Below are positions 1 through 64,000 of a stretch of 64,000 nt of DNA, piece after piece. The first letter of the stretch is position 1. Every line of letters starts with the position of its first letter. The position numbers and the translations under genes were made by a program. The notes beneath the pieces were generated by a model that worked only from the letters and a program-made list of their open reading frames with translations, searched no databases and had not been told where the DNA came from. Origin of the DNA: an uncultured delta proteobacterium (GTDB taxonomy: Bacteria; Myxococcota; UBA727; VGSZ01); the NCBI GenBank assembly GCA_963775425.1, contig CAVZJB010000009.1, positions 16,616-80,615 of the forward strand, read 5' to 3'.

Positions 1-51
1 TTCCGCGACTTCATGCGGTGTGTGCGGAGCCGCCTCGAGAAGCGCGACTAG
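1..51 (+). CDS. 3' end of an upstream ORF (…FRDFMRCVRSRLEKRD*), truncated by the window edge; possible partner (E2/Ubl-like?) of the JAB-E1 gene
   Basis: In-frame reading to TAG at 49-51; immediately upstream of the JAB-E1 gene with a Shine-Dalgarno (AAGGAGG) in between; identity not determinable from 16 aa. Confidence 0.25.
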   Translation, partial: FRDFMRCVRSRLEKRD

Positions 52-83
52 GCCGACGAACAACAACAAAGAAGGAGGTGTGT

Positions 84-1385
84 ATGCGACTCAAGGTGAG
101 CGAAGCGGCGTGGAACGCGTTCAGTGATCACCTGCTCGAGCGGACCGACGTCGAGAGCGCGGGCATTGTGCTCGCCCGCGCTCTCGACGCGGCCGACGGG
201 CCTCTGCTGGTCGCGGACGAGCTGCTCGTCGTCCCCGACGATGGGTATCTCATCCGGCGGTTCGATCAGATTCGGATCGACCCGATCGCGATGAACGGGA
301 TGACGCAGCGGGCGCGTGACGAGGGCTTGTCGATCTTTACGGTTCACACGCATCCGATGGCCAACGAGGCTTGGTTCTCGTGGGCCGACGACAACGGCGA
401 CAAGCGCTTGATGCCGAGCCTGCACGCGCAGGCGCCAGGTCCGCACGGCTCGATCGTGATCGTGCCCGGCGGCGGCGTGTTGGCGCGTGCGTTCAACGAG
501 GAGGGGGTGGCGACGTCGGTCGACTTCGACGTCGTCGGGCGCCGTCTGGTTCGTCACCGGCAAGCGCGCGAGCGCGTCGAGGACGAGCGCTTCGCGCGGC
601 AGGAGCTGGCGCTTGGGCCCGCGGGGCAAACGCGCCTGCGCAGTTTGCGGGTCGGTGTGATTGGGCTGGGCGGCGTCGGCTCGATCGTCGCTGCACAGCT
701 CGTGCACCTCGGCGTCGGCGAGCTCGTCTACGTCGACGGCGATGTGGTGTCCGAGTCGAACCTGTCGCGCGTATATGGCGCGCGGAGGGGCGACGTCGGC
801 GCGAAGAAGGTGGTGGTGGCGGCGCGTTACGCGACGGAGAGCGGGCTACCGGTGGAGGTCGTGACGGTTGACGACCCGCTCGGCTCGCAGCACGCGGCGT
901 TGCTGCGCTCGTGCGACGTGGTGTTCTCGTGCGTGGACACGCACACGCCGCGGTCGTTGTTGAACGCGCTCGCGTACGAGGCGTTGGTGCCCGTGATCGA
1001 TATGGGGACCGCGTTTCGCATCGATGGTGCGAGCGGCGTTATCACGAGCAGCGGCGGTCGCGTCGTGGTGGTGGGGCCGGGTCGCCCGTGCCTGGGTTGT
1101 TGGGGTCACCTGAACGCCGACCGGCTCCGCGAGGAGGCGCTGTCGAGCGCCGAGCGCGCGGAGCTCGGGCGGCAGGGCTACCTCAGCGGCGCGGACGTGG
1201 CGCAGCCGAGCGTCGTGGCATTCAACACGTACGTTGCCGGGGCGGCGGTGATCGAGCTGTTGCGGTTGGTGACCGGGTTCGCCGGCGCCGACGACCCGCC
1301 GAACCGCCTCGGGTTCATGTTTGAGGACGGCAGCGTGACGCGCAACGAGGTGAACGCGCGGGCGTCGTGTCGATGCACGCGATGA
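84..1385 (+). CDS. Fusion protein: N-terminal JAB/MPN (JAMM metalloprotease, deubiquitinase-like) + C-terminal E1-like ThiF/MoeB adenylyltransferase
   Basis: JAMM motif HTHPMANEAWFSWADD (HxHx7-8SxxD) with upstream Glu; Rossmann GLGGVGS, CxxC zinc motif (PCLGCWGH); ATG at 84 preceded by AAGGAGG; the ORF track starts earlier at a GTG (18). Confidence 0.8.
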   Translation: MRLKVSEAAWNAFSDHLLERTDVESAGIVLARALDAADGPLLVADELLVVPDDGYLIRRFDQIRIDPIAMNGMTQRARDEGLSIFTVHTHPMANEAWFSWADDNGDKRLMPSLHAQAPGPHGSIVIVPGGGVLARAFNEEGVATSVDFDVVGRRLVRHRQARERVEDERFARQELALGPAGQTRLRSLRVGVIGLGGVGSIVAAQLVHLGVGELVYVDGDVVSESNLSRVYGARRGDVGAKKVVVAARYATESGLPVEVVTVDDPLGSQHAALLRSCDVVFSCVDTHTPRSLLNALAYEALVPVIDMGTAFRIDGASGVITSSGGRVVVVGPGRPCLGCWGHLNADRLREEALSSAERAELGRQGYLSGADVAQPSVVAFNTYVAGAAVIELLRLVTGFAGADDPPNRLGFMFEDGSVTRNEVNARASCRCTR

Positions 1386-1388
1386 CGG

Positions 1389-2507
1389 TCAGCCCTTGGC
1401 GTTCTTGCCGAGCTTCACCATGAGCTCGGCACCGAAGCCGGGGCTGACCATCTTTTCTCTGCGCAGGCGACCGACAACGACGCAAGGATCGACGCCGACG
1501 CTGCGCGCGAAGCGAACGACGTCGTCGATCGTCGGAGCCGTGCGTGCGAGAAACATGCGGAGCGCCTTCGGGTCGATCAGCGTGTCCGTGGCATAGCGGT
1601 CGGCTTCGGCTTCTTCGACAGCGACGTCCGGAGCAATATCTTGATCTTCGTCTTCGATGAAGATCGCGCGCTTCGCATGAAAGAGGATGTGAGCAGCTTC
1701 ATGGAAGAAGTTGAACCAGAAGATGTCGAGACGGTCCCACAGGAATGTGTTTTGGATGAGCGCCTTGTCCTGTGAGAGCCAACGGGCCGCAGCCTTGATG
1801 CCCGCACCTGGGAATTCCTCGACCATCACGACGACGACGCCGGCCTCGGCGCAGAGACGCTGGATCTCCGGCATGATGTCGGCGAGCTTCTTCTTCGTGA
1901 GCAACGTCTCGCGGATGGTCTTCACTGCGGCGACAAAGCGGTCGCGGTCGTATGGAGCTGGCGCCACTTTCTGCGCCTCAAGCTCACCGCTGCGTAGCCA
2001 CGCGGCGATTTTCCCGTGCTTCTCAGAGACGCTTGGCGTGCGGCGCCACTTCGACTGGTGGTCGATGTACAGCGCCTTCCAATTCTCGGGGGTCGCCATC
2101 CCGAAGAACGACAAGACCTCACGAGCGCGTTCGGCGCGTGTGTGCGTGGGCCTCAGCCACTTTCGCTTGACCATCTCGTTGAGCGGCAAGCTCCACTTGG
2201 CGATTTCGGCGTCGTAGTCGAGGAGGCGCTTGTCTTCCTCTTGGCGCGCAAGCGACTCGCGGTAATTCTGTTCGCGGCTGAGCCAGAAGCCCGCAGAGGG
2301 CTCGCCGAGCACGCGTTCGAGCTCGAGCGCGGTGTCCGGCGTGATCGCTGTCTTGCCCTTGACGATCTCGTTGATGGTTTTCTTGGGCCGACCCATGCGC
2401 TGGGCGAGTTCCGACTGCGTCATGCCGCGTTGATCGAGCAACTCGACGAGCGTCTCGCCGGGGAGCGACACGACGGGCGGCTGGTATTTGTTCTTCGTCT
2501 CAGTCAT
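1389..2507 (-). CDS. HTH-XRE DNA-binding domain fused to ImmA/IrrE-family (COG2856) zinc metallopeptidase; antitoxin-like partner of upstream HigB-like gene
   Basis: N-terminal HTH (GMTQSELAQRMGRPKKTINEIVKGK), C-terminal HEAAHILFH (HExxH); ATG at 2507 overlaps the upstream gene's stop by 8 nt (ATGACTGA); track ORF starts at TTG 2525. Confidence 0.75.
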   Translation of the reverse strand: MTETKNKYQPPVVSLPGETLVELLDQRGMTQSELAQRMGRPKKTINEIVKGKTAITPDTALELERVLGEPSAGFWLSREQNYRESLARQEEDKRLLDYDAEIAKWSLPLNEMVKRKWLRPTHTRAERAREVLSFFGMATPENWKALYIDHQSKWRRTPSVSEKHGKIAAWLRSGELEAQKVAPAPYDRDRFVAAVKTIRETLLTKKKLADIMPEIQRLCAEAGVVVVMVEEFPGAGIKAAARWLSQDKALIQNTFLWDRLDIFWFNFFHEAAHILFHAKRAIFIEDEDQDIAPDVAVEEAEADRYATDTLIDPKALRMFLARTAPTIDDVVRFARSVGVDPCVVVGRLRREKMVSPGFGAELMVKLGKNAKG

Positions 2508-2835
2508 CTGCGGTCCCGATTCCAAGCACGCGAACGGTGGTCACCTGGGTCCAGTCGGCGTTGCCGTGAGTCGCGGCCCGGTCGTCGACGGGCTCGAGGA
2601 TGAGGCCGTGCGGTGGCTGAACAGCGATGTGGAGACGACCGAGCTTCTCAGCATCACCGGTCAGCGCGCCCGGAATGCCCCGAACGTCGCGCAGCGTCGG
2701 CGCGGCGCGTAGGTCGTCGAGCCGCCTGCGGATGCATCGGGCCATGTCTTGGCCCCACTTCTTCTTGAGTGCCACGTCGTCGTGGAAGAGCTGCTCGACT
2801 TTGTCCGTCTTGAAGGTGATATCCACGGACATCAT
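2500..2835 (-). CDS. higB: HigB-like (COG3549 'plasmid maintenance system killer') RelE-superfamily toxin
   Basis: ~111 aa: ITFKTDKVEQLFHDDVALKKKWGQDMARCIRRRLDDLRAAPTLRDVRGIPG matches the HigB pattern; translationally coupled to the HTH gene downstream; start chosen at MMSVDI (track ORF extends to 2934). Confidence 0.6.
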   Translation of the reverse strand: MMSVDITFKTDKVEQLFHDDVALKKKWGQDMARCIRRRLDDLRAAPTLRDVRGIPGALTGDAEKLGRLHIAVQPPHGLILEPVDDRAATHGNADWTQVTTVRVLGIGTADD

Positions 2836-2952
2836 CCGTGTCCACTCTGGTTCACGGAAAAGGTGAACAAGAGGATCGGCTGACGGCATGGTGGCATAGG
2901 GTGACTGATAGCGCACCCATGACCACGCGTCCAATCGCCTGCTGAAGAGCGA

Positions 2953-4869
2953 CTAGACCGCCTCCTCGAAGTGCAACTGCACGTCGCGATCGAGCCGCGA
3001 GCAGTGACGGAGGATCTGCAGCGAGTGCTTCAGCAACTCCGTGTCGCGAGCGACCTCGCTGATCGGTCCGTCCGCAAACTTGCCGCCGTGGAAGAGGTTG
3101 TTCCGCACGCGCCGCACCGCGAGCAGCACGGATACCGAGTCGCCGTCGATACCTCCATCCTTCCACCCGAGCGTGCCGTCGTCCTTTCTGATTTGCTTCT
3201 TCGGCGGGTGATCTCGGAGGTACCGCGCCGCTTCGCCAACGCGCGGGTCGACCGCCGTCGCCGTCGCAAAGTCGGCCTTGATCGCCTTCGCGAACGCATC
3301 CCAATTCGGAGACGCATCGGCAGTATCGTTCAGGTACGTCGCGCTCCTCTTCAGCGCGTACTCGAAGCGTGCAAACGTCGCGAGAAACTCCAGGACCAGC
3401 GCCGGCTCAGCGGTGAAGACGGAGACCACACTCGAAGCCATCGCAGTTCCTGCGACAGCTGCCCCGGTCGTCGGCACCGCGGGAGGCGCGACCGAGACCG
3501 TCGCCGTCACCGCGCCTTCAGTCCGCGTTGTGGCGTTGCCTGTCCCTTCGGCGGTGGTGTTCGGCTGCAGGCGTACGCGCGCGTCAATCCCGGGCGACGC
3601 CGCGTCGGCGGCGAACGGAGCGCCGTCCTCATCGCAGAGCGCGTAGCCCGCGGCATCGATGAGCAACCGCAGCTCGTGGAACCGGTCCGTCCTCAGCCGG
3701 CTGAACTCGCCGAGACCGGCCTTCTTGAGCAACGAACGAATCTCGATCGAGCGCCGGCCGGTGTACTGCGCGAGCTTGTCTTTGAGGACCGCGACGGGGT
3801 CATCCGCCGGATCGGCGGCAGCGGCTTCTTCGCCGCCTCCGTCAGCCGCGCATGCCGTCAGCATGCTCGTGTCCATTCGGCACCACGCCGCCGTCGCCGT
3901 CGCGCGGAGCTCGTCCGACGACTTCGCCTTCGCGTCCGGCAATCGCCACCAGCCATCGCCGATCGGGAAACCCTCGGTCGAGCCCAACACATGCGTGAGG
4001 TCAGCTTGTCGCAGGTCAGCGATGAGAGCGGCACTGTCGCCGCGGTACGCGTCCGCGAGCTGCTCCTCCATTGCCGCCTTGCTCTTACGCCGCGCGAGAC
4101 CACGCGCGTCGCAGAGGGCGACGAGTGAGTCGCGCCCTCCGTCGATCCCAATCCATTCGAGCAAGTCCGAGACGAGCGGCGCATCGTTGGGCAGACCATG
4201 CCGACGTTTCGCTGGGTAGCGAGACACGTCCCCGTTCTCGTCGACGAAGTACAGGTAGCCGGCCTCGCGCCTCGCGCCGGCGTCCGCGACGAACTCAGCC
4301 GGTGCGTCGGCATCGTCGACGGGCGCACGCATGACCTTCCCGTCGTCGAAGTAGTAGATGAACCCATCTTCGCGCTTCACGCCAAGTGCGCTGACGACCT
4401 CAAGCTTTTCGTGATCAACATCCCAGTCTTGAAAGTCGAGGTCGTCGCCCGCTCCTCCGTTGTCGACCAGCTCCGTTGCCTCGTCGGCTGGGTCATCCGC
4501 GAAGTCCTCATCGACCGCGCCACCGAGTGCATCGACCCAAGCCGCAAGACGCTGGCGCGTGGAGAGACCGGCCGCCTCCAACAGAGCTCTTCGCTCCGTG
4601 TCCTCGAGCGCCACTGCGACTGTGTTTAGCTTCCGGCGAAAGCTCTCGGCGAACTTTCCGCGCGCTGCCTCTTCGCCGTCCGGCAGCGCAACCTCGCCAA
4701 GCACCGCAACAAGCCGCCGGAGGGAGCTCACCGGAAGAACGCGCGCGATCTCGTCGATAGGAACCACACGATCGAACAGGTTCTCGACGTCAAACGGGCG
4801 TTCGTCACGACGGTGCTCTTGGCCAACCGCGCCCGGCGCCGGCGGCCACGGGATCTCGAAGAGCCCAAG
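2953..4869 (-). pseudogene. C-terminal ~639 codons of an IS66-disrupted ASCH…HEPN gene (central repeat-containing region plus C-terminal HEPN-like domain with RRVRNNLFHGG)
   Basis: Reading frame continues from the ASCH fragment at 7508-7829 once the IS66 and one flanking repeat copy are removed (…KGTLG|LFEIPW…); HEPN Rx4H motif near the C-terminus; the track ORF 2953..5634 runs on into the IS antisense. Confidence 0.6.
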
Positions 4870-4938
4870 GTATCCGGCCGGCGAACTGCGTCGTGACACC
4901 GGGCCTCGCCGCGCGTACCGCGCGCGCGGAGGTGATGC

Positions 4939-5265
4939 ATGGCCAGGGAGTCGAGGGTGGTGTGGGCGCGGCGGGTGGCGCGGTGGGCGAAGAGCGGCCT
5001 GTCGCGCGAGGAGTTCGCGGCGCGTGAGGGCGTGAAGGCGACGACGCTGTCGTGGTGGCGCTGGTACCTGGGCCGCGACGGTGCGGCGCCAGCGCGGATG
5101 CTCGCGCGGCCCGAGCCAGCCTTCGTCGAGGTCGAGCCGGTCGTGGTCGAGGCCGTGAGCGAGCGCATCGAAGTGGCGCTCACCAACGGCCGCGTGGTGC
5201 GCGTACCGATGACGTTCCGCGACGACGCTCTCGTGCGCGTGCTTGCCGCCGCGGAGTCCCGATGA
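4939..5265 (+). CDS. tnpA: IS66 OrfA (TnpA, HTH accessory protein)
   Basis: MARESRVVWARRVARWAKSGLSREEFAAREGVKATTLSWWRW… typical IS66 OrfA; stop overlaps tnpB start (ATGA). Confidence 0.8.
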   Translation: MARESRVVWARRVARWAKSGLSREEFAAREGVKATTLSWWRWYLGRDGAAPARMLARPEPAFVEVEPVVVEAVSERIEVALTNGRVVRVPMTFRDDALVRVLAAAESR

Positions 5266-5654
5266 TCCCGGCCGGCCTGCGCATCGTCGTCGCGCTCGCG
5301 CCGATGGACATGCGGCGCTCGATAGACGGCCTTGTCGCCGCCGTCGCCGACCGGCTCCACCAGGACGCCGCAGTCGCGCGCGTGGTCTACGCCTTCGCCA
5401 ACACGCGCAGGGATCGCGCAAAGCTGATCTGGCGCACCGAGCATCAATGGTGCCTGCTGTACACGCGGCTCGACGCCGGCTACCGCGTGACGCTGCCCGT
5501 CGCGCAGGATGGCGTGGCGAGCGTATCGGTCGATGCTCGCCAACTGGCGGCGATCCTCGACGGCGCGAAGAAGCGCGCGACGACGCGCGAGACCGTTCGC
5601 GAGGCGCGCGCGAAGGTGTCGATTTCTTCGCCAAGCTCGTCGACGAGGCGATAG
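5262..5654 (+). CDS. tnpB: IS66 OrfB (TnpB accessory protein)
   Basis: MIPAGLRIVVALAPMDMRRSIDGLVAAV…LIWRTEHQWCLLYTRLDAGY is the conserved IS66 Orf2 family. Confidence 0.8.
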   Translation: MIPAGLRIVVALAPMDMRRSIDGLVAAVADRLHQDAAVARVVYAFANTRRDRAKLIWRTEHQWCLLYTRLDAGYRVTLPVAQDGVASVSVDARQLAAILDGAKKRATTRETVREARAKVSISSPSSSTRR

Positions 5655-5662
5655 ATCATGGC

Positions 5663-7402
5663 GTGAACGAGGAGCTCACCGACGTCAACGTGCTGCGCGC
5701 GCGCCACCTCGAGACGGTGGCGATGCTCGAAGCGCTGAAGAAGGCGTACGACAAGCTCCTCTTCGAGCACGAGCTGCTGAAGCGGCAAGTGCTCGGTCCC
5801 AAGGCCGAGCGCGTCAAGAACGCGCAGGCGCAGGCTGAGCTGCCGCTCTTGGAGTTCGTCGCGGCGATCGGCAGGCTTCAGGCCGGTGACGAGAGCGCTC
5901 TCGACGACGCCCAGAGGGCCCTCGACGAGGCGACAGCGGCGCTCGGGGGCGGCGGCGACGACGCGCTAGAGAAGCCGTCGAGGCCTGGCGGCCATGGTCG
6001 CCGCAAGCTCCAGCTCGAGGATCTGCCGCTTCACCGCATCGTGCTGTTGCCGCCCGAGCGACTCGCTCCTGGCGGCGAGAAGCTGGTGAAGATTGGCGAG
6101 GAGGTGACGCAGCTTGTCGAGCGGCAGCCGGCCTCGATCGTGCGCATCGAGGTCGTGCGCGAGAAGTTCGCAGCGCCAGCGGACGCGGAGGCTACGTCTC
6201 CGCCGGCGAGCGCGCCGCCCGTAGCGCCGGAGAGCTCGACGATCGCCGGCGCGCCCCCGCTCGGGCGCGCGCCGCGCGCCGTCTTCATCGCCGACATGCC
6301 GGAGCGCGTGATCCCGAAGGCGATGGTCGAGCCGGGGTTCCTCGCGCACGTGTTGGTGTCGAAGCACTGCGACCACATCCCGCTGAACCGCCAGGAGGGC
6401 ATCTTCAAGCGGGAGGGGTTCAAGGTGTCGAGCTCGACTCTCGGCGATTGGGTGGAGGCGTCGACGAACCTGCTTGCCCATGTCGTCGACGCGATGTGGA
6501 AGGACGCGAAGGAGAATGCGTCGTACTGCATCGTCGACGCGACCGGCGTCTTGGTGCAGGCGAAGGGCGAGTGCCAGCGCGCGCACTTCTACGTCGCTGT
6601 CGTACCGCAAGAGCACGTGCTGTTCCGCTTCACTCGGAAGAACGACGGGCCGACCGTCGCGGCGCTGTTCGAAGGCTTCAAGGGCCACGTCCACGCCGAC
6701 GCGGCGACCGTCTACCACGAGCTCTACCGGCGCGAGCTTCAGCACCTCACCGAAGTCGGATGTTGGGCCCACACGCGGCGGAAGTTCTTCGATGCGCTGT
6801 CGCGCGATCGGGAGCGCGCGCTCGTCGGCATCGGGTACATCAGCCACCTCTATGACGCCCACCGCGCAACGCTCGACAGCGACGGGGTCGCCGACACGAA
6901 GAGGCGCGCCGAGCTCGCTCGCCCCATCCTCGCGAAGCTCTTGTGGTGGGCGCGCCGCGAATTCCGCGCGGTCGCGCAAGGCACGCCGATCCATCTCGCC
7001 CTCGGCTACCTTGTCCGCCAAAGGCGCGCGTTGCTTCGCTTCCTCGACGACGGGCGCATACGCCTCGACACGAACCCCGCCGAGCTTGCGCTACGGCGCG
7101 AAGCCGTGGGACGGAAAAACTGGATCTTCGTCGGCAGCGACAACGGCGCGAAGTGGAACACGATCGCCGTGTCGCTCATCGCGAGCTGTCAGATGCATGG
7201 CATCGAGCCGTGGGCGTACCTGCGCGATGTCCTCACGCTGCTGCCCTCGTGGCCCCACCAGCGTGTGCTTGAGCTCGCACCGAAGAGCTGGCGGACGACG
7301 CTCGCGACGTCCGAGGTGCAGGAACGGCTCGCCACGCTCCGGCTGATCGACCGCGCCACGCCAGTGCGGCCGACTGACGCCATCGCCGCCGTCGACCTAT
7401 AG
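5663..7402 (+). CDS. tnpC: IS66-family transposase (TnpC, DDE); start uncertain (GTG guess)
   Basis: N-terminal leucine-zipper-like LTDVNVLRARHLETVAMLEALKK, core …HIPLNRQEG…, DDE-type catalytic region; track ORF 5243..7402 begins inside tnpB. Confidence 0.75.
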   Translation: MNEELTDVNVLRARHLETVAMLEALKKAYDKLLFEHELLKRQVLGPKAERVKNAQAQAELPLLEFVAAIGRLQAGDESALDDAQRALDEATAALGGGGDDALEKPSRPGGHGRRKLQLEDLPLHRIVLLPPERLAPGGEKLVKIGEEVTQLVERQPASIVRIEVVREKFAAPADAEATSPPASAPPVAPESSTIAGAPPLGRAPRAVFIADMPERVIPKAMVEPGFLAHVLVSKHCDHIPLNRQEGIFKREGFKVSSSTLGDWVEASTNLLAHVVDAMWKDAKENASYCIVDATGVLVQAKGECQRAHFYVAVVPQEHVLFRFTRKNDGPTVAALFEGFKGHVHADAATVYHELYRRELQHLTEVGCWAHTRRKFFDALSRDRERALVGIGYISHLYDAHRATLDSDGVADTKRRAELARPILAKLLWWARREFRAVAQGTPIHLALGYLVRQRRALLRFLDDGRIRLDTNPAELALRREAVGRKNWIFVGSDNGAKWNTIAVSLIASCQMHGIEPWAYLRDVLTLLPSWPHQRVLELAPKSWRTTLATSEVQERLATLRLIDRATPVRPTDAIAAVDL

Positions 7403-7507
7403 AGCCGTGCCGTGGCCGCCGGCGACCGCGGGGAGCCGGAGCCGCCCCCCGCCCATTGCTGGCGCTTTCTACGGCGCCCGTCACCACGTGGTTCGCCGGC
7501 CGCATAC

Positions 7508-7829
7508 GCCCAAGCGTCCCCTTCCACGGAACGAAGGGAACCCGCCGCGGGTTCGCGACCACCCAGTGCCACACATCGTCGCCCTCGCCTGCCCAAGGGC
7601 TCCGGTAGCGCTGAACACAGTCGACGAGGTCGACGATGCCAACGACGCCGCCGAGCTCCCACTCGTGGTTCGGCCCGTAGGCTTTCCTCAGGAAGGGCCC
7701 ATGCCGCAGCGTCACGCCTGCGTGGATGAGAAGGGGGCCGCGGTACTTGGTCGACCACGAGCGGTTCTCCACGTCCTTCCCGCGCATGATGAAGTCCGCC
7801 CACGGCTGCTGAACAGAGAGTGCTTTCAT
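7508..7829 (-). pseudogene. N-terminal ASCH (PUA-like RNA-binding) domain fragment of the IS66-disrupted ASCH…HEPN gene
   Basis: MKALSVQQPWADFIMRGKDVENRSWSTKYRGPLLIHAG… is the canonical ASCH N-terminus; ORF runs into the IS66 right end at 7507. Confidence 0.6.
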
Positions 7830-8046
7830 CCGATCCCCCAATAGTCACGAGTACCGCAGAAGTGCCGCTTCGTGCGCCGCCCGCACAGCAGCCCGGAGCG
7901 ACTTAGGCTTGACGACCTCGACGTTCGCCCCGAAGCCGAGAATCCATGCTCGTAGAACCTGCGTCTCGGGCACGCGCGCCTTTGAGCGTGCTCTCGTTTT
8001 CTGAGGGGCCGCCGATCACGTTTTGAGCGGGGCGCGCCGCGTCACG

Positions 8047-8310
8047 TCAGAACGGGTCGCCCCACCCGATGGCGGTGGCGCGGTAGCGGCGGAGGAGCGC
8101 TTGGAGGGCCTCGGTCTGCCTGAGGATGGCCTCAGCGAGGATCTCGCGCCGGTCGAGGCTGTTCCTGAATTCGGCGTCGGCGGCCGCGGGGTTTGCGGCG
8201 AGGAGCGCGAAGGCGGCGGTGTGGAGGGCGTGGTCGAGCACGGAGAGGGCGGCGCACTCCGGTGCGCGAGCGATCTCCGGCGGGGTGGGCGCAGGATTGG
8301 GGCAGGTCAT
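8047..8310 (-). CDS. Small hypothetical protein (88 aa) immediately downstream of tniB
   Basis: ATG 3 nt after the tniB stop (TGATCATG); no recognisable domain; could be an accessory ORF or a GC-frame artefact. Confidence 0.3.
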   Translation of the reverse strand: MTCPNPAPTPPEIARAPECAALSVLDHALHTAAFALLAANPAAADAEFRNSLDRREILAEAILRQTEALQALLRRYRATAIGWGDPF

Positions 8311-8312
8311 GA

Positions 8313-9152
8313 TCACTTCCTCTTGTTGGCTGCGGTCTTCTTGGCGACGGGCTTCTCGAAGGCCTCGAGGAAGAGCTTCTCGTCGAGCCGCTGGGCGCCG
8401 GTGTCGGCGCCGATGGCCAGGAGCTCGTCGGCGAGGTTCATGAGGATGCGGTAGTTGCCGGCGGCGTGGTCGGCGAGGGTGGCCTTGAGCTCGGTGGTCA
8501 TGAGCGTGGGGTTGCCCGCGGTCTCGAGGAGGTGGTCGAGGCAGGCGAGGAGCTCGTCTCGGGGTGCGTATTCGAGGACGAGGCGCCGGCGGATGCGGCT
8601 TCCAAGCGGGAGCAGCTCCGGGGAGCGGAAGCGCTCCGGCAGCCGCTGGTCGCCGGCGAAGACGACGCAGAGGAGCTGGCGGGAGTCGAGGTCCTTGCTG
8701 GCGAGGACGCGCAGCTCGTTGAAGACGGTGGTGAGGGTCTCCTGGGCCTCGTCGATGACGAGGACGGGACGCATGAGCGTGGTGGTGATGTGCTCGTGCC
8801 AGCGCGCGCGCAGCGCCTTGAAGCCCGCCCATCGGTTGTGGGACTGGAGCGGCACGCCGAAGAGGTCTCCAACTTCGCGGTAGAAGTCCATGGTCCGGGA
8901 CTGCGGGTGCTCGACGATGCCGACGACGACGTCGCGGATCTCCTCGAGCCGCTTCTTCAACAGCCGCAGGGCGACGCTCTTCCCGGTCCCGGGCTCGCCG
9001 GTGATCATCACGTAGCCGCCGTCGGCGATGCCGAGCTCGACGCGTCGCAAGAACGCGTCGACGGCAGGCGTCGTGTAGAGCGCCTCGATGGGCACGTCGG
9101 GTCGAAAGGGGTGGAACTTCAGCCCGTAGGTCTGCAGGAGCTTGTTCTTCAT
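8313..9152 (-). CDS. tniB: TniB-like AAA+ ATPase (transposition helper, ExeA/TniB family)
   Basis: Walker A GEPGTGKS, Walker B VLVIDEAQ; start overlaps the tniA stop. Confidence 0.8.
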   Translation of the reverse strand: MKNKLLQTYGLKFHPFRPDVPIEALYTTPAVDAFLRRVELGIADGGYVMITGEPGTGKSVALRLLKKRLEEIRDVVVGIVEHPQSRTMDFYREVGDLFGVPLQSHNRWAGFKALRARWHEHITTTLMRPVLVIDEAQETLTTVFNELRVLASKDLDSRQLLCVVFAGDQRLPERFRSPELLPLGSRIRRRLVLEYAPRDELLACLDHLLETAGNPTLMTTELKATLADHAAGNYRILMNLADELLAIGADTGAQRLDEKLFLEAFEKPVAKKTAANKRK

Positions 9153-10621
9153 TCGTGGTCCTCGTCGTTGTCGTCGTCGCTATCTTTGGGGATGTAGGCG
9201 GGCGGCAAACCGGTGGCGGCGTAGTCCGCCATGAGCCTCTTCAAGAGCGGCGCGATCCCGGCCGGCGCCGGCGGGAGCGATGGCGGATCGGCCGAGAGCG
9301 CCCGGCGCCCACCGGCAGCGTTCTTGTGTTTGTCGAGCGGCAGGAGTGTGGTGAGGTGCTTGCCGGTGCGGTGGTCGACGAGGTCGATGCTCGACAGGTC
9401 CCACCGAGCGACGCGCACGCTGGGGCGCAGCAGGGTGCGGTAGGTGGAGGGGATCTCGAAGCGGACGCCCTCCACGGTGATGGTGCCGTCGCTTCTGCGC
9501 TGCGTGCGCCGCACCTCCATGCGGAAGGCGCGGCGGAGCTCGTCACTCGAGGGGCACGGCCGCCCGAGGTCAGGGCCCCGCAAGAACCGCTCGAGCGGCG
9601 TCTCGCCGATCTCGTCGTGCCTCTTCCGGTTGTACTCGCCCTCGACCCACGCCTGGGTGGCGCGGTTGAGGAGCTCGAGGGTGAGCTCCTTTTCGCCCTC
9701 GAGCATCGCCATGAGGCGGGCCTCGACCTGGCCCCAGAAGGACTCCTGCTTGCCGTTCTGCTCCGGCGTCTCGGGCAGCGTCGTGTGGTGCGTGATCGAG
9801 AGGCGCTCGAGCCCCTGCGCGCTCTCGGCGGCGAGGAACGCCTTGCCGTTGTCCGAGAGCAGCGCCCGCGGCAGCCCGCGCTTCATGAGCGCCTGGCTGA
9901 AGCCGTGTACGAAGGACTCAGCCTTCTCCTCGCCGAGGTACCACTGCAGGTGGCAGCACAGCCGGGAGTGATCGTCGAGGACGCCGAACGCCACCGGCTT
10001 CTGCCACTCGCCGCTCGGCAAGAGCACCTTGCGCTTGCACTCGTGGAAGTCCGTGTGCCACAGCGCGTTCGTGTGCTCCACCTCGAACGAGCGGCGCTCC
10101 CTGGGAACGAAGGAGGGATCAGCCTCGTGTCGACGAGCCCGGCGGGCCTTCTGGAGGCCGTTGCGCTTCATGTACCGGCAGACGCTCGCGTAGCCCGGCA
10201 GGGGCACGAGCGTCGCGTCCTCCGCCGCGAGCGCCTTCAGGTTGTCGAAGACGAGCTGGAACGTCCAGCGTGGGTGCTGCTTGCGGAGGAGCCTGATCTT
10301 CGCGGCGACGGCCACGGAGATACTCGGCTGCGTACCCGCGTGCCTGGGCACCCTGCGCTCGAGCGCCTTGATCGGGTCCGGCTCGTCCTTGGCGGTGTAG
10401 TACCAGCGCTCGATCGTCTTCGGGCTGAAGCGGATGGTTTCGCCGGTCGTCGGGTGACGCCAAGGCTTGTTGGCGAGAGCCTCGATGCGTGCCCAGAGCT
10501 CGCCGGCCTCCGCGGGCGCGCTCAGGAGCGGCCCGATGATCGCAAAGCGCAAGCGTGCCCAGCGCACGCGCGGCGGCGTGTCGTTGTCGTTGGCCATGGG
10601 GATCTCCGTCGGGCGCGACAT
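9149..10621 (-). CDS. tniA: TniA/TnsB-like DDE transposase (N-terminal HTH, rve integrase core, Mu-transposase C-terminal domain)
   Basis: …HTDFHECK…DNGKAF…E… catalytic region, C-terminal TVEGVRFEIPSTYRTLLRPSVRVARWDLSSIDLV barrel; alternative start at 10597 (MANDND). Confidence 0.8.
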   Translation of the reverse strand: MSRPTEIPMANDNDTPPRVRWARLRFAIIGPLLSAPAEAGELWARIEALANKPWRHPTTGETIRFSPKTIERWYYTAKDEPDPIKALERRVPRHAGTQPSISVAVAAKIRLLRKQHPRWTFQLVFDNLKALAAEDATLVPLPGYASVCRYMKRNGLQKARRARRHEADPSFVPRERRSFEVEHTNALWHTDFHECKRKVLLPSGEWQKPVAFGVLDDHSRLCCHLQWYLGEEKAESFVHGFSQALMKRGLPRALLSDNGKAFLAAESAQGLERLSITHHTTLPETPEQNGKQESFWGQVEARLMAMLEGEKELTLELLNRATQAWVEGEYNRKRHDEIGETPLERFLRGPDLGRPCPSSDELRRAFRMEVRRTQRRSDGTITVEGVRFEIPSTYRTLLRPSVRVARWDLSSIDLVDHRTGKHLTTLLPLDKHKNAAGGRRALSADPPSLPPAPAGIAPLLKRLMADYAATGLPPAYIPKDSDDDNDEDHE

Positions 10622-10668
10622 CTACCCGACCGAGCACGCTCTCGAGAAATGCCAACTTCTGCGCGAGC

Positions 10669-11253
10669 TCAGCCGGCCCGCAGGAAACGTGGCGCATCGG
10701 GGCACGACTGCGTCGTCACCGGCGCCAGGAGCTGCGCCGCCGTCACCATCACCCGCTCGACGTCGAGAGGGCCCAGCGCCTGCGCGAGACGTTCGAGGAG
10801 CGACTTCGGCAGCTCAGCCCCGGCAGGCGGTGGCGGCGCGAACCGAGCCCGCAGCTCCGTCCACGTTGGCAGCGCCGGGAAGATCACCTGCCACCAGCCG
10901 AGCCACCGCCGCACCGTCCGCACGGGCACCCCTGCCGCCGTCACGCTGCCGCAGAGCGCCCACAGGCTGGCCAGGAGCACCACGGCACCAAGGTAGACCC
11001 GCCGCCCCAGGAACCTCACCGACGGCGGCTGAGTACGTCGACGGCACGCACCGCAGCAGAGGCTGAACCGCACGTTGAACGCCTCGCCCGCGGCCGCCAC
11101 CAGCGCACCCCGCGGCTTCCTCGGGTAGTCCCCCCGGTGCAGCGGCCCCTCGCACCGCCGGCATCCTGCTGCCGCAACGGCCTGGGTGATCTGTCTGTCC
11201 ATCTCCACGAGCAAGGCGAAGAACTCGGCGCCGAACATCGCTCCGTGCCACAC
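10669..11253 (-). CDS. Hypothetical Cys-rich (CxxC…CCGxC) protein with a hydrophobic segment, upstream of and co-oriented with tniA
   Basis: ORF with non-junk composition (MFGAEFFALLVEMDRQITQAV…CRRCEGPLHRGDYPRKPRG…CCGACRRR…VYLGAVVLLASLWALCG). Confidence 0.4.
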   Translation of the reverse strand: MWHGAMFGAEFFALLVEMDRQITQAVAAAGCRRCEGPLHRGDYPRKPRGALVAAAGEAFNVRFSLCCGACRRRTQPPSVRFLGRRVYLGAVVLLASLWALCGSVTAAGVPVRTVRRWLGWWQVIFPALPTWTELRARFAPPPPAGAELPKSLLERLAQALGPLDVERVMVTAAQLLAPVTTQSCPDAPRFLRAG

Positions 11254-11543
11254 TGACCACCTCCGCTTCTCAGCAATTCGGAGATGGGCCCCCGCAGGAG
11301 CTTTCTCAAGTTTTCTGCGGGGGCTTCTTGCTCTCCCCTCAAGAAACTTGATCAGGAAGGGGCATGCGGCCCGCGATCTTCGTGGTCGTGCTCAACCGTG
11401 CGACGGATCCTGTCGCGCAGACTATCCCTCAGGTCTACTCGGTGCTGCGACCGTTCTTGACGCACCCCTGCGACATGATCCCCCGATGAGCGCTCGAATC
11501 CCAGGTTCAAGCGACGTCGGTCGACGTCGAAAGCGAGGGCGAG

Positions 11544-12509
11544 ATGAGTGACGTTCCCGGCACCGCGGTCGCAGTCTGGCACCCGTCAACCCGACCCGTG
11601 GGCGACCTCGCGCTCGACACGGCTGCTGACTGGCCGTGGCACGCCCAGAGTCTTTGCGAGGCGCGTCGCGCTCGGCTCCACGCCCGCGCCTTCGCGGTCG
11701 TCGTCGCTGCGCGCAGCACGGGTCGCGTGCGGCTTGAGTCGCGGCTCTGCTTCGCCGAGCGCACCGGGCCACCGGGAGCGATCGTCCTGGGTTCGCACCC
11801 CGCTTGTGACGTCACGAACCTGCACGGCACCTGCCTGCGGCACGCGCTCGTTCTGGGGTGGCCCGATGCTCGCATCGACGTCCTCGATCTGCGGACAGGC
11901 GTCGGTATCGGCGTCGATGACGCACGGTGCGCGCGCGTGTTCGGGAGCAAGGCGGTCCGGTTCAGCGTTGGTGACGCGGAAGTCTTCGTCGCCGAGGCCG
12001 CGCCGGGCGAAGAGCTTCGCCTCTCGTGGGGGGAGCTTGAGCGTCGGGTGAATGGCGCTCGCCCGACGTGGGCGCCCCGCGCCCACGTCGCTCGCCAAAG
12101 ATCGCACGAAGCGACGAGCGCGTTGCGGGAGTCCACGGCGACGCGCTACGGGCTCACGATCGCGCTTCGGGAGCAGCAGCGCGCCGTCCGCAGCGACGAG
12201 GGCGGCCGGCGAATCGTCGTCACGTCGACGATCGAGGAGCTCGAGCGCGGGGTTGTGATCGGGCGCTACGACCGCTGCGATGTCCAGGGGCCGCTTGCCG
12301 GGGACAACAACGTCTCGCGGGTCCACGCTGTCGTCGTCCTCAGGGACAACAAGCTCTTCATCGTCGATGCCGCCTCCACAAACGGCACTCAGGTGCGCGG
12401 GGCTGGCCTCCGAGAGGCCGCCGACCTCTTCGGCGCCGAGCGGGCCCATGAGCTCCGGGCCGAGGAGACCATCCACGTCTGCGGTCACCGGGTCGAGATT
12501 GTCGTGTGA
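11544..12509 (+). CDS. Tandem FHA-domain protein (phosphothreonine-binding)
   Basis: C-terminal FHA: VVIGRYDRCDV…VSRVHAVVVLRDNKLFIVDAASTNGTQV; N-terminal FHA-like region; precedes the AddB-like gene. Confidence 0.7.
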   Translation: MSDVPGTAVAVWHPSTRPVGDLALDTAADWPWHAQSLCEARRARLHARAFAVVVAARSTGRVRLESRLCFAERTGPPGAIVLGSHPACDVTNLHGTCLRHALVLGWPDARIDVLDLRTGVGIGVDDARCARVFGSKAVRFSVGDAEVFVAEAAPGEELRLSWGELERRVNGARPTWAPRAHVARQRSHEATSALRESTATRYGLTIALREQQRAVRSDEGGRRIVVTSTIEELERGVVIGRYDRCDVQGPLAGDNNVSRVHAVVVLRDNKLFIVDAASTNGTQVRGAGLREAADLFGAERAHELRAEETIHVCGHRVEIVV

Positions 12510-12775
12510 ACGGAGATGACCATCACCAGTTCGAGGAGGCCTGGGCGGGCGGCGTTTCGCGCCGGGGAACACCCCAACAAGATCGAACTGCTCGCAGAGG
12601 GAGCCCGCACGGGCGTTCAGGCGGCGTTTTTGTGCAACTCCCTCCTAGACCCACGAGATTTCAAGGAGTTACATCGTGACGCACGGACGTTCCCGGGTTG
12701 TCCCCAACAGGCTTTGCGGGCGACCTTCTTCCTGCGGTGTTTGCCGGCACCGCCCGGTGAAGCGGCACAAGATCC

Positions 12776-15364
12776 ATGCACGTCGTCTTTGATCTCGACT
12801 TTGATGAAGGCAGCTGGCCGGGGCCATCCGATCAGGGGGCGACCGTTGGCGAAGCTTGGCTTGGTCCGAACGGCTTGGTGTCCAGGCTCGAGCTCTCGCT
12901 CGGGCTCAACGGGATCTTCCCGACCAAAGCTCAGCGTGTAGCTTGTCTTGTTTCGCGTTTGGGGAAGCCCGGGTTTTGGTCCGGATCGGCGTTGGTCGAT
13001 CCGATCGGCACCGCAGTCCGTCTGCTCGACTGGCGCGACGACCTCTGGAGCCATGGCTGGCGAGGGCAAAAGACGGGCGCCCAACGTCTCGATGCGATCG
13101 CTGAGCTAGCCGGCGATATCAACGGAGGAGCACCGGACCGACTCTCGTCGATCACGAACACGCTCGATCGACGCAGGACGGACGTCACGAAGATCGAGCT
13201 CGGAACCCCTCGGGAACATCTTCCTGCGATCTGGCGAGAAGTCCTGACGAAGCTCGCCGACCGTCGCGTCATGGTCCGCGATGCTGCGTTCCGGCCCGCG
13301 TCATCGACGGGCAACCTTGCAAACGCGCGTCGCGACGGCTTTCAACCGTCCTTCTCCGACCCAAGCCTTCAACTCCTTCGGCCGCCGGGTCCTCTCGCCG
13401 CCGCCGAGCTCGTCGCGGCCTACCTTGCCAGCGTCAACGACGCGTCGACCACGGTGGTCGTCGGTGGCGACCCGATTCTCGACGAGGCCATGCGACGGTT
13501 TGCCCGACCCACGGCGGGCGCCTGCTACCCGGCCCAAGAGAACGCTCTGACGCAGCTCCTCGGCAACGTGTTGGAACTGGCGTGGTCGCCCGTGCACCCC
13601 GATCGGGCCTTCGAGCTTCTTTCACATCCCGATGGACCGATCCCGGCGGTCTGTGCGCGGCCCCTTCGTCGCGCCCTTCAAGAGTGGCCGTCAACGACAG
13701 CGTCGACGTGGATGCAGGGCCTCGAGGACGCATTGGCCGCAATCGACGACCTGAAGCGCCGAGCCGATATCCGCCAACGCATTGAGACCTTCTTCACGCC
13801 GGCGAGCTCGGCGGAGGTGGGCCTCAACCAACTCGAGCCGCGCGTGGTGGCGCTTCAACATTGGCTTCGGGCGCGTGCCGCCACGTCGACGACACCCGAC
13901 GACTACCTGGCTGCCGCAGCGCAATCGACTTCCTTCCTTGAGCTCGTTCGCGCGAGCGGCCTTGCTGTCCTCACCAAGACACAGGCGCGACAGATGGTGG
14001 CGCTCGCATCGCCGTCTAAGGGGACGAGTCGCTTTCCCGCTGAGGCTCATCTCCACTCTGTGGGACAGCCAGGCGGCGTCGCCGCACCGGCTGACAGAAT
14101 TGTCTGGTGGAACTTCACGGAGGTGGCCGGCGCTCGCCTGCCGACCGCGTCTCTCACAAACACAGAACGCGCCAGCCTCAAGAGCATCGGCGTGAGCGTG
14201 CAGACGAGAGGTGATGCAGCGCAACGCGCCGCACATCGCTATAAGCGGCCGCTTTGGCGCGCGAACCGCACGCTCCTCCTCGTGTGCCCCGAGGTTGGGG
14301 TTGACGGGGAGCAGGTCCATCCGCATCCGCTCTGGGATGAAATCACGGCGCGGCTCGTGCGCAGCGACGACCGACGAGCGCTGCTCAGAACCGCTCCGGT
14401 TTTGGAGTCTGAGCTTTCTCAGTCGGCACGCCCGCGAGCAGCGGTGGTCGCCCCGCGACGAGCGTGGTCGGTGCCGGCAGGCACGGTTGGAGCGCGGCCC
14501 AAGGAGTCCCCGTCGAGCATCGGCACGCTTGTGGGGTGTCCCCTCCGTTGGGCGCTCACCTACCACGCGCGGCTGAGCAACGCTCCGGCGGCAGCTGCGA
14601 GAGTCGACGGACGGCTCTACGGCCTCATCGCGCACGAACTCCTTGCAGAGCTAGGGCGCAGCGGATCGTTCTCGTTGGCGAACATCACTGACGTCGCACG
14701 GCAGCTTTTCGATAAACGCGTCGGCGACCTTGCGTCGGCGCTCTTCCTCCCAGGCGCACACCATGAACGAGCGCAACTGCGAGAGGTGATCGCTGCAGCA
14801 GCAACGCGGGTCGGCGCCCTCGTCCAGAAGCACGGATTCACCGTCGTCGAGGTCGAGACGGAGAGAAGCCGCACCATCGCGTCCATTCCTCTTACCGGCA
14901 CGCCTGATCTGGTGCTCCGCGCTCCAGGCGGAACTTCCGTCGTCGTCGACTTCAAGTGGGGTGGGGAGAGCGTCCATCGCGAAGCGCTGAAGAACGGTGC
15001 CGCTCACCAATTGGCCGCGTACGTCGAGCTCGTCGCCGACGGCGGTGGCCCACGACCAGCGGCGGCCTACTACGTGCTCCGTGCGCAGCGCATCATCGCG
15101 GACACGATCGGTTTGTTGCCCGACGCCGAAGAGCTCGCGTTCGTCAGCAGCGCTGATTGCTGGGACGCGACGGTGAAGGCGTACGACGAGGCGATAGCTG
15201 GATTCTCAACCGGCGTCTGCGCGTCTGGGGTTGCAGACGAAGCGCACCAAGACCTCCCCGAACGCGGCGAGATCGTGGATGGGCGGCTGAGCCTGCCCGC
15301 GCCGTGCGGTTTCTGCGATTTCCATCATCTCTGCGGACACGCCCAGCAGCAGGGGCAACGCTGA
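12776..15364 (+). CDS. AddB-like PD-(D/E)xK nuclease with C-terminal Fe-S cysteine cluster (no Walker A seen)
   Basis: …VVVDFKWGGESVHREALKNGAAHQLAAYVEL… (RecB-type nuclease motif) and C-terminal CGFCDFHHLC; 1-nt spacer to the downstream helicase. Confidence 0.65.
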   Translation: MHVVFDLDFDEGSWPGPSDQGATVGEAWLGPNGLVSRLELSLGLNGIFPTKAQRVACLVSRLGKPGFWSGSALVDPIGTAVRLLDWRDDLWSHGWRGQKTGAQRLDAIAELAGDINGGAPDRLSSITNTLDRRRTDVTKIELGTPREHLPAIWREVLTKLADRRVMVRDAAFRPASSTGNLANARRDGFQPSFSDPSLQLLRPPGPLAAAELVAAYLASVNDASTTVVVGGDPILDEAMRRFARPTAGACYPAQENALTQLLGNVLELAWSPVHPDRAFELLSHPDGPIPAVCARPLRRALQEWPSTTASTWMQGLEDALAAIDDLKRRADIRQRIETFFTPASSAEVGLNQLEPRVVALQHWLRARAATSTTPDDYLAAAAQSTSFLELVRASGLAVLTKTQARQMVALASPSKGTSRFPAEAHLHSVGQPGGVAAPADRIVWWNFTEVAGARLPTASLTNTERASLKSIGVSVQTRGDAAQRAAHRYKRPLWRANRTLLLVCPEVGVDGEQVHPHPLWDEITARLVRSDDRRALLRTAPVLESELSQSARPRAAVVAPRRAWSVPAGTVGARPKESPSSIGTLVGCPLRWALTYHARLSNAPAAAARVDGRLYGLIAHELLAELGRSGSFSLANITDVARQLFDKRVGDLASALFLPGAHHERAQLREVIAAAATRVGALVQKHGFTVVEVETERSRTIASIPLTGTPDLVLRAPGGTSVVVDFKWGGESVHREALKNGAAHQLAAYVELVADGGGPRPAAAYYVLRAQRIIADTIGLLPDAEELAFVSSADCWDATVKAYDEAIAGFSTGVCASGVADEAHQDLPERGEIVDGRLSLPAPCGFCDFHHLCGHAQQQGQR

Positions 15365-15365
15365 G

Positions 15366-18300
15366 ATGAAGAACATCCAGATCATCTCGGCGTCGGCCGG
15401 CAGCGGAAAGACGACGAGGCTCGCCCGCGAGCTTGAGAACGCCGTGTCCGTGGGAGGTGTTAGCCCCGATTCGATCCTTGCCACGACGTTCACTCGCAAA
15501 GCTGCATCAGAGCTCTTGGAACGCGGCCGAACGGTGCTGCTTGCTGCCGGCCGCGTCGATGAAGCAGAGCGCTTCGGTGCGGCGCGAATCGGCACGGTCA
15601 ACGCGGTCTGCGGCCGGTTGGTCGCCGACTTTGCCTTTGAGCTCGGCGTGTCACCGGACCTCGAGGTGCTCGACGAGAAGAGAGCTGGCGAGTCGTTCAA
15701 GCGCTGCCTCAGCGACGTCGTCACAAAGCAGGAGCTTGCGCGCCTTACGGAAATCGGAACGCGCTTTTACGAGTTCGATTGGCAGCACGCCGTGCAACGG
15801 CTCGTGGAGCTGGCGCGAACGAATGGGATCGCTGTCGAGGAGGTTCCTGTCTCGAAGGCGAGCTCGACTTCTCGGCTACCAAGCGCTGCTCGGTACAGCG
15901 GAGCCGGACGGCATCGCCATCGACGCAGCCCTTGTCGAGGCGCTTGAGGGCTTCATTGCGGGCGTGGAAGCGAACCAGGTATCCGGCGTCGACGCTACCA
16001 GCGGGACCGCCGAGGCTTTGGCGGAAGCCCGGCGCTCCCTGAACGACATGCGAGCCCTGGGCTGCCAGGAATGGCGCCGATGGGTGAAGCTCGCGAAGCT
16101 GCAGACGCGCAAAAAGTCGGAGCATCTCTTGCCCCCGCTGCACGAGGCTGCGCTGCGGGTGCACTCGCATCCGGCGCTGCATGCAGACGCGCGGGACGCC
16201 ATCGAGATCGTGTTCGACGTCGCTGCGCGAAGTCTGGCTGCGTACAGCGCGTACAAGAACGAGCGACGCGCGATGGACTTCGTTGACCAGGAAGCGCTCG
16301 CTCTTCGCCTTCTGCGATTGCCTCCAGTCGCAGAGCAGTTGCGCGAGGAGATCTCGCTCGTCTTGGTGGATGAGTTTCAGGACACGAGCCCCATTCAGCT
16401 CGCGATCTTTCTCGAGCTCGCCGGCATCGCGAAGAAGAACATCTGGGTCGGCGATCAGAAGCAAGCCATCTACGGATTTCGCGGCACCGATCCCGCCTTG
16501 ATGGATGCCGTCGTCATCGAAATCCTCGGCGACGCCGAGCCCATCACGCTGTCGACGTCTTACCGAAGTCGGCCGGCGCTGGTGAAGCTGACCAGCGAGG
16601 TCTTCTCGAAAGCGTTCTCGCTGCAGGGCCTTCCCGAAAGCCGCGTGCGACTCACGCCGGGAAACCCGCAAGAGGCGGCAGGGCTCGGGCCTATCGTTGA
16701 GAGATGGACGCTGGGGAGCAAGAACCAGGAAGCCGATGCGCGCGCCCTTGCCGGCACCCTGCGATCGTTTCTCGCCGATGACGATGTTCGTATCCGCGAC
16801 CGTGGTTCGAACGCAGCCCGCAAGATCCGCCCGCTCGACACCGCCGTTCTCTGTCGGCGGCGAGCGATGTGCGCGCTGGTCGCTGCGGAGCTCGCAGCCG
16901 CTGGCGTTGCTGCGGTGTTGCCGCGGACCGGCTTGCTGCGTACGCCCGAAGGTCGGCTCCTGCTCGATGGCCTTCGCCTCTGGGCAGATCCTGACGATGC
17001 CCTCGCGGCTGCCGAGGTTGCCCGGTTCGTCTCCCTGGTGGACGACGCTGACGGTTGGCTCCTCACCGCATTGCAGAACCCCTACGGCCAGAAGTTCCGG
17101 GAAGCGGAGCCCGTGGCCACGGTACTCGCTGTTCGCGCGGCAAAGCCCCACCTCGGTCCCCTGTCGGCTACGGACGAGGTCATGACTGCGCTCGGGATTC
17201 GCGAGCTGTGCCTTCGCTGGGGGAATGCCGCCCAGCGGTTGGGCAACCTGGATGCCTTTCGTGCACACGTCGTCGCGTTTGCCGCGCGTGCGAGCGAAGA
17301 CGGCATCGCGGCCACAGTCTCGAGTCTGGTGAACGACCTCGCCCGGCTCGAAGAGGAGGACGAGGACTCGCAAGCCGTCGTTGGCTCAGCGGACGCCGTC
17401 ACGGTGACGACGTGGCACGCAGCCAAAGGCCTCGAGTGGCCGGTGACTGTTCTTTTTCAGCTCGAGAAGGATCCGATCGTCGCATCTTTGGGTGTCCACG
17501 CCGACGCAACAACAGCGGCGGTCAACTTCACCGATCCGCTGGCCGGCCGACGTGTCCGATTCTGGCCGAACCCCTTCCATCCAAACCAGACCGACACGCC
17601 GTTTCACGAGCGTCTCTCACAGACCGAGGAGCACCTGCGCGCGGAAGCGCGTGAGCAAAGCCAGGAGCTTCGGCTCTTGTACGTCGGGTGGACGCGAGCG
17701 AGAGACCGCGTGGTGCTGGCCGGCCGCGGGAGCCTGACCGCTGGCATCCTCGGGTTTCTTCGCGACGCGAACGGGCCGTTGCTGGTTGCTCCGAAGCCCA
17801 CAGCAGACATTGGACCCGCGAGTGACGTCGTGTGGGCCGGGGAGGCAGTTGCGCTCCGTGAGCGTATGGCCGCCGTCGACTCTGCAGAGACAGCCGAGCT
17901 CGCGCTCGAAGTCGCGTTCGATGCGCCAGCTCCAAGGCTGTACGCGCCTGCTTTTCTCGCGCCGTCATCGATCGCAACCGAAGGCACGAATTCGCCACCC
18001 ATCGTCATCGGTCAGCCAGTGCCGCTCCCGGGCGACCTCGACATGGCGGCGCTGGGAAATGCGCTCCATGGCTTCTTTGCCGCCGACCTGCCCGGCCTTA
18101 CAGCCGAAGGACGCGTCGAGCTCGCTGCGGAGCTGCTGCGCAACTGGCGCGTCGGTGAAGCACTGGACCCCAACAGCGTCGTCACCATGAGCGATCGCTT
18201 GCGGACGTTCGTGAACGGGCGTTGGCCCAATTGCGCTTGGCATCGAGAGTGGTCGGTCGAACGCGTCCTCGATGGCGGCACCCGACTTCGCGGGGCGGCC

Positions 18301-18525
18301 GATCTGGTTCTTGAAACCACAGATGGCTTCGTCGTCATCGACCACAAGAGCTATCCGAACCCGGGCGGAGCTGAAGAGCACGCACGAGCCTTTGCAGGGC
18401 AACTCCACGCTTACGCCGGTGGCATTGAAGCCGCGCGGAAGCGACCCACCCTCGCCACTCTCGTGCACTTCCCCGTCGCCGGTCTCATGGTGCCGGTCGG
18501 CCTCGCGGCCGTGGTGGCTCCATGA
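15366..18525 (+). CDS. AddA-like UvrD/PcrA superfamily-1 helicase with C-terminal RecB-type nuclease; carries an apparent 1-bp frameshift near 15860
   Basis: Walker A ASAGSGKTT, motif III VLVDEFQDTSPIQ, motif IV GDQKQAIYGFRG, C-terminal FVVIDHKSY; two overlapping track ORFs (15366..15947 and 15433..18525) have to be joined; stop overlaps the brxA ATG (ATGA). Confidence 0.65.
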
Positions 18526-19157
18526 GGACCACTCCATCGACGTCGTCCAAGAAGGGGCCGGTCTACAGCGCCGACATCACCAAAGGCGCGTTGATGATCC
18601 CCGAGAGCCGCGTCGTCGCCAACGTCTTGCTGCAGTCGCCGCAGCTCTCGTCCGCAGAGTGGGAGGCGCAGGTTGTGCGGGAGAACATGTTGCAGAAGCG
18701 AAGCCCGGTGACAGCGCGCAGCCGCGCACGCTACCTGCGCGCCCGACTCTCGGTGGGCCCCGCGACGTTGCTTCCGCTGTTGGCGCGGGGCGATACTGAG
18801 CTCGCTGCACAAGCCGCCATGGCGCTTGCCATCAAACACAGCCGCCTCCTCGGCGACTACCTCGACCAGGTCGTGAGGCTTCAGCGGCTTCGCCAGCAAC
18901 CCTCGCTCGTCGCGAAGGATTGGGCCGCCTTCCTCGACAACGCGGAAGGCTACGCGCCCGAAGTGCATGCATGGAGCACCTCCACCCGGCAGAAGCTGGG
19001 GCAGGTTGTACACCAGGCGATGAGCGAGGCGGGCTATCTCGCCGACACGAAGTCCAAGCGCCTGCAACCCGTTCGAGTGCGCGCCGAGATCAGGCGTGTG
19101 CTCGACGATGCGCGAGAGGAATACGTGCTGCGATGTCTGGGGGTTGCGGAAGCATGA
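18522..19157 (+). CDS. brxA: BREX protein BrxA (DUF1819)
   Basis: ~210 aa, position first in the BREX set, conserved SAEWEAQVVRENMLQKRS…RARYLRARL pattern; stop overlaps the brxB ATG. Confidence 0.75.
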   Translation: MRTTPSTSSKKGPVYSADITKGALMIPESRVVANVLLQSPQLSSAEWEAQVVRENMLQKRSPVTARSRARYLRARLSVGPATLLPLLARGDTELAAQAAMALAIKHSRLLGDYLDQVVRLQRLRQQPSLVAKDWAAFLDNAEGYAPEVHAWSTSTRQKLGQVVHQAMSEAGYLADTKSKRLQPVRVRAEIRRVLDDAREEYVLRCLGVAEA

Positions 19158-19735
19158 CGAACGACGACAACTTTCAGGAGCGACTGGACGCGGTGCTGCC
19201 ACGACTCCGTTCCAAGGACTTTCTCGAGTCCACGGGCCTCGGGAACGAGATCGCGTTCTACGTCTTCGACTACCCGCCAGTTCACGAGCTGAAGGTGCGA
19301 GATGAGATCGCTTCTGTTGTGAAGAAGCTCGCCGGAGACAAGCCGCCCATCAAAGTCCGCCACATCAACTTGTTCGATGTCCTCGTCGATCACCTCAAGG
19401 AGCGTGGTTTCCTCGACAAGGTGTTCGAGATGCAACGCACCAAAGGGGACGACGCGGTGCTGTCGCCCCTCAAGGGCCCGCTCGATGCCAAACGCTTTGC
19501 CGACGTCGTCGTGGCGGCAGCGAAGCCGAGCGAAGTCGACCTTGTGCTCGTGTCAGGAGTTGGCGGGGTTTACCCGCTGATCCGCACGCACCAACTCTTG
19601 AACAACCTTCATCCGCTGGTCCCGCACACGCCAATGGTCTTCTTTTATCCCGGCGACTACGACGGCAAGCACTTCCGGCTCTTCGGGAAGCTTCAAAACG
19701 ACAACTACTACCGTGCCTTCAAGCTCGTGAGCTGA
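19154..19735 (+). CDS. brxB: BREX protein BrxB (DUF1788)
   Basis: MTNDDNFQERLDAVLPRLRSKDFLESTGLGNEIAFYVFDYPP…FRLFGKLQNDNYYRAF; position second in the set. Confidence 0.75.
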   Translation: MTNDDNFQERLDAVLPRLRSKDFLESTGLGNEIAFYVFDYPPVHELKVRDEIASVVKKLAGDKPPIKVRHINLFDVLVDHLKERGFLDKVFEMQRTKGDDAVLSPLKGPLDAKRFADVVVAAAKPSEVDLVLVSGVGGVYPLIRTHQLLNNLHPLVPHTPMVFFYPGDYDGKHFRLFGKLQNDNYYRAFKLVS

Positions 19736-19746
19736 GTGGGGAATTC

Positions 19747-22700
19747 GTGAAAATCCAGGCGCTATTTCTGAAACAACTCGACAGACCCATCAACGGCGTC
19801 GTTAAGGCCGAGCAGGTCGCCAACGAAGTCGTCTGGAACGAGCTCGACGAGTACCACGTCACGAAGGAGCTCGACGGTCACCTGCGGAAGTTCCTCGAGG
19901 CGTACACCGCCTCGATCAACTCCCCGACCGACAACATGGGCGTCTGGATTTCGGGCTTCTTCGGATCCGGCAAGTCGCACTTCCTGAAGATCCTCTCGTA
20001 CTTGCTTGCTCGGCGCTCGGCGACGCATCCGCAGTCAGGCATCGCCAGGGATGCTGTCGAGTTCTTCAACACGAAGATCGGGCCGAAGGCTGGCGCCAAA
20101 GGCGATCCGGCGCTCTTCTCCGATGTGCTCACTGCGACATCCAAGCCGACCGACGTGCTCCTCTTCAACATCGATGCGAAGGCTGATGCGAAGTGGGGTC
20201 GCGACGCTGTGCTCCAGGTCTTCGTGCGTGTCTTGAACGAGCGCCAGGGTTTCTCCAGCGACCATCCGCACATCGCCTACATGGAGCGCTACCTGCAGAA
20301 GCAAGGGAAGCTCGACGCTTTCCACGCCGAGTTTCAAAAGCGCGCCGGTAGCGCATGGGTCGCAGAGCGCGATGCCTGGCACTTCCATGAGGACGCGCTG
20401 CGTGGGGCGCTCGCCCTTGCGCTTGGGAAGGACGAAGCGGCGACCAAGGCGTGGTTCGACAAGGCTGAGCAGGACTCGGTTGTCACGGTGGAGAAGTTGG
20501 CGGCGCAGGTGAAGGAGTACCTGGCGACAAAGGGACCGGATCAGCGCGTCGTCTTCTGCGCCGACGAGGTCGGCCAGTTCATCGGCAACGACACACACCT
20601 GATGCTCAACCTGCAGACGGTCGCCGAGCACCTCGGCACCGCGTGCCAGGGGCGCGCCTGGGTCATCGTGACTTCTCAAGAGGACATTGACGCCGTGCTC
20701 GGGCAGTTCCGGGCGGTCAAAGAGAACGACTTCTCGAAGATCCAGGGCCGCTTCAAGACGCGCCTGTCGCTTTCAAGCTCCAACACCGATGAGGTCATCG
20801 GTGCGCGTCTGCTCGAGAAGACAACCGACGCAGTCAAGGAGCTAACGAAGGTCTTCGCGGAGAAGGGCGACATCCTCAAGAACCAGGTGTCGTTCTCATC
20901 GACGAAGAAGAAGTTCCAGAACTACACCGACCCGCAGAGCTTCATCACCGCGTATCCGTTCGCCCCGTACCACTTCGAGCTGGTGCAGAAGATCTTCGAG
21001 TCGATCCGAAAAGCAGGCGCGACCGGCGTGCACCTCGCTCAGGGCGAGCGCTCGATGCTCGACGCCTTCCAATCCGCGGCGCTGGCCATCAAAGACCGTG
21101 AGGTGGGCGCTCTCGTCGCGATCCACCGCTTCTATCCTGCCATCGAGAGCTTCCTCGACACCACGGTCAAGCGGACCATCGACCAGGCCAAAGAAAACCC
21201 GGCGATCAAGGCGTTCCCCGAAGACGTCGAGCTTCTCCGTGCACTGTTTCTCATTCGCTACGTCGACGTGCTCAAGGGAACGGTCGATAACCTCGTCACG
21301 TTGAGTCTCGAGGAAATCGACCAAGACCGGATCGCCCTGAAGAAGAAGATCGAGGCGAGCCTCGAGCGACTTGAGGGCCAGAACCTCATCTCGCGGAGCG
21401 GTGATACGTACAGCTTCCTTACGAGCGAGGAGCAGGATGTCGGCCGCGAGATCAAGAACCAGGAGATTTCCCCAAGCGACGAACAGAGGAAGCTCGCTGA
21501 GCTCATCTACGCGGACGTCCTCAAGGGGCAGGTCAAGCACACGTTCAAGGACAACAAGGTCGACTATAAGCTCACCCGCTACTGCGACGGCCAGCTCACC
21601 GGAAACAAGAAGGACGAAGACCTTGCTGTTTCCGTCGTGACGCCGCTGCACGACACCTACGAAGCGTTCAACCCGGCGCTCTGTGTCACACAGTCGACCG
21701 AGCATGGGGGACAGCTGCTCGTAAAGCTCAGCGACAACCCCCAGTTGCTTCGCGAGTTGAAGCAGTACTTGAAGACCGACAAATACGTCCGCTTCAAGAC
21801 GGACGAGAGCAACCCGGAAACGCTCAAGCGCATTCTTCGCGACCGGGCCGATGAGAACCGCGAGCGTGACGCGCGTCTGCGCGAGATGGTGGAGGTGTTG
21901 CTATCAACCGCGGACTTCTTCGCCGCCGGCAACTCGCTTAAGCCCAAGAGCACCAACGTCGCCGCACAGTTCGCCGAAGGCTTCGACTACCTGGTCCGCA
22001 ACACGTTCAACAAGATGGTGCTGCTCTCGCACCCAAGCAAGGACGCGAGTGCTGCGCAGGCGGAGACGGCGGCTGTTCTCGCAGCAAGCGACACGCACCA
22101 GCAGGCGCTCGGCCTTGGTCTCGAGGCGCCCAACGGCAAGGCGCTTCAAGACCTGCTGCAGTACGTGAAGCTCAGCTCGAGCAACAACCACAAGGTGATC
22201 CTTGAGGACCTGGTCTCGCGTTACGAGCGTCGTCCGTATGGCTGGCCCACGTACGATGTCGTGCTGCTGCTGGCGCGGCTGTTCGTCGCTGGGGAAATCA
22301 CCCTGCTTCTCGATGGGCAGGCGATGGCCCCGGCAGACGCCAAAGACCCGCTCGCCAAGCGCGCAAACTGGAGCAAGGTCACGGTGCGCAAGCGCGCGAC
22401 CACCACCGGCGATGTGCTCAAGAAAGCCCGCGAGCTCGGCAAGAAGCTCTTCGACACCACGGGTCCCGACGGCGAGCAGGAGCTCTCAACGTTCTTGCAC
22501 GAGCGCTTTGCCGACTGGCGATCGGACCTGCAGAAGATCGCGCCACTCTTCGCTGGCGGAAAGTACCCGGGCGAAACAGTCGTCGTTGACGGCCTGCACC
22601 GCATTGAAGCGTTGGTTCACCTGGTTGAGCCCACAGAGTTCCTTGGCACTCTCGTAGCAGACGGTGCTTCGTGGCTCGCCTTCAACGACAAGCGCCAAGA

Positions 22701-23337
22701 CCTTGAGCAGTTCTTCAAGACCCAGCGCCCCACCTGGGATGACCTGCGCCTTGCCGTCGACAGCACCTACAAAGCCAACCTGCACGCGCTTCTCCACCGC
22801 GCTTCGGCGAAGGCGGCCTTCACTTCCATCGGCGAGCTGCTCGCGCTTGCCGAGCCCTACGGGAAGTTGCACACGGCCGCCGCCCTGCTCGCGACCCTGA
22901 AGACGGAGAACGAGGCGCTGCTCGCGGATGTGCGTCCGTCAGCTGTGGCGGCCATCGAGGGCTACGTCGGTCAGCTGAAGGCTGCCATCGAGCAGGCCGA
23001 GAAGACGCGCGGGACAAGCGCCACGGCCGAGCTGCAGAACGGCTGGCTTCATCCGCTGCAAGGTCACCTGAAGACCGCGCAGACCTCCAAAGAGCTGCCC
23101 ACCATCGCCGATGCGCAGCAGCGTGCTGAGGAGGCGCGCAACGACGCCCTGGATGACATCGAGCAGTGGGCGAATCCAAAGGTCCCGAAGCCGCAGCGAC
23201 CAATCCACACCGTGACGGTGTCTTCGCTCGTCAAGACGCCCTACCTCGAGAATGAGAGGGACGTCGACGCGTTTCTGAGCGCCTTGAAGGATGAGCTTCT
23301 CACCATGGTGGCAACGCACCGCATCCGCATCAAGTGA
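19747..23337 (+). CDS. brxC: BREX ATPase BrxC/PglY (1196 aa, P-loop)
   Basis: Walker A GFFGSGKSHFLK, size and position typical of BrxC; intact ORF with GTG start. Confidence 0.85.
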   Translation: MKIQALFLKQLDRPINGVVKAEQVANEVVWNELDEYHVTKELDGHLRKFLEAYTASINSPTDNMGVWISGFFGSGKSHFLKILSYLLARRSATHPQSGIARDAVEFFNTKIGPKAGAKGDPALFSDVLTATSKPTDVLLFNIDAKADAKWGRDAVLQVFVRVLNERQGFSSDHPHIAYMERYLQKQGKLDAFHAEFQKRAGSAWVAERDAWHFHEDALRGALALALGKDEAATKAWFDKAEQDSVVTVEKLAAQVKEYLATKGPDQRVVFCADEVGQFIGNDTHLMLNLQTVAEHLGTACQGRAWVIVTSQEDIDAVLGQFRAVKENDFSKIQGRFKTRLSLSSSNTDEVIGARLLEKTTDAVKELTKVFAEKGDILKNQVSFSSTKKKFQNYTDPQSFITAYPFAPYHFELVQKIFESIRKAGATGVHLAQGERSMLDAFQSAALAIKDREVGALVAIHRFYPAIESFLDTTVKRTIDQAKENPAIKAFPEDVELLRALFLIRYVDVLKGTVDNLVTLSLEEIDQDRIALKKKIEASLERLEGQNLISRSGDTYSFLTSEEQDVGREIKNQEISPSDEQRKLAELIYADVLKGQVKHTFKDNKVDYKLTRYCDGQLTGNKKDEDLAVSVVTPLHDTYEAFNPALCVTQSTEHGGQLLVKLSDNPQLLRELKQYLKTDKYVRFKTDESNPETLKRILRDRADENRERDARLREMVEVLLSTADFFAAGNSLKPKSTNVAAQFAEGFDYLVRNTFNKMVLLSHPSKDASAAQAETAAVLAASDTHQQALGLGLEAPNGKALQDLLQYVKLSSSNNHKVILEDLVSRYERRPYGWPTYDVVLLLARLFVAGEITLLLDGQAMAPADAKDPLAKRANWSKVTVRKRATTTGDVLKKARELGKKLFDTTGPDGEQELSTFLHERFADWRSDLQKIAPLFAGGKYPGETVVVDGLHRIEALVHLVEPTEFLGTLVADGASWLAFNDKRQDLEQFFKTQRPTWDDLRLAVDSTYKANLHALLHRASAKAAFTSIGELLALAEPYGKLHTAAALLATLKTENEALLADVRPSAVAAIEGYVGQLKAAIEQAEKTRGTSATAELQNGWLHPLQGHLKTAQTSKELPTIADAQQRAEEARNDALDDIEQWANPKVPKPQRPIHTVTVSSLVKTPYLENERDVDAFLSALKDELLTMVATHRIRIK

Positions 23338-23449
23338 ATGCCGCAACTTCAGCGAGTTCTAGGCGGAGCTCATCGACGAAATCTGGACCCACGGAAGGCT
23401 GCATGACCTCAGGCAACACCACCCACGAACCCTGCAATCGAATGGTCGG

Positions 23450-26400
23450 GTGCACGCTGCGCCGACACCACCCTGGAAACTGTCAGGTCGCGGCCGCGAA
23501 TCCGGTCGGGCTACGCTCGGGGGCGGGGGACAGCGTGCGGAGTCCCTGAACAAGGCCAAGCTCAAAGCCTTCGCGCCCAAGGCGCGTCGAGACCTCATCC
23601 GGGCCGTCACCGACCGCGCCCAGAAGCTCGGCATCACGAAGGATGGTGCGTCCGACGTCGTCATCCAAGGCGACTCGGCGATCATCATGGGTCAGCCGTA
23701 CCCACGGAAGACGGGCGAGATGCGCGAGGCGCTCCGCCAGCGCATCGGACAGCAAGGCTTCTCGCAGGTCATCGAGGCGGCTGCATACACGTGGTTCAAT
23801 CGCTTCATGGCGCTGCGCTACATGGAAGTGCACGGCTACCTCGACCACGGCTTCCGCGTGCTGTCGGACCCCGAGTCCACAGACACCGGCGCGCTGCCGC
23901 AGATTTTGGGCGAGGCTGAGAACGTCGAATTGCCTGGGCTCAATCGCGAGCTCGTCGTTGAGCTCAAGCTGGCGGGCAACAAGGACGCGGAGCTGTACCG
24001 GAGGCTGGTGCTCGCGCAGTGCGAGGCGCTGCACGCGGCGATGCCATTCCTTTTTGAGCCCATCGACGACGACACCGAACTGTTGCTGCCCGACAACTTG
24101 TTGCACTCGGATTCGATCGTTCGTGGACTTGTGAACGACATCGACGAGGAGGATTGGCAGGAGGTCGAGGTCGTTGGCTGGCTCTACCAGTTCTACATCG
24201 CGGAGAGGAAAGACGAGGTCATCGGCAGCGTGATCAAGAGCGAGGATATTCCCGCCGCGACGCAGCTCTTCACGCCCAACTGGATCGTCCAGTATCCTCG
24301 TTCAGAACAGCGTGGGTCGGCTTTGGCGGCTGGCGAACCCATCGTCGACTCTGTCGCAACAATGGCCGTACTTCATCGACCTGCGAAGCAGACGCCCGAG
24401 GTGCAGGAGCGACTCGACGCCCTGATTAAGTCGCGCATCGTTCAAGACGGCGAAAGCTTGAACCCAGAATCGATCACCATCCTCGATCCAGCGTGCGGCT
24501 CGGGCCACATACTCGTCGTCGCCTACGACGTCCTCAAGGCCATCTACCTCGAGCGTGGATATCAGCCCCGCGAAATTCCGCGCCTGATCCTCGAGAAGGA
24601 ACCTCTTCGGACTCGACATCGACGACCGCGCCGCGCAACTTTCGTCTTTTGCGCTCTGCATGAAGGGCCGTGCGGATGATCGACAGCTCTTCAGCAAGCC
24701 GCCGATTCTAAATGTCCTGCCGATTGCGGACACCGAAGGGCTACGGCTCGACAACCTGGCAACCGACCTCGTGCCGCTCGGCGTTCCCTTTGCTCACCTG
24801 AGCGCTCTCCTCGAGGTGTTCAAACCCGCAAAGACGCGGGGATCGCTTATTCAGATCCCCGAGGAACTGCGCACCGCGTTGCCGTCGATCGCCGTCACGC
24901 TGGAGGCTGCCGGTGCGGCCATGGCCACCCCCGAGGCCCAACTTCAACGTGCGAAAGTCGCGCTACTTGTTCGGCAAGCAAGCATCCTCTCGATGAAGGT
25001 AGACAACGTCATCGCGAACCCGCCGTACATGAACAGGAAGTACCTGAACAACGATCTCGATGCCTTTCTGAAGACGCAATATACCGCCACGCAAATCGAC
25101 CTGTACGCGGCATTTATCATCCGTTCCACTGTATTTGCAAAGGCGACAGGTTTTGTGTCGATGATTGCAATGGATAGTTGGATGTTCGGGCAGGACTTCA
25201 CGTCGACGCGAGCTTCCGTGAACGAGCGCCTCACCCCAATCACGGTGGCACATCTCGGAGCCAGGGCGTTCGAGGAAGTGCCTGGTGAGGTTGTGCAAAC
25301 CGCGGCGTTCTCGTCATATCGGGGGCCGGTGGGCGACTTCATTGGCACCTACTACCGTCTAACAAAAGCGAGTTCGTCCGAGGAAAAGCGGGAGCTGCTA
25401 CTGGCTCGCTCGAACTGCTATCGATCCCGGCTTACAGACTTTTCTCTCTTTCCGCGATGCGCCATGATCTACTACGCCAGTGAACGCACGAAGGAAGCGT
25501 TTAGAAATGGCATTACGCTCGGTGATTTTGCCGACGTCGCGACTGGACTTCAGACCGGTAACAATCCTCGCTTTATCAAGTACTGGTTCGAGGTGAGCCG
25601 CGAGATGATCCAGCGGGAGGCGAAGTCTTGTGCGCACGCCGAGCAGATCGGCGGACGTTGGTTTCCCTATGTCAAAGGGAGTGAATACCGGAAATGGTAT
25701 GGCAGCCAGCTCTGCATTCTCGACTGGCGCGATGACGGACGAGAAATACGACATCACCCATCAAGTGCGGTGCGCAATCCAGACTTCTATTTTCGTCCAG
25801 GGATTGCATACAACAACATCTCAAAGGTCTTTTGTGCGCGTGCGGTCGATGCCGGGGCAATCTTCGATCAGAAGAATTCTATGATTTTTCCTCGGAACGA
25901 CGAGGACCGAGCCGGGATCCTTGGCTTCTTGCATAGTTCCGTCGTGTCCCCCCTCCTTGAGGTGGTCGCGCAAAAGGACTTCAACCCGGGCGCGCTACGG
26001 GAGATCCCTCTCGACGGATCCCTCCTCTCCTCCAAGACGGTGGCCACGGCGGTGAACCGACTCGTTCAACTCGCACGGCAGAACTGGGATGCGTTCGAGC
26101 AGTCGTGGGACTTTTCTGGTCATCCAATAGCTTCGTTTCCGTCGACGCGTCTATCGGAAAGCTGGGCGGCATGGCGCGACGCCAATGCCAATGACGCGGC
26201 GCACGCGAAGCAGACTGGAGGATGAAGTCGATCGCGCCTGCATCGAAGCCTACGGGCTCCAAGCGGAACTCTCTGCTGACGTCCCCGAGGAGCAGATTAC
26301 GCTGGTTCGCGCCGATCGTGAAAGGACTGCCAACGCCTCATCTCCTACGCAGTCGGATGCATGATGGGGCGCTACTGTCTCGATGAGCTAGGGTTGATCT

Positions 26401-27071
26401 ATGCAAATGCTAGCAACATTGGCTTCCAGCCAACCCGCTACAAGACCTTCCCGGCCGATACCGACGGCATCATTCCCATTACCGATGCACTCTGGTTCGA
26501 CGACGACGCCGCAAAACGGGTTCGCGAGTTCTTGCATGCCATCTGGGGCGCTGAAAACCTCGACGAAAACATGAAGTGGCTCGCCGAGAGTCTCGGCACC
26601 AAAGCCACTGAGCTTCCCGAGGAGACGATCCGTCGGTATTTGAGTGACAAGTTTTTCAAGGACCATCTGCAGACCTACAAAAAGCGTCCGATCTACTGGC
26701 TGTTTTCGAGCGGAAAGGAGAAGGCGTTCGAGTGCCTCGTCTACCTGCACCGCTACAACGAATCGACACTCTCCCGAATGCGCGCCGACTACGTCATCCC
26801 GCTGCAGGGAAAGCTCGCGTCCCGCGCCAAACTTCTTGAGACCGAGGAGAAGCAGGCGACGTCGACGGCCCAGAAGCGCAAGCTCCAGAAGGAGCTCGTG
26901 GACGTCGAGAAGAAGGTTGTCGAGATCCGAAAGTTCGACGAGCTGCTCAAGCATCATGCCGACCAACGCATCACGCTCGACCTCGATGCCGGCGTGAACG
27001 TCAACTACGGCAAGTTCGGCGACCTGCTCGCGATGGTCGACAAGGTCTGCGGCGAGAAGGAAGAGGAGTAG
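23450..27071 (+). pseudogene. pglX: BREX adenine-specific DNA methyltransferase PglX (BrxX), split by at least 5 single-base frameshifts
   Basis: Conserved blocks found in three different frames: FTPNWIVQY|LVQNSVGRLW…PYFIDL|…ILDPACGSGH…LILEK|NLFGLDIDDRAAQLS…NPPYMNRK…|IEAYGLQ…|ISYAVGCMMGRYCLD…RPIYWLFSSGK…DAGVNVNYGKFGD; indels sit at CC/GG runs (e.g. cagtatCctcgtt, gagaaGgaacc). Confidence 0.8.
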
Positions 27072-27075
27072 CGGC

Positions 27076-29794
27076 GTGGACACCCAGCAGCTCGTCACCG
27101 GGCTCCGTCAGAAGTTTGAAACCGAGGGCCATCGCATTGTGTTCTGGCACGACGATGCGAAGGCGTTTGAGCTCGAGCTTGCCGAGTTGCCGCTCGCAAG
27201 CCTCGCCGGTGGCGTCACGCTGCTTCGCCTCAGCGACATCGGTGCGCTCGAGGCCAAGGTCCGACTCGAGCGTGCAGAGCCGCAAACGCGCTTCCTCGTC
27301 TACTCCGGGTCCCGCCAGCCCGAGCCCGAACACGACTGGCTGCTCGACATCCGCCTCTACAGCGGCACGTTCAGCGCCAATCGCGCGGCGATGTTGTTGA
27401 GCGAGCTTGGCCTCATCACGCTCTCGCTCAAGGAGCATATCGAGAAGCGCATCGCGTTCTTCGGGAGCCCGCAGCGTGTGGTGGAGCTGAAGAAGCTCGT
27501 CGACCAGAGCGACACCGCAGACTCCCTCGACCTAAAGATGATCGCAGTGCTCGCCCGTGCGCAGAAGGCAGACATCGATCCGATTCTCATCGCGCTGCTC
27601 CATGCTGCCGTGTCCTCCGGCGGCAAGAAGGGCGCGCTCATCTCGAGCGAAGGCGCCGCTTCCGCGTCGGAGCTGGCGTTGGGCGCGGCGCCAGCTGTGG
27701 CCGACCCCGTCGTGGAGCTTGAGAAGCACGGCTTGAGTGCTGCCTTTTGGAGCCGAGTCAAGGCGCACACCGGGTTCGACGATCCATCGCCGTCGCTGAA
27801 GAAGTTGGCGACGCGCATGATGGTGTCTGAGTTCGGGCGCTCGCTGAAGGGCGCGGACCTGCCATCGACGTTGAAGCCGCTGCTCTTGCCCGACGGCAAC
27901 CACACCGCCGCCGTTCGCGTCTGCCTGTCGACGTGGCGTGACAGCGGAGCCTTTCATCAGAGCTACGACATCTGGAGCCGGCGCATCGAGCGCGAGCAGG
28001 AGTTGCCGACCAAGTTGTCTGGGTTCACCCGCCAGCAGCTTGCGACCGCGGGGACCTTCGCCATCAGTGAGAAGCTCACCCTGGCGGCGCTGATGAACGA
28101 GCTCGTCGTGGCCTTCGACCCTGACCAGCCGTTTGACCTGCACGGCTACCAGAAGGCCATCAGCGACCGTCGAACCGGCCATTGGGTGACGGACAAGCTG
28201 CCCGACGCAGAGAAGGTGAAGCGCTCGGCCTTCGCCAATGCCTACCGCGCCCTCGAAGCCGTGGCCGACCTCGTGGGCCTCCGCCGGGCGCACGCAGACG
28301 GGTTCTCGTTCGCGACTGTCGAGGCCATGTGGTCCGCGTACACCACCGACCTCCATCGGTTTGACGGTGGCTACCGACGCTTTCAAGAGGCCGCCGCCGG
28401 CGTGGCGGACACCGGAGCCGATGTTTTGAAGCCGCTAGCGACCAAGGTGGAGGCGCTCTACACGGACTGGTTTCTCCCTGAGCTGGTGAAGGCTTGGATG
28501 CCGTTCGTCGAGGAATCGGCCGGACCTGGTCGCCCGAAGTTGCTCGGGACCTGGCAAATCAAAGACGTCCCAGTGCAGATCGATTTCTATGCGCGCAACG
28601 TCGCCCCGATCCTGCAGGACAAGACCGGACCCAAGCGCGTCTTTGTCATCATCAGCGACGCGCTTCGCTACGAAGTCGCGCAGGAAATCACGAAAGAGCT
28701 GAACGGCACGTACCGGTTCAAAGCTGCGCTGAGCTCTCAGCTCGGGGTTCTCCCCAGCTACACCGACCTCGGCATGGCCGCGCTGCTCCCTCACCAGAAG
28801 CTCGCGTTTGACGAGGGCGGCGACGTGCGGGTCGACGGCAAGCGCCGACAGTCGCTCGAGTTGCAGTCCACCATTCTCGAGACCGTTCACGGCGCGGCTT
28901 TCAACGCCGATGACCTGCTCAAGAAGTCGAAGGAAGATGCGCGCAAGGCCGTGAACGGGTTCCCAGTCGTCTACATCTACGACGGTGGCATCGACGCGGT
29001 CGGTGACAAAGCTGCGACCGAACACCTGACCTGCCTCACGGCACGCGACACCATCAACAAGATCGTGCGGCTGGTGGCCGACATCGTGAACAAGATGAAC
29101 GGTAGCTACATCATCGTCACCGCCGACCACGGCTTTCTATTTCAGGCCGACAAACAAACCGACCTCGACAAGAGCGCGCTCGACGAGAAGTCGGCCGGCG
29201 CGTTCGATCGCGAAGAAGCGCTACGTCATCGGCAGCGACCTCAAGCCTTCAAGCGGGGCCCTCCATGGGAACACCCAGGCGACGGCGGGAATCGAGGGGG
29301 GACCCGAGTTTCTGGTCCCGTACGGCACGCAGCTCTTTCATCTCGCGGGCGGCGCACGCTTCGTCCACGGCGGCTCGATGCTCCAAGAGATCGTCGTTCC
29401 GGTCATCACCGTCAAAGAGCTCGAAGGCAAGAAGGCCAGCGAGGCCAGACCAGAGCCCGTCAAGATCCAGGTGCTCAAGGGACCCCACAGCTTCGTCATG
29501 AACACGCGGAAGTTCGAGCTTCTCCAGATGGAAGCGGTCGCGGGCAAGGTCGTCGCCGCGCGCATCAGCGTCGGCGTGTTCGATGACCAGCAGCTCATCT
29601 CGGACTCCAAGGAGGTGCTCTTCGACAGCACCTCGCAGAGCCAGGAGGAGCGCACCAAAACGGTCGAGCTCACGGTCAAGGGCGACACGTTCGCGAAGAA
29701 GGAATACCGCCTCGTCCTGAAGAACCTCGACACACTCCAGGTGCAGGACTACCCCGTCACCATCAACATCACGTTCTCGAAGATCGACTTCTGA
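27076..29794 (+). CDS. pglZ: BREX alkaline-phosphatase-superfamily protein PglZ (BrxZ); 1-bp frameshift near 29215
   Basis: N-terminal RIVFWHDDAKAFELELAELP…, C-terminal tail …KKRYVIGSDL…FLVPYGTQLFHLAGGARFVHGGSMLQEIVVPVI lies in the ORF 29378..29794 frame; GTG start after a GAAGGAAGAGGAG SD. Confidence 0.8.
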
Positions 29795-29806
29795 GGTGGA
29801 GCGCAC

Positions 29807-31862
29807 ATGACAACCGGCAGCGTTCCCACCACCGCAGACACCGAGCTCGATGCGCTTCTGAAGGAGCACTTCGCAGGCAAGATCGTGCGCAAGGCTCTGA
29901 CCAAGCTCGTGAAGGAGGGCGCAAACGTTCCGATCTACGTGCTCGAGTACCTCCTCGGCATGAACTGCTCGTCGAACGACGAGGCAGTCAACGACCTCGG
30001 GCTGAGCGTCGTCAAGGGCATCCTCTCAGACAACTACGTCCGGCCCGACGAGGCTGAGAAGATCAAGTCCAAGATCCGCGAGAAGGGCTCCTACAAGGTC
30101 ATCGATCGCGTCACCGTCCGCCTCAACGAGAAACGCGACACCTACGAGGCCACGCTCTCGAACCTCGGCATCAAAGGCGTCGAGGTCCCGGCGAGCACGG
30201 TCAAGGAGTTCGAGAAGCTCCTCGCGGGCGGAATCTGGAGCGTCATCTCGCTCCAATACTTCTACGAGGAGGGCCAGAAGGGGTCACCGTTCAGCATCTC
30301 TTCGCTCCGGCCCATCCAGACTGCCGAACATGGACATGGAGGGTCTGTTTGCCGGCCGTGGTCACTTCACGACGGCGCAGTGGATCGACGCCTTGGTGCG
30401 GTCCTCAGGCATGGAGCCCTCCGTGCTCGATGAAAACGTCAAGTGGCACTTGCTCGCCCGCATGGTCCCGTTCGTCGAGAACAACTACAACATGGTGGAG
30501 CTCGGCCCGCGCGGTACCGGCAAGAGCCACATCTACAAAGAGATCTCGCCGAACAGCATTCTCGTCTCGGGTGGCCAGACCACCGTCGCAAACCTGTTCT
30601 ACAACATGGGCACGAGCACCATTGGCCTCGTCGGGCTCTGGGATGTCGTGGCATTCGACGAGGTCGCCGGGATCCACTTCAAGGAGAACGACGGCGTCCA
30701 GATCATGAAGGACTTCATGGCCTCAGGCTCGTTCAGCCGTGGTCGTGCACCCGTCGCCGCGTCGGCGTCGATGGTCTTCGTCGGCAACATCGACGGCAGC
30801 ATCGAAACGCTCGTGAAGACGAGCCATCTGCTCGCCCCCTTCCCCGAGGAGATGATCGACTCAGCCTTCTTCGATCGCATGCACGCCTACCTGCCTGGCT
30901 GGGAAATTCCGAAGATGCGGCCGGAGTTCTTCACGAACCAATACGGTTTCATCGTCGACTACCTCGCCGAATTTATGCGCGAGATGCGCAAGCGCAGTTT
31001 CGCTGACGCGATCGACAAGTACTTCCGCCTCGGCCGCGACTTGAACCAGCGGGACACGATTGCGGTTCGTCGCACTGTGTCGGGCCTGCTCAAGCTGGTG
31101 CATCCCAACGAGAAATACGACAAGGAAGACGTCCGCAAGGCTCTGGAGTACGCGCTGCAAGTCCGGCGTCGCGTCAAAGAGCAGCTCAAGAAGATCGGCG
31201 GGATGGAGTTCTACGACGTCCACTTCAGTTACCTCGACATCGAGAGCGGCGAGGAGCGATTCATCTCGGTGAACGAGCAGGGTGGCGGTTCCCTCATCCC
31301 TGAGAGCCCCGCGAAGCCGGGCGTGCTCTACACGGTCGCACGGGGTTCCGGCGGAATGCTCGGGCTCTACCGACTCGAGCTACAGGTCACAGCGGGGTCG
31401 GGAAAGCTGACGTTGTCCGGCTTCGGCTCGAACACGGCGTCGAAGGAATCAGTCAAGGTCGGCTTCGACTTTTTCAAGGCCAACGCGAGCCGTGTGAGCG
31501 CTTCGATGAAGCCCGGGGATCACGATTTTCACCTCCACATCGTCGAACTGCACAACACCGGTCCAACGACCTCGTTGACGTTGCCCGCGGTGCTCGCGTT
31601 TTCGAGCGCGATGCTTATGAAGCCGATCCTCGGCCAGATGGTTGTGCTCGGCGACATGAGCCTCGGTGGAAGCGTCAAGAAGGCCGAAGACCTTGCGAGC
31701 TCGCTCCAGGTCGCCTTCGATGCTGGCGCGAAGCGGGTCTTGATGCCGATGGCAAGCGTCGGGGACATCCCGACCGTGCCCGGTGAGCTATTCGCGAAGT
31801 TCCAGACGAGCTTCTATGCGGACGCCGTCGATGCGGCGTTCAAGGCTCTTGGCGTCGCGTGA
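29807..31862 (+). CDS. brxL: BREX Lon-like protease BrxL; 1-bp frameshift near 30330
   Basis: N-terminal …GKIVRKALTKLVKEGANVPIYVLEYLLGM…NYVRPDEAEKIKSKIREKGSYKVID… then MDMEGLFAGRGHFTTAQWIDALVRSSGMEPSVLDENVKWHLLARMVPFVENNY…GPRGTGKSH in the next frame. Confidence 0.8.
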
Positions 31863-31926
31863 CCTGGCACTCAGCGTTGTCACGCGCAGTTCGGGCTCAT
31901 CGCGGCCACTACCTGGGGAGCGCACA

Positions 31927-34026
31927 ATGAAAGCGACCGAAGCGAAGCTTCTCGAGTTCCTCAAGAAGTCGCCACAGTTCCTGATCCCGATCTACCAGCG
32001 CACCTACAGCTGGACGGAGAAGGAGTGCCGCCAGCTTTGGGATGACGTCCTGCGCGCGGGGCGGCGTGACGACGTGAACGCGCACTTCGTCGGCTCCATC
32101 GTCTACGTCGAGAAAGGTCTCTACAACGTCTCGAGTCAATCGCCGTTGCTCGTCATCGACGGGCAACAGCGCCTGACCACGATCTCGGTGCTCATCGAGG
32201 CACTTGCGCGAACGCTGGGCAACACCGAACCTCTCGAGGGATTCTCGGCGAAGAAGCTGCGCAACTACTACCTCCTGAACCCGCTCGAGGAGGGCGAGCG
32301 TCGCTACAAGCTCGTGCTCTCCCAGACCGACAGGACCTCACTCATCGCGCTCCTCGATCAGGCGCCCGCGCCGAAAGAGGTGTCGGTCCGCATCGACGCG
32401 AACTTCAAGCTCTTCACCGAGTGGCTGGAAGGAGCAAAGGATGAGCTACCCGCGGTCTGCAAGGGGCTCGCGAAGCTGGTGGTCGTGGACATCAGTCTGA
32501 ACCGGGACCACGACAACCCTCAGCTCATCTTCGAGAGCCTCAACTCCACCGGCAAGGAGCTGAGCCAAGCCGATCTCATCCGCAACTTCATCCTCATGGG
32601 GCTCGAGCCTCAACTCCAGACCCGGCTCTACGAGCAGTACTGGCGGCCGATGGAGGTCGACTTCGGTCAGGAGGGTTACGCGACGCACTTCGACAGCTTC
32701 ATGCGCCACTACTTGACGGTAAAGACCGGCGAGATCCCGAACGTCCGCGAGGTCTACGACGCGTTCAAGAGCTACGCGCGCGCGCCCGGCGCAGCAACAG
32801 TCGAAGCCATCGTCGCCGACATCCGCGCCTTTGCCCGGTACTACTGCGCCATGGCACTCGCGGGCGCGGAGCCCGATGCGGACCTCAAGGAGGTCTTCCA
32901 CGACATCCGCGAGCTGAAGGTCGACGTCGCGTTTCCGTTCCTCCTCGACCTCTACAACGACTATTCGAAGCAGAGCCTCGCGAAGGCTGACTTGGTCAAG
33001 ATCGGGCGCCTCATCGAGAGCTACGTGTTCCGTCGCGCAGTGTGCGCCATCCCGACGAACTCGATGAACAAGACCTTCGCGCAGTTCACGAAGACCGTGA
33101 AGAAGGACCGCTACCTCGAAAGTGTGCAGGCCGCGTTCCTGCTTCTCCCCTCGTACCGGCGGTTCCCGAACGACGATGAGTTCAAGCGGGATCTGCGAGC
33201 GAAGGATCTCTACAACTTCCGCAGCCGCAGCTACTGGCTCCGGCGGCTCGAGAACCACGACCGTAAAGAGCGAGTCCCGGTCGATGAGTACACGATCGAG
33301 CACATCCTTCCGCAGAACCAGAACCTGTCTGACAAGTGGCGCGCCGACCTCGGTGCCGATTGGGCCGCCGTGCAGGAGAAGTACCTGCACACGCTCGGGA
33401 ACCTCACGCTCACCGGCTACAACTCCGAGCTGAGCGACCGGCCTTTCCTCGAGAAACGCGACATGAAGGGCGGCTTCGCCGACAGCCCGCTCCGCGTGAA
33501 CCAAGGACTCGGCAAGCTCGACTTCTGGAACGAAGTCACCATCCAGCAGCGCGCGGAAAAATTGGCCGCGACAGCAGCCACGGTGTGGGCGGCTCCCAAG
33601 CTCGAGGCGGCGGTCCTCGATGGTTACAAGCCAAAGCCCGTCGCCGCTGTCGGCTACACGATCGACGATCACCCGCAGCTGGCGCCTGGTCCGATGCGGA
33701 CCCTCTTCGAGGCGTTCAGCAAGGAAGTGCTCGCACTCGATCCGTGCGTCAGGCTGGAGTTCCTGAAGCTGTACGTCGCGTTCAAGGCCGAGACGAACTT
33801 CGTGGACGTGATCCCGCAAGCGAAGCGGCTGCTCCTCTCGTTGAACGTGAGCATCGGCGACATCAACGACCCGAAGGGCGCTTGCAGGGACGTCTCAGGG
33901 CTCGGACGCTGGGGGAACGGTGACGTCGAGGCGGAGCTCAAGACGCCTGCCGAGTTGCCGTACATCATGGGCCTCGTGCGGCAGGCGCTCGAGAAGCAGC
34001 TTGGCGAGGGGAGCGACGGGGAGTGA
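31927..34026 (+). CDS. GmrSD-family type IV (modification-dependent) restriction endonuclease, BrxU-like (DUF262 ParB-like NTPase + DUF1524 His-Me nuclease)
   Basis: DUF262 motifs IPIYQRTYSW and DGQQRLTTI; DUF1524 motif EHILPQN…W…LGNLTLTGYN; SD GGGGAG before the ATG. Confidence 0.8.
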   Translation: MKATEAKLLEFLKKSPQFLIPIYQRTYSWTEKECRQLWDDVLRAGRRDDVNAHFVGSIVYVEKGLYNVSSQSPLLVIDGQQRLTTISVLIEALARTLGNTEPLEGFSAKKLRNYYLLNPLEEGERRYKLVLSQTDRTSLIALLDQAPAPKEVSVRIDANFKLFTEWLEGAKDELPAVCKGLAKLVVVDISLNRDHDNPQLIFESLNSTGKELSQADLIRNFILMGLEPQLQTRLYEQYWRPMEVDFGQEGYATHFDSFMRHYLTVKTGEIPNVREVYDAFKSYARAPGAATVEAIVADIRAFARYYCAMALAGAEPDADLKEVFHDIRELKVDVAFPFLLDLYNDYSKQSLAKADLVKIGRLIESYVFRRAVCAIPTNSMNKTFAQFTKTVKKDRYLESVQAAFLLLPSYRRFPNDDEFKRDLRAKDLYNFRSRSYWLRRLENHDRKERVPVDEYTIEHILPQNQNLSDKWRADLGADWAAVQEKYLHTLGNLTLTGYNSELSDRPFLEKRDMKGGFADSPLRVNQGLGKLDFWNEVTIQQRAEKLAATAATVWAAPKLEAAVLDGYKPKPVAAVGYTIDDHPQLAPGPMRTLFEAFSKEVLALDPCVRLEFLKLYVAFKAETNFVDVIPQAKRLLLSLNVSIGDINDPKGACRDVSGLGRWGNGDVEAELKTPAELPYIMGLVRQALEKQLGEGSDGE

Positions 34027-34916
34027 CGAACGCCGGCGATTCGCCGAAGCAAGGCCCGCCGGTTGAGGCACTCGGTGCTCGCGGCATGGTCCGCGCCCAC
34101 AACCCCATCACGGTGTTCGCCGCACTGGGGCCCAACCCTGCTCCGCTTGCAGAGCTGATCTGGGGCCTCCACCGCCGTGGCCAGGTTGCCGGGGATCTCT
34201 TCTTGGTCGTGGACCCGCGAGGGCACGACTACTTGCATAGGGAGCTCTTGGGTTCGCATCTCGTCCTCGACGAGCTCCGGCAGTTGCTCAACATCGATCT
34301 TGGTCCGGAGAAGATCCACGAGCGCGTCGTTGAAGGTCCGGCAGGCACGGTCCTCGACGACGAAGACCCCACGCACGCCGAGCTCTACAACGCGGCGACC
34401 TGGGAGGTCGCGAGAGAGGCGACCGCGCACGCCGGGGCGCGCCCCGTCGTGTTCGGGCTCGCTGCTGGTCGCCGGCGCACGATGACGGCGATGTCAACGA
34501 TGGCGTTTCAGCTCCTCGCGCGGGAGCACGACACTTGCGTCGACGTCCGGGTCGACGACAAACGCGCCGAGGGCGGCTCCGGCTTCTACTTCCCTGACCA
34601 GCAACAGCAAACGCTGGTCTCAAAAGCCGGAGTCCCGTTCGTCGCCCGTGAGGTCGGCGTTCACCTTGTGGATGTCCACCTTCCCCGACTTCGATCGCTG
34701 CTACCGGATGAGGCCTTCGCGACGTACTCGTCCGCGCTCACCGCAGGGCAGAAGGCCGTCGACGCGGCCGTGCCGCCGAAGCTCGTCGTGGACCTCCCTC
34801 ACGAAGTTGTGCTCATAGATGGCCTTCCCCTGAAGCTCTCTGCTGCGGAGCTGCATTTGGTACGCCACGCTGGCGCTTGCTCGACGTCGAGGCGATGGAT
34901 GGGTTGCAGGCAATGA
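34023..34916 (+). CDS. CARF-domain protein with C-terminal wHTH-like region (Csa3-like ligand-sensing regulator), start uncertain (GTG overlapping the brxU stop)
   Basis: CARF signatures: β1 loop ITVFAALGPNPAPLAELIWGL and PVVFGLAAGRRRTMTAMSTMAFQLLA (D.TGG.K.MS-like); C-terminal …LSAAELHLVRHAG…; low-complexity tail suggests a possible further frameshift. Confidence 0.35.
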   Translation: MTNAGDSPKQGPPVEALGARGMVRAHNPITVFAALGPNPAPLAELIWGLHRRGQVAGDLFLVVDPRGHDYLHRELLGSHLVLDELRQLLNIDLGPEKIHERVVEGPAGTVLDDEDPTHAELYNAATWEVAREATAHAGARPVVFGLAAGRRRTMTAMSTMAFQLLAREHDTCVDVRVDDKRAEGGSGFYFPDQQQQTLVSKAGVPFVAREVGVHLVDVHLPRLRSLLPDEAFATYSSALTAGQKAVDAAVPPKLVVDLPHEVVLIDGLPLKLSAAELHLVRHAGACSTSRRWMGCRQ

Positions 34917-34920
34917 CATC

Positions 34921-35269
34921 ATGGCGGTGAAGACGGTGGCGGCCGCGTGCGCGAAGGCGTTCGCTTGGCCTGAGCTCGCTGTGAAGAACGCGACCCTTGC
35001 GGCGTACATCAAGGGGACGGAGCCGAAGGGCAAGGGAAAGCACGGAAAGGGAGCGACGTCAGAAAAGGAGATCGCCACAGATTCTCAGCAAGCTCCGCTC
35101 GGACACGGCGAAGCACGTCAGGTCGTGGTGCGCGAAAGGCCACCCCGCCTGGAGCGCTTGGATCGTCCCGCAGGCCACGCGGCGACACGTCGACGGGCCG
35201 CTCGTCCACTTCCAGCGCATTCCGCTCGAGTCGAGCCGCATCGAGGTGCTCGGCCTTCCTGGGCAGTAA
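34921..35269 (+). other. Coding-looking stretch of unclear structure (two overlapping frames: MAVKTVAAACAKAFAWPELAV…KGKGKHGK / …ILSKLRSDTAKHVRSWCAKGHPAWSAWIVPQ…GPLVHFQRIPLESSRIEVLGLPGQ*)
   Basis: Non-junk amino-acid composition in parts of two frames between the CARF gene and the phosphatase-like gene; may be a frameshifted small gene or a continuation of the CARF-wHTH protein. Confidence 0.2.
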
Positions 35270-35339
35270 CCTTACGTTGGCCCTGGGTGCCGCCGCTTCC
35301 TGGTTTGCTGACCATCAACAGCAAACAAAGGAAGAACAG

Positions 35340-35672
35340 ATGACCATCAAGACCTCAGACAGCCACCCGCTCTACGCCACGACCATCGACGACTCCCAGC
35401 CGGGGCACGTGCTCCTCACCATGGCCCCCGGAAAGCAGTGCGCCGGCGCCTATGCCGGCGGCTTCTGGAAGCGCGATGTGCAGAAGGACCTCGACCAGCT
35501 CGTCTCCGCGTACAACGCCGGGATGCTCGTGTGCCTCCTGGAGGACCACGAGCTGAGCTCGCTCAAGATTCCGACGCTCATCGCGGAGGCTAGCAAGCGG
35601 AGTATGCGGCCGGCGAACCACGTCTGGACGCGAGCTGCGGCGACTGCCAGCGTGGGCGGGGGCGGCGTGTGA
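35340..35672 (+). pseudogene. N-terminal ~110 aa of a dual-specificity/KAP-type protein-phosphatase-like gene, truncated by IS21 insertion (no HCxxGxxR catalytic loop left)
   Basis: MTIKTSDSHPLYATTIDDSQPGHVLLTMAPGKQ…WKRDVQKDLDQL…MLVCLLEDHEL; ORF stops inside the IS21 terminal repeat (gtgTGAacg); SD AAGGAAG. Confidence 0.45.
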
Positions 35673-35798
35673 ACGGCGTCAACTACCTGTGCCGGGTGGC
35701 GACAACTACCTGTGCCGGTCGTTGCCAGGGTAAACGGCCTCCGCGGCGACCGCGCGGCAGCCAAGGTGAGCGCCTTCAGAACCGGTCGCGCGCCCATA

Positions 35799-36618
35799 TC
35801 AACCTCCGTCCGTAGCGCCGCCGGAGTTCTCGTCGCCAGCGCTCTTGCCCTTAGCTGCTGCCTTTCGTCGCTCGGCCACCTCGCCGCGGTACGTCTTGAC
35901 CTCCGCGAACTCCAAGATCACCGAGTGGTGCACGACGCGGTCGATGGCTGCTGCCGTGGTCATCGGGTCCTTGAAGATCCTGTTCCACTCCGAGAACACC
36001 AAATTCGAGGTGATCAGCATCGAGCGCCGCTCGTACCTCTCGGCCATCAACGTGAAGAGCACGTCGACCTCGTCGGGGCTCTGCTGGACGTAGCCGATGT
36101 CGTCGAGGATAAGGAGCTCGAAGACGTCGAGCGCCCGGAGAGCCCTGCTGAGCTTCAGGTCCCGCTTGGCGGCGAGGAGCTCCTGCACCAACTTGAACGT
36201 CGGCGTGAAGAGCACCGAGTGGCCCTGGCTGACGAGCGCGTGCCCGAGTGCCGCAGCGGCATGACTCTTCCCGACGCCGGGCAGGCCGAAGCAGAGCGCG
36301 TTGTCACAGCGCTCGAGGAAGGCGCCCTTGGCGAGCTCTTTCACCTTGGCCGCGAGCTGCTTCGGGAACCGCGACAGATTCGAGCGTGTCGAGCGTCTTG
36401 CCCGGCGGCAGGCGCGACGCCCGTCGCAACCGGTCGACGCGCCGCTCACGCCGATCGCCGGCCTCAAGCTCGAACAGCTCAAGCACGAGGCCGAGAACGT
36501 CGCCGTGACCCGCGTCGACGAAGCGGGGCCCGAGCTGCTCCGCGAGCGTCGGGAGCTTGAAGGTGATGCAGAGCTCGGCCAGGCGTTCGAGCACGTCGGT
36601 GGGCTTCTTCGTCGTCAT
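35799..36618 (-). CDS. istB: IS21 helper ATPase IstB (apparent 1-bp frameshift near 36360)
   Basis: N-terminal MTTKKPTDVLERLAELCITFKLPTLAEQLG…RRERRVDRLRRASRLPPGKTLDTLE in one frame, then …LSRFPKQLAAKVKELAKGAFLERCDNALCFGLPGVGKSHAAAALGHAL… in the next (extra C in gttCCCgaag). Confidence 0.75.
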
Positions 36619-38111
36619 GCCGCACCTCCCGCCAGGAGCGCGTCGTACACGGCGAGGTCCGGCTTGAGCGGCGCCATCTCGGGAATCGACGGCGTCTCCG
36701 GTTTCACGCGCGCCTTGACGGCGGCGTAGTCGAAGCGCTTGCCCTCCGCGAGCAACTCCACGAGGGCCGCCTCGACCGTGCACTCCATCGTGCTCGCCGC
36801 CAAGTGCAGCACGCGCACGTACTCGATGTCGGCGCGTTCGCCATGCGTCGACGTGAGCGCGTCGTAGGTGCGGCGGAACACCAACGTCGGGAAGAGCTCC
36901 TCGCGATAGCGGTAGCGGGCGAACGCGCCGGGTTTCTTCACCAGCGACCAGATGACGTGGCGGTAGTCGATGCGGGCGGTCTTGTCTCCGCGCAGCCGCG
37001 GCATCGTCTGCACGAGCCGCCCCCGGTAATAGACCTCGACGACGTCGGCGTACTGCCGCGCTTCTACTTGGTGGCCGATCATCCTCGAAGGCACCGAGTA
37101 GATGCGTTTGTTGACGCTGATGGTGCTCCAGCAGCGAACCGCCGGCGTCCACGTCGTGTAGTCCGGCACCCTGGTCGACGGCAGCGGCAGGAGGTGCTCA
37201 CGCTCCATCGCGAGCCGATCGGCGATCTTGTCGTTGTGCGTCTCGTCGACGACGCTGCGGGCGAACGACAGGTATGCGGCCGCGCTCTCGAAGTCGCGGC
37301 TTCCTCGCAACACAAGGGCCTGGGCGAGCGCCGACTTGGTGCGGTTGTGGCGCTGCTCGACGCCGCCGTTCTCGTTCGAGTTGCCGGGCGTGATGCGCGT
37401 CGATGTCATGCCCCAGTGGTCGAGGACCGCCTTCCAGCGCTCCGTCAGCTTGCGCCCTCCGCCCTTCAGCTCATGCGTCGCCGCTGACAAGTTGTCCGAG
37501 CGCGCGATCGCCGGCCGCGCCCCCAGCGCGCACAGCGCGTCCTGGAAGCCCTTCACCAGCGCCTCGAACGTCTCGCTGAACGCGAGCCCGATCGCCGTCC
37601 ACGTCGAGAACGACAGCACGAGCTCGAACAGCAGGTGCGGGAACGGCTCCCCCTGGATCGTGACGCCGAGCTCGTTGCAGTTGGTGAAGTCGAGCGCCGC
37701 CTCGCGCCCCGGCGGGTGCTCCTGCTGGAAGAACACCTCCTGCTCGGGCCCATAGAGCGCCCGCCACTCCCGGATGCGGCGCTGCAGCGTGCGCACCTGG
37801 CCGTCGTCGAACTTCGCCTCGCCTTCCTTTCGCTCCTTGTTGAGCGCGTCGAGGAGCATTGTCGCCTCCAGCACGCGCTCCTTGTCGTCGACGAGGAGCG
37901 GCACGACCTTCGACTCCCACACCCCCTCGAATGGATCCTTCCGCGTCCGCCAAGCTCGGGGTCTCTTGCCCTCGGACGGCAACGGGCCCTCTTGCCAGTT
38001 GCGCGCCGAGCGCTCGCTCATCGCCGCCGCTGCCGCGGCCGCTTCCTGCGTCTTGCCTTCCATCAGTTTCCGCCTCAACAACCTGACCTGCTCGTCCGTG
38101 ATGGGCTTCAT
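36615..38111 (-). CDS. istA: IS21 transposase IstA
   Basis: 498 aa, N-terminal HTH, DDE core, typical IstA C-terminus; stop overlaps the istB start. Confidence 0.85.
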   Translation of the reverse strand: MKPITDEQVRLLRRKLMEGKTQEAAAAAAAMSERSARNWQEGPLPSEGKRPRAWRTRKDPFEGVWESKVVPLLVDDKERVLEATMLLDALNKERKEGEAKFDDGQVRTLQRRIREWRALYGPEQEVFFQQEHPPGREAALDFTNCNELGVTIQGEPFPHLLFELVLSFSTWTAIGLAFSETFEALVKGFQDALCALGARPAIARSDNLSAATHELKGGGRKLTERWKAVLDHWGMTSTRITPGNSNENGGVEQRHNRTKSALAQALVLRGSRDFESAAAYLSFARSVVDETHNDKIADRLAMEREHLLPLPSTRVPDYTTWTPAVRCWSTISVNKRIYSVPSRMIGHQVEARQYADVVEVYYRGRLVQTMPRLRGDKTARIDYRHVIWSLVKKPGAFARYRYREELFPTLVFRRTYDALTSTHGERADIEYVRVLHLAASTMECTVEAALVELLAEGKRFDYAAVKARVKPETPSIPEMAPLKPDLAVYDALLAGGAA

Positions 38112-38147
38112 GGGGCCGCCTCCGCGGCTCCTCAGCAGATCACGGGC

Positions 38148-39900
38148 TCACGCCGTCAGGGCGGCAAAACCGGCACCGGTAATTGTCGTCGAGCGGCACT
38201 GGTAGTTGTCGTTCATCAAGCGGTCCTTGTCCTTCGTCTTCTTGTCTGTGAGCGCGCTCCGCGCGTGCGCGAAGAGCGCCGCGTTCGGCGCGTCGAGGTA
38301 GAGGTTGCGGTTCTGCTTGCCCGCGGCGAGCCCGAGCTCTCTCCGAATGATGTCGGCCTCGTGGTAGTGGACGCCGTAGCGGCACACCATCAGCGTCATC
38401 GCGAGGACCAGCTCGCCGACGTCCAGACGCGCCGCCGCCACGAGGGCCGCTTCTCGCACGGCGCGCGCTTCGTAGATGCGCTGGTCACGCCGCTCCTGTT
38501 CCCGCTTCCACGCGCCGTCGTCGTTCTGGGCTCGACTGTGGGCGGGAGATCCGGGCAGTGGCGCCTCGCGCAGTGGACGCATCACCTTGTGTGCATCCTT
38601 GTGGCCGAGGTCCCACAGCGCAGTCGCGAGGTCCGCTTGGGTGATCAGCCGGCGGGCGTGACCGTCCCTGTCGAGCGTGACGCGAATGGAGGGGTGCCCG
38701 ATGCCGATGACGTCGGCCCATGTCTTGGTCGGCTCTTCGGGTTCTGCTTCGAAGTCGTCCGGGAGCTCAGCGAGCTCGTGGTCTTCGAGGTATGCGCCGG
38801 CGCGGAGGTTCCACTGATCGAGCGCCGCCTTGTGCGCGGCCCGCTCGGGGAACACGGCGTCGATGGCGTGCTCGCGCTCAGCGGTCGTCGCGTGGTGCTG
38901 CCGCTTGATCGCCCACTCGAGGTGGTGCTCGACGTCGATCCACCCGTCGACGGGTTCGCCGCCGAAGCTCCAGAGCGTCTTCGCCTCTTTCGGGTCGATG
39001 ACGTCCTGTCCCTTCTCGAAGGCGGCGGCGAGATTCTCTGTCGGCTTGCACGGTAACCTTGCCTTCCCAGCAGCCGGCGTCGAGGCACGCGTCATGCGAG
39101 TCGGTGTCGCCGATCTGGAACAGCTGCGCCTGCGCATGCGTGCGCTTCCCGCAGGAGAGGCAAGAGCCCGCTGACGAGACCAGGTCGGCGTCATCGAGCA
39201 CCCACCGCGCGTGCATCAGCTTCCTCGATCCGAGCAGGATGAAGTGATCGACCTCGCGGTGGCTCAGCACGGCTCCCTCCTCGATGAGGAACTCGTAGCG
39301 GGTTCGGATCGCCTTCAGCGCTTGATGCTGCGCCTTCTCGTCGACGCGGGCGAAGAGCAGGGCCGACCGGATCTGGAGGTTGCCGCGGCGTAGGAACTCC
39401 TGGACGTCGGCGATGAGCTCGGTGAGCTTGAGGCGCTGGTAGACGTGCGCTTCGGAGCGCCCGACGTCGCCGGCGATCTGGGCAGCGGAGAGGCCGTGCT
39501 CGTCGCGCAGCTGCCGGTAGCTCTCGGCCTCCTCCAGCGGCGGGACGTCCGCGCGCTGGCCGTTCTCGACGAGCATGACCTTGAGCGCCGTGGCGTCGTC
39601 CATCTCCTTCACCACGACCCGGAACGTGGACACCCCGGCGTTCGTGCACGCGCGGAAGCGCCGGTGCCCCGCGACGAGCTCCAGCGCTCCGGGCTCCGTC
39701 GGGTGCGGGCGCGCGAGGCCGGGCACGATCTGTCCCATCTGGGCAATCGACGCCGCGAGTTCTTCGAGCCCATCGAAGGTCTTGCGCGGGTTCCGCGGGT
39801 TCTCGCGCAGCACGGCGAGCGGAACGACGCGGTAGTCGGCCTGCGCATCATCTTTGCGCGGCTTGTGCTTGGTCCTCTTCTCGGCTCCGACGCTCGACAT
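38148..39900 (-). CDS. ParB/sulfiredoxin-like nuclease-domain protein with zinc-ribbon, probably fused (via a frameshift near 39060) to a ~300-aa C-terminal region of unknown function
   Basis: ParB N-terminal domain ELVAGHRRFRA; CLSCGK…CLDAGCW; two overlapping track ORFs (38878..39903 and 38148..39194) whose good-looking parts abut near 39060; ATG 39900 with AAGGAGG. Confidence 0.5.
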
Positions 39901-39985
39901 CACGGCCTCCTTCGGTTCATGTGCGGAGGGATTCGGGTCCTCCGCTTCAACGGCTGAAGCGGGGACCCGATGAAACGGGCCAGGG

Positions 39986-40411
39986 TCACGGCCACTCGAC
40001 GCCGCGGATGCAGCAGCGCAGGACGACGTCTCGCGCGGCGTCGGTGTCGTCGCGGACGGTGCGGCAGGTGTCGCAGCGCTCGATGTTGAAGCTGCCGTCG
40101 CTCTCCTCGTTCATCCACAACCAGCCTGGGCAGAAGCACTCCCGCTCGCCCGTCGCCTTCCAGTGCGCCTCGATTGCGCCGTAGTCGTGCGCCCACGACG
40201 CGCGGATCTCATGCGCGGCGTCGCAATCGGAGCAGATGGCGTAGGTACGGTCGTTGTCGACGGCGCGCTTGCACAGGAAGCACTTGGCGCGCGGCGGCGC
40301 TGTCGAAGTTCGGTCGCGCTCCGATGGCGGGTTCGCCGTCGGGAGACCGAACACCGTTCCGAAGAACTTGCCTCCGCGTGCAGGGCGAAGCCGAGTCTCA
40401 CGTTTCACCAT
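39986..40411 (-). CDS. Cys-rich putative zinc-binding protein (~141 aa)
   Basis: KCFLCKRAV…CSDCDAAHE…CFCPGW…CDTCRTV…CC; upstream ORF part is R/P-rich junk. Confidence 0.45.
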   Translation of the reverse strand: MVKRETRLRPARGGKFFGTVFGLPTANPPSERDRTSTAPPRAKCFLCKRAVDNDRTYAICSDCDAAHEIRASWAHDYGAIEAHWKATGERECFCPGWLWMNEESDGSFNIERCDTCRTVRDDTDAARDVVLRCCIRGVEWP

Positions 40412-40695
40412 GACCTCCGGCGGCTCTGTGCCGCGCTGGCGGAGCAGAGAGCCGCCGGCGGTGGCGTAGGACGCGCGGCGATGACGTCCGCTGCAACGTC
40501 GACGAGCGCGGCCGCGAAGATAACTCCGTCGTCGGAGTAGAGATCGAAGGCGTCGGCGGCGCGTTTCGCGAGCGACACTGCGAAGACGTAACCAGTGAGT
40601 GGGTCCCTCACGTCGGGGAGCACGCGCAGCATAAAGCTCCTCACGAGGGGGCTGCGCGCAAGCTCCTCCACGTCGATGTTGGTCCGGCGTTCCAT
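40405..40695 (-). CDS. Small hypothetical protein (~96 aa)
   Basis: ATG preceded by GGAGGAAGCC; overlaps the downstream gene start by 7 nt. Confidence 0.4.
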   Translation of the reverse strand: MERRTNIDVEELARSPLVRSFMLRVLPDVRDPLTGYVFAVSLAKRAADAFDLYSDDGVIFAAALVDVAADVIAARPTPPPAALCSASAAQSRRRSW

Positions 40696-40796
40696 GGCTT
40701 CCTCCGCTCGCGCCGTCGTGGCGCTCACTTGCGGAGCGCCGACGGCGCGGCGGCGACGCCGCGCGGCCCGAATGGGCCGCGCGCGGCCGACGGGAG

Positions 40797-41048
40797 TCAC
40801 GCGGCAAGCGGCGTGTGGTCGAGCTGATCGTCGAGGAGCTGGGCATGCATGCGGTAGTAGCTGCGCTCCTCCGCCGCCATCTCCTCGAAGAGCGCGACGA
40901 CGTTCGGGAGCGGCATCACCTTGAGCGCGTCGCGCATGTAGCGCGCTGTGTCTTCGGCGCGCCAGCCGAAGAGCTCGAGCTCGTCCTTGATGTTCGCGAG
41001 CTTATACTTGAGCGCAATCGATTCGCTGTTCGTGGTCGAGGTCTTCAT
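40797..41048 (-). CDS. Small hypothetical protein (~83 aa)
   Basis: MKTSTTNSESIALKYKLANIKDELELFGWRAEDTARYMRDALKV…; SD GAGGAGA. Confidence 0.45.
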   Translation of the reverse strand: MKTSTTNSESIALKYKLANIKDELELFGWRAEDTARYMRDALKVMPLPNVVALFEEMAAEERSYYRMHAQLLDDQLDHTPLAA

Positions 41049-41434
41049 GTTCTGTCTCCTCGAGGGGCGTTGTCCGTTGGGCCCCTCTCGAAGACCCGGT
41101 CGAGGGGCCCAGCGGCACAACGAGCGACGACGGCGAGACGGGCGCCGGCGTCGAGGCGACGGGCGTGACGGGCCTCGTCCGCGAGGAGCGCAGCGTCCCG
41201 GCGCGACCGTTGCCGCTGACGACCAGGCCGGCCGTCGGCGGCGTGGCCGTCGATGGAGACCAGAGGAGCGCTAGCGCTTCGGCAGTGGCTTAGACGACGA
41301 TTGAGGGATGGGACGGCGTTCGGACGCGCTCTGGCGCCCTTGACGGAATTTCTGCGACCTCGGGCGTGCTCGGCAGTCGTCGCCCGCGGCGACACTCTCC
41401 GACGCGCCAACAGGGCGCAGAAGGAAGAAGGCAC

Positions 41435-41596
41435 ATGCCCCGCTCGAAGGACGATGACGATCATCGCGCGAACCAACTGAACCCGAACAACGACGCCTAC
41501 TGGCAGTCGCGCGGCGAAGACGAGAAGCCAGACGACTGGGAGGAGCGCGTGGAGAGCCAGGAGAGCATCACCAACAACACGAGCAGCGAGAGCTGA
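41435..41596 (+). CDS. Small acidic hypothetical protein (53 aa)
   Basis: MPRSKDDDDHRANQLNPNNDAYWQSRGEDEKPDDWEERVE…; SD GAAGGAAGAAGG. Confidence 0.3.
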   Translation: MPRSKDDDDHRANQLNPNNDAYWQSRGEDEKPDDWEERVESQESITNNTSSES

Positions 41597-41639
41597 GAGA
41601 AAGGAGGTCCCGCCGGCGGAGACGCCGGCGGGGTCTTCA

Positions 41640-43349
41640 ATGCCGACCACCTTCATTGCCCCAACGAGCGGCGTGCTGCTCGAGTTCATGAGCGACGCGC
41701 TGGACCTCGCCATTCCGCGAAAGGGATGGCGCACGCTGAACAAATTTCTCGATGGCGAGCGCGTGCTCGAGAAGGAGGCCTACGACGTCTTGCGGGTAAT
41801 CGCCGAGGAGCTCGTGAAGGAGACAGAAATCGTCCGCATTCCGGTGAAGCTCAACGCCGAGGCAGTGCATGGGCTCCTCATCGAGAACTCGCGTTTCTGG
41901 GACAGGTTTGTCGGCCAGTCGGACAAGGAGCTGTTGCGACTGCTCGAGAAGCACCCGTACGTGCGTCGTGCGTTTGCGCGGCTGCTGATGGTCGATGTCG
42001 CGCTACGCGTCGCGGGCTTTCGGTTCGCAGCCGGGCTCCCGACTGTCGAGGATTTCTACTTCGACAAGAAGCGCGGCGACTTGGTGGTCTCGGCCATCAA
42101 GGGCAGAGGCACGCGTGATCAGGTCGCCGGGGCGATCGACGTTCACCCGACGACCCTTGACGAGTGGTGCAGTGACGGGCTGCCGGACAAGGAGAGCATC
42201 AAGAAGCTCGCGCGGTTCCTCGCGAGGGAAGAGGAGGCAGGAGAGACGCCGAAGCAGCTCGAGTGGCGGGGGCGACTTCTGCGCCACCGGGCAGCTTGGC
42301 GACTCTACGACCTCGTGCGGGACGTGTTCTCATCGTGCGAGGAGGACCAGCGGTTCTTCCAAGACCTCCCCCAGAACGTCGTGTACCTCGTGAACTGCTT
42401 CACCAAGTGGTTCGAGGCGACCGCGAACGTCGACGTCCCCGGGGAGGCGAAAGACCCGGAGCGCTTCAAGTGGTTCGTTCTCGGCTACGGGCTCGAAGGA
42501 CGCAACAAGCCGATGCTCGACGAGCCGCATGGCGAACATGCGACGGTCACGAGGCGAGGCGTCGCCAAGTACCTCGACGATGAGCATCTCCGCGAGGCGT
42601 TGATGGCGGATGACATTGTGTACACGCAGAGCCACGCGGAGGCGCTTGCTGGCACTCTGGAGATGTTGCGGATGCACCGAGCCGTTGGCTTTCCAATCGC
42701 TCTGCTCGAGGTGATGTTCGGCTTTCATCAGGAGGCGGTCTGGGACGGGACCGGTGGCCTCGTTCCGGTCGGGACGCCGCCGGGAGAGCCGCGCCTCGCG
42801 ATGTTGCTCGCCGACGCCCACGGGAAGAGAACGAACGGCGACGTCGAGGGTGCGCGCGCGCTGTACGAGTCGGCAGCGAAGGAGTTCCCTGAAAGCGGAG
42901 TCGCTCGCTTGCGGCTCGCAGCGCACCTTGGCGAGACTGGCCACATCGATGAGGCGCTGCGGCAGTGCAGCGAAGCCGTGGCGCTCGTGCCCGGGTACGT
43001 CGTCGCGCGCGAAGAGCTCGGGGCGCTTCTGTTACAAGCGGAGCGTCCACTTGAAGCGCGGGCGGTCCTCCTGGCGGCGCTCGACCTCGTTGGCGGCGAA
43101 GCGACCGCGTCGGCGGAGCACCTCTATCAGCTTGGCGTGGCGCACTTGATGATTGACGAAGACGCGAATGCGAAGGAGGCGGATCGTGTTCTCTCGCTCG
43201 CGGTGGAGCGCGCCCCGCGCGACAGCATGTTGCTCGCGGCGGCGGCGACCGCCGCCGCTCTCGCTGGCGATCGATGGCGAGGAATCGATAGCCAGCGAGA
43301 GGCCACGTTTCGTGGACTGAAGATCGAGCTGCCAAGGCGAAAGCGCTGA
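41640..43349 (+). CDS. Hypothetical 569-aa protein with C-terminal TPR-like helical repeats
   Basis: Long ORF of protein-like composition; C-terminal …ALYESAAKEFPESGVARLRLAAHLGETGHIDEALRQCSEAVALVPG… (TPR-like). Confidence 0.5.
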   Translation: MPTTFIAPTSGVLLEFMSDALDLAIPRKGWRTLNKFLDGERVLEKEAYDVLRVIAEELVKETEIVRIPVKLNAEAVHGLLIENSRFWDRFVGQSDKELLRLLEKHPYVRRAFARLLMVDVALRVAGFRFAAGLPTVEDFYFDKKRGDLVVSAIKGRGTRDQVAGAIDVHPTTLDEWCSDGLPDKESIKKLARFLAREEEAGETPKQLEWRGRLLRHRAAWRLYDLVRDVFSSCEEDQRFFQDLPQNVVYLVNCFTKWFEATANVDVPGEAKDPERFKWFVLGYGLEGRNKPMLDEPHGEHATVTRRGVAKYLDDEHLREALMADDIVYTQSHAEALAGTLEMLRMHRAVGFPIALLEVMFGFHQEAVWDGTGGLVPVGTPPGEPRLAMLLADAHGKRTNGDVEGARALYESAAKEFPESGVARLRLAAHLGETGHIDEALRQCSEAVALVPGYVVAREELGALLLQAERPLEARAVLLAALDLVGGEATASAEHLYQLGVAHLMIDEDANAKEADRVLSLAVERAPRDSMLLAAAATAAALAGDRWRGIDSQREATFRGLKIELPRRKR

Positions 43350-43396
43350 TGGACGTGATCCCACAGCGGTTTCGCTGGCGACCCATTCCACGCTGT

Positions 43397-43900
43397 TCAG
43401 GCGGCAGCGTTGCGCTTGCGGACCACGGTGCGCGCGGTCGCGGCCGGTGCAGAGGCCGGGTTGTCCGCGGGCGACGGGTCGGTACGGGGCGGGGCATCGC
43501 GTCGGGGGCGCATCTGGAATCGCGCCTTCGGCCCCTCTCGCACGCCGTCATCGACGATGAGGCTCAGCGAGGCGTCCTTGTTCGTGAAGCCGACGCCGAC
43601 CCGCTTCCACTCGTTCGGCGCGCCGTTGACCTCCGCAACCAGGAAGAGCTCGTGCGTGGGGAACCTCTTCGGGTCGGCGCCCTCGTTCAGCGGGCGCTTG
43701 TCGCGGTCGATGCGGCGGAGCTGGAGCCGCTTCGGCTCGGGGAGCCCAGGTTGGTAGAGCAGCACCGAGTGGCTGCCGTCGCGGTTCTCGAACGCGGCAC
43801 CCACCCGGTTCCAGAACGCCTTCTGTCCCTCACGTTGCTGCACATCGAACAGCTCGTGCGTAGGCAGCTTCTTGATCGTCATCGCTGTGGTCGTCGTCAT
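43397..43900 (-). CDS. DUF736-like protein with two tandem copies of a ~45-aa module (PTHELF…W.RVG..F.N.D.S.S)
   Basis: Internal duplication KKLPTHELFDVQQREGQKAFWNRVGAAFENRDGSHSVLLY / KRFPTHELFLVAEVNGAPNEWKRVGVGFTNKDASLSLIVD; SD AGGAGAA. Confidence 0.5.
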   Translation of the reverse strand: MTTTTAMTIKKLPTHELFDVQQREGQKAFWNRVGAAFENRDGSHSVLLYQPGLPEPKRLQLRRIDRDKRPLNEGADPKRFPTHELFLVAEVNGAPNEWKRVGVGFTNKDASLSLIVDDGVREGPKARFQMRPRRDAPPRTDPSPADNPASAPAATARTVVRKRNAAA

Positions 43901-44010
43901 CGGCTTCTCCTGCGGGACGTGTCTCGTCGTCCCTTCGCCGCAGAGAGGGGCGACGAGAACACGCTCACAGGTGCCGAAGGCGAGGTCGTAGGGAGCAGGT
44001 GCAGTGGCGG

Positions 44011-44637
44011 TCACCGGGCGGCTACTTGCGGCGTGCCTTCCACTTTCGCACCGCAAGGTTCGTCCGCCCGAAGCGCTCGAGTGCGTTCTTGGCCATGTCG
44101 GGCCTGAACCTGGACGACGCGGAGAGGTGCACTCCGTTCCGGAGTTTCCTGAGAATCGGTCAGCTCACGCGTCAGCGCACCGCTGAGGAGTTTTTCCTCC
44201 GACGCGACCGCGATCAACCACGCGAATGAGATTCGGTTCTTGACGAAGTCGTCGCGGGGCTTGGCGGACCACGCGATCTTCCTTTGAAGTCTCTTGTAGT
44301 CTGCAAACTGCCACATCTGACCGGTGAGATGCCCGTTGGCGATTCCCCAGGAGATCGCCTCGCCGAGCAGCCCCTCGGTCGCTGCCGCGTAGTCGATGAC
44401 TTGGGTCCGAATGTGGGCGGCGCGTTCTTGGGGTTCCGCAAGCGCCGCGAGGCCGAGCTTGTACATCCATCGTGCACCATAGACGCACTCCGCGAGGACC
44501 CGCCGAAACTCGATGTCTATGATGTGGTCGAGGTCCTTCATCGTCTCATCGACGCTCGCGATGTCCTTGCGCGCAAACGCGCGGAGTCCGTCGACGAAGA
44601 TCTGGCCAAACTGTTCCTGGATCATGCGGTCCGACAT
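44011..44637 (-). CDS. Hypothetical protein (~208 aa)
   Basis: MSDRMIQEQFGQIFVDGLRAFARKDIASVDETMKDLDHIIDIEFRRVLAEC…; SD AGGGGG. Confidence 0.4.
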   Translation of the reverse strand: MSDRMIQEQFGQIFVDGLRAFARKDIASVDETMKDLDHIIDIEFRRVLAECVYGARWMYKLGLAALAEPQERAAHIRTQVIDYAAATEGLLGEAISWGIANGHLTGQMWQFADYKRLQRKIAWSAKPRDDFVKNRISFAWLIAVASEEKLLSGALTRELTDSQETPERSAPLRVVQVQARHGQERTRALRADEPCGAKVEGTPQVAAR

Positions 44638-44899
44638 TGCGCCCCCTGGATTCATCGCAGCTGCGACCTTCGGATGCTGTGGTCGAATCTTGATGATCGT
44701 TCTTGTTCTTGCAGGATAGCCAGCGACCTCCGGCCGCCCGTCGCGAAGCGACACACGGCTCTGCCGTGTGCGGCCGGCGATGGCGAGGACGCTGTTGCGG
44801 ACTTGCCTCGCGTGCCGGCCCGTCGCGTCAGCGACACCCGAAGGGTGCCGGCAGACGAAACCCCTTGTTGGGGGTGAGTCTGGAGGTCGCTGGCACCAC

Positions 44900-45000
44900 G
44901 TCAGTACGTGTCACATGCTTTGGATGCGGTGGTTTAGCTCCTCGGAAAGTGTCGCATGTGCCTCCCCATTGTTCTGACAGCAATTGACACCAATTGACGG
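44900..45000 (+). promoter_or_regulatory. Cluster of short direct repeats (2x GTGTC[A/G]CATG; CAATTGACA/CAATTGACGG iterons) - candidate ParB/partition or operator site
   Basis: ttctgacagCAATTGACAcCAATTGACgg and gtGTGTCACATGc…gtGTGTCGCATGtgc between parB (stop 45112) and the next gene. Confidence 0.3.
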
Positions 45001-45045
45001 GACGCTGGCGTCCGCCTCGATCGCCGTCGTCGATGGCCGGAAACG

Positions 45046-45080
45046 AGAAAAGGCGGCGCCCGATGGGTGCGCCGCCTCTT
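45046..45080 (-). terminator. Rho-independent-terminator-like hairpin downstream of parB (minus strand)
   Basis: aaggcggcgc-N9-gcgccgcctt perfect 10-bp stem; on the minus strand followed by TTTTCTCGTTT. Confidence 0.4.
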
Positions 45081-45111
45081 CTTCCGCGTTCACGATGCAG
45101 CGGAGCGCTCG

Positions 45112-46122
45112 CTACGGAGCGATCAGCAGGGTCTTGAACCCGAAGCCGGCGAGCGCGCGGGTGAGCTGCGCGGCGAGCTCGCCGCGCCCGGCGGTGGACA
45201 GCCTGCCGGCCTGGCGGAGGTCGACGACGCACCTGTCGGCGGTGACGACGACGGGTGGTTGCTCGCTTCGCGCCTCGTCGTTGCCGATGCTGCCGCGCGG
45301 GCGCGGGTCCTTCGCGCGGGCGATCTCCTCGCGGAGCCGGCGCTTGCTCCACCCCTCGGCCGCGCACGCGAAGGCGAGGCGCTTCGTCGTCTTCTCGGCC
45401 TGCGGCTTGAACTGCTCGCCGCCGAGCTCCTCGAGCTGGAGCGCGTCGCTCTCCCGCATCACGTTGTAGAGCGCGAGCAGCTCCGTGAGGTCGGTGAACT
45501 GGAGGCCGGGGTACTTGTGCACCTCGATCACGGGCTTCTTCGTCTTCGCATCGAGGACGACCTCTCCGGCGTCGTCAACCTTCTTGCGCGGCACCTTCAC
45601 CTCCCTCGCGTAGTCGCGGAACCACTCCGGAGAATTGGCGAGCTGGAGGTAGCGGTTGAGGTTGCGCTTGGTCCAGCCGAGGCTCTCCGCGAGCTGCGCC
45701 GCCTTCACGCCCGAGGAAACCGCGCGCGCCACCGCATCGGCGATCTCGGCCGCGCTCAGGTCGCTGCGGTTGAGGTTCTCGGCGAGCTGGAGCACGGGGA
45801 CGGCCGCGTCGTCGACGTCCACCGCGACAGCAGCGACGCGCGCGAAGCGTTTGTCCTTGGGGTGCTCCTGCGCGAGCTCGCTGAGCGCCTGGAAGCGGCG
45901 ATGCCCGCCGATAATCTCGTAGACGTCGCCGCGCGGGCGCACGACAATCGGCTGCAAGAGACCGTTCGCCAGGATGCTCTTCTTGAGCTCGTCGAAGGGC
46001 TCCCTCTCGAGGTTCAGCCGCGGGTTCGTCTCCGAGGGTGCGACCTGCTCGAAGGGAAGGTGCAAGAGCTCACGGGGCAGCTCGGGGATGGTCGTCTTGC
46101 TCGTCGTCTGCTCTTCAATCAT
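45112..46122 (-). CDS. parB: ParB-family partition/nuclease-domain protein
   Basis: ParB box LQPIVVRPRGDVYEIIGGHRRFQA; 336 aa. Confidence 0.8.
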   Translation of the reverse strand: MIEEQTTSKTTIPELPRELLHLPFEQVAPSETNPRLNLEREPFDELKKSILANGLLQPIVVRPRGDVYEIIGGHRRFQALSELAQEHPKDKRFARVAAVAVDVDDAAVPVLQLAENLNRSDLSAAEIADAVARAVSSGVKAAQLAESLGWTKRNLNRYLQLANSPEWFRDYAREVKVPRKKVDDAGEVVLDAKTKKPVIEVHKYPGLQFTDLTELLALYNVMRESDALQLEELGGEQFKPQAEKTTKRLAFACAAEGWSKRRLREEIARAKDPRPRGSIGNDEARSEQPPVVVTADRCVVDLRQAGRLSTAGRGELAAQLTRALAGFGFKTLLIAP

Positions 46123-47116
46123 GCATTGCCTCCAGGTTCTTCAGGAACGCGAGGTGTTCACGCCTCGCGAGGGGACCGAGCACCAGCTTCGGCATCGGGA
46201 GCACGGCCAAGGGATCGACGGGGATGCCGGCGAGGTGGAGCTCGTAGTGGAGATGAGGGCCGGTCGACCGGCCCGTGTTGCCGCTGTCGGCGATGTGCTG
46301 ACCCTGCTCGACGATGCTCCCGACGTGAAGCGCTTCGTCGCTGCGGTCGAGGTGGAGATAGAACGACTCGTAGCCGTCGGCGTGCGCGAGCTTGATGAAG
46401 TTGCCCGACTCCTTCGAGGAGCCGATGGCGGCGACGCGTCCGCGACCGACGGCGACAACGGACGTTCCGCGCGGCACGCCGTAGTCGATGCCGTGGTGGG
46501 TGTCGGCCTTGCCGTTGAACGCGTCGAAGCGGTCGCCGAAGCGTGAGGTGATGCGGCGCAAGCGCACTGGACGCGCGAGGAGGGTGCCGGTCATGAGCCG
46601 CCCATCGGCATCGTAGAAGCCGCGCGGTGCGCGTGTTCCGGCGTAGAGCGCGGCGAAGATCGACCGGTCCGCACCGAGCTCGAGCTTCGCGGCGACGAGC
46701 GTCTCATCGCGTATCCAGAGCGAGAGCCGCCGCCCGACTCGCGCATGGGCGAAGAGGTCGATGCGCCCCACGAAGGCGTCGTCGATTGCGTCGGCGAGCG
46801 TCGTCGACTCGACGCCAGCACGGCGGAGCGCACCGTCGATGCCGTCGCCCGCGAGGACGAAGTCGCGGCGTGAGACGCCGGCGTCCCGCGAGTCGCGGCG
46901 CGAGACGCCGGCGTCCCGCACCTCCTCCGCCTGGTGCAACACGCCGGGCACCCACGCCACGAGAGGGTCGGGGGCGTGCGGCACGGAGTGCTCAGGAAGG
47001 TGCGCGCTCGCCGCACGCACATCGTCACGACACGCCGCGAGGAGGACGGCGGTCGCGATGGCGAGGAGGTTCTTCCTCGCCTTCGACGTGCGGCGGCGAG
47101 CGCGCGGAGCGTTCAC
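46115..47116 (-). CDS. M23-family (LytM/lysostaphin-like) metallopeptidase lipoprotein; GTG start overlapping the upstream stop
   Basis: Signal/lipobox …KNLLAIATAVLLAAC; M23 motifs HHGIDYGVP…GNFIKLAHADGYESFYLHL…TGPHLHYELH; track ORF 46115..48274 N-terminus is junk. Confidence 0.7.
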   Translation of the reverse strand: MNAPRARRRTSKARKNLLAIATAVLLAACRDDVRAASAHLPEHSVPHAPDPLVAWVPGVLHQAEEVRDAGVSRRDSRDAGVSRRDFVLAGDGIDGALRRAGVESTTLADAIDDAFVGRIDLFAHARVGRRLSLWIRDETLVAAKLELGADRSIFAALYAGTRAPRGFYDADGRLMTGTLLARPVRLRRITSRFGDRFDAFNGKADTHHGIDYGVPRGTSVVAVGRGRVAAIGSSKESGNFIKLAHADGYESFYLHLDRSDEALHVGSIVEQGQHIADSGNTGRSTGPHLHYELHLAGIPVDPLAVLPMPKLVLGPLARREHLAFLKNLEAMHD

Positions 47117-48201
47117 GCCAGATCTCGCGCGAGCTCGTCGGAGACGTTCTGCCACTGCGCGCGCTTCGGATCGGCGAGGCACTCGAGCTCCTCGCGCGCG
47201 TGCGCCAGCACGAGCGCCTCGCGCTGGTTCGGCGCGGACGGCGCCACCGCCACGCGCACGCTCGCCTCGATGGCGTCCTTGCGCAGGTCGGCGAGGCCCG
47301 TCTCGAGCGGCGGGTAGCGTTCGAGGCGGGAGCGGCCCTCGGCCTCGATCTCCTTCATCTGCTCGCGCGGCATGTCCCAGAGATCGCGCAGCAACGCACG
47401 ATGCTCGGGCGCCTTCGCGATGACGGCGAGCGTGAGCATGTGGACGGTGTTGCGCTCGCTCTTGTCCGTCTGAAACTCGCGCACGGCGGTAGGGAGCGCC
47501 TCCCGCGCCGAGCGCTGCGAGTGGTGGCCTTCGACGAGGAGCTCGCGCGCGGAGCCCTCGATCGCTCCGCGGAGCGGCGACGACAGGCCCCGCACCGTCG
47601 CGAGGGTGGTGTCCATCTGCTGCTCGATGGTCGGGCGCTCGCGTTCGAGCAAGCTCTGCTGCCGCGGCTGCTGCTGGGCAGCCGGATCGTTCTTCATCAC
47701 CTCCTTCCTGCTCTCCCCGGCGCGCTCGGCGCCGTGGGGAGGATGCTTGGCGCTGAAGACGTCGATGCGCTGCTTGAGCTCGCCGATGCTCTGCACCGGC
47801 TGCTTGTCCCGAAGCGCAGAGAAGACGACGGCGTACGCGATGTGGGTACGCTCGCGCTCGGCGTGGTTGCCGCGGCTCGCCTTGAACTCCTCGATGTCCT
47901 TCTTGGTGAAGCGCTCCCACGAGCCCATCACGTGCTGCGCGTCGAGCGGGTAGCGCTTGATCTTGTCGGCCATCGCGAGCGCGCCCACGCGCAGGTCGCC
48001 GTTCACGCCCTTCTCCTCGACCTCCTTGATGAAGCGGTACTGGATCTTCCCGACGCGGGCGCGCCCGGTGGGCTGCTCCCGCCCGGTCGGCCGCTCGCGC
48101 TTGCCGCTCCCTTCGCGGGCCTGGGCTCGCGGGGGCTGGCTGCGCTCGCGCTGCTGCTGCTGTTCTGTTTCTCGGGCGTCGGCTCGGCTTCGGTTTCGCA
48201 T
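47113..48201 (-). CDS. Hypothetical 362-aa protein (first gene of the peptidase/ParB operon)
   Basis: Protein-like composition (IQYRFIKEVEEKGVNGDLRV…), SD AGGAGG 6 nt before the ATG. Confidence 0.5.
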   Translation of the reverse strand: MRNRSRADARETEQQQQRERSQPPRAQAREGSGKRERPTGREQPTGRARVGKIQYRFIKEVEEKGVNGDLRVGALAMADKIKRYPLDAQHVMGSWERFTKKDIEEFKASRGNHAERERTHIAYAVVFSALRDKQPVQSIGELKQRIDVFSAKHPPHGAERAGESRKEVMKNDPAAQQQPRQQSLLERERPTIEQQMDTTLATVRGLSSPLRGAIEGSARELLVEGHHSQRSAREALPTAVREFQTDKSERNTVHMLTLAVIAKAPEHRALLRDLWDMPREQMKEIEAEGRSRLERYPPLETGLADLRKDAIEASVRVAVAPSAPNQREALVLAHAREELECLADPKRAQWQNVSDELARDLA

Positions 48202-48317
48202 GGTGCGACCTCCTGACGGGACAAGTCGCGGCGGGCGCGGATCGCGCTCGCGGTTTCGTCGTGCGCGAATTCACAGGGATCGCGAGCGCCGGCTACCGCG
48301 GCTGCGACTCGTCCGAG

Positions 48318-48837
48318 ATGCACGACTCCGACGGCACCCCCGACCCGTCCCACGCCTCGCGTCTCCTCAGCGGCGAACTGCCGTCAGGGAACGTCACGCG
48401 CCTTCTCCGCGTGTTCGCGCGCGCCTCGCTCGATCCCGCGTCGCTGGTGACGCGCAACGAGGCGATCGCCGCGCTGCCGTTCCGCACCGGCGGGGACGTC
48501 TGGCTCGACGAGCACGTGAAGCCGGCGGTGAAGGTCGGCGACGAGGCGCTCTACCGGTGGGGCGACGTCACGGCCGCGCTCGCGCCGAAGGCGAGGGTCG
48601 CGCAGCTCCCGATCGATGGGCGCTTCATGACCTGCGACGAAGCGGCCGCCTACCTCGGCTACCGCTCCACCAACGCGCTGCGCATGGCGGTGTCGCGCAA
48701 ACAGATCACGCCCACAGCTCGTCGAGGAAGGACGCTGCTTTTCACGCGCGCCGATCTTGACCGACAGCTTCTCGTCGGTACGATCGATGTGCTGCGGCCT
48801 CGTCCTTCATCGTTGCTCGACGACAAGGAGAGCGACG
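48318..48837 (+). CDS. Excisionase/AlpA-like HTH protein upstream of the integrase (3' end undefined; the frame has no stop until well into int)
   Basis: RFMTCDEAAAYLGYRSTNALRMAVSRKQITPTARRGRTLLFTRADLDRQL resembles AlpA/MerR-type excisionase HTH. Confidence 0.3.
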
Positions 48838-50139
48838 ATGAGACGCGGAAACAAAGGGATCCATCCGGGAATTCGCCCGGATGGGAAGAACGGGTTCGTA
48901 GTGCGGATCACGCTCCGCAACGAGGAGAACGTCCAGAAGGAGAGAGAGACGAGGGTGATCGGCACCCTGACGGAAGCGATTCGCGTGCGGGAGGATCTCC
49001 GGGAGGAGCTGCTGCGCGAGTTCGCGGACGAGGCCAAGCTGAGGGAGCTGGGTCTCGAGAGAGCCAACGCGAGGAAAGAGATCCTTACGGCCTACGCGAA
49101 GCGGTGGCTCGAACACGTAGAGAAGAGCGGCAGGAACCGGAAACATGTCGTCGACCAGCACGCAGACATGCTCGAACGCTTCATCCTCCCGAGACTCGGG
49201 CGGATGGAGGTCGGCCAGATCACGAGGAGAGACATCGTGATGTGGATGGAGGGCCTCGGCGATCTGAAGAGCAGGAGCGGTGAGCAGTACGCGAAGCAGA
49301 CCCTCGCGGGTGTGTGGGCGACGCTGCGGTGCATGCTCAAAGACGCGCTCGTCCTGTGCAACTTGAAGCAGGACGTGACGGCGGGTGTTCGGTTCCGCGT
49401 GCGAGGGAAGGAAGCGACGGAGAAGGATGTGCTGACGCGAGACGAGCTCGGTCGCCTCCTCGACGAGACCCATGCAGAGGCCCCGGACATGCGCGCCATG
49501 ATCTGGGTCGGGTTCACGACGGGGATGCGGTTTGGCGAGCTGAGCGCGCTTCAGTGGAGCGACATCGACTTCGAGGGTGGGCTCATCCACGTTCGCAAGT
49601 CGCAGGTGAAGGGGAACGTCGGTCCGACCAAGACGCGTTCCCGCCGCACCGTGCCGCTCCATCCCGTCGTCGCGGAGATCCTGCACGCGCACGCGAGCTG
49701 GCAGCAGGAGAAGAGGATCCTCGGACGCGAGTCCGGGTTTCTGTTCCTGCCGACGAGGACGCGGACCACCGGTGACGACGACGGCGTCGTCTCCGATGCT
49801 GTGCGGCTTCGGTACTCGAACGTGTTGTCAAAGCCGCTCGCGCGCTGCGCTGAACGGGCGAAGGTGAACAAGCACGTCACGCCGCACACGATGCGGCGGA
49901 CGTTCAACAACCTCGCGCGCCAGGCAGCCGGAGAGATCGTGGCGAGGTCGATGACGGGCCACACGACGACGGCGATGACCGAGCACTACTCGCACGTGAC
50001 GCTGGAAGAGAAGAACCGTGCGCTGACGGTTGCGCTCGGTTTGTTGGGGACAAACCCTGTGGTGACGACGTCTGCTGGGGTGCACCCCAGCAAAATGGTG
50101 CAATTCACCCCAGCAAGACGAAAAAGACGAGGCTTGTAA
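48838..50139 (+). CDS. int: Tyrosine-type site-specific integrase (P4-like), adjacent to tRNA-Pro
   Basis: N-terminal arm-binding-like region, C-terminal catalytic domain (…HTMRRTFNN…HTTTAMTEHYSHV… with R…HxxR…Y); SD AAGGAGAG. Confidence 0.85.
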   Translation: MRRGNKGIHPGIRPDGKNGFVVRITLRNEENVQKERETRVIGTLTEAIRVREDLREELLREFADEAKLRELGLERANARKEILTAYAKRWLEHVEKSGRNRKHVVDQHADMLERFILPRLGRMEVGQITRRDIVMWMEGLGDLKSRSGEQYAKQTLAGVWATLRCMLKDALVLCNLKQDVTAGVRFRVRGKEATEKDVLTRDELGRLLDETHAEAPDMRAMIWVGFTTGMRFGELSALQWSDIDFEGGLIHVRKSQVKGNVGPTKTRSRRTVPLHPVVAEILHAHASWQQEKRILGRESGFLFLPTRTRTTGDDDGVVSDAVRLRYSNVLSKPLARCAERAKVNKHVTPHTMRRTFNNLARQAAGEIVARSMTGHTTTAMTEHYSHVTLEEKNRALTVALGLLGTNPVVTTSAGVHPSKMVQFTPARRKRRGL

Positions 50140-50155
50140 GTAGGCGAAAGTTAAG

Positions 50156-50232
50156 TGGTCGGGGCGACACGATTCGAACGTGCGACTTCCAGTTCCCAAA
50201 ACTGGCGCTCTACCAAGCTGAGCTACGCCCCG
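50156..50232 (-). tRNA. tRNA-Pro (anticodon UGG), 77 nt with encoded CCA
   Basis: Manual fold: acceptor CGGGGCG/CGCCCCG, D-arm GCTC-AGCTTGGTA-GAGC, anticodon arm CCAGT-TTTGGGA-ACTGG (U33, G37), T-arm GCACG-TTCGAAT-CGTGT, ACCA. Confidence 0.85.
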
Positions 50233-50876
50233 GCGTCTTCGTTGTCCCATGTGGCGCTGCCGTCGACAAGTCGCTCAACCGGGTTCATCTGGGATGTCGT
50301 CGCCGCGCTCGGCGTGACCGAGCGACCCGTCGAGTCGGGGCCGGTGTCCTTGGGGGGTCGAGGTCGTCCCCGTCGTCGGCTTCGTGCGCCCACGTCGTCG
50401 GTCGGTGCGGCCCTCACGCCGGGAGCGCACCCCTGAGGCCGCCCGCGGCGCGCGTGCGGTCGCGCCGACCACGGGACCCACCCCGGCGGCCGGGGACCCG
50501 TGTGTCGTCCGGGAGCGCGCGCCGCAGGACGGCGGTGGACGCTCCCGGAGGCGCCACCCGCACGGGCGGCGGTCGGGGCTTACCCGGAGCGCCTCAAGTG
50601 CGGGTGGCGCGGAGGGAGCGGGAGCCGCCGGACAAGGCGGGCGCGGACCGTTCAGGCGAGGGCGACGTCGAGCCCGCGGGTGTTTGGTGGAGGAGCGCTG
50701 CCGGCCGGGACGGCGGCGAGGGCTCCCCGCCGGGGCCCCTTCCGCAGGCGCCCGCGCGGCTGTGCTCGATGCGAAAAGGGGAGCGCCGAGGACCGGGGCC
50801 CCAAGGGGAGCCCCTCGTCGCCGGCCCAGGCGGCGCGGTCCATCCCATTCGGGTACCCGTGCTAGAAGCCAGGGTC

Positions 50877-51425
50877 ATGACGGGCGAGCTCTCGCCAAGC
50901 CCGGCCCGCCTGGCCAGACGGGCCCACATCCTCGAGGCCGCGCGGGCGCTGGTGGGCGCGCGCGCGCCCGAGGGCTTCGACCCCGTGCGCTCTCCGCTGT
51001 GCGCCATCGACGTCGTCATGGTCGCCGGCAGCCCCTGGCTCAAGGACGGGCTCGAGCGCGACTTCACCAAGGACGAGTCGGGCTACCGAAAGATAGGCGG
51101 CGGCGCGAACACCCCCGCCCAGGCCTACTTCTTTCGCTCGTCGTCGAACCTCGTGCACTACCTCAAGCGAGCCGGCTTCTACGTGCCGCGAGGCAGCCGG
51201 CCGGAGCCCGCCCCCGGCATGGCCTGCTTCCTCGACTGGGACGACCGCGGCAGGTTCAACTTCACGCCGGACCGCGCCGGCATCGTCATCGACGTCAAGG
51301 ACGGCCACGTCACGCGCATCGTGGTCCCCCGCGCCGACGACGGCGGCCTCGTCGTCAAGTCCATCGACGTCCACCGCGGCGACCCGCAGGACCGCGCGCT
51401 CATCGGCTACAGCGACCTGCCGTGA
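50877..51425 (+). CDS. Hypothetical protein (~182 aa)
   Basis: MTGELSPSPARLARRAHILEAARALVGAR…FTKDESGYRKIGGGANTPAQAYFFRSSSNLVHYLKRAGFYVP…; embedded in a longer junk ORF. Confidence 0.45.
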   Translation: MTGELSPSPARLARRAHILEAARALVGARAPEGFDPVRSPLCAIDVVMVAGSPWLKDGLERDFTKDESGYRKIGGGANTPAQAYFFRSSSNLVHYLKRAGFYVPRGSRPEPAPGMACFLDWDDRGRFNFTPDRAGIVIDVKDGHVTRIVVPRADDGGLVVKSIDVHRGDPQDRALIGYSDLP

Positions 51426-51480
51426 GCCCCCGCCCTACGAAGCGGGCCCCGCCGTACGAAGCGGGGGACGAGCCCCCGCC

Positions 51481-51780
51481 CTACTTGCACTTGGACTTGA
51501 GGAAGCTGAGCAGGCGCTGCTCGAGCTCCTCGGGCACCTGCTTCAAGAGCATGCGGCGCGCGGCCTCGGGGGCGAACTTGTACTGGCGCAGGAATGCGAT
51601 GCAGGGCGCGCACTGCGACATGTGCGATTCCACCGCGACCTTGAGCGAAGAAGGCAACTGCTCGTCGACGTAGTCCCCGAGGAGGTCCGCCACGCGGCGG
51701 CAGTCGACGTGGCCGGCGTGCTCCGCCGCCGCGGGCGAACCGCATTCCGGCTGGGCGTCGTCGTCGTCGCGCTGCGTCAT
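51481..51780 (-). CDS. Zinc-binding anti-sigma factor (ChrR/RsrA-like HxxxCxxC)
   Basis: …VESHMSQCAPCIAFLRQYK…; directly downstream of the ECF sigma gene. Confidence 0.65.
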   Translation of the reverse strand: MTQRDDDDAQPECGSPAAAEHAGHVDCRRVADLLGDYVDEQLPSSLKVAVESHMSQCAPCIAFLRQYKFAPEAARRMLLKQVPEELEQRLLSFLKSKCK

Positions 51781-51783
51781 CCG

Positions 51784-52440
51784 TCAAACCTCAGCCGGCG
51801 GCTTGCCGCGCAGCTTCTCGTCGAGGAGCTGGCGGAGCTGCAAGCGGATCCGGTGCAGGCGGCTCTTCACCGCAGGCACCGTGGTGTGGAACAGATGCGC
51901 GAGATCGTCGTGCGATGCATTGTCGATCGCTCGCATCAGCAGAAGGGCCCGATCTTCGTCCGGCAGCAGATCCAGGGACTCCTCGAGGGCGTTTTGCACC
52001 TCGCGGTCCTGCAGCGCTTCGTCCGGACGGCGGGCCCAGAGCGAAAGGGCGTCGAAAGGGGAGGTGCCGTCGGTCTCCATCTTGGGCTCGAGCTCGAGGA
52101 TGCCACCTTGCGGCTCCGGCTTCTTCTTTCGGAGCTTCATCAGCGCATGGTTGGAGGCGACACGGAAGATCCACGTCGAGAACTTGGCGTCACCGCGGAA
52201 GCCGTCGAGGTGCTGGAAGGCGGACAGGAAGGTGTCCTGCACCACCTCCTCGGCCTCGGCGGAGTTCTTGGTGAGGCCCAACGCGAGCGCGTAGACCTTG
52301 CCCTGATGCTTCTTCACCAACGCTTCGAAGGAGGCGTAGTCACCTTCACGCGCCTTGGCCACGAGCACGTCGTCGGAGGGGAGCTCGGCCGCCACGGCGC
52401 CCGACATACCTTGAACCGACGGCGTTGTCCCAGGAATCAT
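51784..52440 (-). CDS. ECF (RpoE-like) sigma-70 family RNA polymerase sigma factor
   Basis: Region 2 …VQDTFLSAFQHLDGFRGDAKFSTWIFRVASN…, region 4 …DLAHLFHTTVPAVKSRLHRIRLQL…; ATG overlaps the upstream stop (ATGA). Confidence 0.85.
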   Translation of the reverse strand: MIPGTTPSVQGMSGAVAAELPSDDVLVAKAREGDYASFEALVKKHQGKVYALALGLTKNSAEAEEVVQDTFLSAFQHLDGFRGDAKFSTWIFRVASNHALMKLRKKKPEPQGGILELEPKMETDGTSPFDALSLWARRPDEALQDREVQNALEESLDLLPDEDRALLLMRAIDNASHDDLAHLFHTTVPAVKSRLHRIRLQLRQLLDEKLRGKPPAEV

Positions 52441-53517
52441 CACTGCACGAAGAAGATCACCGCCACGCCGACAGCGAGGCCGATGACGGCGAGGATGGCC
52501 AGCACGATCAGCAGGATCTCGGCGGCGCCCAACGACCGCGGCGGGGCCTCGTCGTAGTCGTCGTCGAACGCCTCGGGCTCGGGGCCCTCGTCGTCGTCGT
52601 CGTACGCGACCGTCCCCATCGCACGACCGCCGGTGCCGGGGGCCGTGGCCGCCGAGGGCCCCGGTCCAATCTCGCGCGGCTCCTCCTGCTCCTCCGGCTC
52701 CACGTCGCCGTCGCCGGAGGCTTCGGCCTCTTCGCCGTCCTCCTCGGGGTTGCCCTCGGGCAAAGACGTCGACTCCGCCGACGTCGGCTGATCCTGGAAC
52801 GCCGGGATGTCGTCGAGCTTGCCGAGGAACTTGGCCGAGGGATCGATGAAGGTGAGCTTCATGGCCCCAAGCATGATCTCGTCGGCGTCGCGCAGCGCGA
52901 CCGGCTTGGTGATCCTGCGGTCGTTCACGACCACGCCGTTCTTGCTGCCGGCGTCCTCGACGGTGATCTCGTTCCAGTCGCGCCGGATGATGGCGTGGCG
53001 GCGGGAGACGTTGGCGTCGTTGATCTGGAAGTCGCAGTCGGTGCCGCGCCCGACCGTGGCCTCGGCGACGTCGGGGCCTATGGAGAGCTTCTTGCCCTCC
53101 TCGGGCCCGTTCATCACCCGCAAGTAGGGCATCTGGCTCGCGTCGTTGCCGATCTGGGCGAGCACCTCCTCGACCATCTTGCGCGCCAACGCCTCGGTCT
53201 TCTCGACGGAGTAGTCCTGGCTGCGCTGCTTCTCCGCGTGGAACGTGATCTTGAAGTGCACGAGCTCGATGACGTCGCCGTCGCGCATGAGCTTCTTGCC
53301 GCCCTGGCCGAGCACCTTGCCGTTGTGCTTGGTGCCGTGCGTGGACTTCGAGATCCTCGAGGTACCACTCGCGGTTGTCGCTCATCAAAATGCAGTGGGC
53401 GCGGCTCACCGTCGACAGCGGCACCTGGATGTCGTTTTGCGCGTCGCGGCCGACCGAGATGCGGTCCTGGTCGAATTCATATTCGAACTCCCTGGGGTCC
53501 TTCCCAGGGATGGACAT
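52440..53517 (-). CDS. Double-FHA-domain protein with acidic linker and C-terminal transmembrane helix; apparent 1-bp frameshift near 53330
   Basis: FHA1 split across two frames (…VSRAHCILMSDNREWYLEDL | …TKHNGKVLGQGGKKLMRDGDVIELVHFKITF), FHA2 …ATVGRGTDCDFQINDANVSRRHAIIRRD…GSKNGVVVND…; C-terminal LLIVLAILAVIGLAVGVAVIFFV. Confidence 0.6.
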
Positions 53518-53661
53518 CACCACCTGCAGCTTCACCGGCGGCATACGACGATCGGACCTCGAGAAACGGGATAGCCTATCGGGACCCGTTTGAGGAAGCC
53601 GTGACGCTGGTCGCTCCGTCCGTCGGACGCACGAGGCCCTCGGCCCGGGGGCCGGCGGCGC

Positions 53662-54804
53662 CTACTGCACCTCGAGCGCCTGCACGATGGCCTTGCAGTC
53701 GGCCACCTCGCTCTGGTCCTTGGTCTCGCCGGCGCACTCGATGAGGCCGCGGCAATTCTGCAGCGCCAGGTCCTTGTTGAGCACGCTCTTGTAGTGCTTG
53801 GCGAGCTGGTAGTGGGCCAGGCAGATGGTGTCGTCGAGCTTGAGCGCGTTTTCGCACTCGGTCACCGCCTGATCGACGAGCCCCTTGTCGAACAGCGCCA
53901 GGCAGAACCCGTAGTGGCCCTGGCCGTAGCCGGGGTTTTCGACGAGCTGGTCCATGTACTTCTTGAGCGCCTCCGACTTCATGGCGCTGCCGGCGTAGGC
54001 GCGCGGGAGCTCGCTCGAGCAGATGGGGTTGTTCTTGTTGGCGGCGAGGCACTGCACGAACTGGAAGAGGGCCTCGTCGTAGCGCCCGACCGCGAGCAGC
54101 AAGTGCGCGAGGTTGGCGCGGCAGTCGTCGCGGGAGCCGTCGAGGTCGAGGCCGCGGACGTAATACTTCTCGGCGTCGTCGATGAAGGCGCGCCGATCGT
54201 TCTCCGTCTTGGCCACCTTCTCCGCGCGGTAGCTCATGATGACGCCCATGTCGCAGTACGACTTGGCGTGGTTGGGGAACAGCTCGAACATCTTGCGGTA
54301 CTCGGTCTCCGCCTGCTTGTACGGCTCGGTGGGATCCTTGCCGTCGGCGACGTCCTGCTGCCCGACGCGCAGGTAGCTGAGCGCGAGGTTGTAACGGCCG
54401 TCCTGGAAGCGCGGATCGATCTCCACCGCGCCGGCGAAGTAGCGGGCGGCCTCCGCGTAGTGCCCGGCCTCGAACTCGAGGACGCCCATGTTGTTGCGCG
54501 GCTGCGCGGCGTCGTTGTTCTCGCGGATGGCGCGGATGTAGTACTTCTTCGCGGTCTCGACGTCGTGGCGCGCGTACCAGATGAGCCCGAACGCATTCAG
54601 GCACTCCGAGTTGCGCTCGTTGTACTCGAGGCAGAGCTGGCAGCGCGTCTCCGCCCGGTCGTAGTCCTGCGCTTCGATGTCCTTCACGCAGGCCTGCTCC
54701 TGAAGCACTTCCTGTTGGCTCTTGGCCGCGGTGTCGCCGCAGAGGGCACCGCCGAGGGCGGGGACGACGAGCAGCACCAGCAGCGGGATGTGTCGGACAT
54801 TCAT
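53662..54804 (-). CDS. Secreted TPR-repeat protein
   Basis: N-terminal signal peptide MNVRHIPLLVLLVVPALGGALC; multiple TPR-like repeats, Cys-rich. Confidence 0.8.
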   Translation of the reverse strand: MNVRHIPLLVLLVVPALGGALCGDTAAKSQQEVLQEQACVKDIEAQDYDRAETRCQLCLEYNERNSECLNAFGLIWYARHDVETAKKYYIRAIRENNDAAQPRNNMGVLEFEAGHYAEAARYFAGAVEIDPRFQDGRYNLALSYLRVGQQDVADGKDPTEPYKQAETEYRKMFELFPNHAKSYCDMGVIMSYRAEKVAKTENDRRAFIDDAEKYYVRGLDLDGSRDDCRANLAHLLLAVGRYDEALFQFVQCLAANKNNPICSSELPRAYAGSAMKSEALKKYMDQLVENPGYGQGHYGFCLALFDKGLVDQAVTECENALKLDDTICLAHYQLAKHYKSVLNKDLALQNCRGLIECAGETKDQSEVADCKAIVQALEVQ

Positions 54805-54901
54805 GGCGGCGAAGTTACCCCTGGTGGTCGGCCGTCGTCGACGGCGCCGACCCCCGCAGTATCGGGGTGCCCGCGTCCGCCGTTCCGTCTATCGTCTCCG
54901 C

Positions 54902-55216
54902 ATGCGCACGCTCACCTTCGCCGCCCTCTGCTCCGCCTTCCTCTTCACGTCGGCCGGGTGCAAGCCGGCGGGGCCGGCGTTGCCGGCGGCAGGGCCGAAC
55001 GCCGTGGAGATGGAGGTGACGTCCAAGCCCGAGGGCGCCACCGTCGTCGTCGACGGCTCCGCGCTCGGCAAGACCCCGGTGAAGGTGAAGCTCAACCCCG
55101 GGCCGCACCGCGCGCGCGCCTCGATGAGCGGCTACTACCCGCCGCCGGAGGCGCGCTTCCAGGTCGGCGCGGGCGAGCCGACGACGATCACGATCCCGCT
55201 CATGGCCTCTCATTGA
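54902..55216 (+). CDS. PEGA-domain lipoprotein
   Basis: Lipoprotein signal MRTLTFAALCSAFLFTSAGC; PEGA motif …SKPEGATVVVDGSALGKTP…; stop overlaps the priA start. Confidence 0.65.
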   Translation: MRTLTFAALCSAFLFTSAGCKPAGPALPAAGPNAVEMEVTSKPEGATVVVDGSALGKTPVKVKLNPGPHRARASMSGYYPPPEARFQVGAGEPTTITIPLMASH

Positions 55217-57762
55217 TCGCAGACGTCGCCGTCCCCGTCGCAGGCATCGACGACGCGCTCAGCTACCTCGTCCCCGCCGCGCTCTCCGCTCGCGTCCGCC
55301 GCGGGGCGCGGGTGTTGGTCCCCGTGGGGGCGCGACGCCTCGTGGGCCTCGTCATCGCCGTGCGCGACGTCGCCGCGAGGGCCACCAAGCCGCTCCTCGA
55401 GGTCCTCGACGACGAGCCGGTGGTCGACGCGAAGCAGCTCGCGTTGATGCGCTTCGTGTCGACCTACTACGCCGCCGAGATCGGCCTGTGCGCGCGCCTG
55501 GTGATGCCGCCGGGCACGGAGACCGCCGTCGAGCGGCGCTTTCAGCTCACCGAGCAAGGGGAGCGCGCGCGCGTCCTCTCCGGCGACCTCAACCGCCACG
55601 ACATCGCTTTGCTCGAGGCGTTCGGCGCCGGGGAGCGCAAGCGCGAGCGCGCGTTCACGCGACCGCAGCGCGAGCGCCTGCACAAGCTCGTCGCCCGCGG
55701 TCTCGTCGAGCAGGTCGCCGACGAGAAGGCGGCGAGCGCCGTGCGCTTCGACGAGCGCCTCGTCGCCGTCGACAGAGGCGCCGACGGCGCGCTGCCGAAA
55801 GGGGCGCCCGCGCTCGCCGCCTTCGACGCCTGGCTGCGCGCCGCGGGGCCGTCGACGATGGCGCAGGCGCAGGCGGCGCACGCGAACGCCCGCGGCAAGG
55901 CCAAGCGCCTCGAGGCCCTCGGGCGCCTGCGCATCGAGCGCACCATCGCCGCCGGACAGGCGCACGCCGGCGTCGCCGCCAAGGCGCCGGCGTCCACGCT
56001 CACCGACGCGCAGCGCGTCGCCGTCGCTCGCATCACCGCGGCGCTCGACGACGCGCCGCCGTCGAGGACCGCCGACGACGGGCCCGCCGCGCCGGCGCCC
56101 ACGGGCCCGCCGCCGTCCTTGTCGGCGGCGACGAGAGAGCCTGCGGCGTTCCTCCTCGAGGGCGTCACGGGCTCGGGCAAGACCGAGGTCTACCTCCGCG
56201 CGCTCGGCGCCTGCCTCGCCAAGGGCCGCGGCGCGGTGCTCATCGTCCCCGAGATCGGCCTCACCCCGCAGCTCGTCGGCCGCGTCCAGGCCGCCCTCGA
56301 GGGCCCGCCGTCGCTCGTCGTGTTGCACTCCGGGGTCTCCCTCGCCGAGCGCCGCGACGCCCACGCGCGCCTGCGCGCCGGCACCGCCCGCGTCGTCGTC
56401 GGCGCGCGCTCGGCGCTGTTCGCCCCGGTGCAGGACCTCGGCCTCGTCGTCGTCGACGAGGAGCACGACGCGAGCCTCAAGCAGGACGAGGCGCCGCGCT
56501 ACCACGCCCGCGACGTCGCCCTGTGGCGCGCGAAGAACGAGGGCGCCGTCTGCGTGCTCGGCTCCGCCACGCCTTCGTTGGAGAGCCGTCACAACGCCAT
56601 GCGCAAAAAGCTCGAGCTCCTCGAGCTCCCGGCGCGGGTCGGCGGCGGCGGCGCCCTCCCGGTCGTCGAGGTCGTCGACCTCCGCGCGCGCGCGGGCGTC
56701 GCCGAGGCCAACAAGCGCGACCGCATGAACGCGGACGAGGGGCCCGGCGTCGTCCTGTCGGCGCCGCTCGTCGAGGCCATGGGCGAGGCCCTCGGCGACG
56801 GCGATCAGGTGCTCCTCTTTCTGAACAAGCGCGGCTACGCGTCCGCCGTCCTGTGCGAGATGTGCGGCCACATCGAGACCTGCCCGAACTGCTCGGTGAC
56901 CCTGACGCTGCACCGCCGCAGGAACGTCCTCGTCTGCCACCAGTGCGACCACGAGCACCTCGTGCCCGCCACCTGCACCGACTGCGGCAACGACGCGCTG
57001 CTCCGCCTCGGCCTCGGCACCGAGCGGCTCGAGGGCGAGGTGCGCGCGCGCTTCCCCGACGCCCGCGTCGCCCGCCTCGACCGCGACAGCACCCGCAGGC
57101 GCGGCGCCCTCGAGGAGGTGCTCGCCGCCGTCCATGGCCGCACCGTCGACATCGTCGTCGGCACCCAGATGATCGCCAAGGGCCACGACTTCCCCGGCGT
57201 GCGCCTGGTCGGCGTCGTGCTCGCCGACATCGCCCTCGCCATGCCCGACTTTCGCGCCGCGGAGCGCGCGTTCGCGCTGCTGGCCCAGGTCGCCGGCCGC
57301 GCCGGCCGCGGCGACAAGCGCGGCCGCGTCGTCGTGCAGACCTACAAGCCGGAGGCGCCCGCGGTGGCGTTCGCGGTCACCCACGACGTCAAGGGCTTCG
57401 CCGCGCAGGAGCTCGCCGAGCGCGAGCTGCACCGCTACCCGCCGTTTTCGCGCGCGGTGCTGTTTCGCGTGGAGCACGAGGACGCGTCGGCGACCGCGCG
57501 GCTCGCGTCCGACGTGCAGGCGCGGGTGTCGGCGGCGGCGGCGGCGCTGCCGAAGGGATCGTGGAGCGCCCTGGGGCCCGCGCCCTGCGCGCTCGAGCGC
57601 CTCCAGGGGCGCACCCGCTGGCAGGTCTTCGTGCGCACGCAGAGCGCGGCCCACCGGGCCGGGCTCATCGAGGCCGTCCGGCGCGACGAGGGGCTCGCCC
57701 GCGATCTGAGGCGCCAGCGGGCGCGGCTCGTCATCGACGTGGATCCGGTGCACCTGCTGTAG
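55213..57762 (+). CDS. priA: Primosomal protein N' (PriA replication-restart helicase); TTG start inferred
   Basis: N-terminal …VAVPVAGIDDALSYLVP…RVLVPVGARRLVGLV, Walker A GVTGSGKTEVY, DEEHD, zinc-finger CxxC…CxxC…CxxC…CxxC, GTQM(I)AKGHDFP. Confidence 0.9.
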   Translation: MIADVAVPVAGIDDALSYLVPAALSARVRRGARVLVPVGARRLVGLVIAVRDVAARATKPLLEVLDDEPVVDAKQLALMRFVSTYYAAEIGLCARLVMPPGTETAVERRFQLTEQGERARVLSGDLNRHDIALLEAFGAGERKRERAFTRPQRERLHKLVARGLVEQVADEKAASAVRFDERLVAVDRGADGALPKGAPALAAFDAWLRAAGPSTMAQAQAAHANARGKAKRLEALGRLRIERTIAAGQAHAGVAAKAPASTLTDAQRVAVARITAALDDAPPSRTADDGPAAPAPTGPPPSLSAATREPAAFLLEGVTGSGKTEVYLRALGACLAKGRGAVLIVPEIGLTPQLVGRVQAALEGPPSLVVLHSGVSLAERRDAHARLRAGTARVVVGARSALFAPVQDLGLVVVDEEHDASLKQDEAPRYHARDVALWRAKNEGAVCVLGSATPSLESRHNAMRKKLELLELPARVGGGGALPVVEVVDLRARAGVAEANKRDRMNADEGPGVVLSAPLVEAMGEALGDGDQVLLFLNKRGYASAVLCEMCGHIETCPNCSVTLTLHRRRNVLVCHQCDHEHLVPATCTDCGNDALLRLGLGTERLEGEVRARFPDARVARLDRDSTRRRGALEEVLAAVHGRTVDIVVGTQMIAKGHDFPGVRLVGVVLADIALAMPDFRAAERAFALLAQVAGRAGRGDKRGRVVVQTYKPEAPAVAFAVTHDVKGFAAQELAERELHRYPPFSRAVLFRVEHEDASATARLASDVQARVSAAAAALPKGSWSALGPAPCALERLQGRTRWQVFVRTQSAAHRAGLIEAVRRDEGLARDLRRQRARLVIDVDPVHLL

Positions 57763-57858
57763 GCCGGTCTCCGGAAAAGGCAAGCGCGACCCAGGCGGCG
57801 TCGCCCGCGGTGGAGAATTTGCTCCGGCCGGTGGGGCGCGGAATCCTCCCCGCGAACC

Positions 57859-60800
57859 ATGGCAACCCGCGTCCTCGTCGTGACGACCCGCACGGCCTTT
57901 GCCGAGGCCTTGTCCGTCGCGTTGCGCGCGAGCGACCTCGACTACGTCGGCGCCCGCGGCGGCGATGACGCCGTCGCCTCCTTGCGCGACGACGGCGTGC
58001 CGAGCGCCGTGGTGGTCGACCTCGTCACCACGCCCGAAGAGGCTTCGGGCCTGTGCGACGCCGTGCGCGCCTACGACGAGGGCGCGCAAGTGCCGGTGAT
58101 CTTCTGCGGCACCGGCGCGCAGGACATCAAGTCCACCACCGACGCGCTGATCGTCGGCGGCGACGGCTACTTCCAGATGCCCATCGAGGCCGCCAAGGTC
58201 GTGGCCAAGATCGCGACCTACGTGGGCTGCCCGGTGCCCGAGCTGCCGTCGACGCTCATGCTCAGCGGCGACGACGAGGAGCGCACCGTGGTGCAGCAGG
58301 CCGGGGCGCCGCGCGCGGTGTCCCTGGACGACGACGAGGGCGTGCAGCCGAACCTCGACGACATCACCGACGCCATGGCCGCGCGGGCCGTCGCCGACGC
58401 CATCGAGACCGCGCGCAGCGGCGAGGGCCGCACGCTCTCCGACCAGGCGCCGGCGACGGGCGCCGAGGCCCCCGACGACATGCCGCGCCGCCCGACGCTG
58501 CGCGTGGACCTGACGCCGGCGGCGCAGGCGGAGGCGCGGCGCGCGCAAGAGGAGCAGCGGCGCCTCGAGGAGGAGGGGCTGCGGGAGGCGGAGGAGGAGG
58601 CGCGCGAGGAGGCCGAGGCCGAGGCGGCGCGCGAGCAGGCCGAGGAGGCGCGCAAGGAGGCGGAGGAGGAGGCGCGCAAGGAGGCCGAGGCCGAGGAGGC
58701 GCGCGAGGAGGCCGAGGCCGAGGAGGCGCGCAAGGAGGCCGAGGCCGAGGAGGCCAGGGCGATCGAGGAGGCCCAGCGCGTCGCCGAGCAGGAGGCGCTC
58801 GAGGCCGCCGAGGCAGAGGCGCACCGCGAGGCGGAGGAACAGGCCCGCCGCGCCGCCGAGGAAGAGGCGCGCCAGGCGCTCGAGGAGGCGGCGCGCCAGG
58901 CGGAGACCGCCCGGGCCAAGGCCGAGGAGGAGCGCGGGCGCCTGGAGGAGCTCGCCAGGAAGCGCGAGGCCGCGGAGCGCGAAGCCGAGCGCGCCGTCGA
59001 AGAGGCGCAGCGGCGCGGCGCCGAGGAGCAGGCGCGCCTGCTCGCGCTCGAGATGCAGCGCGCGCAGGCCGAGCTCGAAGCCGAGCGCGCCGCCGCCGCG
59101 GTCGCCGCGCGCGCCGAGGAGGAGCGCCGGCGGCTCGAGGAGCTCGAGGACAAGCGGCGCGAGGCCGAGGAGGCCGCGGCGCGCGCCAAGGAGGGCGCGG
59201 CGGCGCAGGAGCAGGCGGAGATGGCCCGGCTCGAGGAGCTCGAGCAGCGCCGTCGCGAGGCCGAGGAGGCCGCGGCGCGCGCGGCGGCCGCCATGGCGGA
59301 GCGCGAGCGCGAGGAGCACGAGCGCCTCGAGGAGCTCGAGCAGCGCCGCCGCGCGGCCGAGGAGGCCGCGGCGCGCGCCCACGAGGAGGCGGCGGCGCGC
59401 GCGGAGGCGGAGCGCTCGCGGCTCGAGGAGCTCGAAGACAAAAGGCGCGAGGCCGAGGAGGCCGCGGCGCGCGCGGTGGAGCAGGCGGCGCACCGGGAGA
59501 ACGAGGAGAAGGCGCGGCTCGAGGAGCTGGAGCGCGCGCGCCGCGAGGCCGAGGAGGCGTCGCAGCGCGTGCTCGCCGACGCCGCCCGCCGCGAGCAAGA
59601 GGAGAAGGAGCGGCTGGTGGCGCTGATGCGCCGGCGCGAGGCCGCCGAGGAGGAGGCCCAGGCGGCGCTCGCGCAGATGGCCGAGCGGGAGGTGGCTGCG
59701 CGCGCCGCCCTCGAGGAGACCGCGCACCGCGCCGCCGACGAGCGCGCGCGCCTCGACGAGCTCGAGCAGTTGCGGAAGGACGCCGAGGACGAGGCCGAGC
59801 GCGCGCTCGGCGAGACCGAGGCGCGCGCCCAGCTCGCGCGCGCGTCGCTCGAGGAGGCCGAGCGGCGCGAGGCCGAGGTGCGCGCGCGCCTCGCCGACAT
59901 CGAAGCGCGCCGCGCCGAGACGGAAGACGAGGCGCGCCGCGCTGCCGAGGAGGCGAGCGAGAAGGAAGCGAAGACGCGCGCGCGGCTCACGGAGCTCGAG
60001 GCCGAGCGCGTGCGCTCCACCGAGGAGGCCGCGCGCGTCGCGGAGCAGGCGCGCGCGTTCGAGGAGAAGGAGCGCGCGCGCATCGCCGAGCTCGAGAAGG
60101 AGCGGGCCCGCGTCGAGGAAGAGGCGCGGCGCGAGCGGGCCGCCGCCGAGGCGCGCGCCGACGAGGAGCGCAGCCGTCTGGCCGCCGCCGAAGAGGAGCG
60201 CGAGCGCATCGAGCGCGAGATGCGCGCGGCCATCGAGGAGAAGGAGCGCGCGCTCGCCATCGAGGAGGAGCGCCTGGTCGCGCTCCAGCGCGCGCGCAGC
60301 GAGGCCGAAAACGCCGCCGTGCGCGAAGCCGAGGACCGCGCCCGCCGCGAGGCCGACGCCGAGGAGCGGCTGCAGGAGGCGCGCCGCCTGCGCGCGCAGA
60401 TCGAGGAGGAGGCCGCCGTCGAGATGGAGCGGCTGGCCCGTATGCGCGCCGAGGAGGAGCTCGCGCGCCGAGAGCTCGAGGAGCGCCGCACGCGCGCGCG
60501 GCTGAGCTTCCAGACCGGGCGGCTCGACGCCGTCCCCACGGGGCTCCCCACGGGCGCCTCCGACGTCGGCGCGGAGCGCCGGCCTTCGAGCGACGACGAG
60601 GGGATGGTCGCGGGCGGCGGCCTGTTGCCGTTTGTCCCCGTCGACGCCGAGCCGCCGCCGCCGCCGCCGTTCGTGCCGCTGGAGCCGGCGCAGGGGCGCT
60701 TCGTCGAGGGAGAGCTGCCGGCGCTTCTGTGGGCCTGCCATCACCTGAAGGTCACCGGCGTCGTCGACGTCGGCCTCGACGACGGCCGCACGCGCTCGCT

Positions 60801-61740
60801 CTTCCTCGAGGAGGGCGAACCGGTGTTGGTGGTGTCGGCGCTGCCGGCGGATCGGGCCGAGGAGGGCCTGCTGCGCGCCGGCCTCATCACCGCGAGCCGC
60901 TACAACGAGATGCGCGCGGGGCCGCTGCGCTCGCCGCGGCGGGCTGCGGCGGTGTTGGTGGCGGAGCACGAGCTGAAGACGGAGGAGCTGTTCCCTGCGG
61001 TGCGCGGCGTGCTCACCGAGCAGGTGCTCTCGCTCCTCGAGCACGACGCGGGCACGTTCAACTACCGTGAAGAGCACGCCCACGCCGCCGATCGGGTGCG
61101 CCTCGAGCACTCGCTCGACGCGCTCCTCGCGGAGGGCGTGCGGCGCAAGTTCGACGAGCGCCGCCTGTGGTTCGTCCTCGGCGGGCCCGCGTCGCTCATC
61201 GCGCCGGACGCGCGAGTGAGCGCGCTGCCGCCGCTGTCGCCCGAGGAGAAGCTGGCGCTCGCGCGCCTCGACGGCACGCGCTCCCTCGAGGACGTCATCC
61301 TCGAGACCGGCATCGCGTCGCCGGTGGTGCTGCGCACGGCGCTCATCGCGCTTTCGTGCGGCGGCGCGCGCATGCTGGCGCGCGGCATCCCGGCGGATCC
61401 GGCGGAGCGGGCGGCGGCGCGCGATCGCTCGGTGGCCATCGACCGCGCGCGCATCCTCGACCGCCTGCGGGCGGCGCGGCAGGGCGACTACTTCACCTTC
61501 CTCGGCGTCGACCTGCACGCGTCGCCCTTCGAGGTGCAGCGCGCGGCTGAGCGCATCCGCCAGCGCTACGACCCGCAGCGCTTCATGGACCCCGCGTTTT
61601 CGGACCTCCACGCCGCGCTGAAGGAGATCGGCGAGGTGACGTTCGACGCGGAGGCGGTCCTCGGCGACGACGCCCTCGCCGACGGTTACCGCAAGAACCT
61701 CCTCGGCCAGCTCACGCCTCGCGCCAAGCGCCGCGCCTGA
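57859..61740 (+). CDS. 1293-aa multidomain protein: N-terminal receiver-like domain, ~650-aa E/A/R-rich coiled coil, DUF4388-like domain, C-terminal degenerate J-domain-like region
   Basis: Receiver-like MATRVLVVTTRTAFAEAL…; repeats RLEELE(Q/D)(R/K)RREAEEAAARA; DUF4388-like GELPALLWACHHLKVTGVVDV…; J-like DYFTFLGVDLHASPFEVQRAAERIRQRYDP. Confidence 0.8.
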   Translation: MATRVLVVTTRTAFAEALSVALRASDLDYVGARGGDDAVASLRDDGVPSAVVVDLVTTPEEASGLCDAVRAYDEGAQVPVIFCGTGAQDIKSTTDALIVGGDGYFQMPIEAAKVVAKIATYVGCPVPELPSTLMLSGDDEERTVVQQAGAPRAVSLDDDEGVQPNLDDITDAMAARAVADAIETARSGEGRTLSDQAPATGAEAPDDMPRRPTLRVDLTPAAQAEARRAQEEQRRLEEEGLREAEEEAREEAEAEAAREQAEEARKEAEEEARKEAEAEEAREEAEAEEARKEAEAEEARAIEEAQRVAEQEALEAAEAEAHREAEEQARRAAEEEARQALEEAARQAETARAKAEEERGRLEELARKREAAEREAERAVEEAQRRGAEEQARLLALEMQRAQAELEAERAAAAVAARAEEERRRLEELEDKRREAEEAAARAKEGAAAQEQAEMARLEELEQRRREAEEAAARAAAAMAEREREEHERLEELEQRRRAAEEAAARAHEEAAARAEAERSRLEELEDKRREAEEAAARAVEQAAHRENEEKARLEELERARREAEEASQRVLADAARREQEEKERLVALMRRREAAEEEAQAALAQMAEREVAARAALEETAHRAADERARLDELEQLRKDAEDEAERALGETEARAQLARASLEEAERREAEVRARLADIEARRAETEDEARRAAEEASEKEAKTRARLTELEAERVRSTEEAARVAEQARAFEEKERARIAELEKERARVEEEARRERAAAEARADEERSRLAAAEEERERIEREMRAAIEEKERALAIEEERLVALQRARSEAENAAVREAEDRARREADAEERLQEARRLRAQIEEEAAVEMERLARMRAEEELARRELEERRTRARLSFQTGRLDAVPTGLPTGASDVGAERRPSSDDEGMVAGGGLLPFVPVDAEPPPPPPFVPLEPAQGRFVEGELPALLWACHHLKVTGVVDVGLDDGRTRSLFLEEGEPVLVVSALPADRAEEGLLRAGLITASRYNEMRAGPLRSPRRAAAVLVAEHELKTEELFPAVRGVLTEQVLSLLEHDAGTFNYREEHAHAADRVRLEHSLDALLAEGVRRKFDERRLWFVLGGPASLIAPDARVSALPPLSPEEKLALARLDGTRSLEDVILETGIASPVVLRTALIALSCGGARMLARGIPADPAERAAARDRSVAIDRARILDRLRAARQGDYFTFLGVDLHASPFEVQRAAERIRQRYDPQRFMDPAFSDLHAALKEIGEVTFDAEAVLGDDALADGYRKNLLGQLTPRAKRRA
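58550..60480 (+). repeat. In-frame tandem nucleotide repeats (~90-bp units, GAG/GCC/CGC-rich) encoding the E/A/R coiled coil
   Basis: Recurrent cggctcgaggagctcga[gc]…cgcgaggccgaggaggccgcggcgcgcgc blocks at ~59120, 59225, 59320, 59415, 59510. Confidence 0.6.
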
Positions 61741-62568
61741 AAGGCTGACGAAAAACAAGGCTCGTAGCAGCACTCGGCGAAGCCGCCCACAAGGTGGCTC
61801 GCCGCGCAGAGTACGTGGCGAGGCACGTCGGCGCGCAAGAACCGCTGCAGGTTGTGAGGAAACGGCGGGTCCGAGCGGTGTTGTGATCCCGCTAGCAGCG
61901 CACGTGGCTGGGTACTCCGCTGGCCGGAGCTGACGATCGCTCATCAGCCCGCGAACGTCGTACAGGGTTCGTGCGGGATCGCCGGCCCCGCGCGGCCGAG
62001 GTGGCGGGATCTCCCGGGCGCTCCCGATCCCTTGGCCTATCGCGTACAGCGTCAGGAGCATCCGCGGGCTCGTAATCGCCAAACTGCACGGCCTTGGCGC
62101 TCGCTGTGAACCCGTCGAATTCGAGCCCCACCGAGCACACGGTCGATCAGGCGAGCCGGGTGCTCGGGGCCGATGAGGTCGTCCACGGCCTGGGTCTTCA
62201 GCTCAACCTGTCGCCGTCAGGTTCCTGGATTCGCGCGCGGCGCTTGAGCTTCACCATGCAAGGTGGATCAGCTCGAGCCGCACTTTTGGCGCGCGAATCT
62301 CGGTGAGTTGCGAGTGCTTGGGCGCTCGGAATCAGCGAAGGCTAGACAACGTCGCCACCGCCGGAGCTCCTTTCCGCTCCGCCGTGTGGCCATAGCACCG
62401 TCCCCTTCCGGGTGGCTCGGATCAACGGTCCATCGGGCCAGCTCGCGGCGCTCTACGCGTCAGCCTCAGAGCTGAGCGGCGTGACGACATTCACGGTGGC
62501 CTTTCTCGCGTCGGGGCGACGGCCAGGCCGTCCCGCGCGCGTTTCCGATGGATCAGCCCCGGTGCCTG

Positions 62569-63789
62569 CTACACCGACGCCACCAGCCGGCGCGCCGCCG
62601 CCGTGGCGCCGTCGCCGGCATCGCGGAGCTGCTGTGCGTGCTTGCGCGCGCGCGGCGCGACGGCGGGCGCGAGCGCCTCCCGCAGCGCCGCCGCCAGCGC
62701 CGCCGTCGTGAGCGCGCCGTCGACGGCCGCGCCGATGCCCACCGCGCGGACGCGGCTCGCCCAGAAGAACTGGTCGCTGAACATCGGCACCACCACCTGC
62801 GGCACCCCCGCGCGCGCGGCGGCGGCGGTGGTGCCCGCGCCGCCGTGGTGCACCGCCGCCGCCAGGCGCGGAAACAGCGCCTGCTGGTTGACGTCGCCGA
62901 CTGCGATGCAGTCGGGCGCGTCGTCGATGACGTCGAGCTCCGCCCACCCCTTGGACACGATCGCCCGGCGCCCCACCGCGCGTGCGGCGTCGACGAGGAC
63001 GCGGCTCGCCCCTACGGGCGCCGGCATGCTGCCGAAGCCGAGGTAGACCGGCGCGTCCCCGGCCTCGAGAAACGCCGTGACCTCGGAGGGAAGGGGCGCG
63101 CTGTCCTCGAGGATCCACGCGCCCGTCTCGAAGACCGTCATGCCCGGCGTCGACGGCACCGGCGCGAGCGCGGCGTCGGTGGCGAGCCAGGGGCTCCCGG
63201 TGATGTTGAAGCGGAGCACGTCGTCGATGGGCGTCAGGCCGAGCCGCGCGCGGTTGTGGTTGACGCGCTCGAGGGCGCGGGCGTTCCAGGCCTGCACGTT
63301 CGCCGCCCAGCGCTCGAGGTTGTGCGCCGGATCTCCGCCGGGCTCCCACGCCTGGCCCGGCGCCGGCGGCGGCGCGTGATCGGGGGACGGGATCGCCACC
63401 GGCGCGTAGAGGGCGTTGACGTACCGGACGCCGCGAAGCTCGGCGATCGAGCGCGCGGCGTACTGGTGCGCGTTTGCGCCGAGGATGACGTCGCAGCCCT
63501 CGGCGGCCGCGCCGACTTTGTCGAATTGGTCGGTAATCAGGTCCGGCATCGATTCGCGCATCAATCGAATCTGCTCAGGCGTGAGCGGCGCCGCCGAAGC
63601 GCCGCGGGCGGGCGCGCGCATGGCCACGCCGACGGGAGCCGCCTCGAGCTCGAGCCCCGTGGCCCACTCGACGAAGTTCGGCGGGACGCAAAGCCGGACG
63701 TCGTGACCGAGCTCCCGCAGCCGCAGGGCCAGCGCCACCACGGGCTGCACGTCTCCACGAGTTCCAACCGCCGACAACAAAGCGCGCAT
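62569..63789 (-). CDS. GT1-family glycosyltransferase (MGT/UDP-glycosyltransferase type)
   Basis: MRALLSAVGTRGDVQPVVALALRLRELGHDV…, C-terminal …HHGGAGTTAAAARAGVPQVVVPMFSDQFFWA…; SD GGAGGAA. Confidence 0.8.
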   Translation of the reverse strand: MRALLSAVGTRGDVQPVVALALRLRELGHDVRLCVPPNFVEWATGLELEAAPVGVAMRAPARGASAAPLTPEQIRLMRESMPDLITDQFDKVGAAAEGCDVILGANAHQYAARSIAELRGVRYVNALYAPVAIPSPDHAPPPAPGQAWEPGGDPAHNLERWAANVQAWNARALERVNHNRARLGLTPIDDVLRFNITGSPWLATDAALAPVPSTPGMTVFETGAWILEDSAPLPSEVTAFLEAGDAPVYLGFGSMPAPVGASRVLVDAARAVGRRAIVSKGWAELDVIDDAPDCIAVGDVNQQALFPRLAAAVHHGGAGTTAAAARAGVPQVVVPMFSDQFFWASRVRAVGIGAAVDGALTTAALAAALREALAPAVAPRARKHAQQLRDAGDGATAAARRLVASV

Positions 63790-64000
63790 GGGTTCCTCCG
63801 CTCGGGTGAGCGGGAGAGAATATGCATTGTCGACGAGAATCACCACGAATCGCTCGAGCGCGATTCATTGAATCCACGAGGATTGTCGCACGCCGCGGAC
63901 CGCGTGGTCAAGCGCGCGCATCAGCGCACGCGCGAGAACGGGTTGAACGGCGCGGGCGCCGGCGCGCCGCGGGCGGCGCGGGCGCGGGCGTCGAGGACGG

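What the first reader, a model, noticed from the sequence alone, without database searches (positions are those of the whole stretch)
23450..31862. pglX carries at least 5 independent single-base frameshifts (pglZ and brxL one each) while brxC and other long neighbours are intact - decayed BREX or error-prone assembly?
Conserved PglX blocks alternate between frames at ~24290 (extra C in cagtatCctc), ~24400 (missing C in gacctgcg), ~24600 (extra G in gagaaGgaacc), ~26200 and ~26320. pglZ shifts at ~29215 and brxL at ~30330 (actgccGaacatgg). All sit at 2-3-nt G/C runs, which is the signature of homopolymer base-calling errors. But five in the 3.6-kb pglX versus none in brxC (3.6 kb), priA (2.5 kb) or the 3.9-kb repeat-rich gene is far above a uniform rate (window-wide ~9 lesions in ~55 kb coding gives an expectation of ~0.6 in pglX). 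A methyltransferase that is silenced while the rest of the system is retained would be biologically meaningful: escape from BREX autoimmunity, or a phase-variable locus that went irreversible.
Basis: seen in the sequence. Interest (0 to 1): 0.55.

Follow-up and report, generated by a model that had tools for sequence, protein, structure and literature searches.

The report
Likely assembly indels in BREX pglX
The five single-base frameshifts in the methyltransferase gene of this BREX phage-defence locus are really in the sequence, but they look like consensus errors of a long-read assembly in a strain-variable gene, not a decayed or silenced defence system, so the finding is ordinary.

Summary
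Frameshift-aware alignment to intact homologues finds exactly five single-base lesions in pglX: insertions at about 24296, 24599 and 26214, and deletions at about 24379 and 26324. pglZ has one (about 29207) and brxL one (about 30320). brxA, brxB, brxC and GmrSD have none. Five one-base edits restore a 1174-codon PglX with no stop and intact DPACGSG and NPPY motifs.

The lesions are most likely assembly artefacts:
- **Same lesion elsewhere.** It also breaks an AddA-like helicase (about 15866), a ParB-like gene (about 39035) and an FHA gene (about 53345).
- **No shared lesions.** The only close relative, a 4-kb ENA contig, carries about ten different frameshifts and shares none.
- **Indels rival substitutions.** In a 1.7-kb block where the two are nearly identical (5 substitutions) there are 3 single-base indels.
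- **No decay.** With indels removed, neither allele has a stop, and dN/dS is 0.08–0.14.
- **Not slippage.** No lesion sits in the gene's nine homopolymers of 5 nt or more.
- **Other long-read-type contigs are broken too.** 115 of 125 pglX loci are intact.

The excess in pglX is real (P about 1e-4 to 2e-3). All five lesions lie near the borders of the shared block, which suggests mixed-allele consensus errors. This is unproven without reads.

The parts
18522..19157 (+). brxA, intact
   Evidence: Pfam BrxA, E = 1.1e-43. No internal frameshift in 5 homologue alignments.
19152..19735 (+). brxB, intact. The start is approximate; the listed ORF 18920-19735 is an upstream extension.
   Evidence: Pfam BrxB, E = 4e-39. 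Coding frame from the HMM is 19152-19728. No frameshift.
19747..23337 (+). brxC, intact, 1196 aa
   Evidence: Pfam BrxC domains. 0 frameshifts with 5 of 5 intact homologues.
23546..27071 (+). pglX (brxX) methyltransferase gene, broken into four ORF pieces by five single-base indels. The corrected product is 1174 aa with DPACGSG and NPPY motifs.
   Evidence: Full-length matches (residues 1 to about 1172) to PglX in 125 loci.
24294..24297 (+). pglX lesion 1: one extra base (CAGTATCCTCG; L001 has CAGT-TCCTTG). Which base was inserted is ambiguous (A or C).
   Evidence: The codon HMM finds the 24294-24382 frame excursion on its own.
24379..24380 (+). pglX lesion 2: one missing base (ATCGA-CCTGCG; L001 has ATCGAGCCCGCG). 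It restores the frame after lesion 1 and leaves about 28 scrambled codons without a stop.
24598..24599 (+). pglX lesion 3: extra G (GAGAA[G]GAACC), 32 nt left of the near-identical block.
24630..26323 (+). Block of pglX that is nearly identical (5 substitutions) to ENA contig L001. The flanks have dS of 0.5-0.8. GC3 is 0.67 in the block against 0.79-0.86 in the flanks and other brx genes. It covers the methyltransferase core and the region that follows, and looks like a recently exchanged cassette.
26214..26214 (+). pglX lesion 4: an A inserted between G and C (AAGCAG[A]CTGGAG). It is not in a homopolymer and is unambiguous against the identical L001 sequence.
26324..26325 (+). pglX lesion 5: one missing base (GAAAG-GAC; L001 has GAAAGAGAC), exactly at the right border of the near-identical block. 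The out-of-frame stretch 26214-26324 has 3 stops in the read-through frame.
27076..29794 (+). pglZ, with one single-base insertion at about 29206-29209 just after the PglZ domain. The listed 836-aa ORF (to 29586) runs on in the wrong frame.
   Evidence: Pfam PglZ. Frame change shown (5 of 5 homologues).
29807..31862 (+). brxL, with one single-base insertion at about 30317-30323 (CAGACTGCCG). It is split into 208-aa and 510-aa ORFs.
   Evidence: Pfam BrxL_N / BrxL_ATPase / Lon_C. (5 of 5 homologues).
15366..18525 (+). AddA/UvrD-like helicase-nuclease upstream of brxA, with a frameshift at about 15866. This is a lesion of the same kind outside BREX.
   Evidence: UvrD-helicase profile positions 16-129 lie in ORF 15366-15947 and positions 166-263 in the other frame. 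HMM frame change at 15866.
38148..39903 (-). ParB-like gene with a single-base insertion at about 39033-39039. This is a lesion of the same kind outside BREX.
   Evidence: Three homologues (P0040, P0042, P0044) place it there..
52440..53544 (-). FHA-domain gene with a +1 frame change (most simply one extra base) at about 53345, inside its first FHA domain. It lies beyond the integrase gene at the right-hand end of the mobile-element region.
   Evidence: The FHA motif continues in another frame...REWYLEDLE | STHGTKHNGK.... HMM frame change at 53342.
31783..34026 (+). GmrSD-type restriction gene after brxL, intact.
   Evidence: Pfam GmrSD_N / GmrSD_C. No frameshift against a homologue.

Best explanation
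The locus is an ordinary type 1 BREX system (brxA-brxB-brxC-pglX-pglZ-brxL) in a mobile defence island of a high-GC, probably myxobacterial, genome.

The seven frameshifts in it, and at least three more elsewhere in the window, are most likely single-base consensus errors of a long-read (meta)genome assembly. They are probably not mutations in the organism.

They pile up in pglX because pglX is a strain-variable, mosaic gene. A 1.7-kb cassette (24630-26323) is shared almost identically with another allele whose flanks are 10-27% divergent. If reads from more than one allele are anchored in the shared cassette, the consensus becomes unreliable around the cassette borders, and that is where all five lesions lie.

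Shown here:
- the lesions and their exact nature;
- the same kind of lesion in unrelated genes;
- non-shared lesions in the close relative;
- the absence of decay;
- the mosaic structure.

Inferred:
- that the source is a long-read assembly;
- that mixed-allele consensus is the reason for the clustering.
For: 1. Every lesion is a single-base indel, and five one-base edits restore a stop-free 1174-codon PglX with its catalytic motifs.

2. The same lesion type breaks the AddA-like helicase at about 15866, the ParB-like gene at about 39035 and the FHA gene at about 53345.

3. L001 (ENA ERZ25039495 contig_20113) is 90.6% identical over window 23534-27500. It has about ten frame-breaking indels of its own and shares none with the window.

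4. In block 24630-26323 the two sequences differ by 5 substitutions but by 3 single-base indels plus one 3-bp indel. That ratio fits sequencing error, not evolution.

5. With indels masked, neither allele has an in-frame stop. dN/dS is 0.083 in the left flank (dS 0.51) and 0.142 in the right flank (dS 0.84).

6. Lesions avoid all nine homopolymers of 5 nt or more in pglX, and two (26214, 26324) are clearly non-homopolymeric. This argues against replication slippage.

7. Of 125 loci with full-length pglX, 115 have one ORF of at least 1100 aa. All three contigs that appear to come from long-read assemblies are broken: L001, L002 (whose contig name includes '_6x_') and L029 (MFD09671 MAG). L029 has about 50 frameshifts in brxC, pglX, pglZ and brxL with undiminished protein similarity, so error-dense patches at BREX loci do occur in public assemblies of this kind.

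8. All five pglX lesions lie from about 340 nt outside to 110 nt inside the borders of the shared block (post hoc P about 1e-3). The two deletions sit at positions where the L001 allele differs.
Against: - No reads are available, so no lesion is directly shown to be an error.
- The sequencing technology of the window is not known. I infer it only from the kind of relatives found and from the error pattern.
- The excess in pglX (5 against 0.55-1 expected) is not explained by a uniform error rate, and the mixed-allele explanation for it is untested.
- Real inactivation of pglX does occur. A related Myxococcota locus (L152) has pglX split by an IS66 element, and about 6% of the other loci are disrupted.
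[quoted passage not shown] A biological route to several BREX frameshifts therefore exists.
Confidence: 0.83

Rival explanations
1. Genuine recent pseudogenisation. The BREX system of this strain has truly been knocked out by real indels in pglX (five), pglZ and brxL. One route would be that an imbalance, such as loss of pglZ or brxL, made the remaining components toxic.
For: - The lesions are concentrated in pglX, pglZ and brxL while brxABC are intact.
- pglX is naturally disrupted in some relatives, for example by IS66 in L152.
Against: - Selection for loss explains one hit per gene, not five. Further hits would be neutral and should come with many more substitutions and some stops.
- Yet the corrected gene has no stop, and dN/dS is 0.08-0.14.
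- The 1.7-kb block differs from L001 by only 5 substitutions.
- The same lesion type hits unrelated genes: helicase, ParB-like and FHA.
- L001 has a different set of about ten lesions.
- Lesions avoid homopolymers, where real indels concentrate.
Confidence: 0.09
2. Mixed case. Most lesions are assembly errors, but one or two in pglX are real population variants, such as an OFF allele at high frequency, so the locus is heterogeneous for BREX activity.
For: - The excess in pglX is not fully explained.
- pglX alleles are clearly variable and recombining in this lineage.
- Phase variation of pglX is documented in Streptomyces (Sumby & Smith 2003, as cited in PMC9009780).
Against: - No repeat tract or long homopolymer lies at any lesion.
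- Nothing distinguishes any one lesion from the others.
Confidence: 0.06
3. Systematic base-calling error at a methylated motif. The organism's own DNA methylation, possibly by BREX itself, perturbs the long-read signal and causes motif-linked indels, and pglX happens to be rich in that motif.
For: - ATCCTC/GAGGAT lies within 15 nt of 4 of the 10 lesions. It is 3.4 times denser in pglX (2.27 per kb) than in the window (0.66 per kb). It has an A at position 5, as known BREX motifs do.
- CAGACTG occurs only twice in the window, and both occurrences are at lesions: 26211 and 30317.
Against: - The 6-mer enrichment is marginal (Bonferroni P = 0.03 for k = 6 alone). By my own rough estimate it does not survive correction for the local composition of pglX.
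- At lesion 1 the motif exists only because of the inserted base.
- 5 of the 8 motif sites in pglX, and nearly all the other sites in the window, carry no lesion.
- The base inserted in brxL may be C rather than A.
Confidence: 0.02

Closest known systems
Type 1 BREX system (brxA-brxB-brxC-pglX/brxX-pglZ-brxL), e.g. E. coli HS (PMC6326788)
   Same: Same six genes in the same order, with matching Pfam domains. The corrected PglX is full length (1174 aa), aligns end to end with PglX from many phyla at 30-48% identity, and keeps the DPACGSG and NPPY methyltransferase motifs.
   Different: As deposited, pglX, pglZ and brxL are interrupted by single-base indels. An AddAB-like helicase-nuclease pair lies directly upstream, and GmrSD and a Csm6-like gene lie downstream. 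The upstream helicase is also seen in the Myxococcota locus L152.
Residual indel errors and error-dense patches in long-read metagenome assemblies, illustrated here by L001, L002 and the MFD09671 MAG L029
   Same: Single-base indels that split otherwise well-conserved genes. They are not shared between near-identical sequences, they occur in unrelated genes, and they are patchy along a contig.
   Different: The window has a far lower density than L001 (about 2.5 per kb) or L029 (about 4 per kb). The window's sequencing platform and depth are unknown to me.
Phase variation of pglX in the Streptomyces coelicolor Pgl system (Sumby & Smith 2003, cited in PMC9009780)
   Same: The same gene family is switched off by a frameshift.
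   Different: From my own knowledge, that switch works by length change of one long G tract. Here there are five lesions, none in a repeat tract or in any of the homopolymers of 5 nt or more.
Natural pglX disruption by mobile elements or gene splitting (L152 IS66 insertion; L028, L036, L052, L065)
   Same: pglX is the interrupted BREX gene while its neighbours stay intact.
   Different: Those are single events, an insertion or one split near residue 860. They are not multiple single-base indels.

Membership tests
Type 1 BREX | Six-gene set brxA, brxB, brxC, pglX, pglZ, brxL, co-oriented and in this order | tested here: met
   Pfam BrxA, BrxB, BrxC domains, Eco57I/MmeI_Mtase, PglZ, and BrxL_N/BrxL_ATPase/Lon_C on consecutive + strand ORFs across 18522-31862.
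Type 1 BREX | PglX is a full-length N6-adenine methyltransferase with an SAM-binding motif and NPPY | tested here: met
   Met only after five one-base corrections. The product is 1174 aa, with DPACGSG at residue 345 and NPPY at residue 522 of the translation from the upstream GTG at 23450 (subtract 32 for the 1174-aa numbering). It matches homologues from residue 1 to about 1172.
Type 1 BREX | All components encoded as uninterrupted ORFs, that is, a functional system as deposited | tested here: not met
   pglX has 5 frameshifts, pglZ 1 and brxL 1 in the deposited sequence. Whether this holds in the organism cannot be tested here.
Decaying pseudogene | Relaxed selection: in-frame stops and dN/dS approaching 1 once the frame is restored | tested here: not met
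   0 stops in 1174 codons in both the window and L001. dN/dS is 0.083 and 0.142 in the diverged flanks.
Decaying pseudogene | Indels are a minority of changes relative to substitutions | tested here: not met
   Block 24630-26323 has 5 substitutions against 3 single-base indels plus one 3-bp indel between the window and L001.
Phase-variable (contingency) locus | Frameshift located in a long homopolymer or short tandem repeat tract | tested here: not met
   The longest run in pglX is 6 nt. There are nine runs of 5 nt or more and none is at a lesion. No short tandem repeat of 4 or more copies was found.
Assembly or consensus error | The same lesion type in unrelated genes of the same contig | tested here: met
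   AddA-like helicase at about 15866, ParB-like gene at about 39035 and FHA gene at about 53345.
Assembly or consensus error | Lesions not shared by near-identical sequences from other assemblies | tested here: met
   None of the window's 5 pglX lesions is in L001, and none of L001's about 10 is in the window.
Assembly or consensus error | Reads do not support the indels | not testable with these tools
   No reads are available, and the source record could not be retrieved.

The most novel reading that the evidence does not exclude
The indels are real. This strain would then carry a BREX locus that was hit repeatedly in pglX, and once each in pglZ and brxL, within a very short time, with the pglX hits clustered at the junctions of a freshly imported methyltransferase/specificity cassette. 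That would mean either that swapping the PglX specificity module is mutagenic at its borders, or that it triggers strong, repeated selection against the new specificity (self-targeting after a motif change). It would be a natural counterpart of the multiple frame-shifting deletions seen when E. coli BREX is unbalanced.
Probability: 0.08. Interest if true: 0.5.

Novelty: not a real feature. Interest (0 to 1): 0.12.

Why it matters
If the lesions are artefacts, as I conclude, the point is practical.

- **Annotation.** This BREX locus should be annotated as intact. Counts of 'degraded' defence systems in long-read metagenome assemblies are inflated, especially in strain-variable genes such as pglX. 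One public MAG in the comparison set (L029) shows about 50 such frameshifts across its BREX genes.
- **A by-product of some biological interest.** pglX here is a mosaic. Its 1.7-kb methyltransferase-core cassette is nearly identical between two alleles that are otherwise 10-27% divergent, and the cassette has a distinct codon composition. This is evidence for recent exchange of the central part of PglX between lineages.

If the lesions were real, the locus would be a natural example of multi-hit BREX inactivation.

Tried and rejected
1. **Looking for the source record.** Exact-product look-ups of two window ORFs and of P0039 found nothing. The cluster look-up shows only that P0039, which is 100% identical to window 38148-38855, sits on a 394,389-bp NCBI/ENA contig.

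2. **Looking for a close, short-read-derived relative of pglX.** I wanted one to show the intact allele. The genome contigs and metagenome-contig scans gave 150 loci, none above about 50% amino-acid identity over the full length.

3. **GC3 sliding-window frame calling.** It was too noisy at this GC content. I replaced it with a codon-usage Viterbi model and with frameshift-aware protein-to-DNA alignment.

4. **Methylation-motif hypothesis.** ATCCTC/GAGGAT and CGAAG are enriched near lesions, and CAGACTG occurs only at two lesions. I rejected it as unsupported after allowing for local composition and for ambiguity about which base was inserted.

5. **Compensating-frameshift reading.** The idea is a gene switched off and then back on. 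The pair 24296/24379 leaves an open frame but scrambles the conserved LVQNSVGRLW segment. The pair 26214/26324 leaves three stops. Neither restores function.

6. **Second pglX copy in the window.** None was found. No PglX homologue matches outside 23.3-27.2 kb.

7. **Other frame changes suggested by the HMM.** Candidates are at about 35077, 35251, 36369, 40473, 40800, 41594, 44000 and 48850. They could not be verified because Pfam and NCBIfam give no hits there. I counted them only as an upper bound in the statistics.

Full report
**What is there.** Window 18.5-34 kb carries a type 1 BREX system. Pfam identifies the following genes:
- brxA, 18522-19157
- brxB, ending at 19735
- brxC, 19747-23337, 1196 aa
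- pglX pieces at 23450-24679, 24660-26225 and 26361-27071
- pglZ, from 27076
- brxL in two pieces, 29807-30433 and 30330-31862
- a GmrSD restriction gene, 31783-34026

The system sits in a mobile region with lower GC than its surroundings, 58-64% against 66-78%. That region also holds IS66, IS21, transposase, ParB-like and integrase genes.

**Checking the observation.** tblastn with PglX homologues shows conserved blocks alternating between frames. To place the changes objectively I wrote a protein-to-DNA alignment that allows one-base insertions and deletions at a penalty, then ran it with intact homologues taken from fetched loci.
- For pglX, four homologues give five events. All four place an insertion at 24296, a deletion at 24379 and an insertion at 24599. 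The fourth event is an insertion at 26211-26214 (one homologue puts it at 26178). The fifth is a deletion at 26324-26330.
- pglZ has one insertion at 29206-29209, and brxL one at 30320, each in five of five homologues.
- brxC has none in five of five. brxA, brxB and GmrSD have none apart from end effects.
- A codon-usage Viterbi model finds the main frame changes without using homology. At a lower switching penalty it finds the 24294-24382 excursion exactly, and no comparable excursion in any other gene.
- Five one-base edits give one 1174-codon ORF without a stop, with DPACGSG and NPPY motifs.

One detail is not. The lesions are not all in G/C runs. 26214 is an A inserted between G and C, and 26324 is a base lost from AG_GA. 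None of the nine homopolymers of 5 nt or more in pglX is hit.

**Is the excess in pglX real?** I confirmed three further lesions outside BREX.
- The AddA/UvrD-like helicase at about 15866 has its UvrD profile split between frames.
- The ParB-like gene has an insertion at about 39033-39039, placed there by three homologues.
- The FHA gene at about 53345 has its FHA motif continuing in another frame.

That makes at least 10 lesions in 64 kb, of which 8 are insertions and 2 deletions. Under a uniform rate pglX should carry 0.55, and P(>=5) is about 1e-4. If all eight unverified HMM candidates are counted as lesions, P is about 2e-3. The excess is real, though the test is post hoc.

**Real mutations or artefacts?** The decisive material is L001, a 4-kb ENA contig (ERZ25039495 contig_20113). 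It aligns to window 23534-27500 at 90.6% identity.
- L001's pglX is also in pieces, but from about ten indels of its own. None of the window's five lesions is in L001, and none of L001's is in the window.
- The alignment is a mosaic. Positions 24630-26323 differ by only 5 substitutions, while the flanks are 73-90% identical.
- Inside that near-identical block there are three single-base indels (25188 and 25924 in L001, 26214 in the window) and one 3-bp indel. Indels are about as frequent as substitutions, which is what sequencing error produces and not what evolution produces.
- With all indel columns masked, both alleles translate through 1174 codons without a stop.
- dN/dS is 0.083 in the left flank (dS 0.51) and 0.142 in the right flank (dS 0.84).
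- A gene that had drifted long enough to collect five neutral indels should show many substitutions and some stops. It shows neither. Selection for inactivation explains one hit, not five.

**Comparison across loci.** Among 125 fetched loci that cover PglX end to end, 115 have one ORF of at least 1100 aa. The ten broken ones include all three contigs that appear to come from long-read metagenome assemblies: L001, L002 (whose contig name includes '_6x_') and L029 (a Microflora-Danica-style MFD MAG).
- L002 has single-base lesions in pglX and pglZ.
- L029 has about 50 frameshifts across brxC, pglX, pglZ and brxL, starting in mid-brxC, yet its alignment scores are as high as those of intact homologues. 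Error-dense patches at BREX loci therefore occur in public assemblies of this kind.
- The other broken loci are single natural events: an insertion, or a split near residue 860.
- In the Myxococcota locus L152, which shares the window's helicase-brxABC-pglX-pglZ-brxL synteny, pglX is split by an IS66 insertion.

**Why pglX?** All five lesions lie near the borders of the near-identical block.
- 24599 is 32 nt outside the left border.
- 26324 is at the right border.
- 26214 is 110 nt inside the right border.
- 24296 and 24379 are about 250-340 nt outside the left border.

The block also has a distinct composition, GC3 0.67 against 0.79-0.86 in the flanks and the other brx genes. It looks like a recently exchanged cassette.

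My inference runs as follows. More than one pglX allele sharing this cassette coexisted in the sample. Reads anchored in the shared block were pooled across alleles. The consensus then broke down where the alleles start to differ. The two deletions do fall at positions where the L001 allele carries a different base. This step is plausible but unproven.

A methylation-motif explanation was considered. ATCCTC/GAGGAT lies near four lesions, and CAGACTG occurs only at two lesions. I judge that it does not survive correction for local composition, and the identity of the inserted base is ambiguous.

**What the biology says.** In E. coli, deleting brxX (pglX) abolishes both methylation and defence, and the mutant strains were obtained and propagated. 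Silencing pglX is therefore not an escape from autoimmunity in the restriction-modification sense (PMC6326788). [quoted passage not shown] A biological route to several BREX frameshifts therefore exists, and I keep it as the main rival at about 9%. Phase variation as in Streptomyces pglX needs a repeat tract, and none lies at any lesion.

**Verdict.** The clustering is probably caused by allele heterogeneity in a mosaic gene. The system itself is a standard type 1 BREX. Interest is low. The only residual biological point is the exchanged pglX cassette. Reads or resequencing would settle the matter.

Noticed in passing
window 24630-26323 vs L001 1124-2813: pglX is a mosaic. A 1.7-kb block covering the methyltransferase core and the region after it differs by 5 substitutions from another allele whose flanks have dS of 0.5-0.8. 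The block has GC3 of 0.67 against 0.79-0.86 in the flanks. This suggests a recent exchange of the central PglX cassette between lineages.
   Followed up: partly
L029 7000-23500 (OY969427.1, MFD09671 MAG): A public 5-Mb single-contig MAG has about 50 frameshifts in brxC, pglX, pglZ and brxL, starting in mid-brxC, while brxA, brxB and the left flank are clean. Protein similarity is undiminished, so this is an error-dense patch and not decay.
   Followed up: partly
L152 5238-11569 (Myxococcota MAG GCA_042567805.1): This related BREX locus has the same upstream UvrD/PDDEXK helicase. Its pglX is split into 689-aa and 522-aa parts by a three-ORF IS66 element, which is a genuine natural inactivation.
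   Followed up: partly
window 12776-18525: An AddB-like PD-(D/E)XK protein (862 aa) and an AddA/UvrD-PDDEXK helicase-nuclease lie directly upstream of brxA. The same helicase precedes brxA in L152, so the association with BREX may be conserved in this lineage.
   Followed up: no
window 23534-23550: Homologues and L001 start PglX at a TTG/ATG that aligns to a CTG in the window (GAGTCCCTGAAC against L001 GAGTCACCGTTGAAT, a 3-nt difference). The window's pglX start codon is therefore unclear. The nearest in-frame GTG is 32 codons upstream.
   Followed up: no
window 31783-34916: A GmrSD type IV restriction gene overlaps the end of brxL by 80 nt. It is followed by a gene with a sub-threshold match to the Csm6 / Cas_NE0113 ring-nuclease family, with no CRISPR-Cas genes among the ORFs examined.
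   Followed up: no
window 38131-38150: Three of five ParB-like homologues extend 10-15 residues past the window's stop through a one-base deletion at about 38131-38137. This could be an eleventh lesion near the 3' end, or natural variation.
   Followed up: no
window 34900-35700, 40400-41000, 48200-48900: The codon-usage model changes frame on the same strand at about 35077, 35251, 40473, 40800 and 48850. These are in genes with no Pfam or NCBIfam match, or with only a weak, sub-threshold excisionase-type HTH hit at 48261-49283. They may be further single-base lesions.
   Followed up: partly
window 55210-62082 (- strand) and 57859-61740 (+ strand): The 75-78% GC region holds a 1293-aa DUF4388 gene and, opposite it, a 2290-aa shadow ORF. 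AT skew reaches 0.49 at 58-60 kb. Open reading frames alone are uninformative at this composition.
   Followed up: no
L036 7525-13452: A gut Acutalibacteraceae MAG has two tandem copies of the first 860 residues of PglX followed by one C-terminal part. This resembles a specificity-switching arrangement.
   Followed up: no
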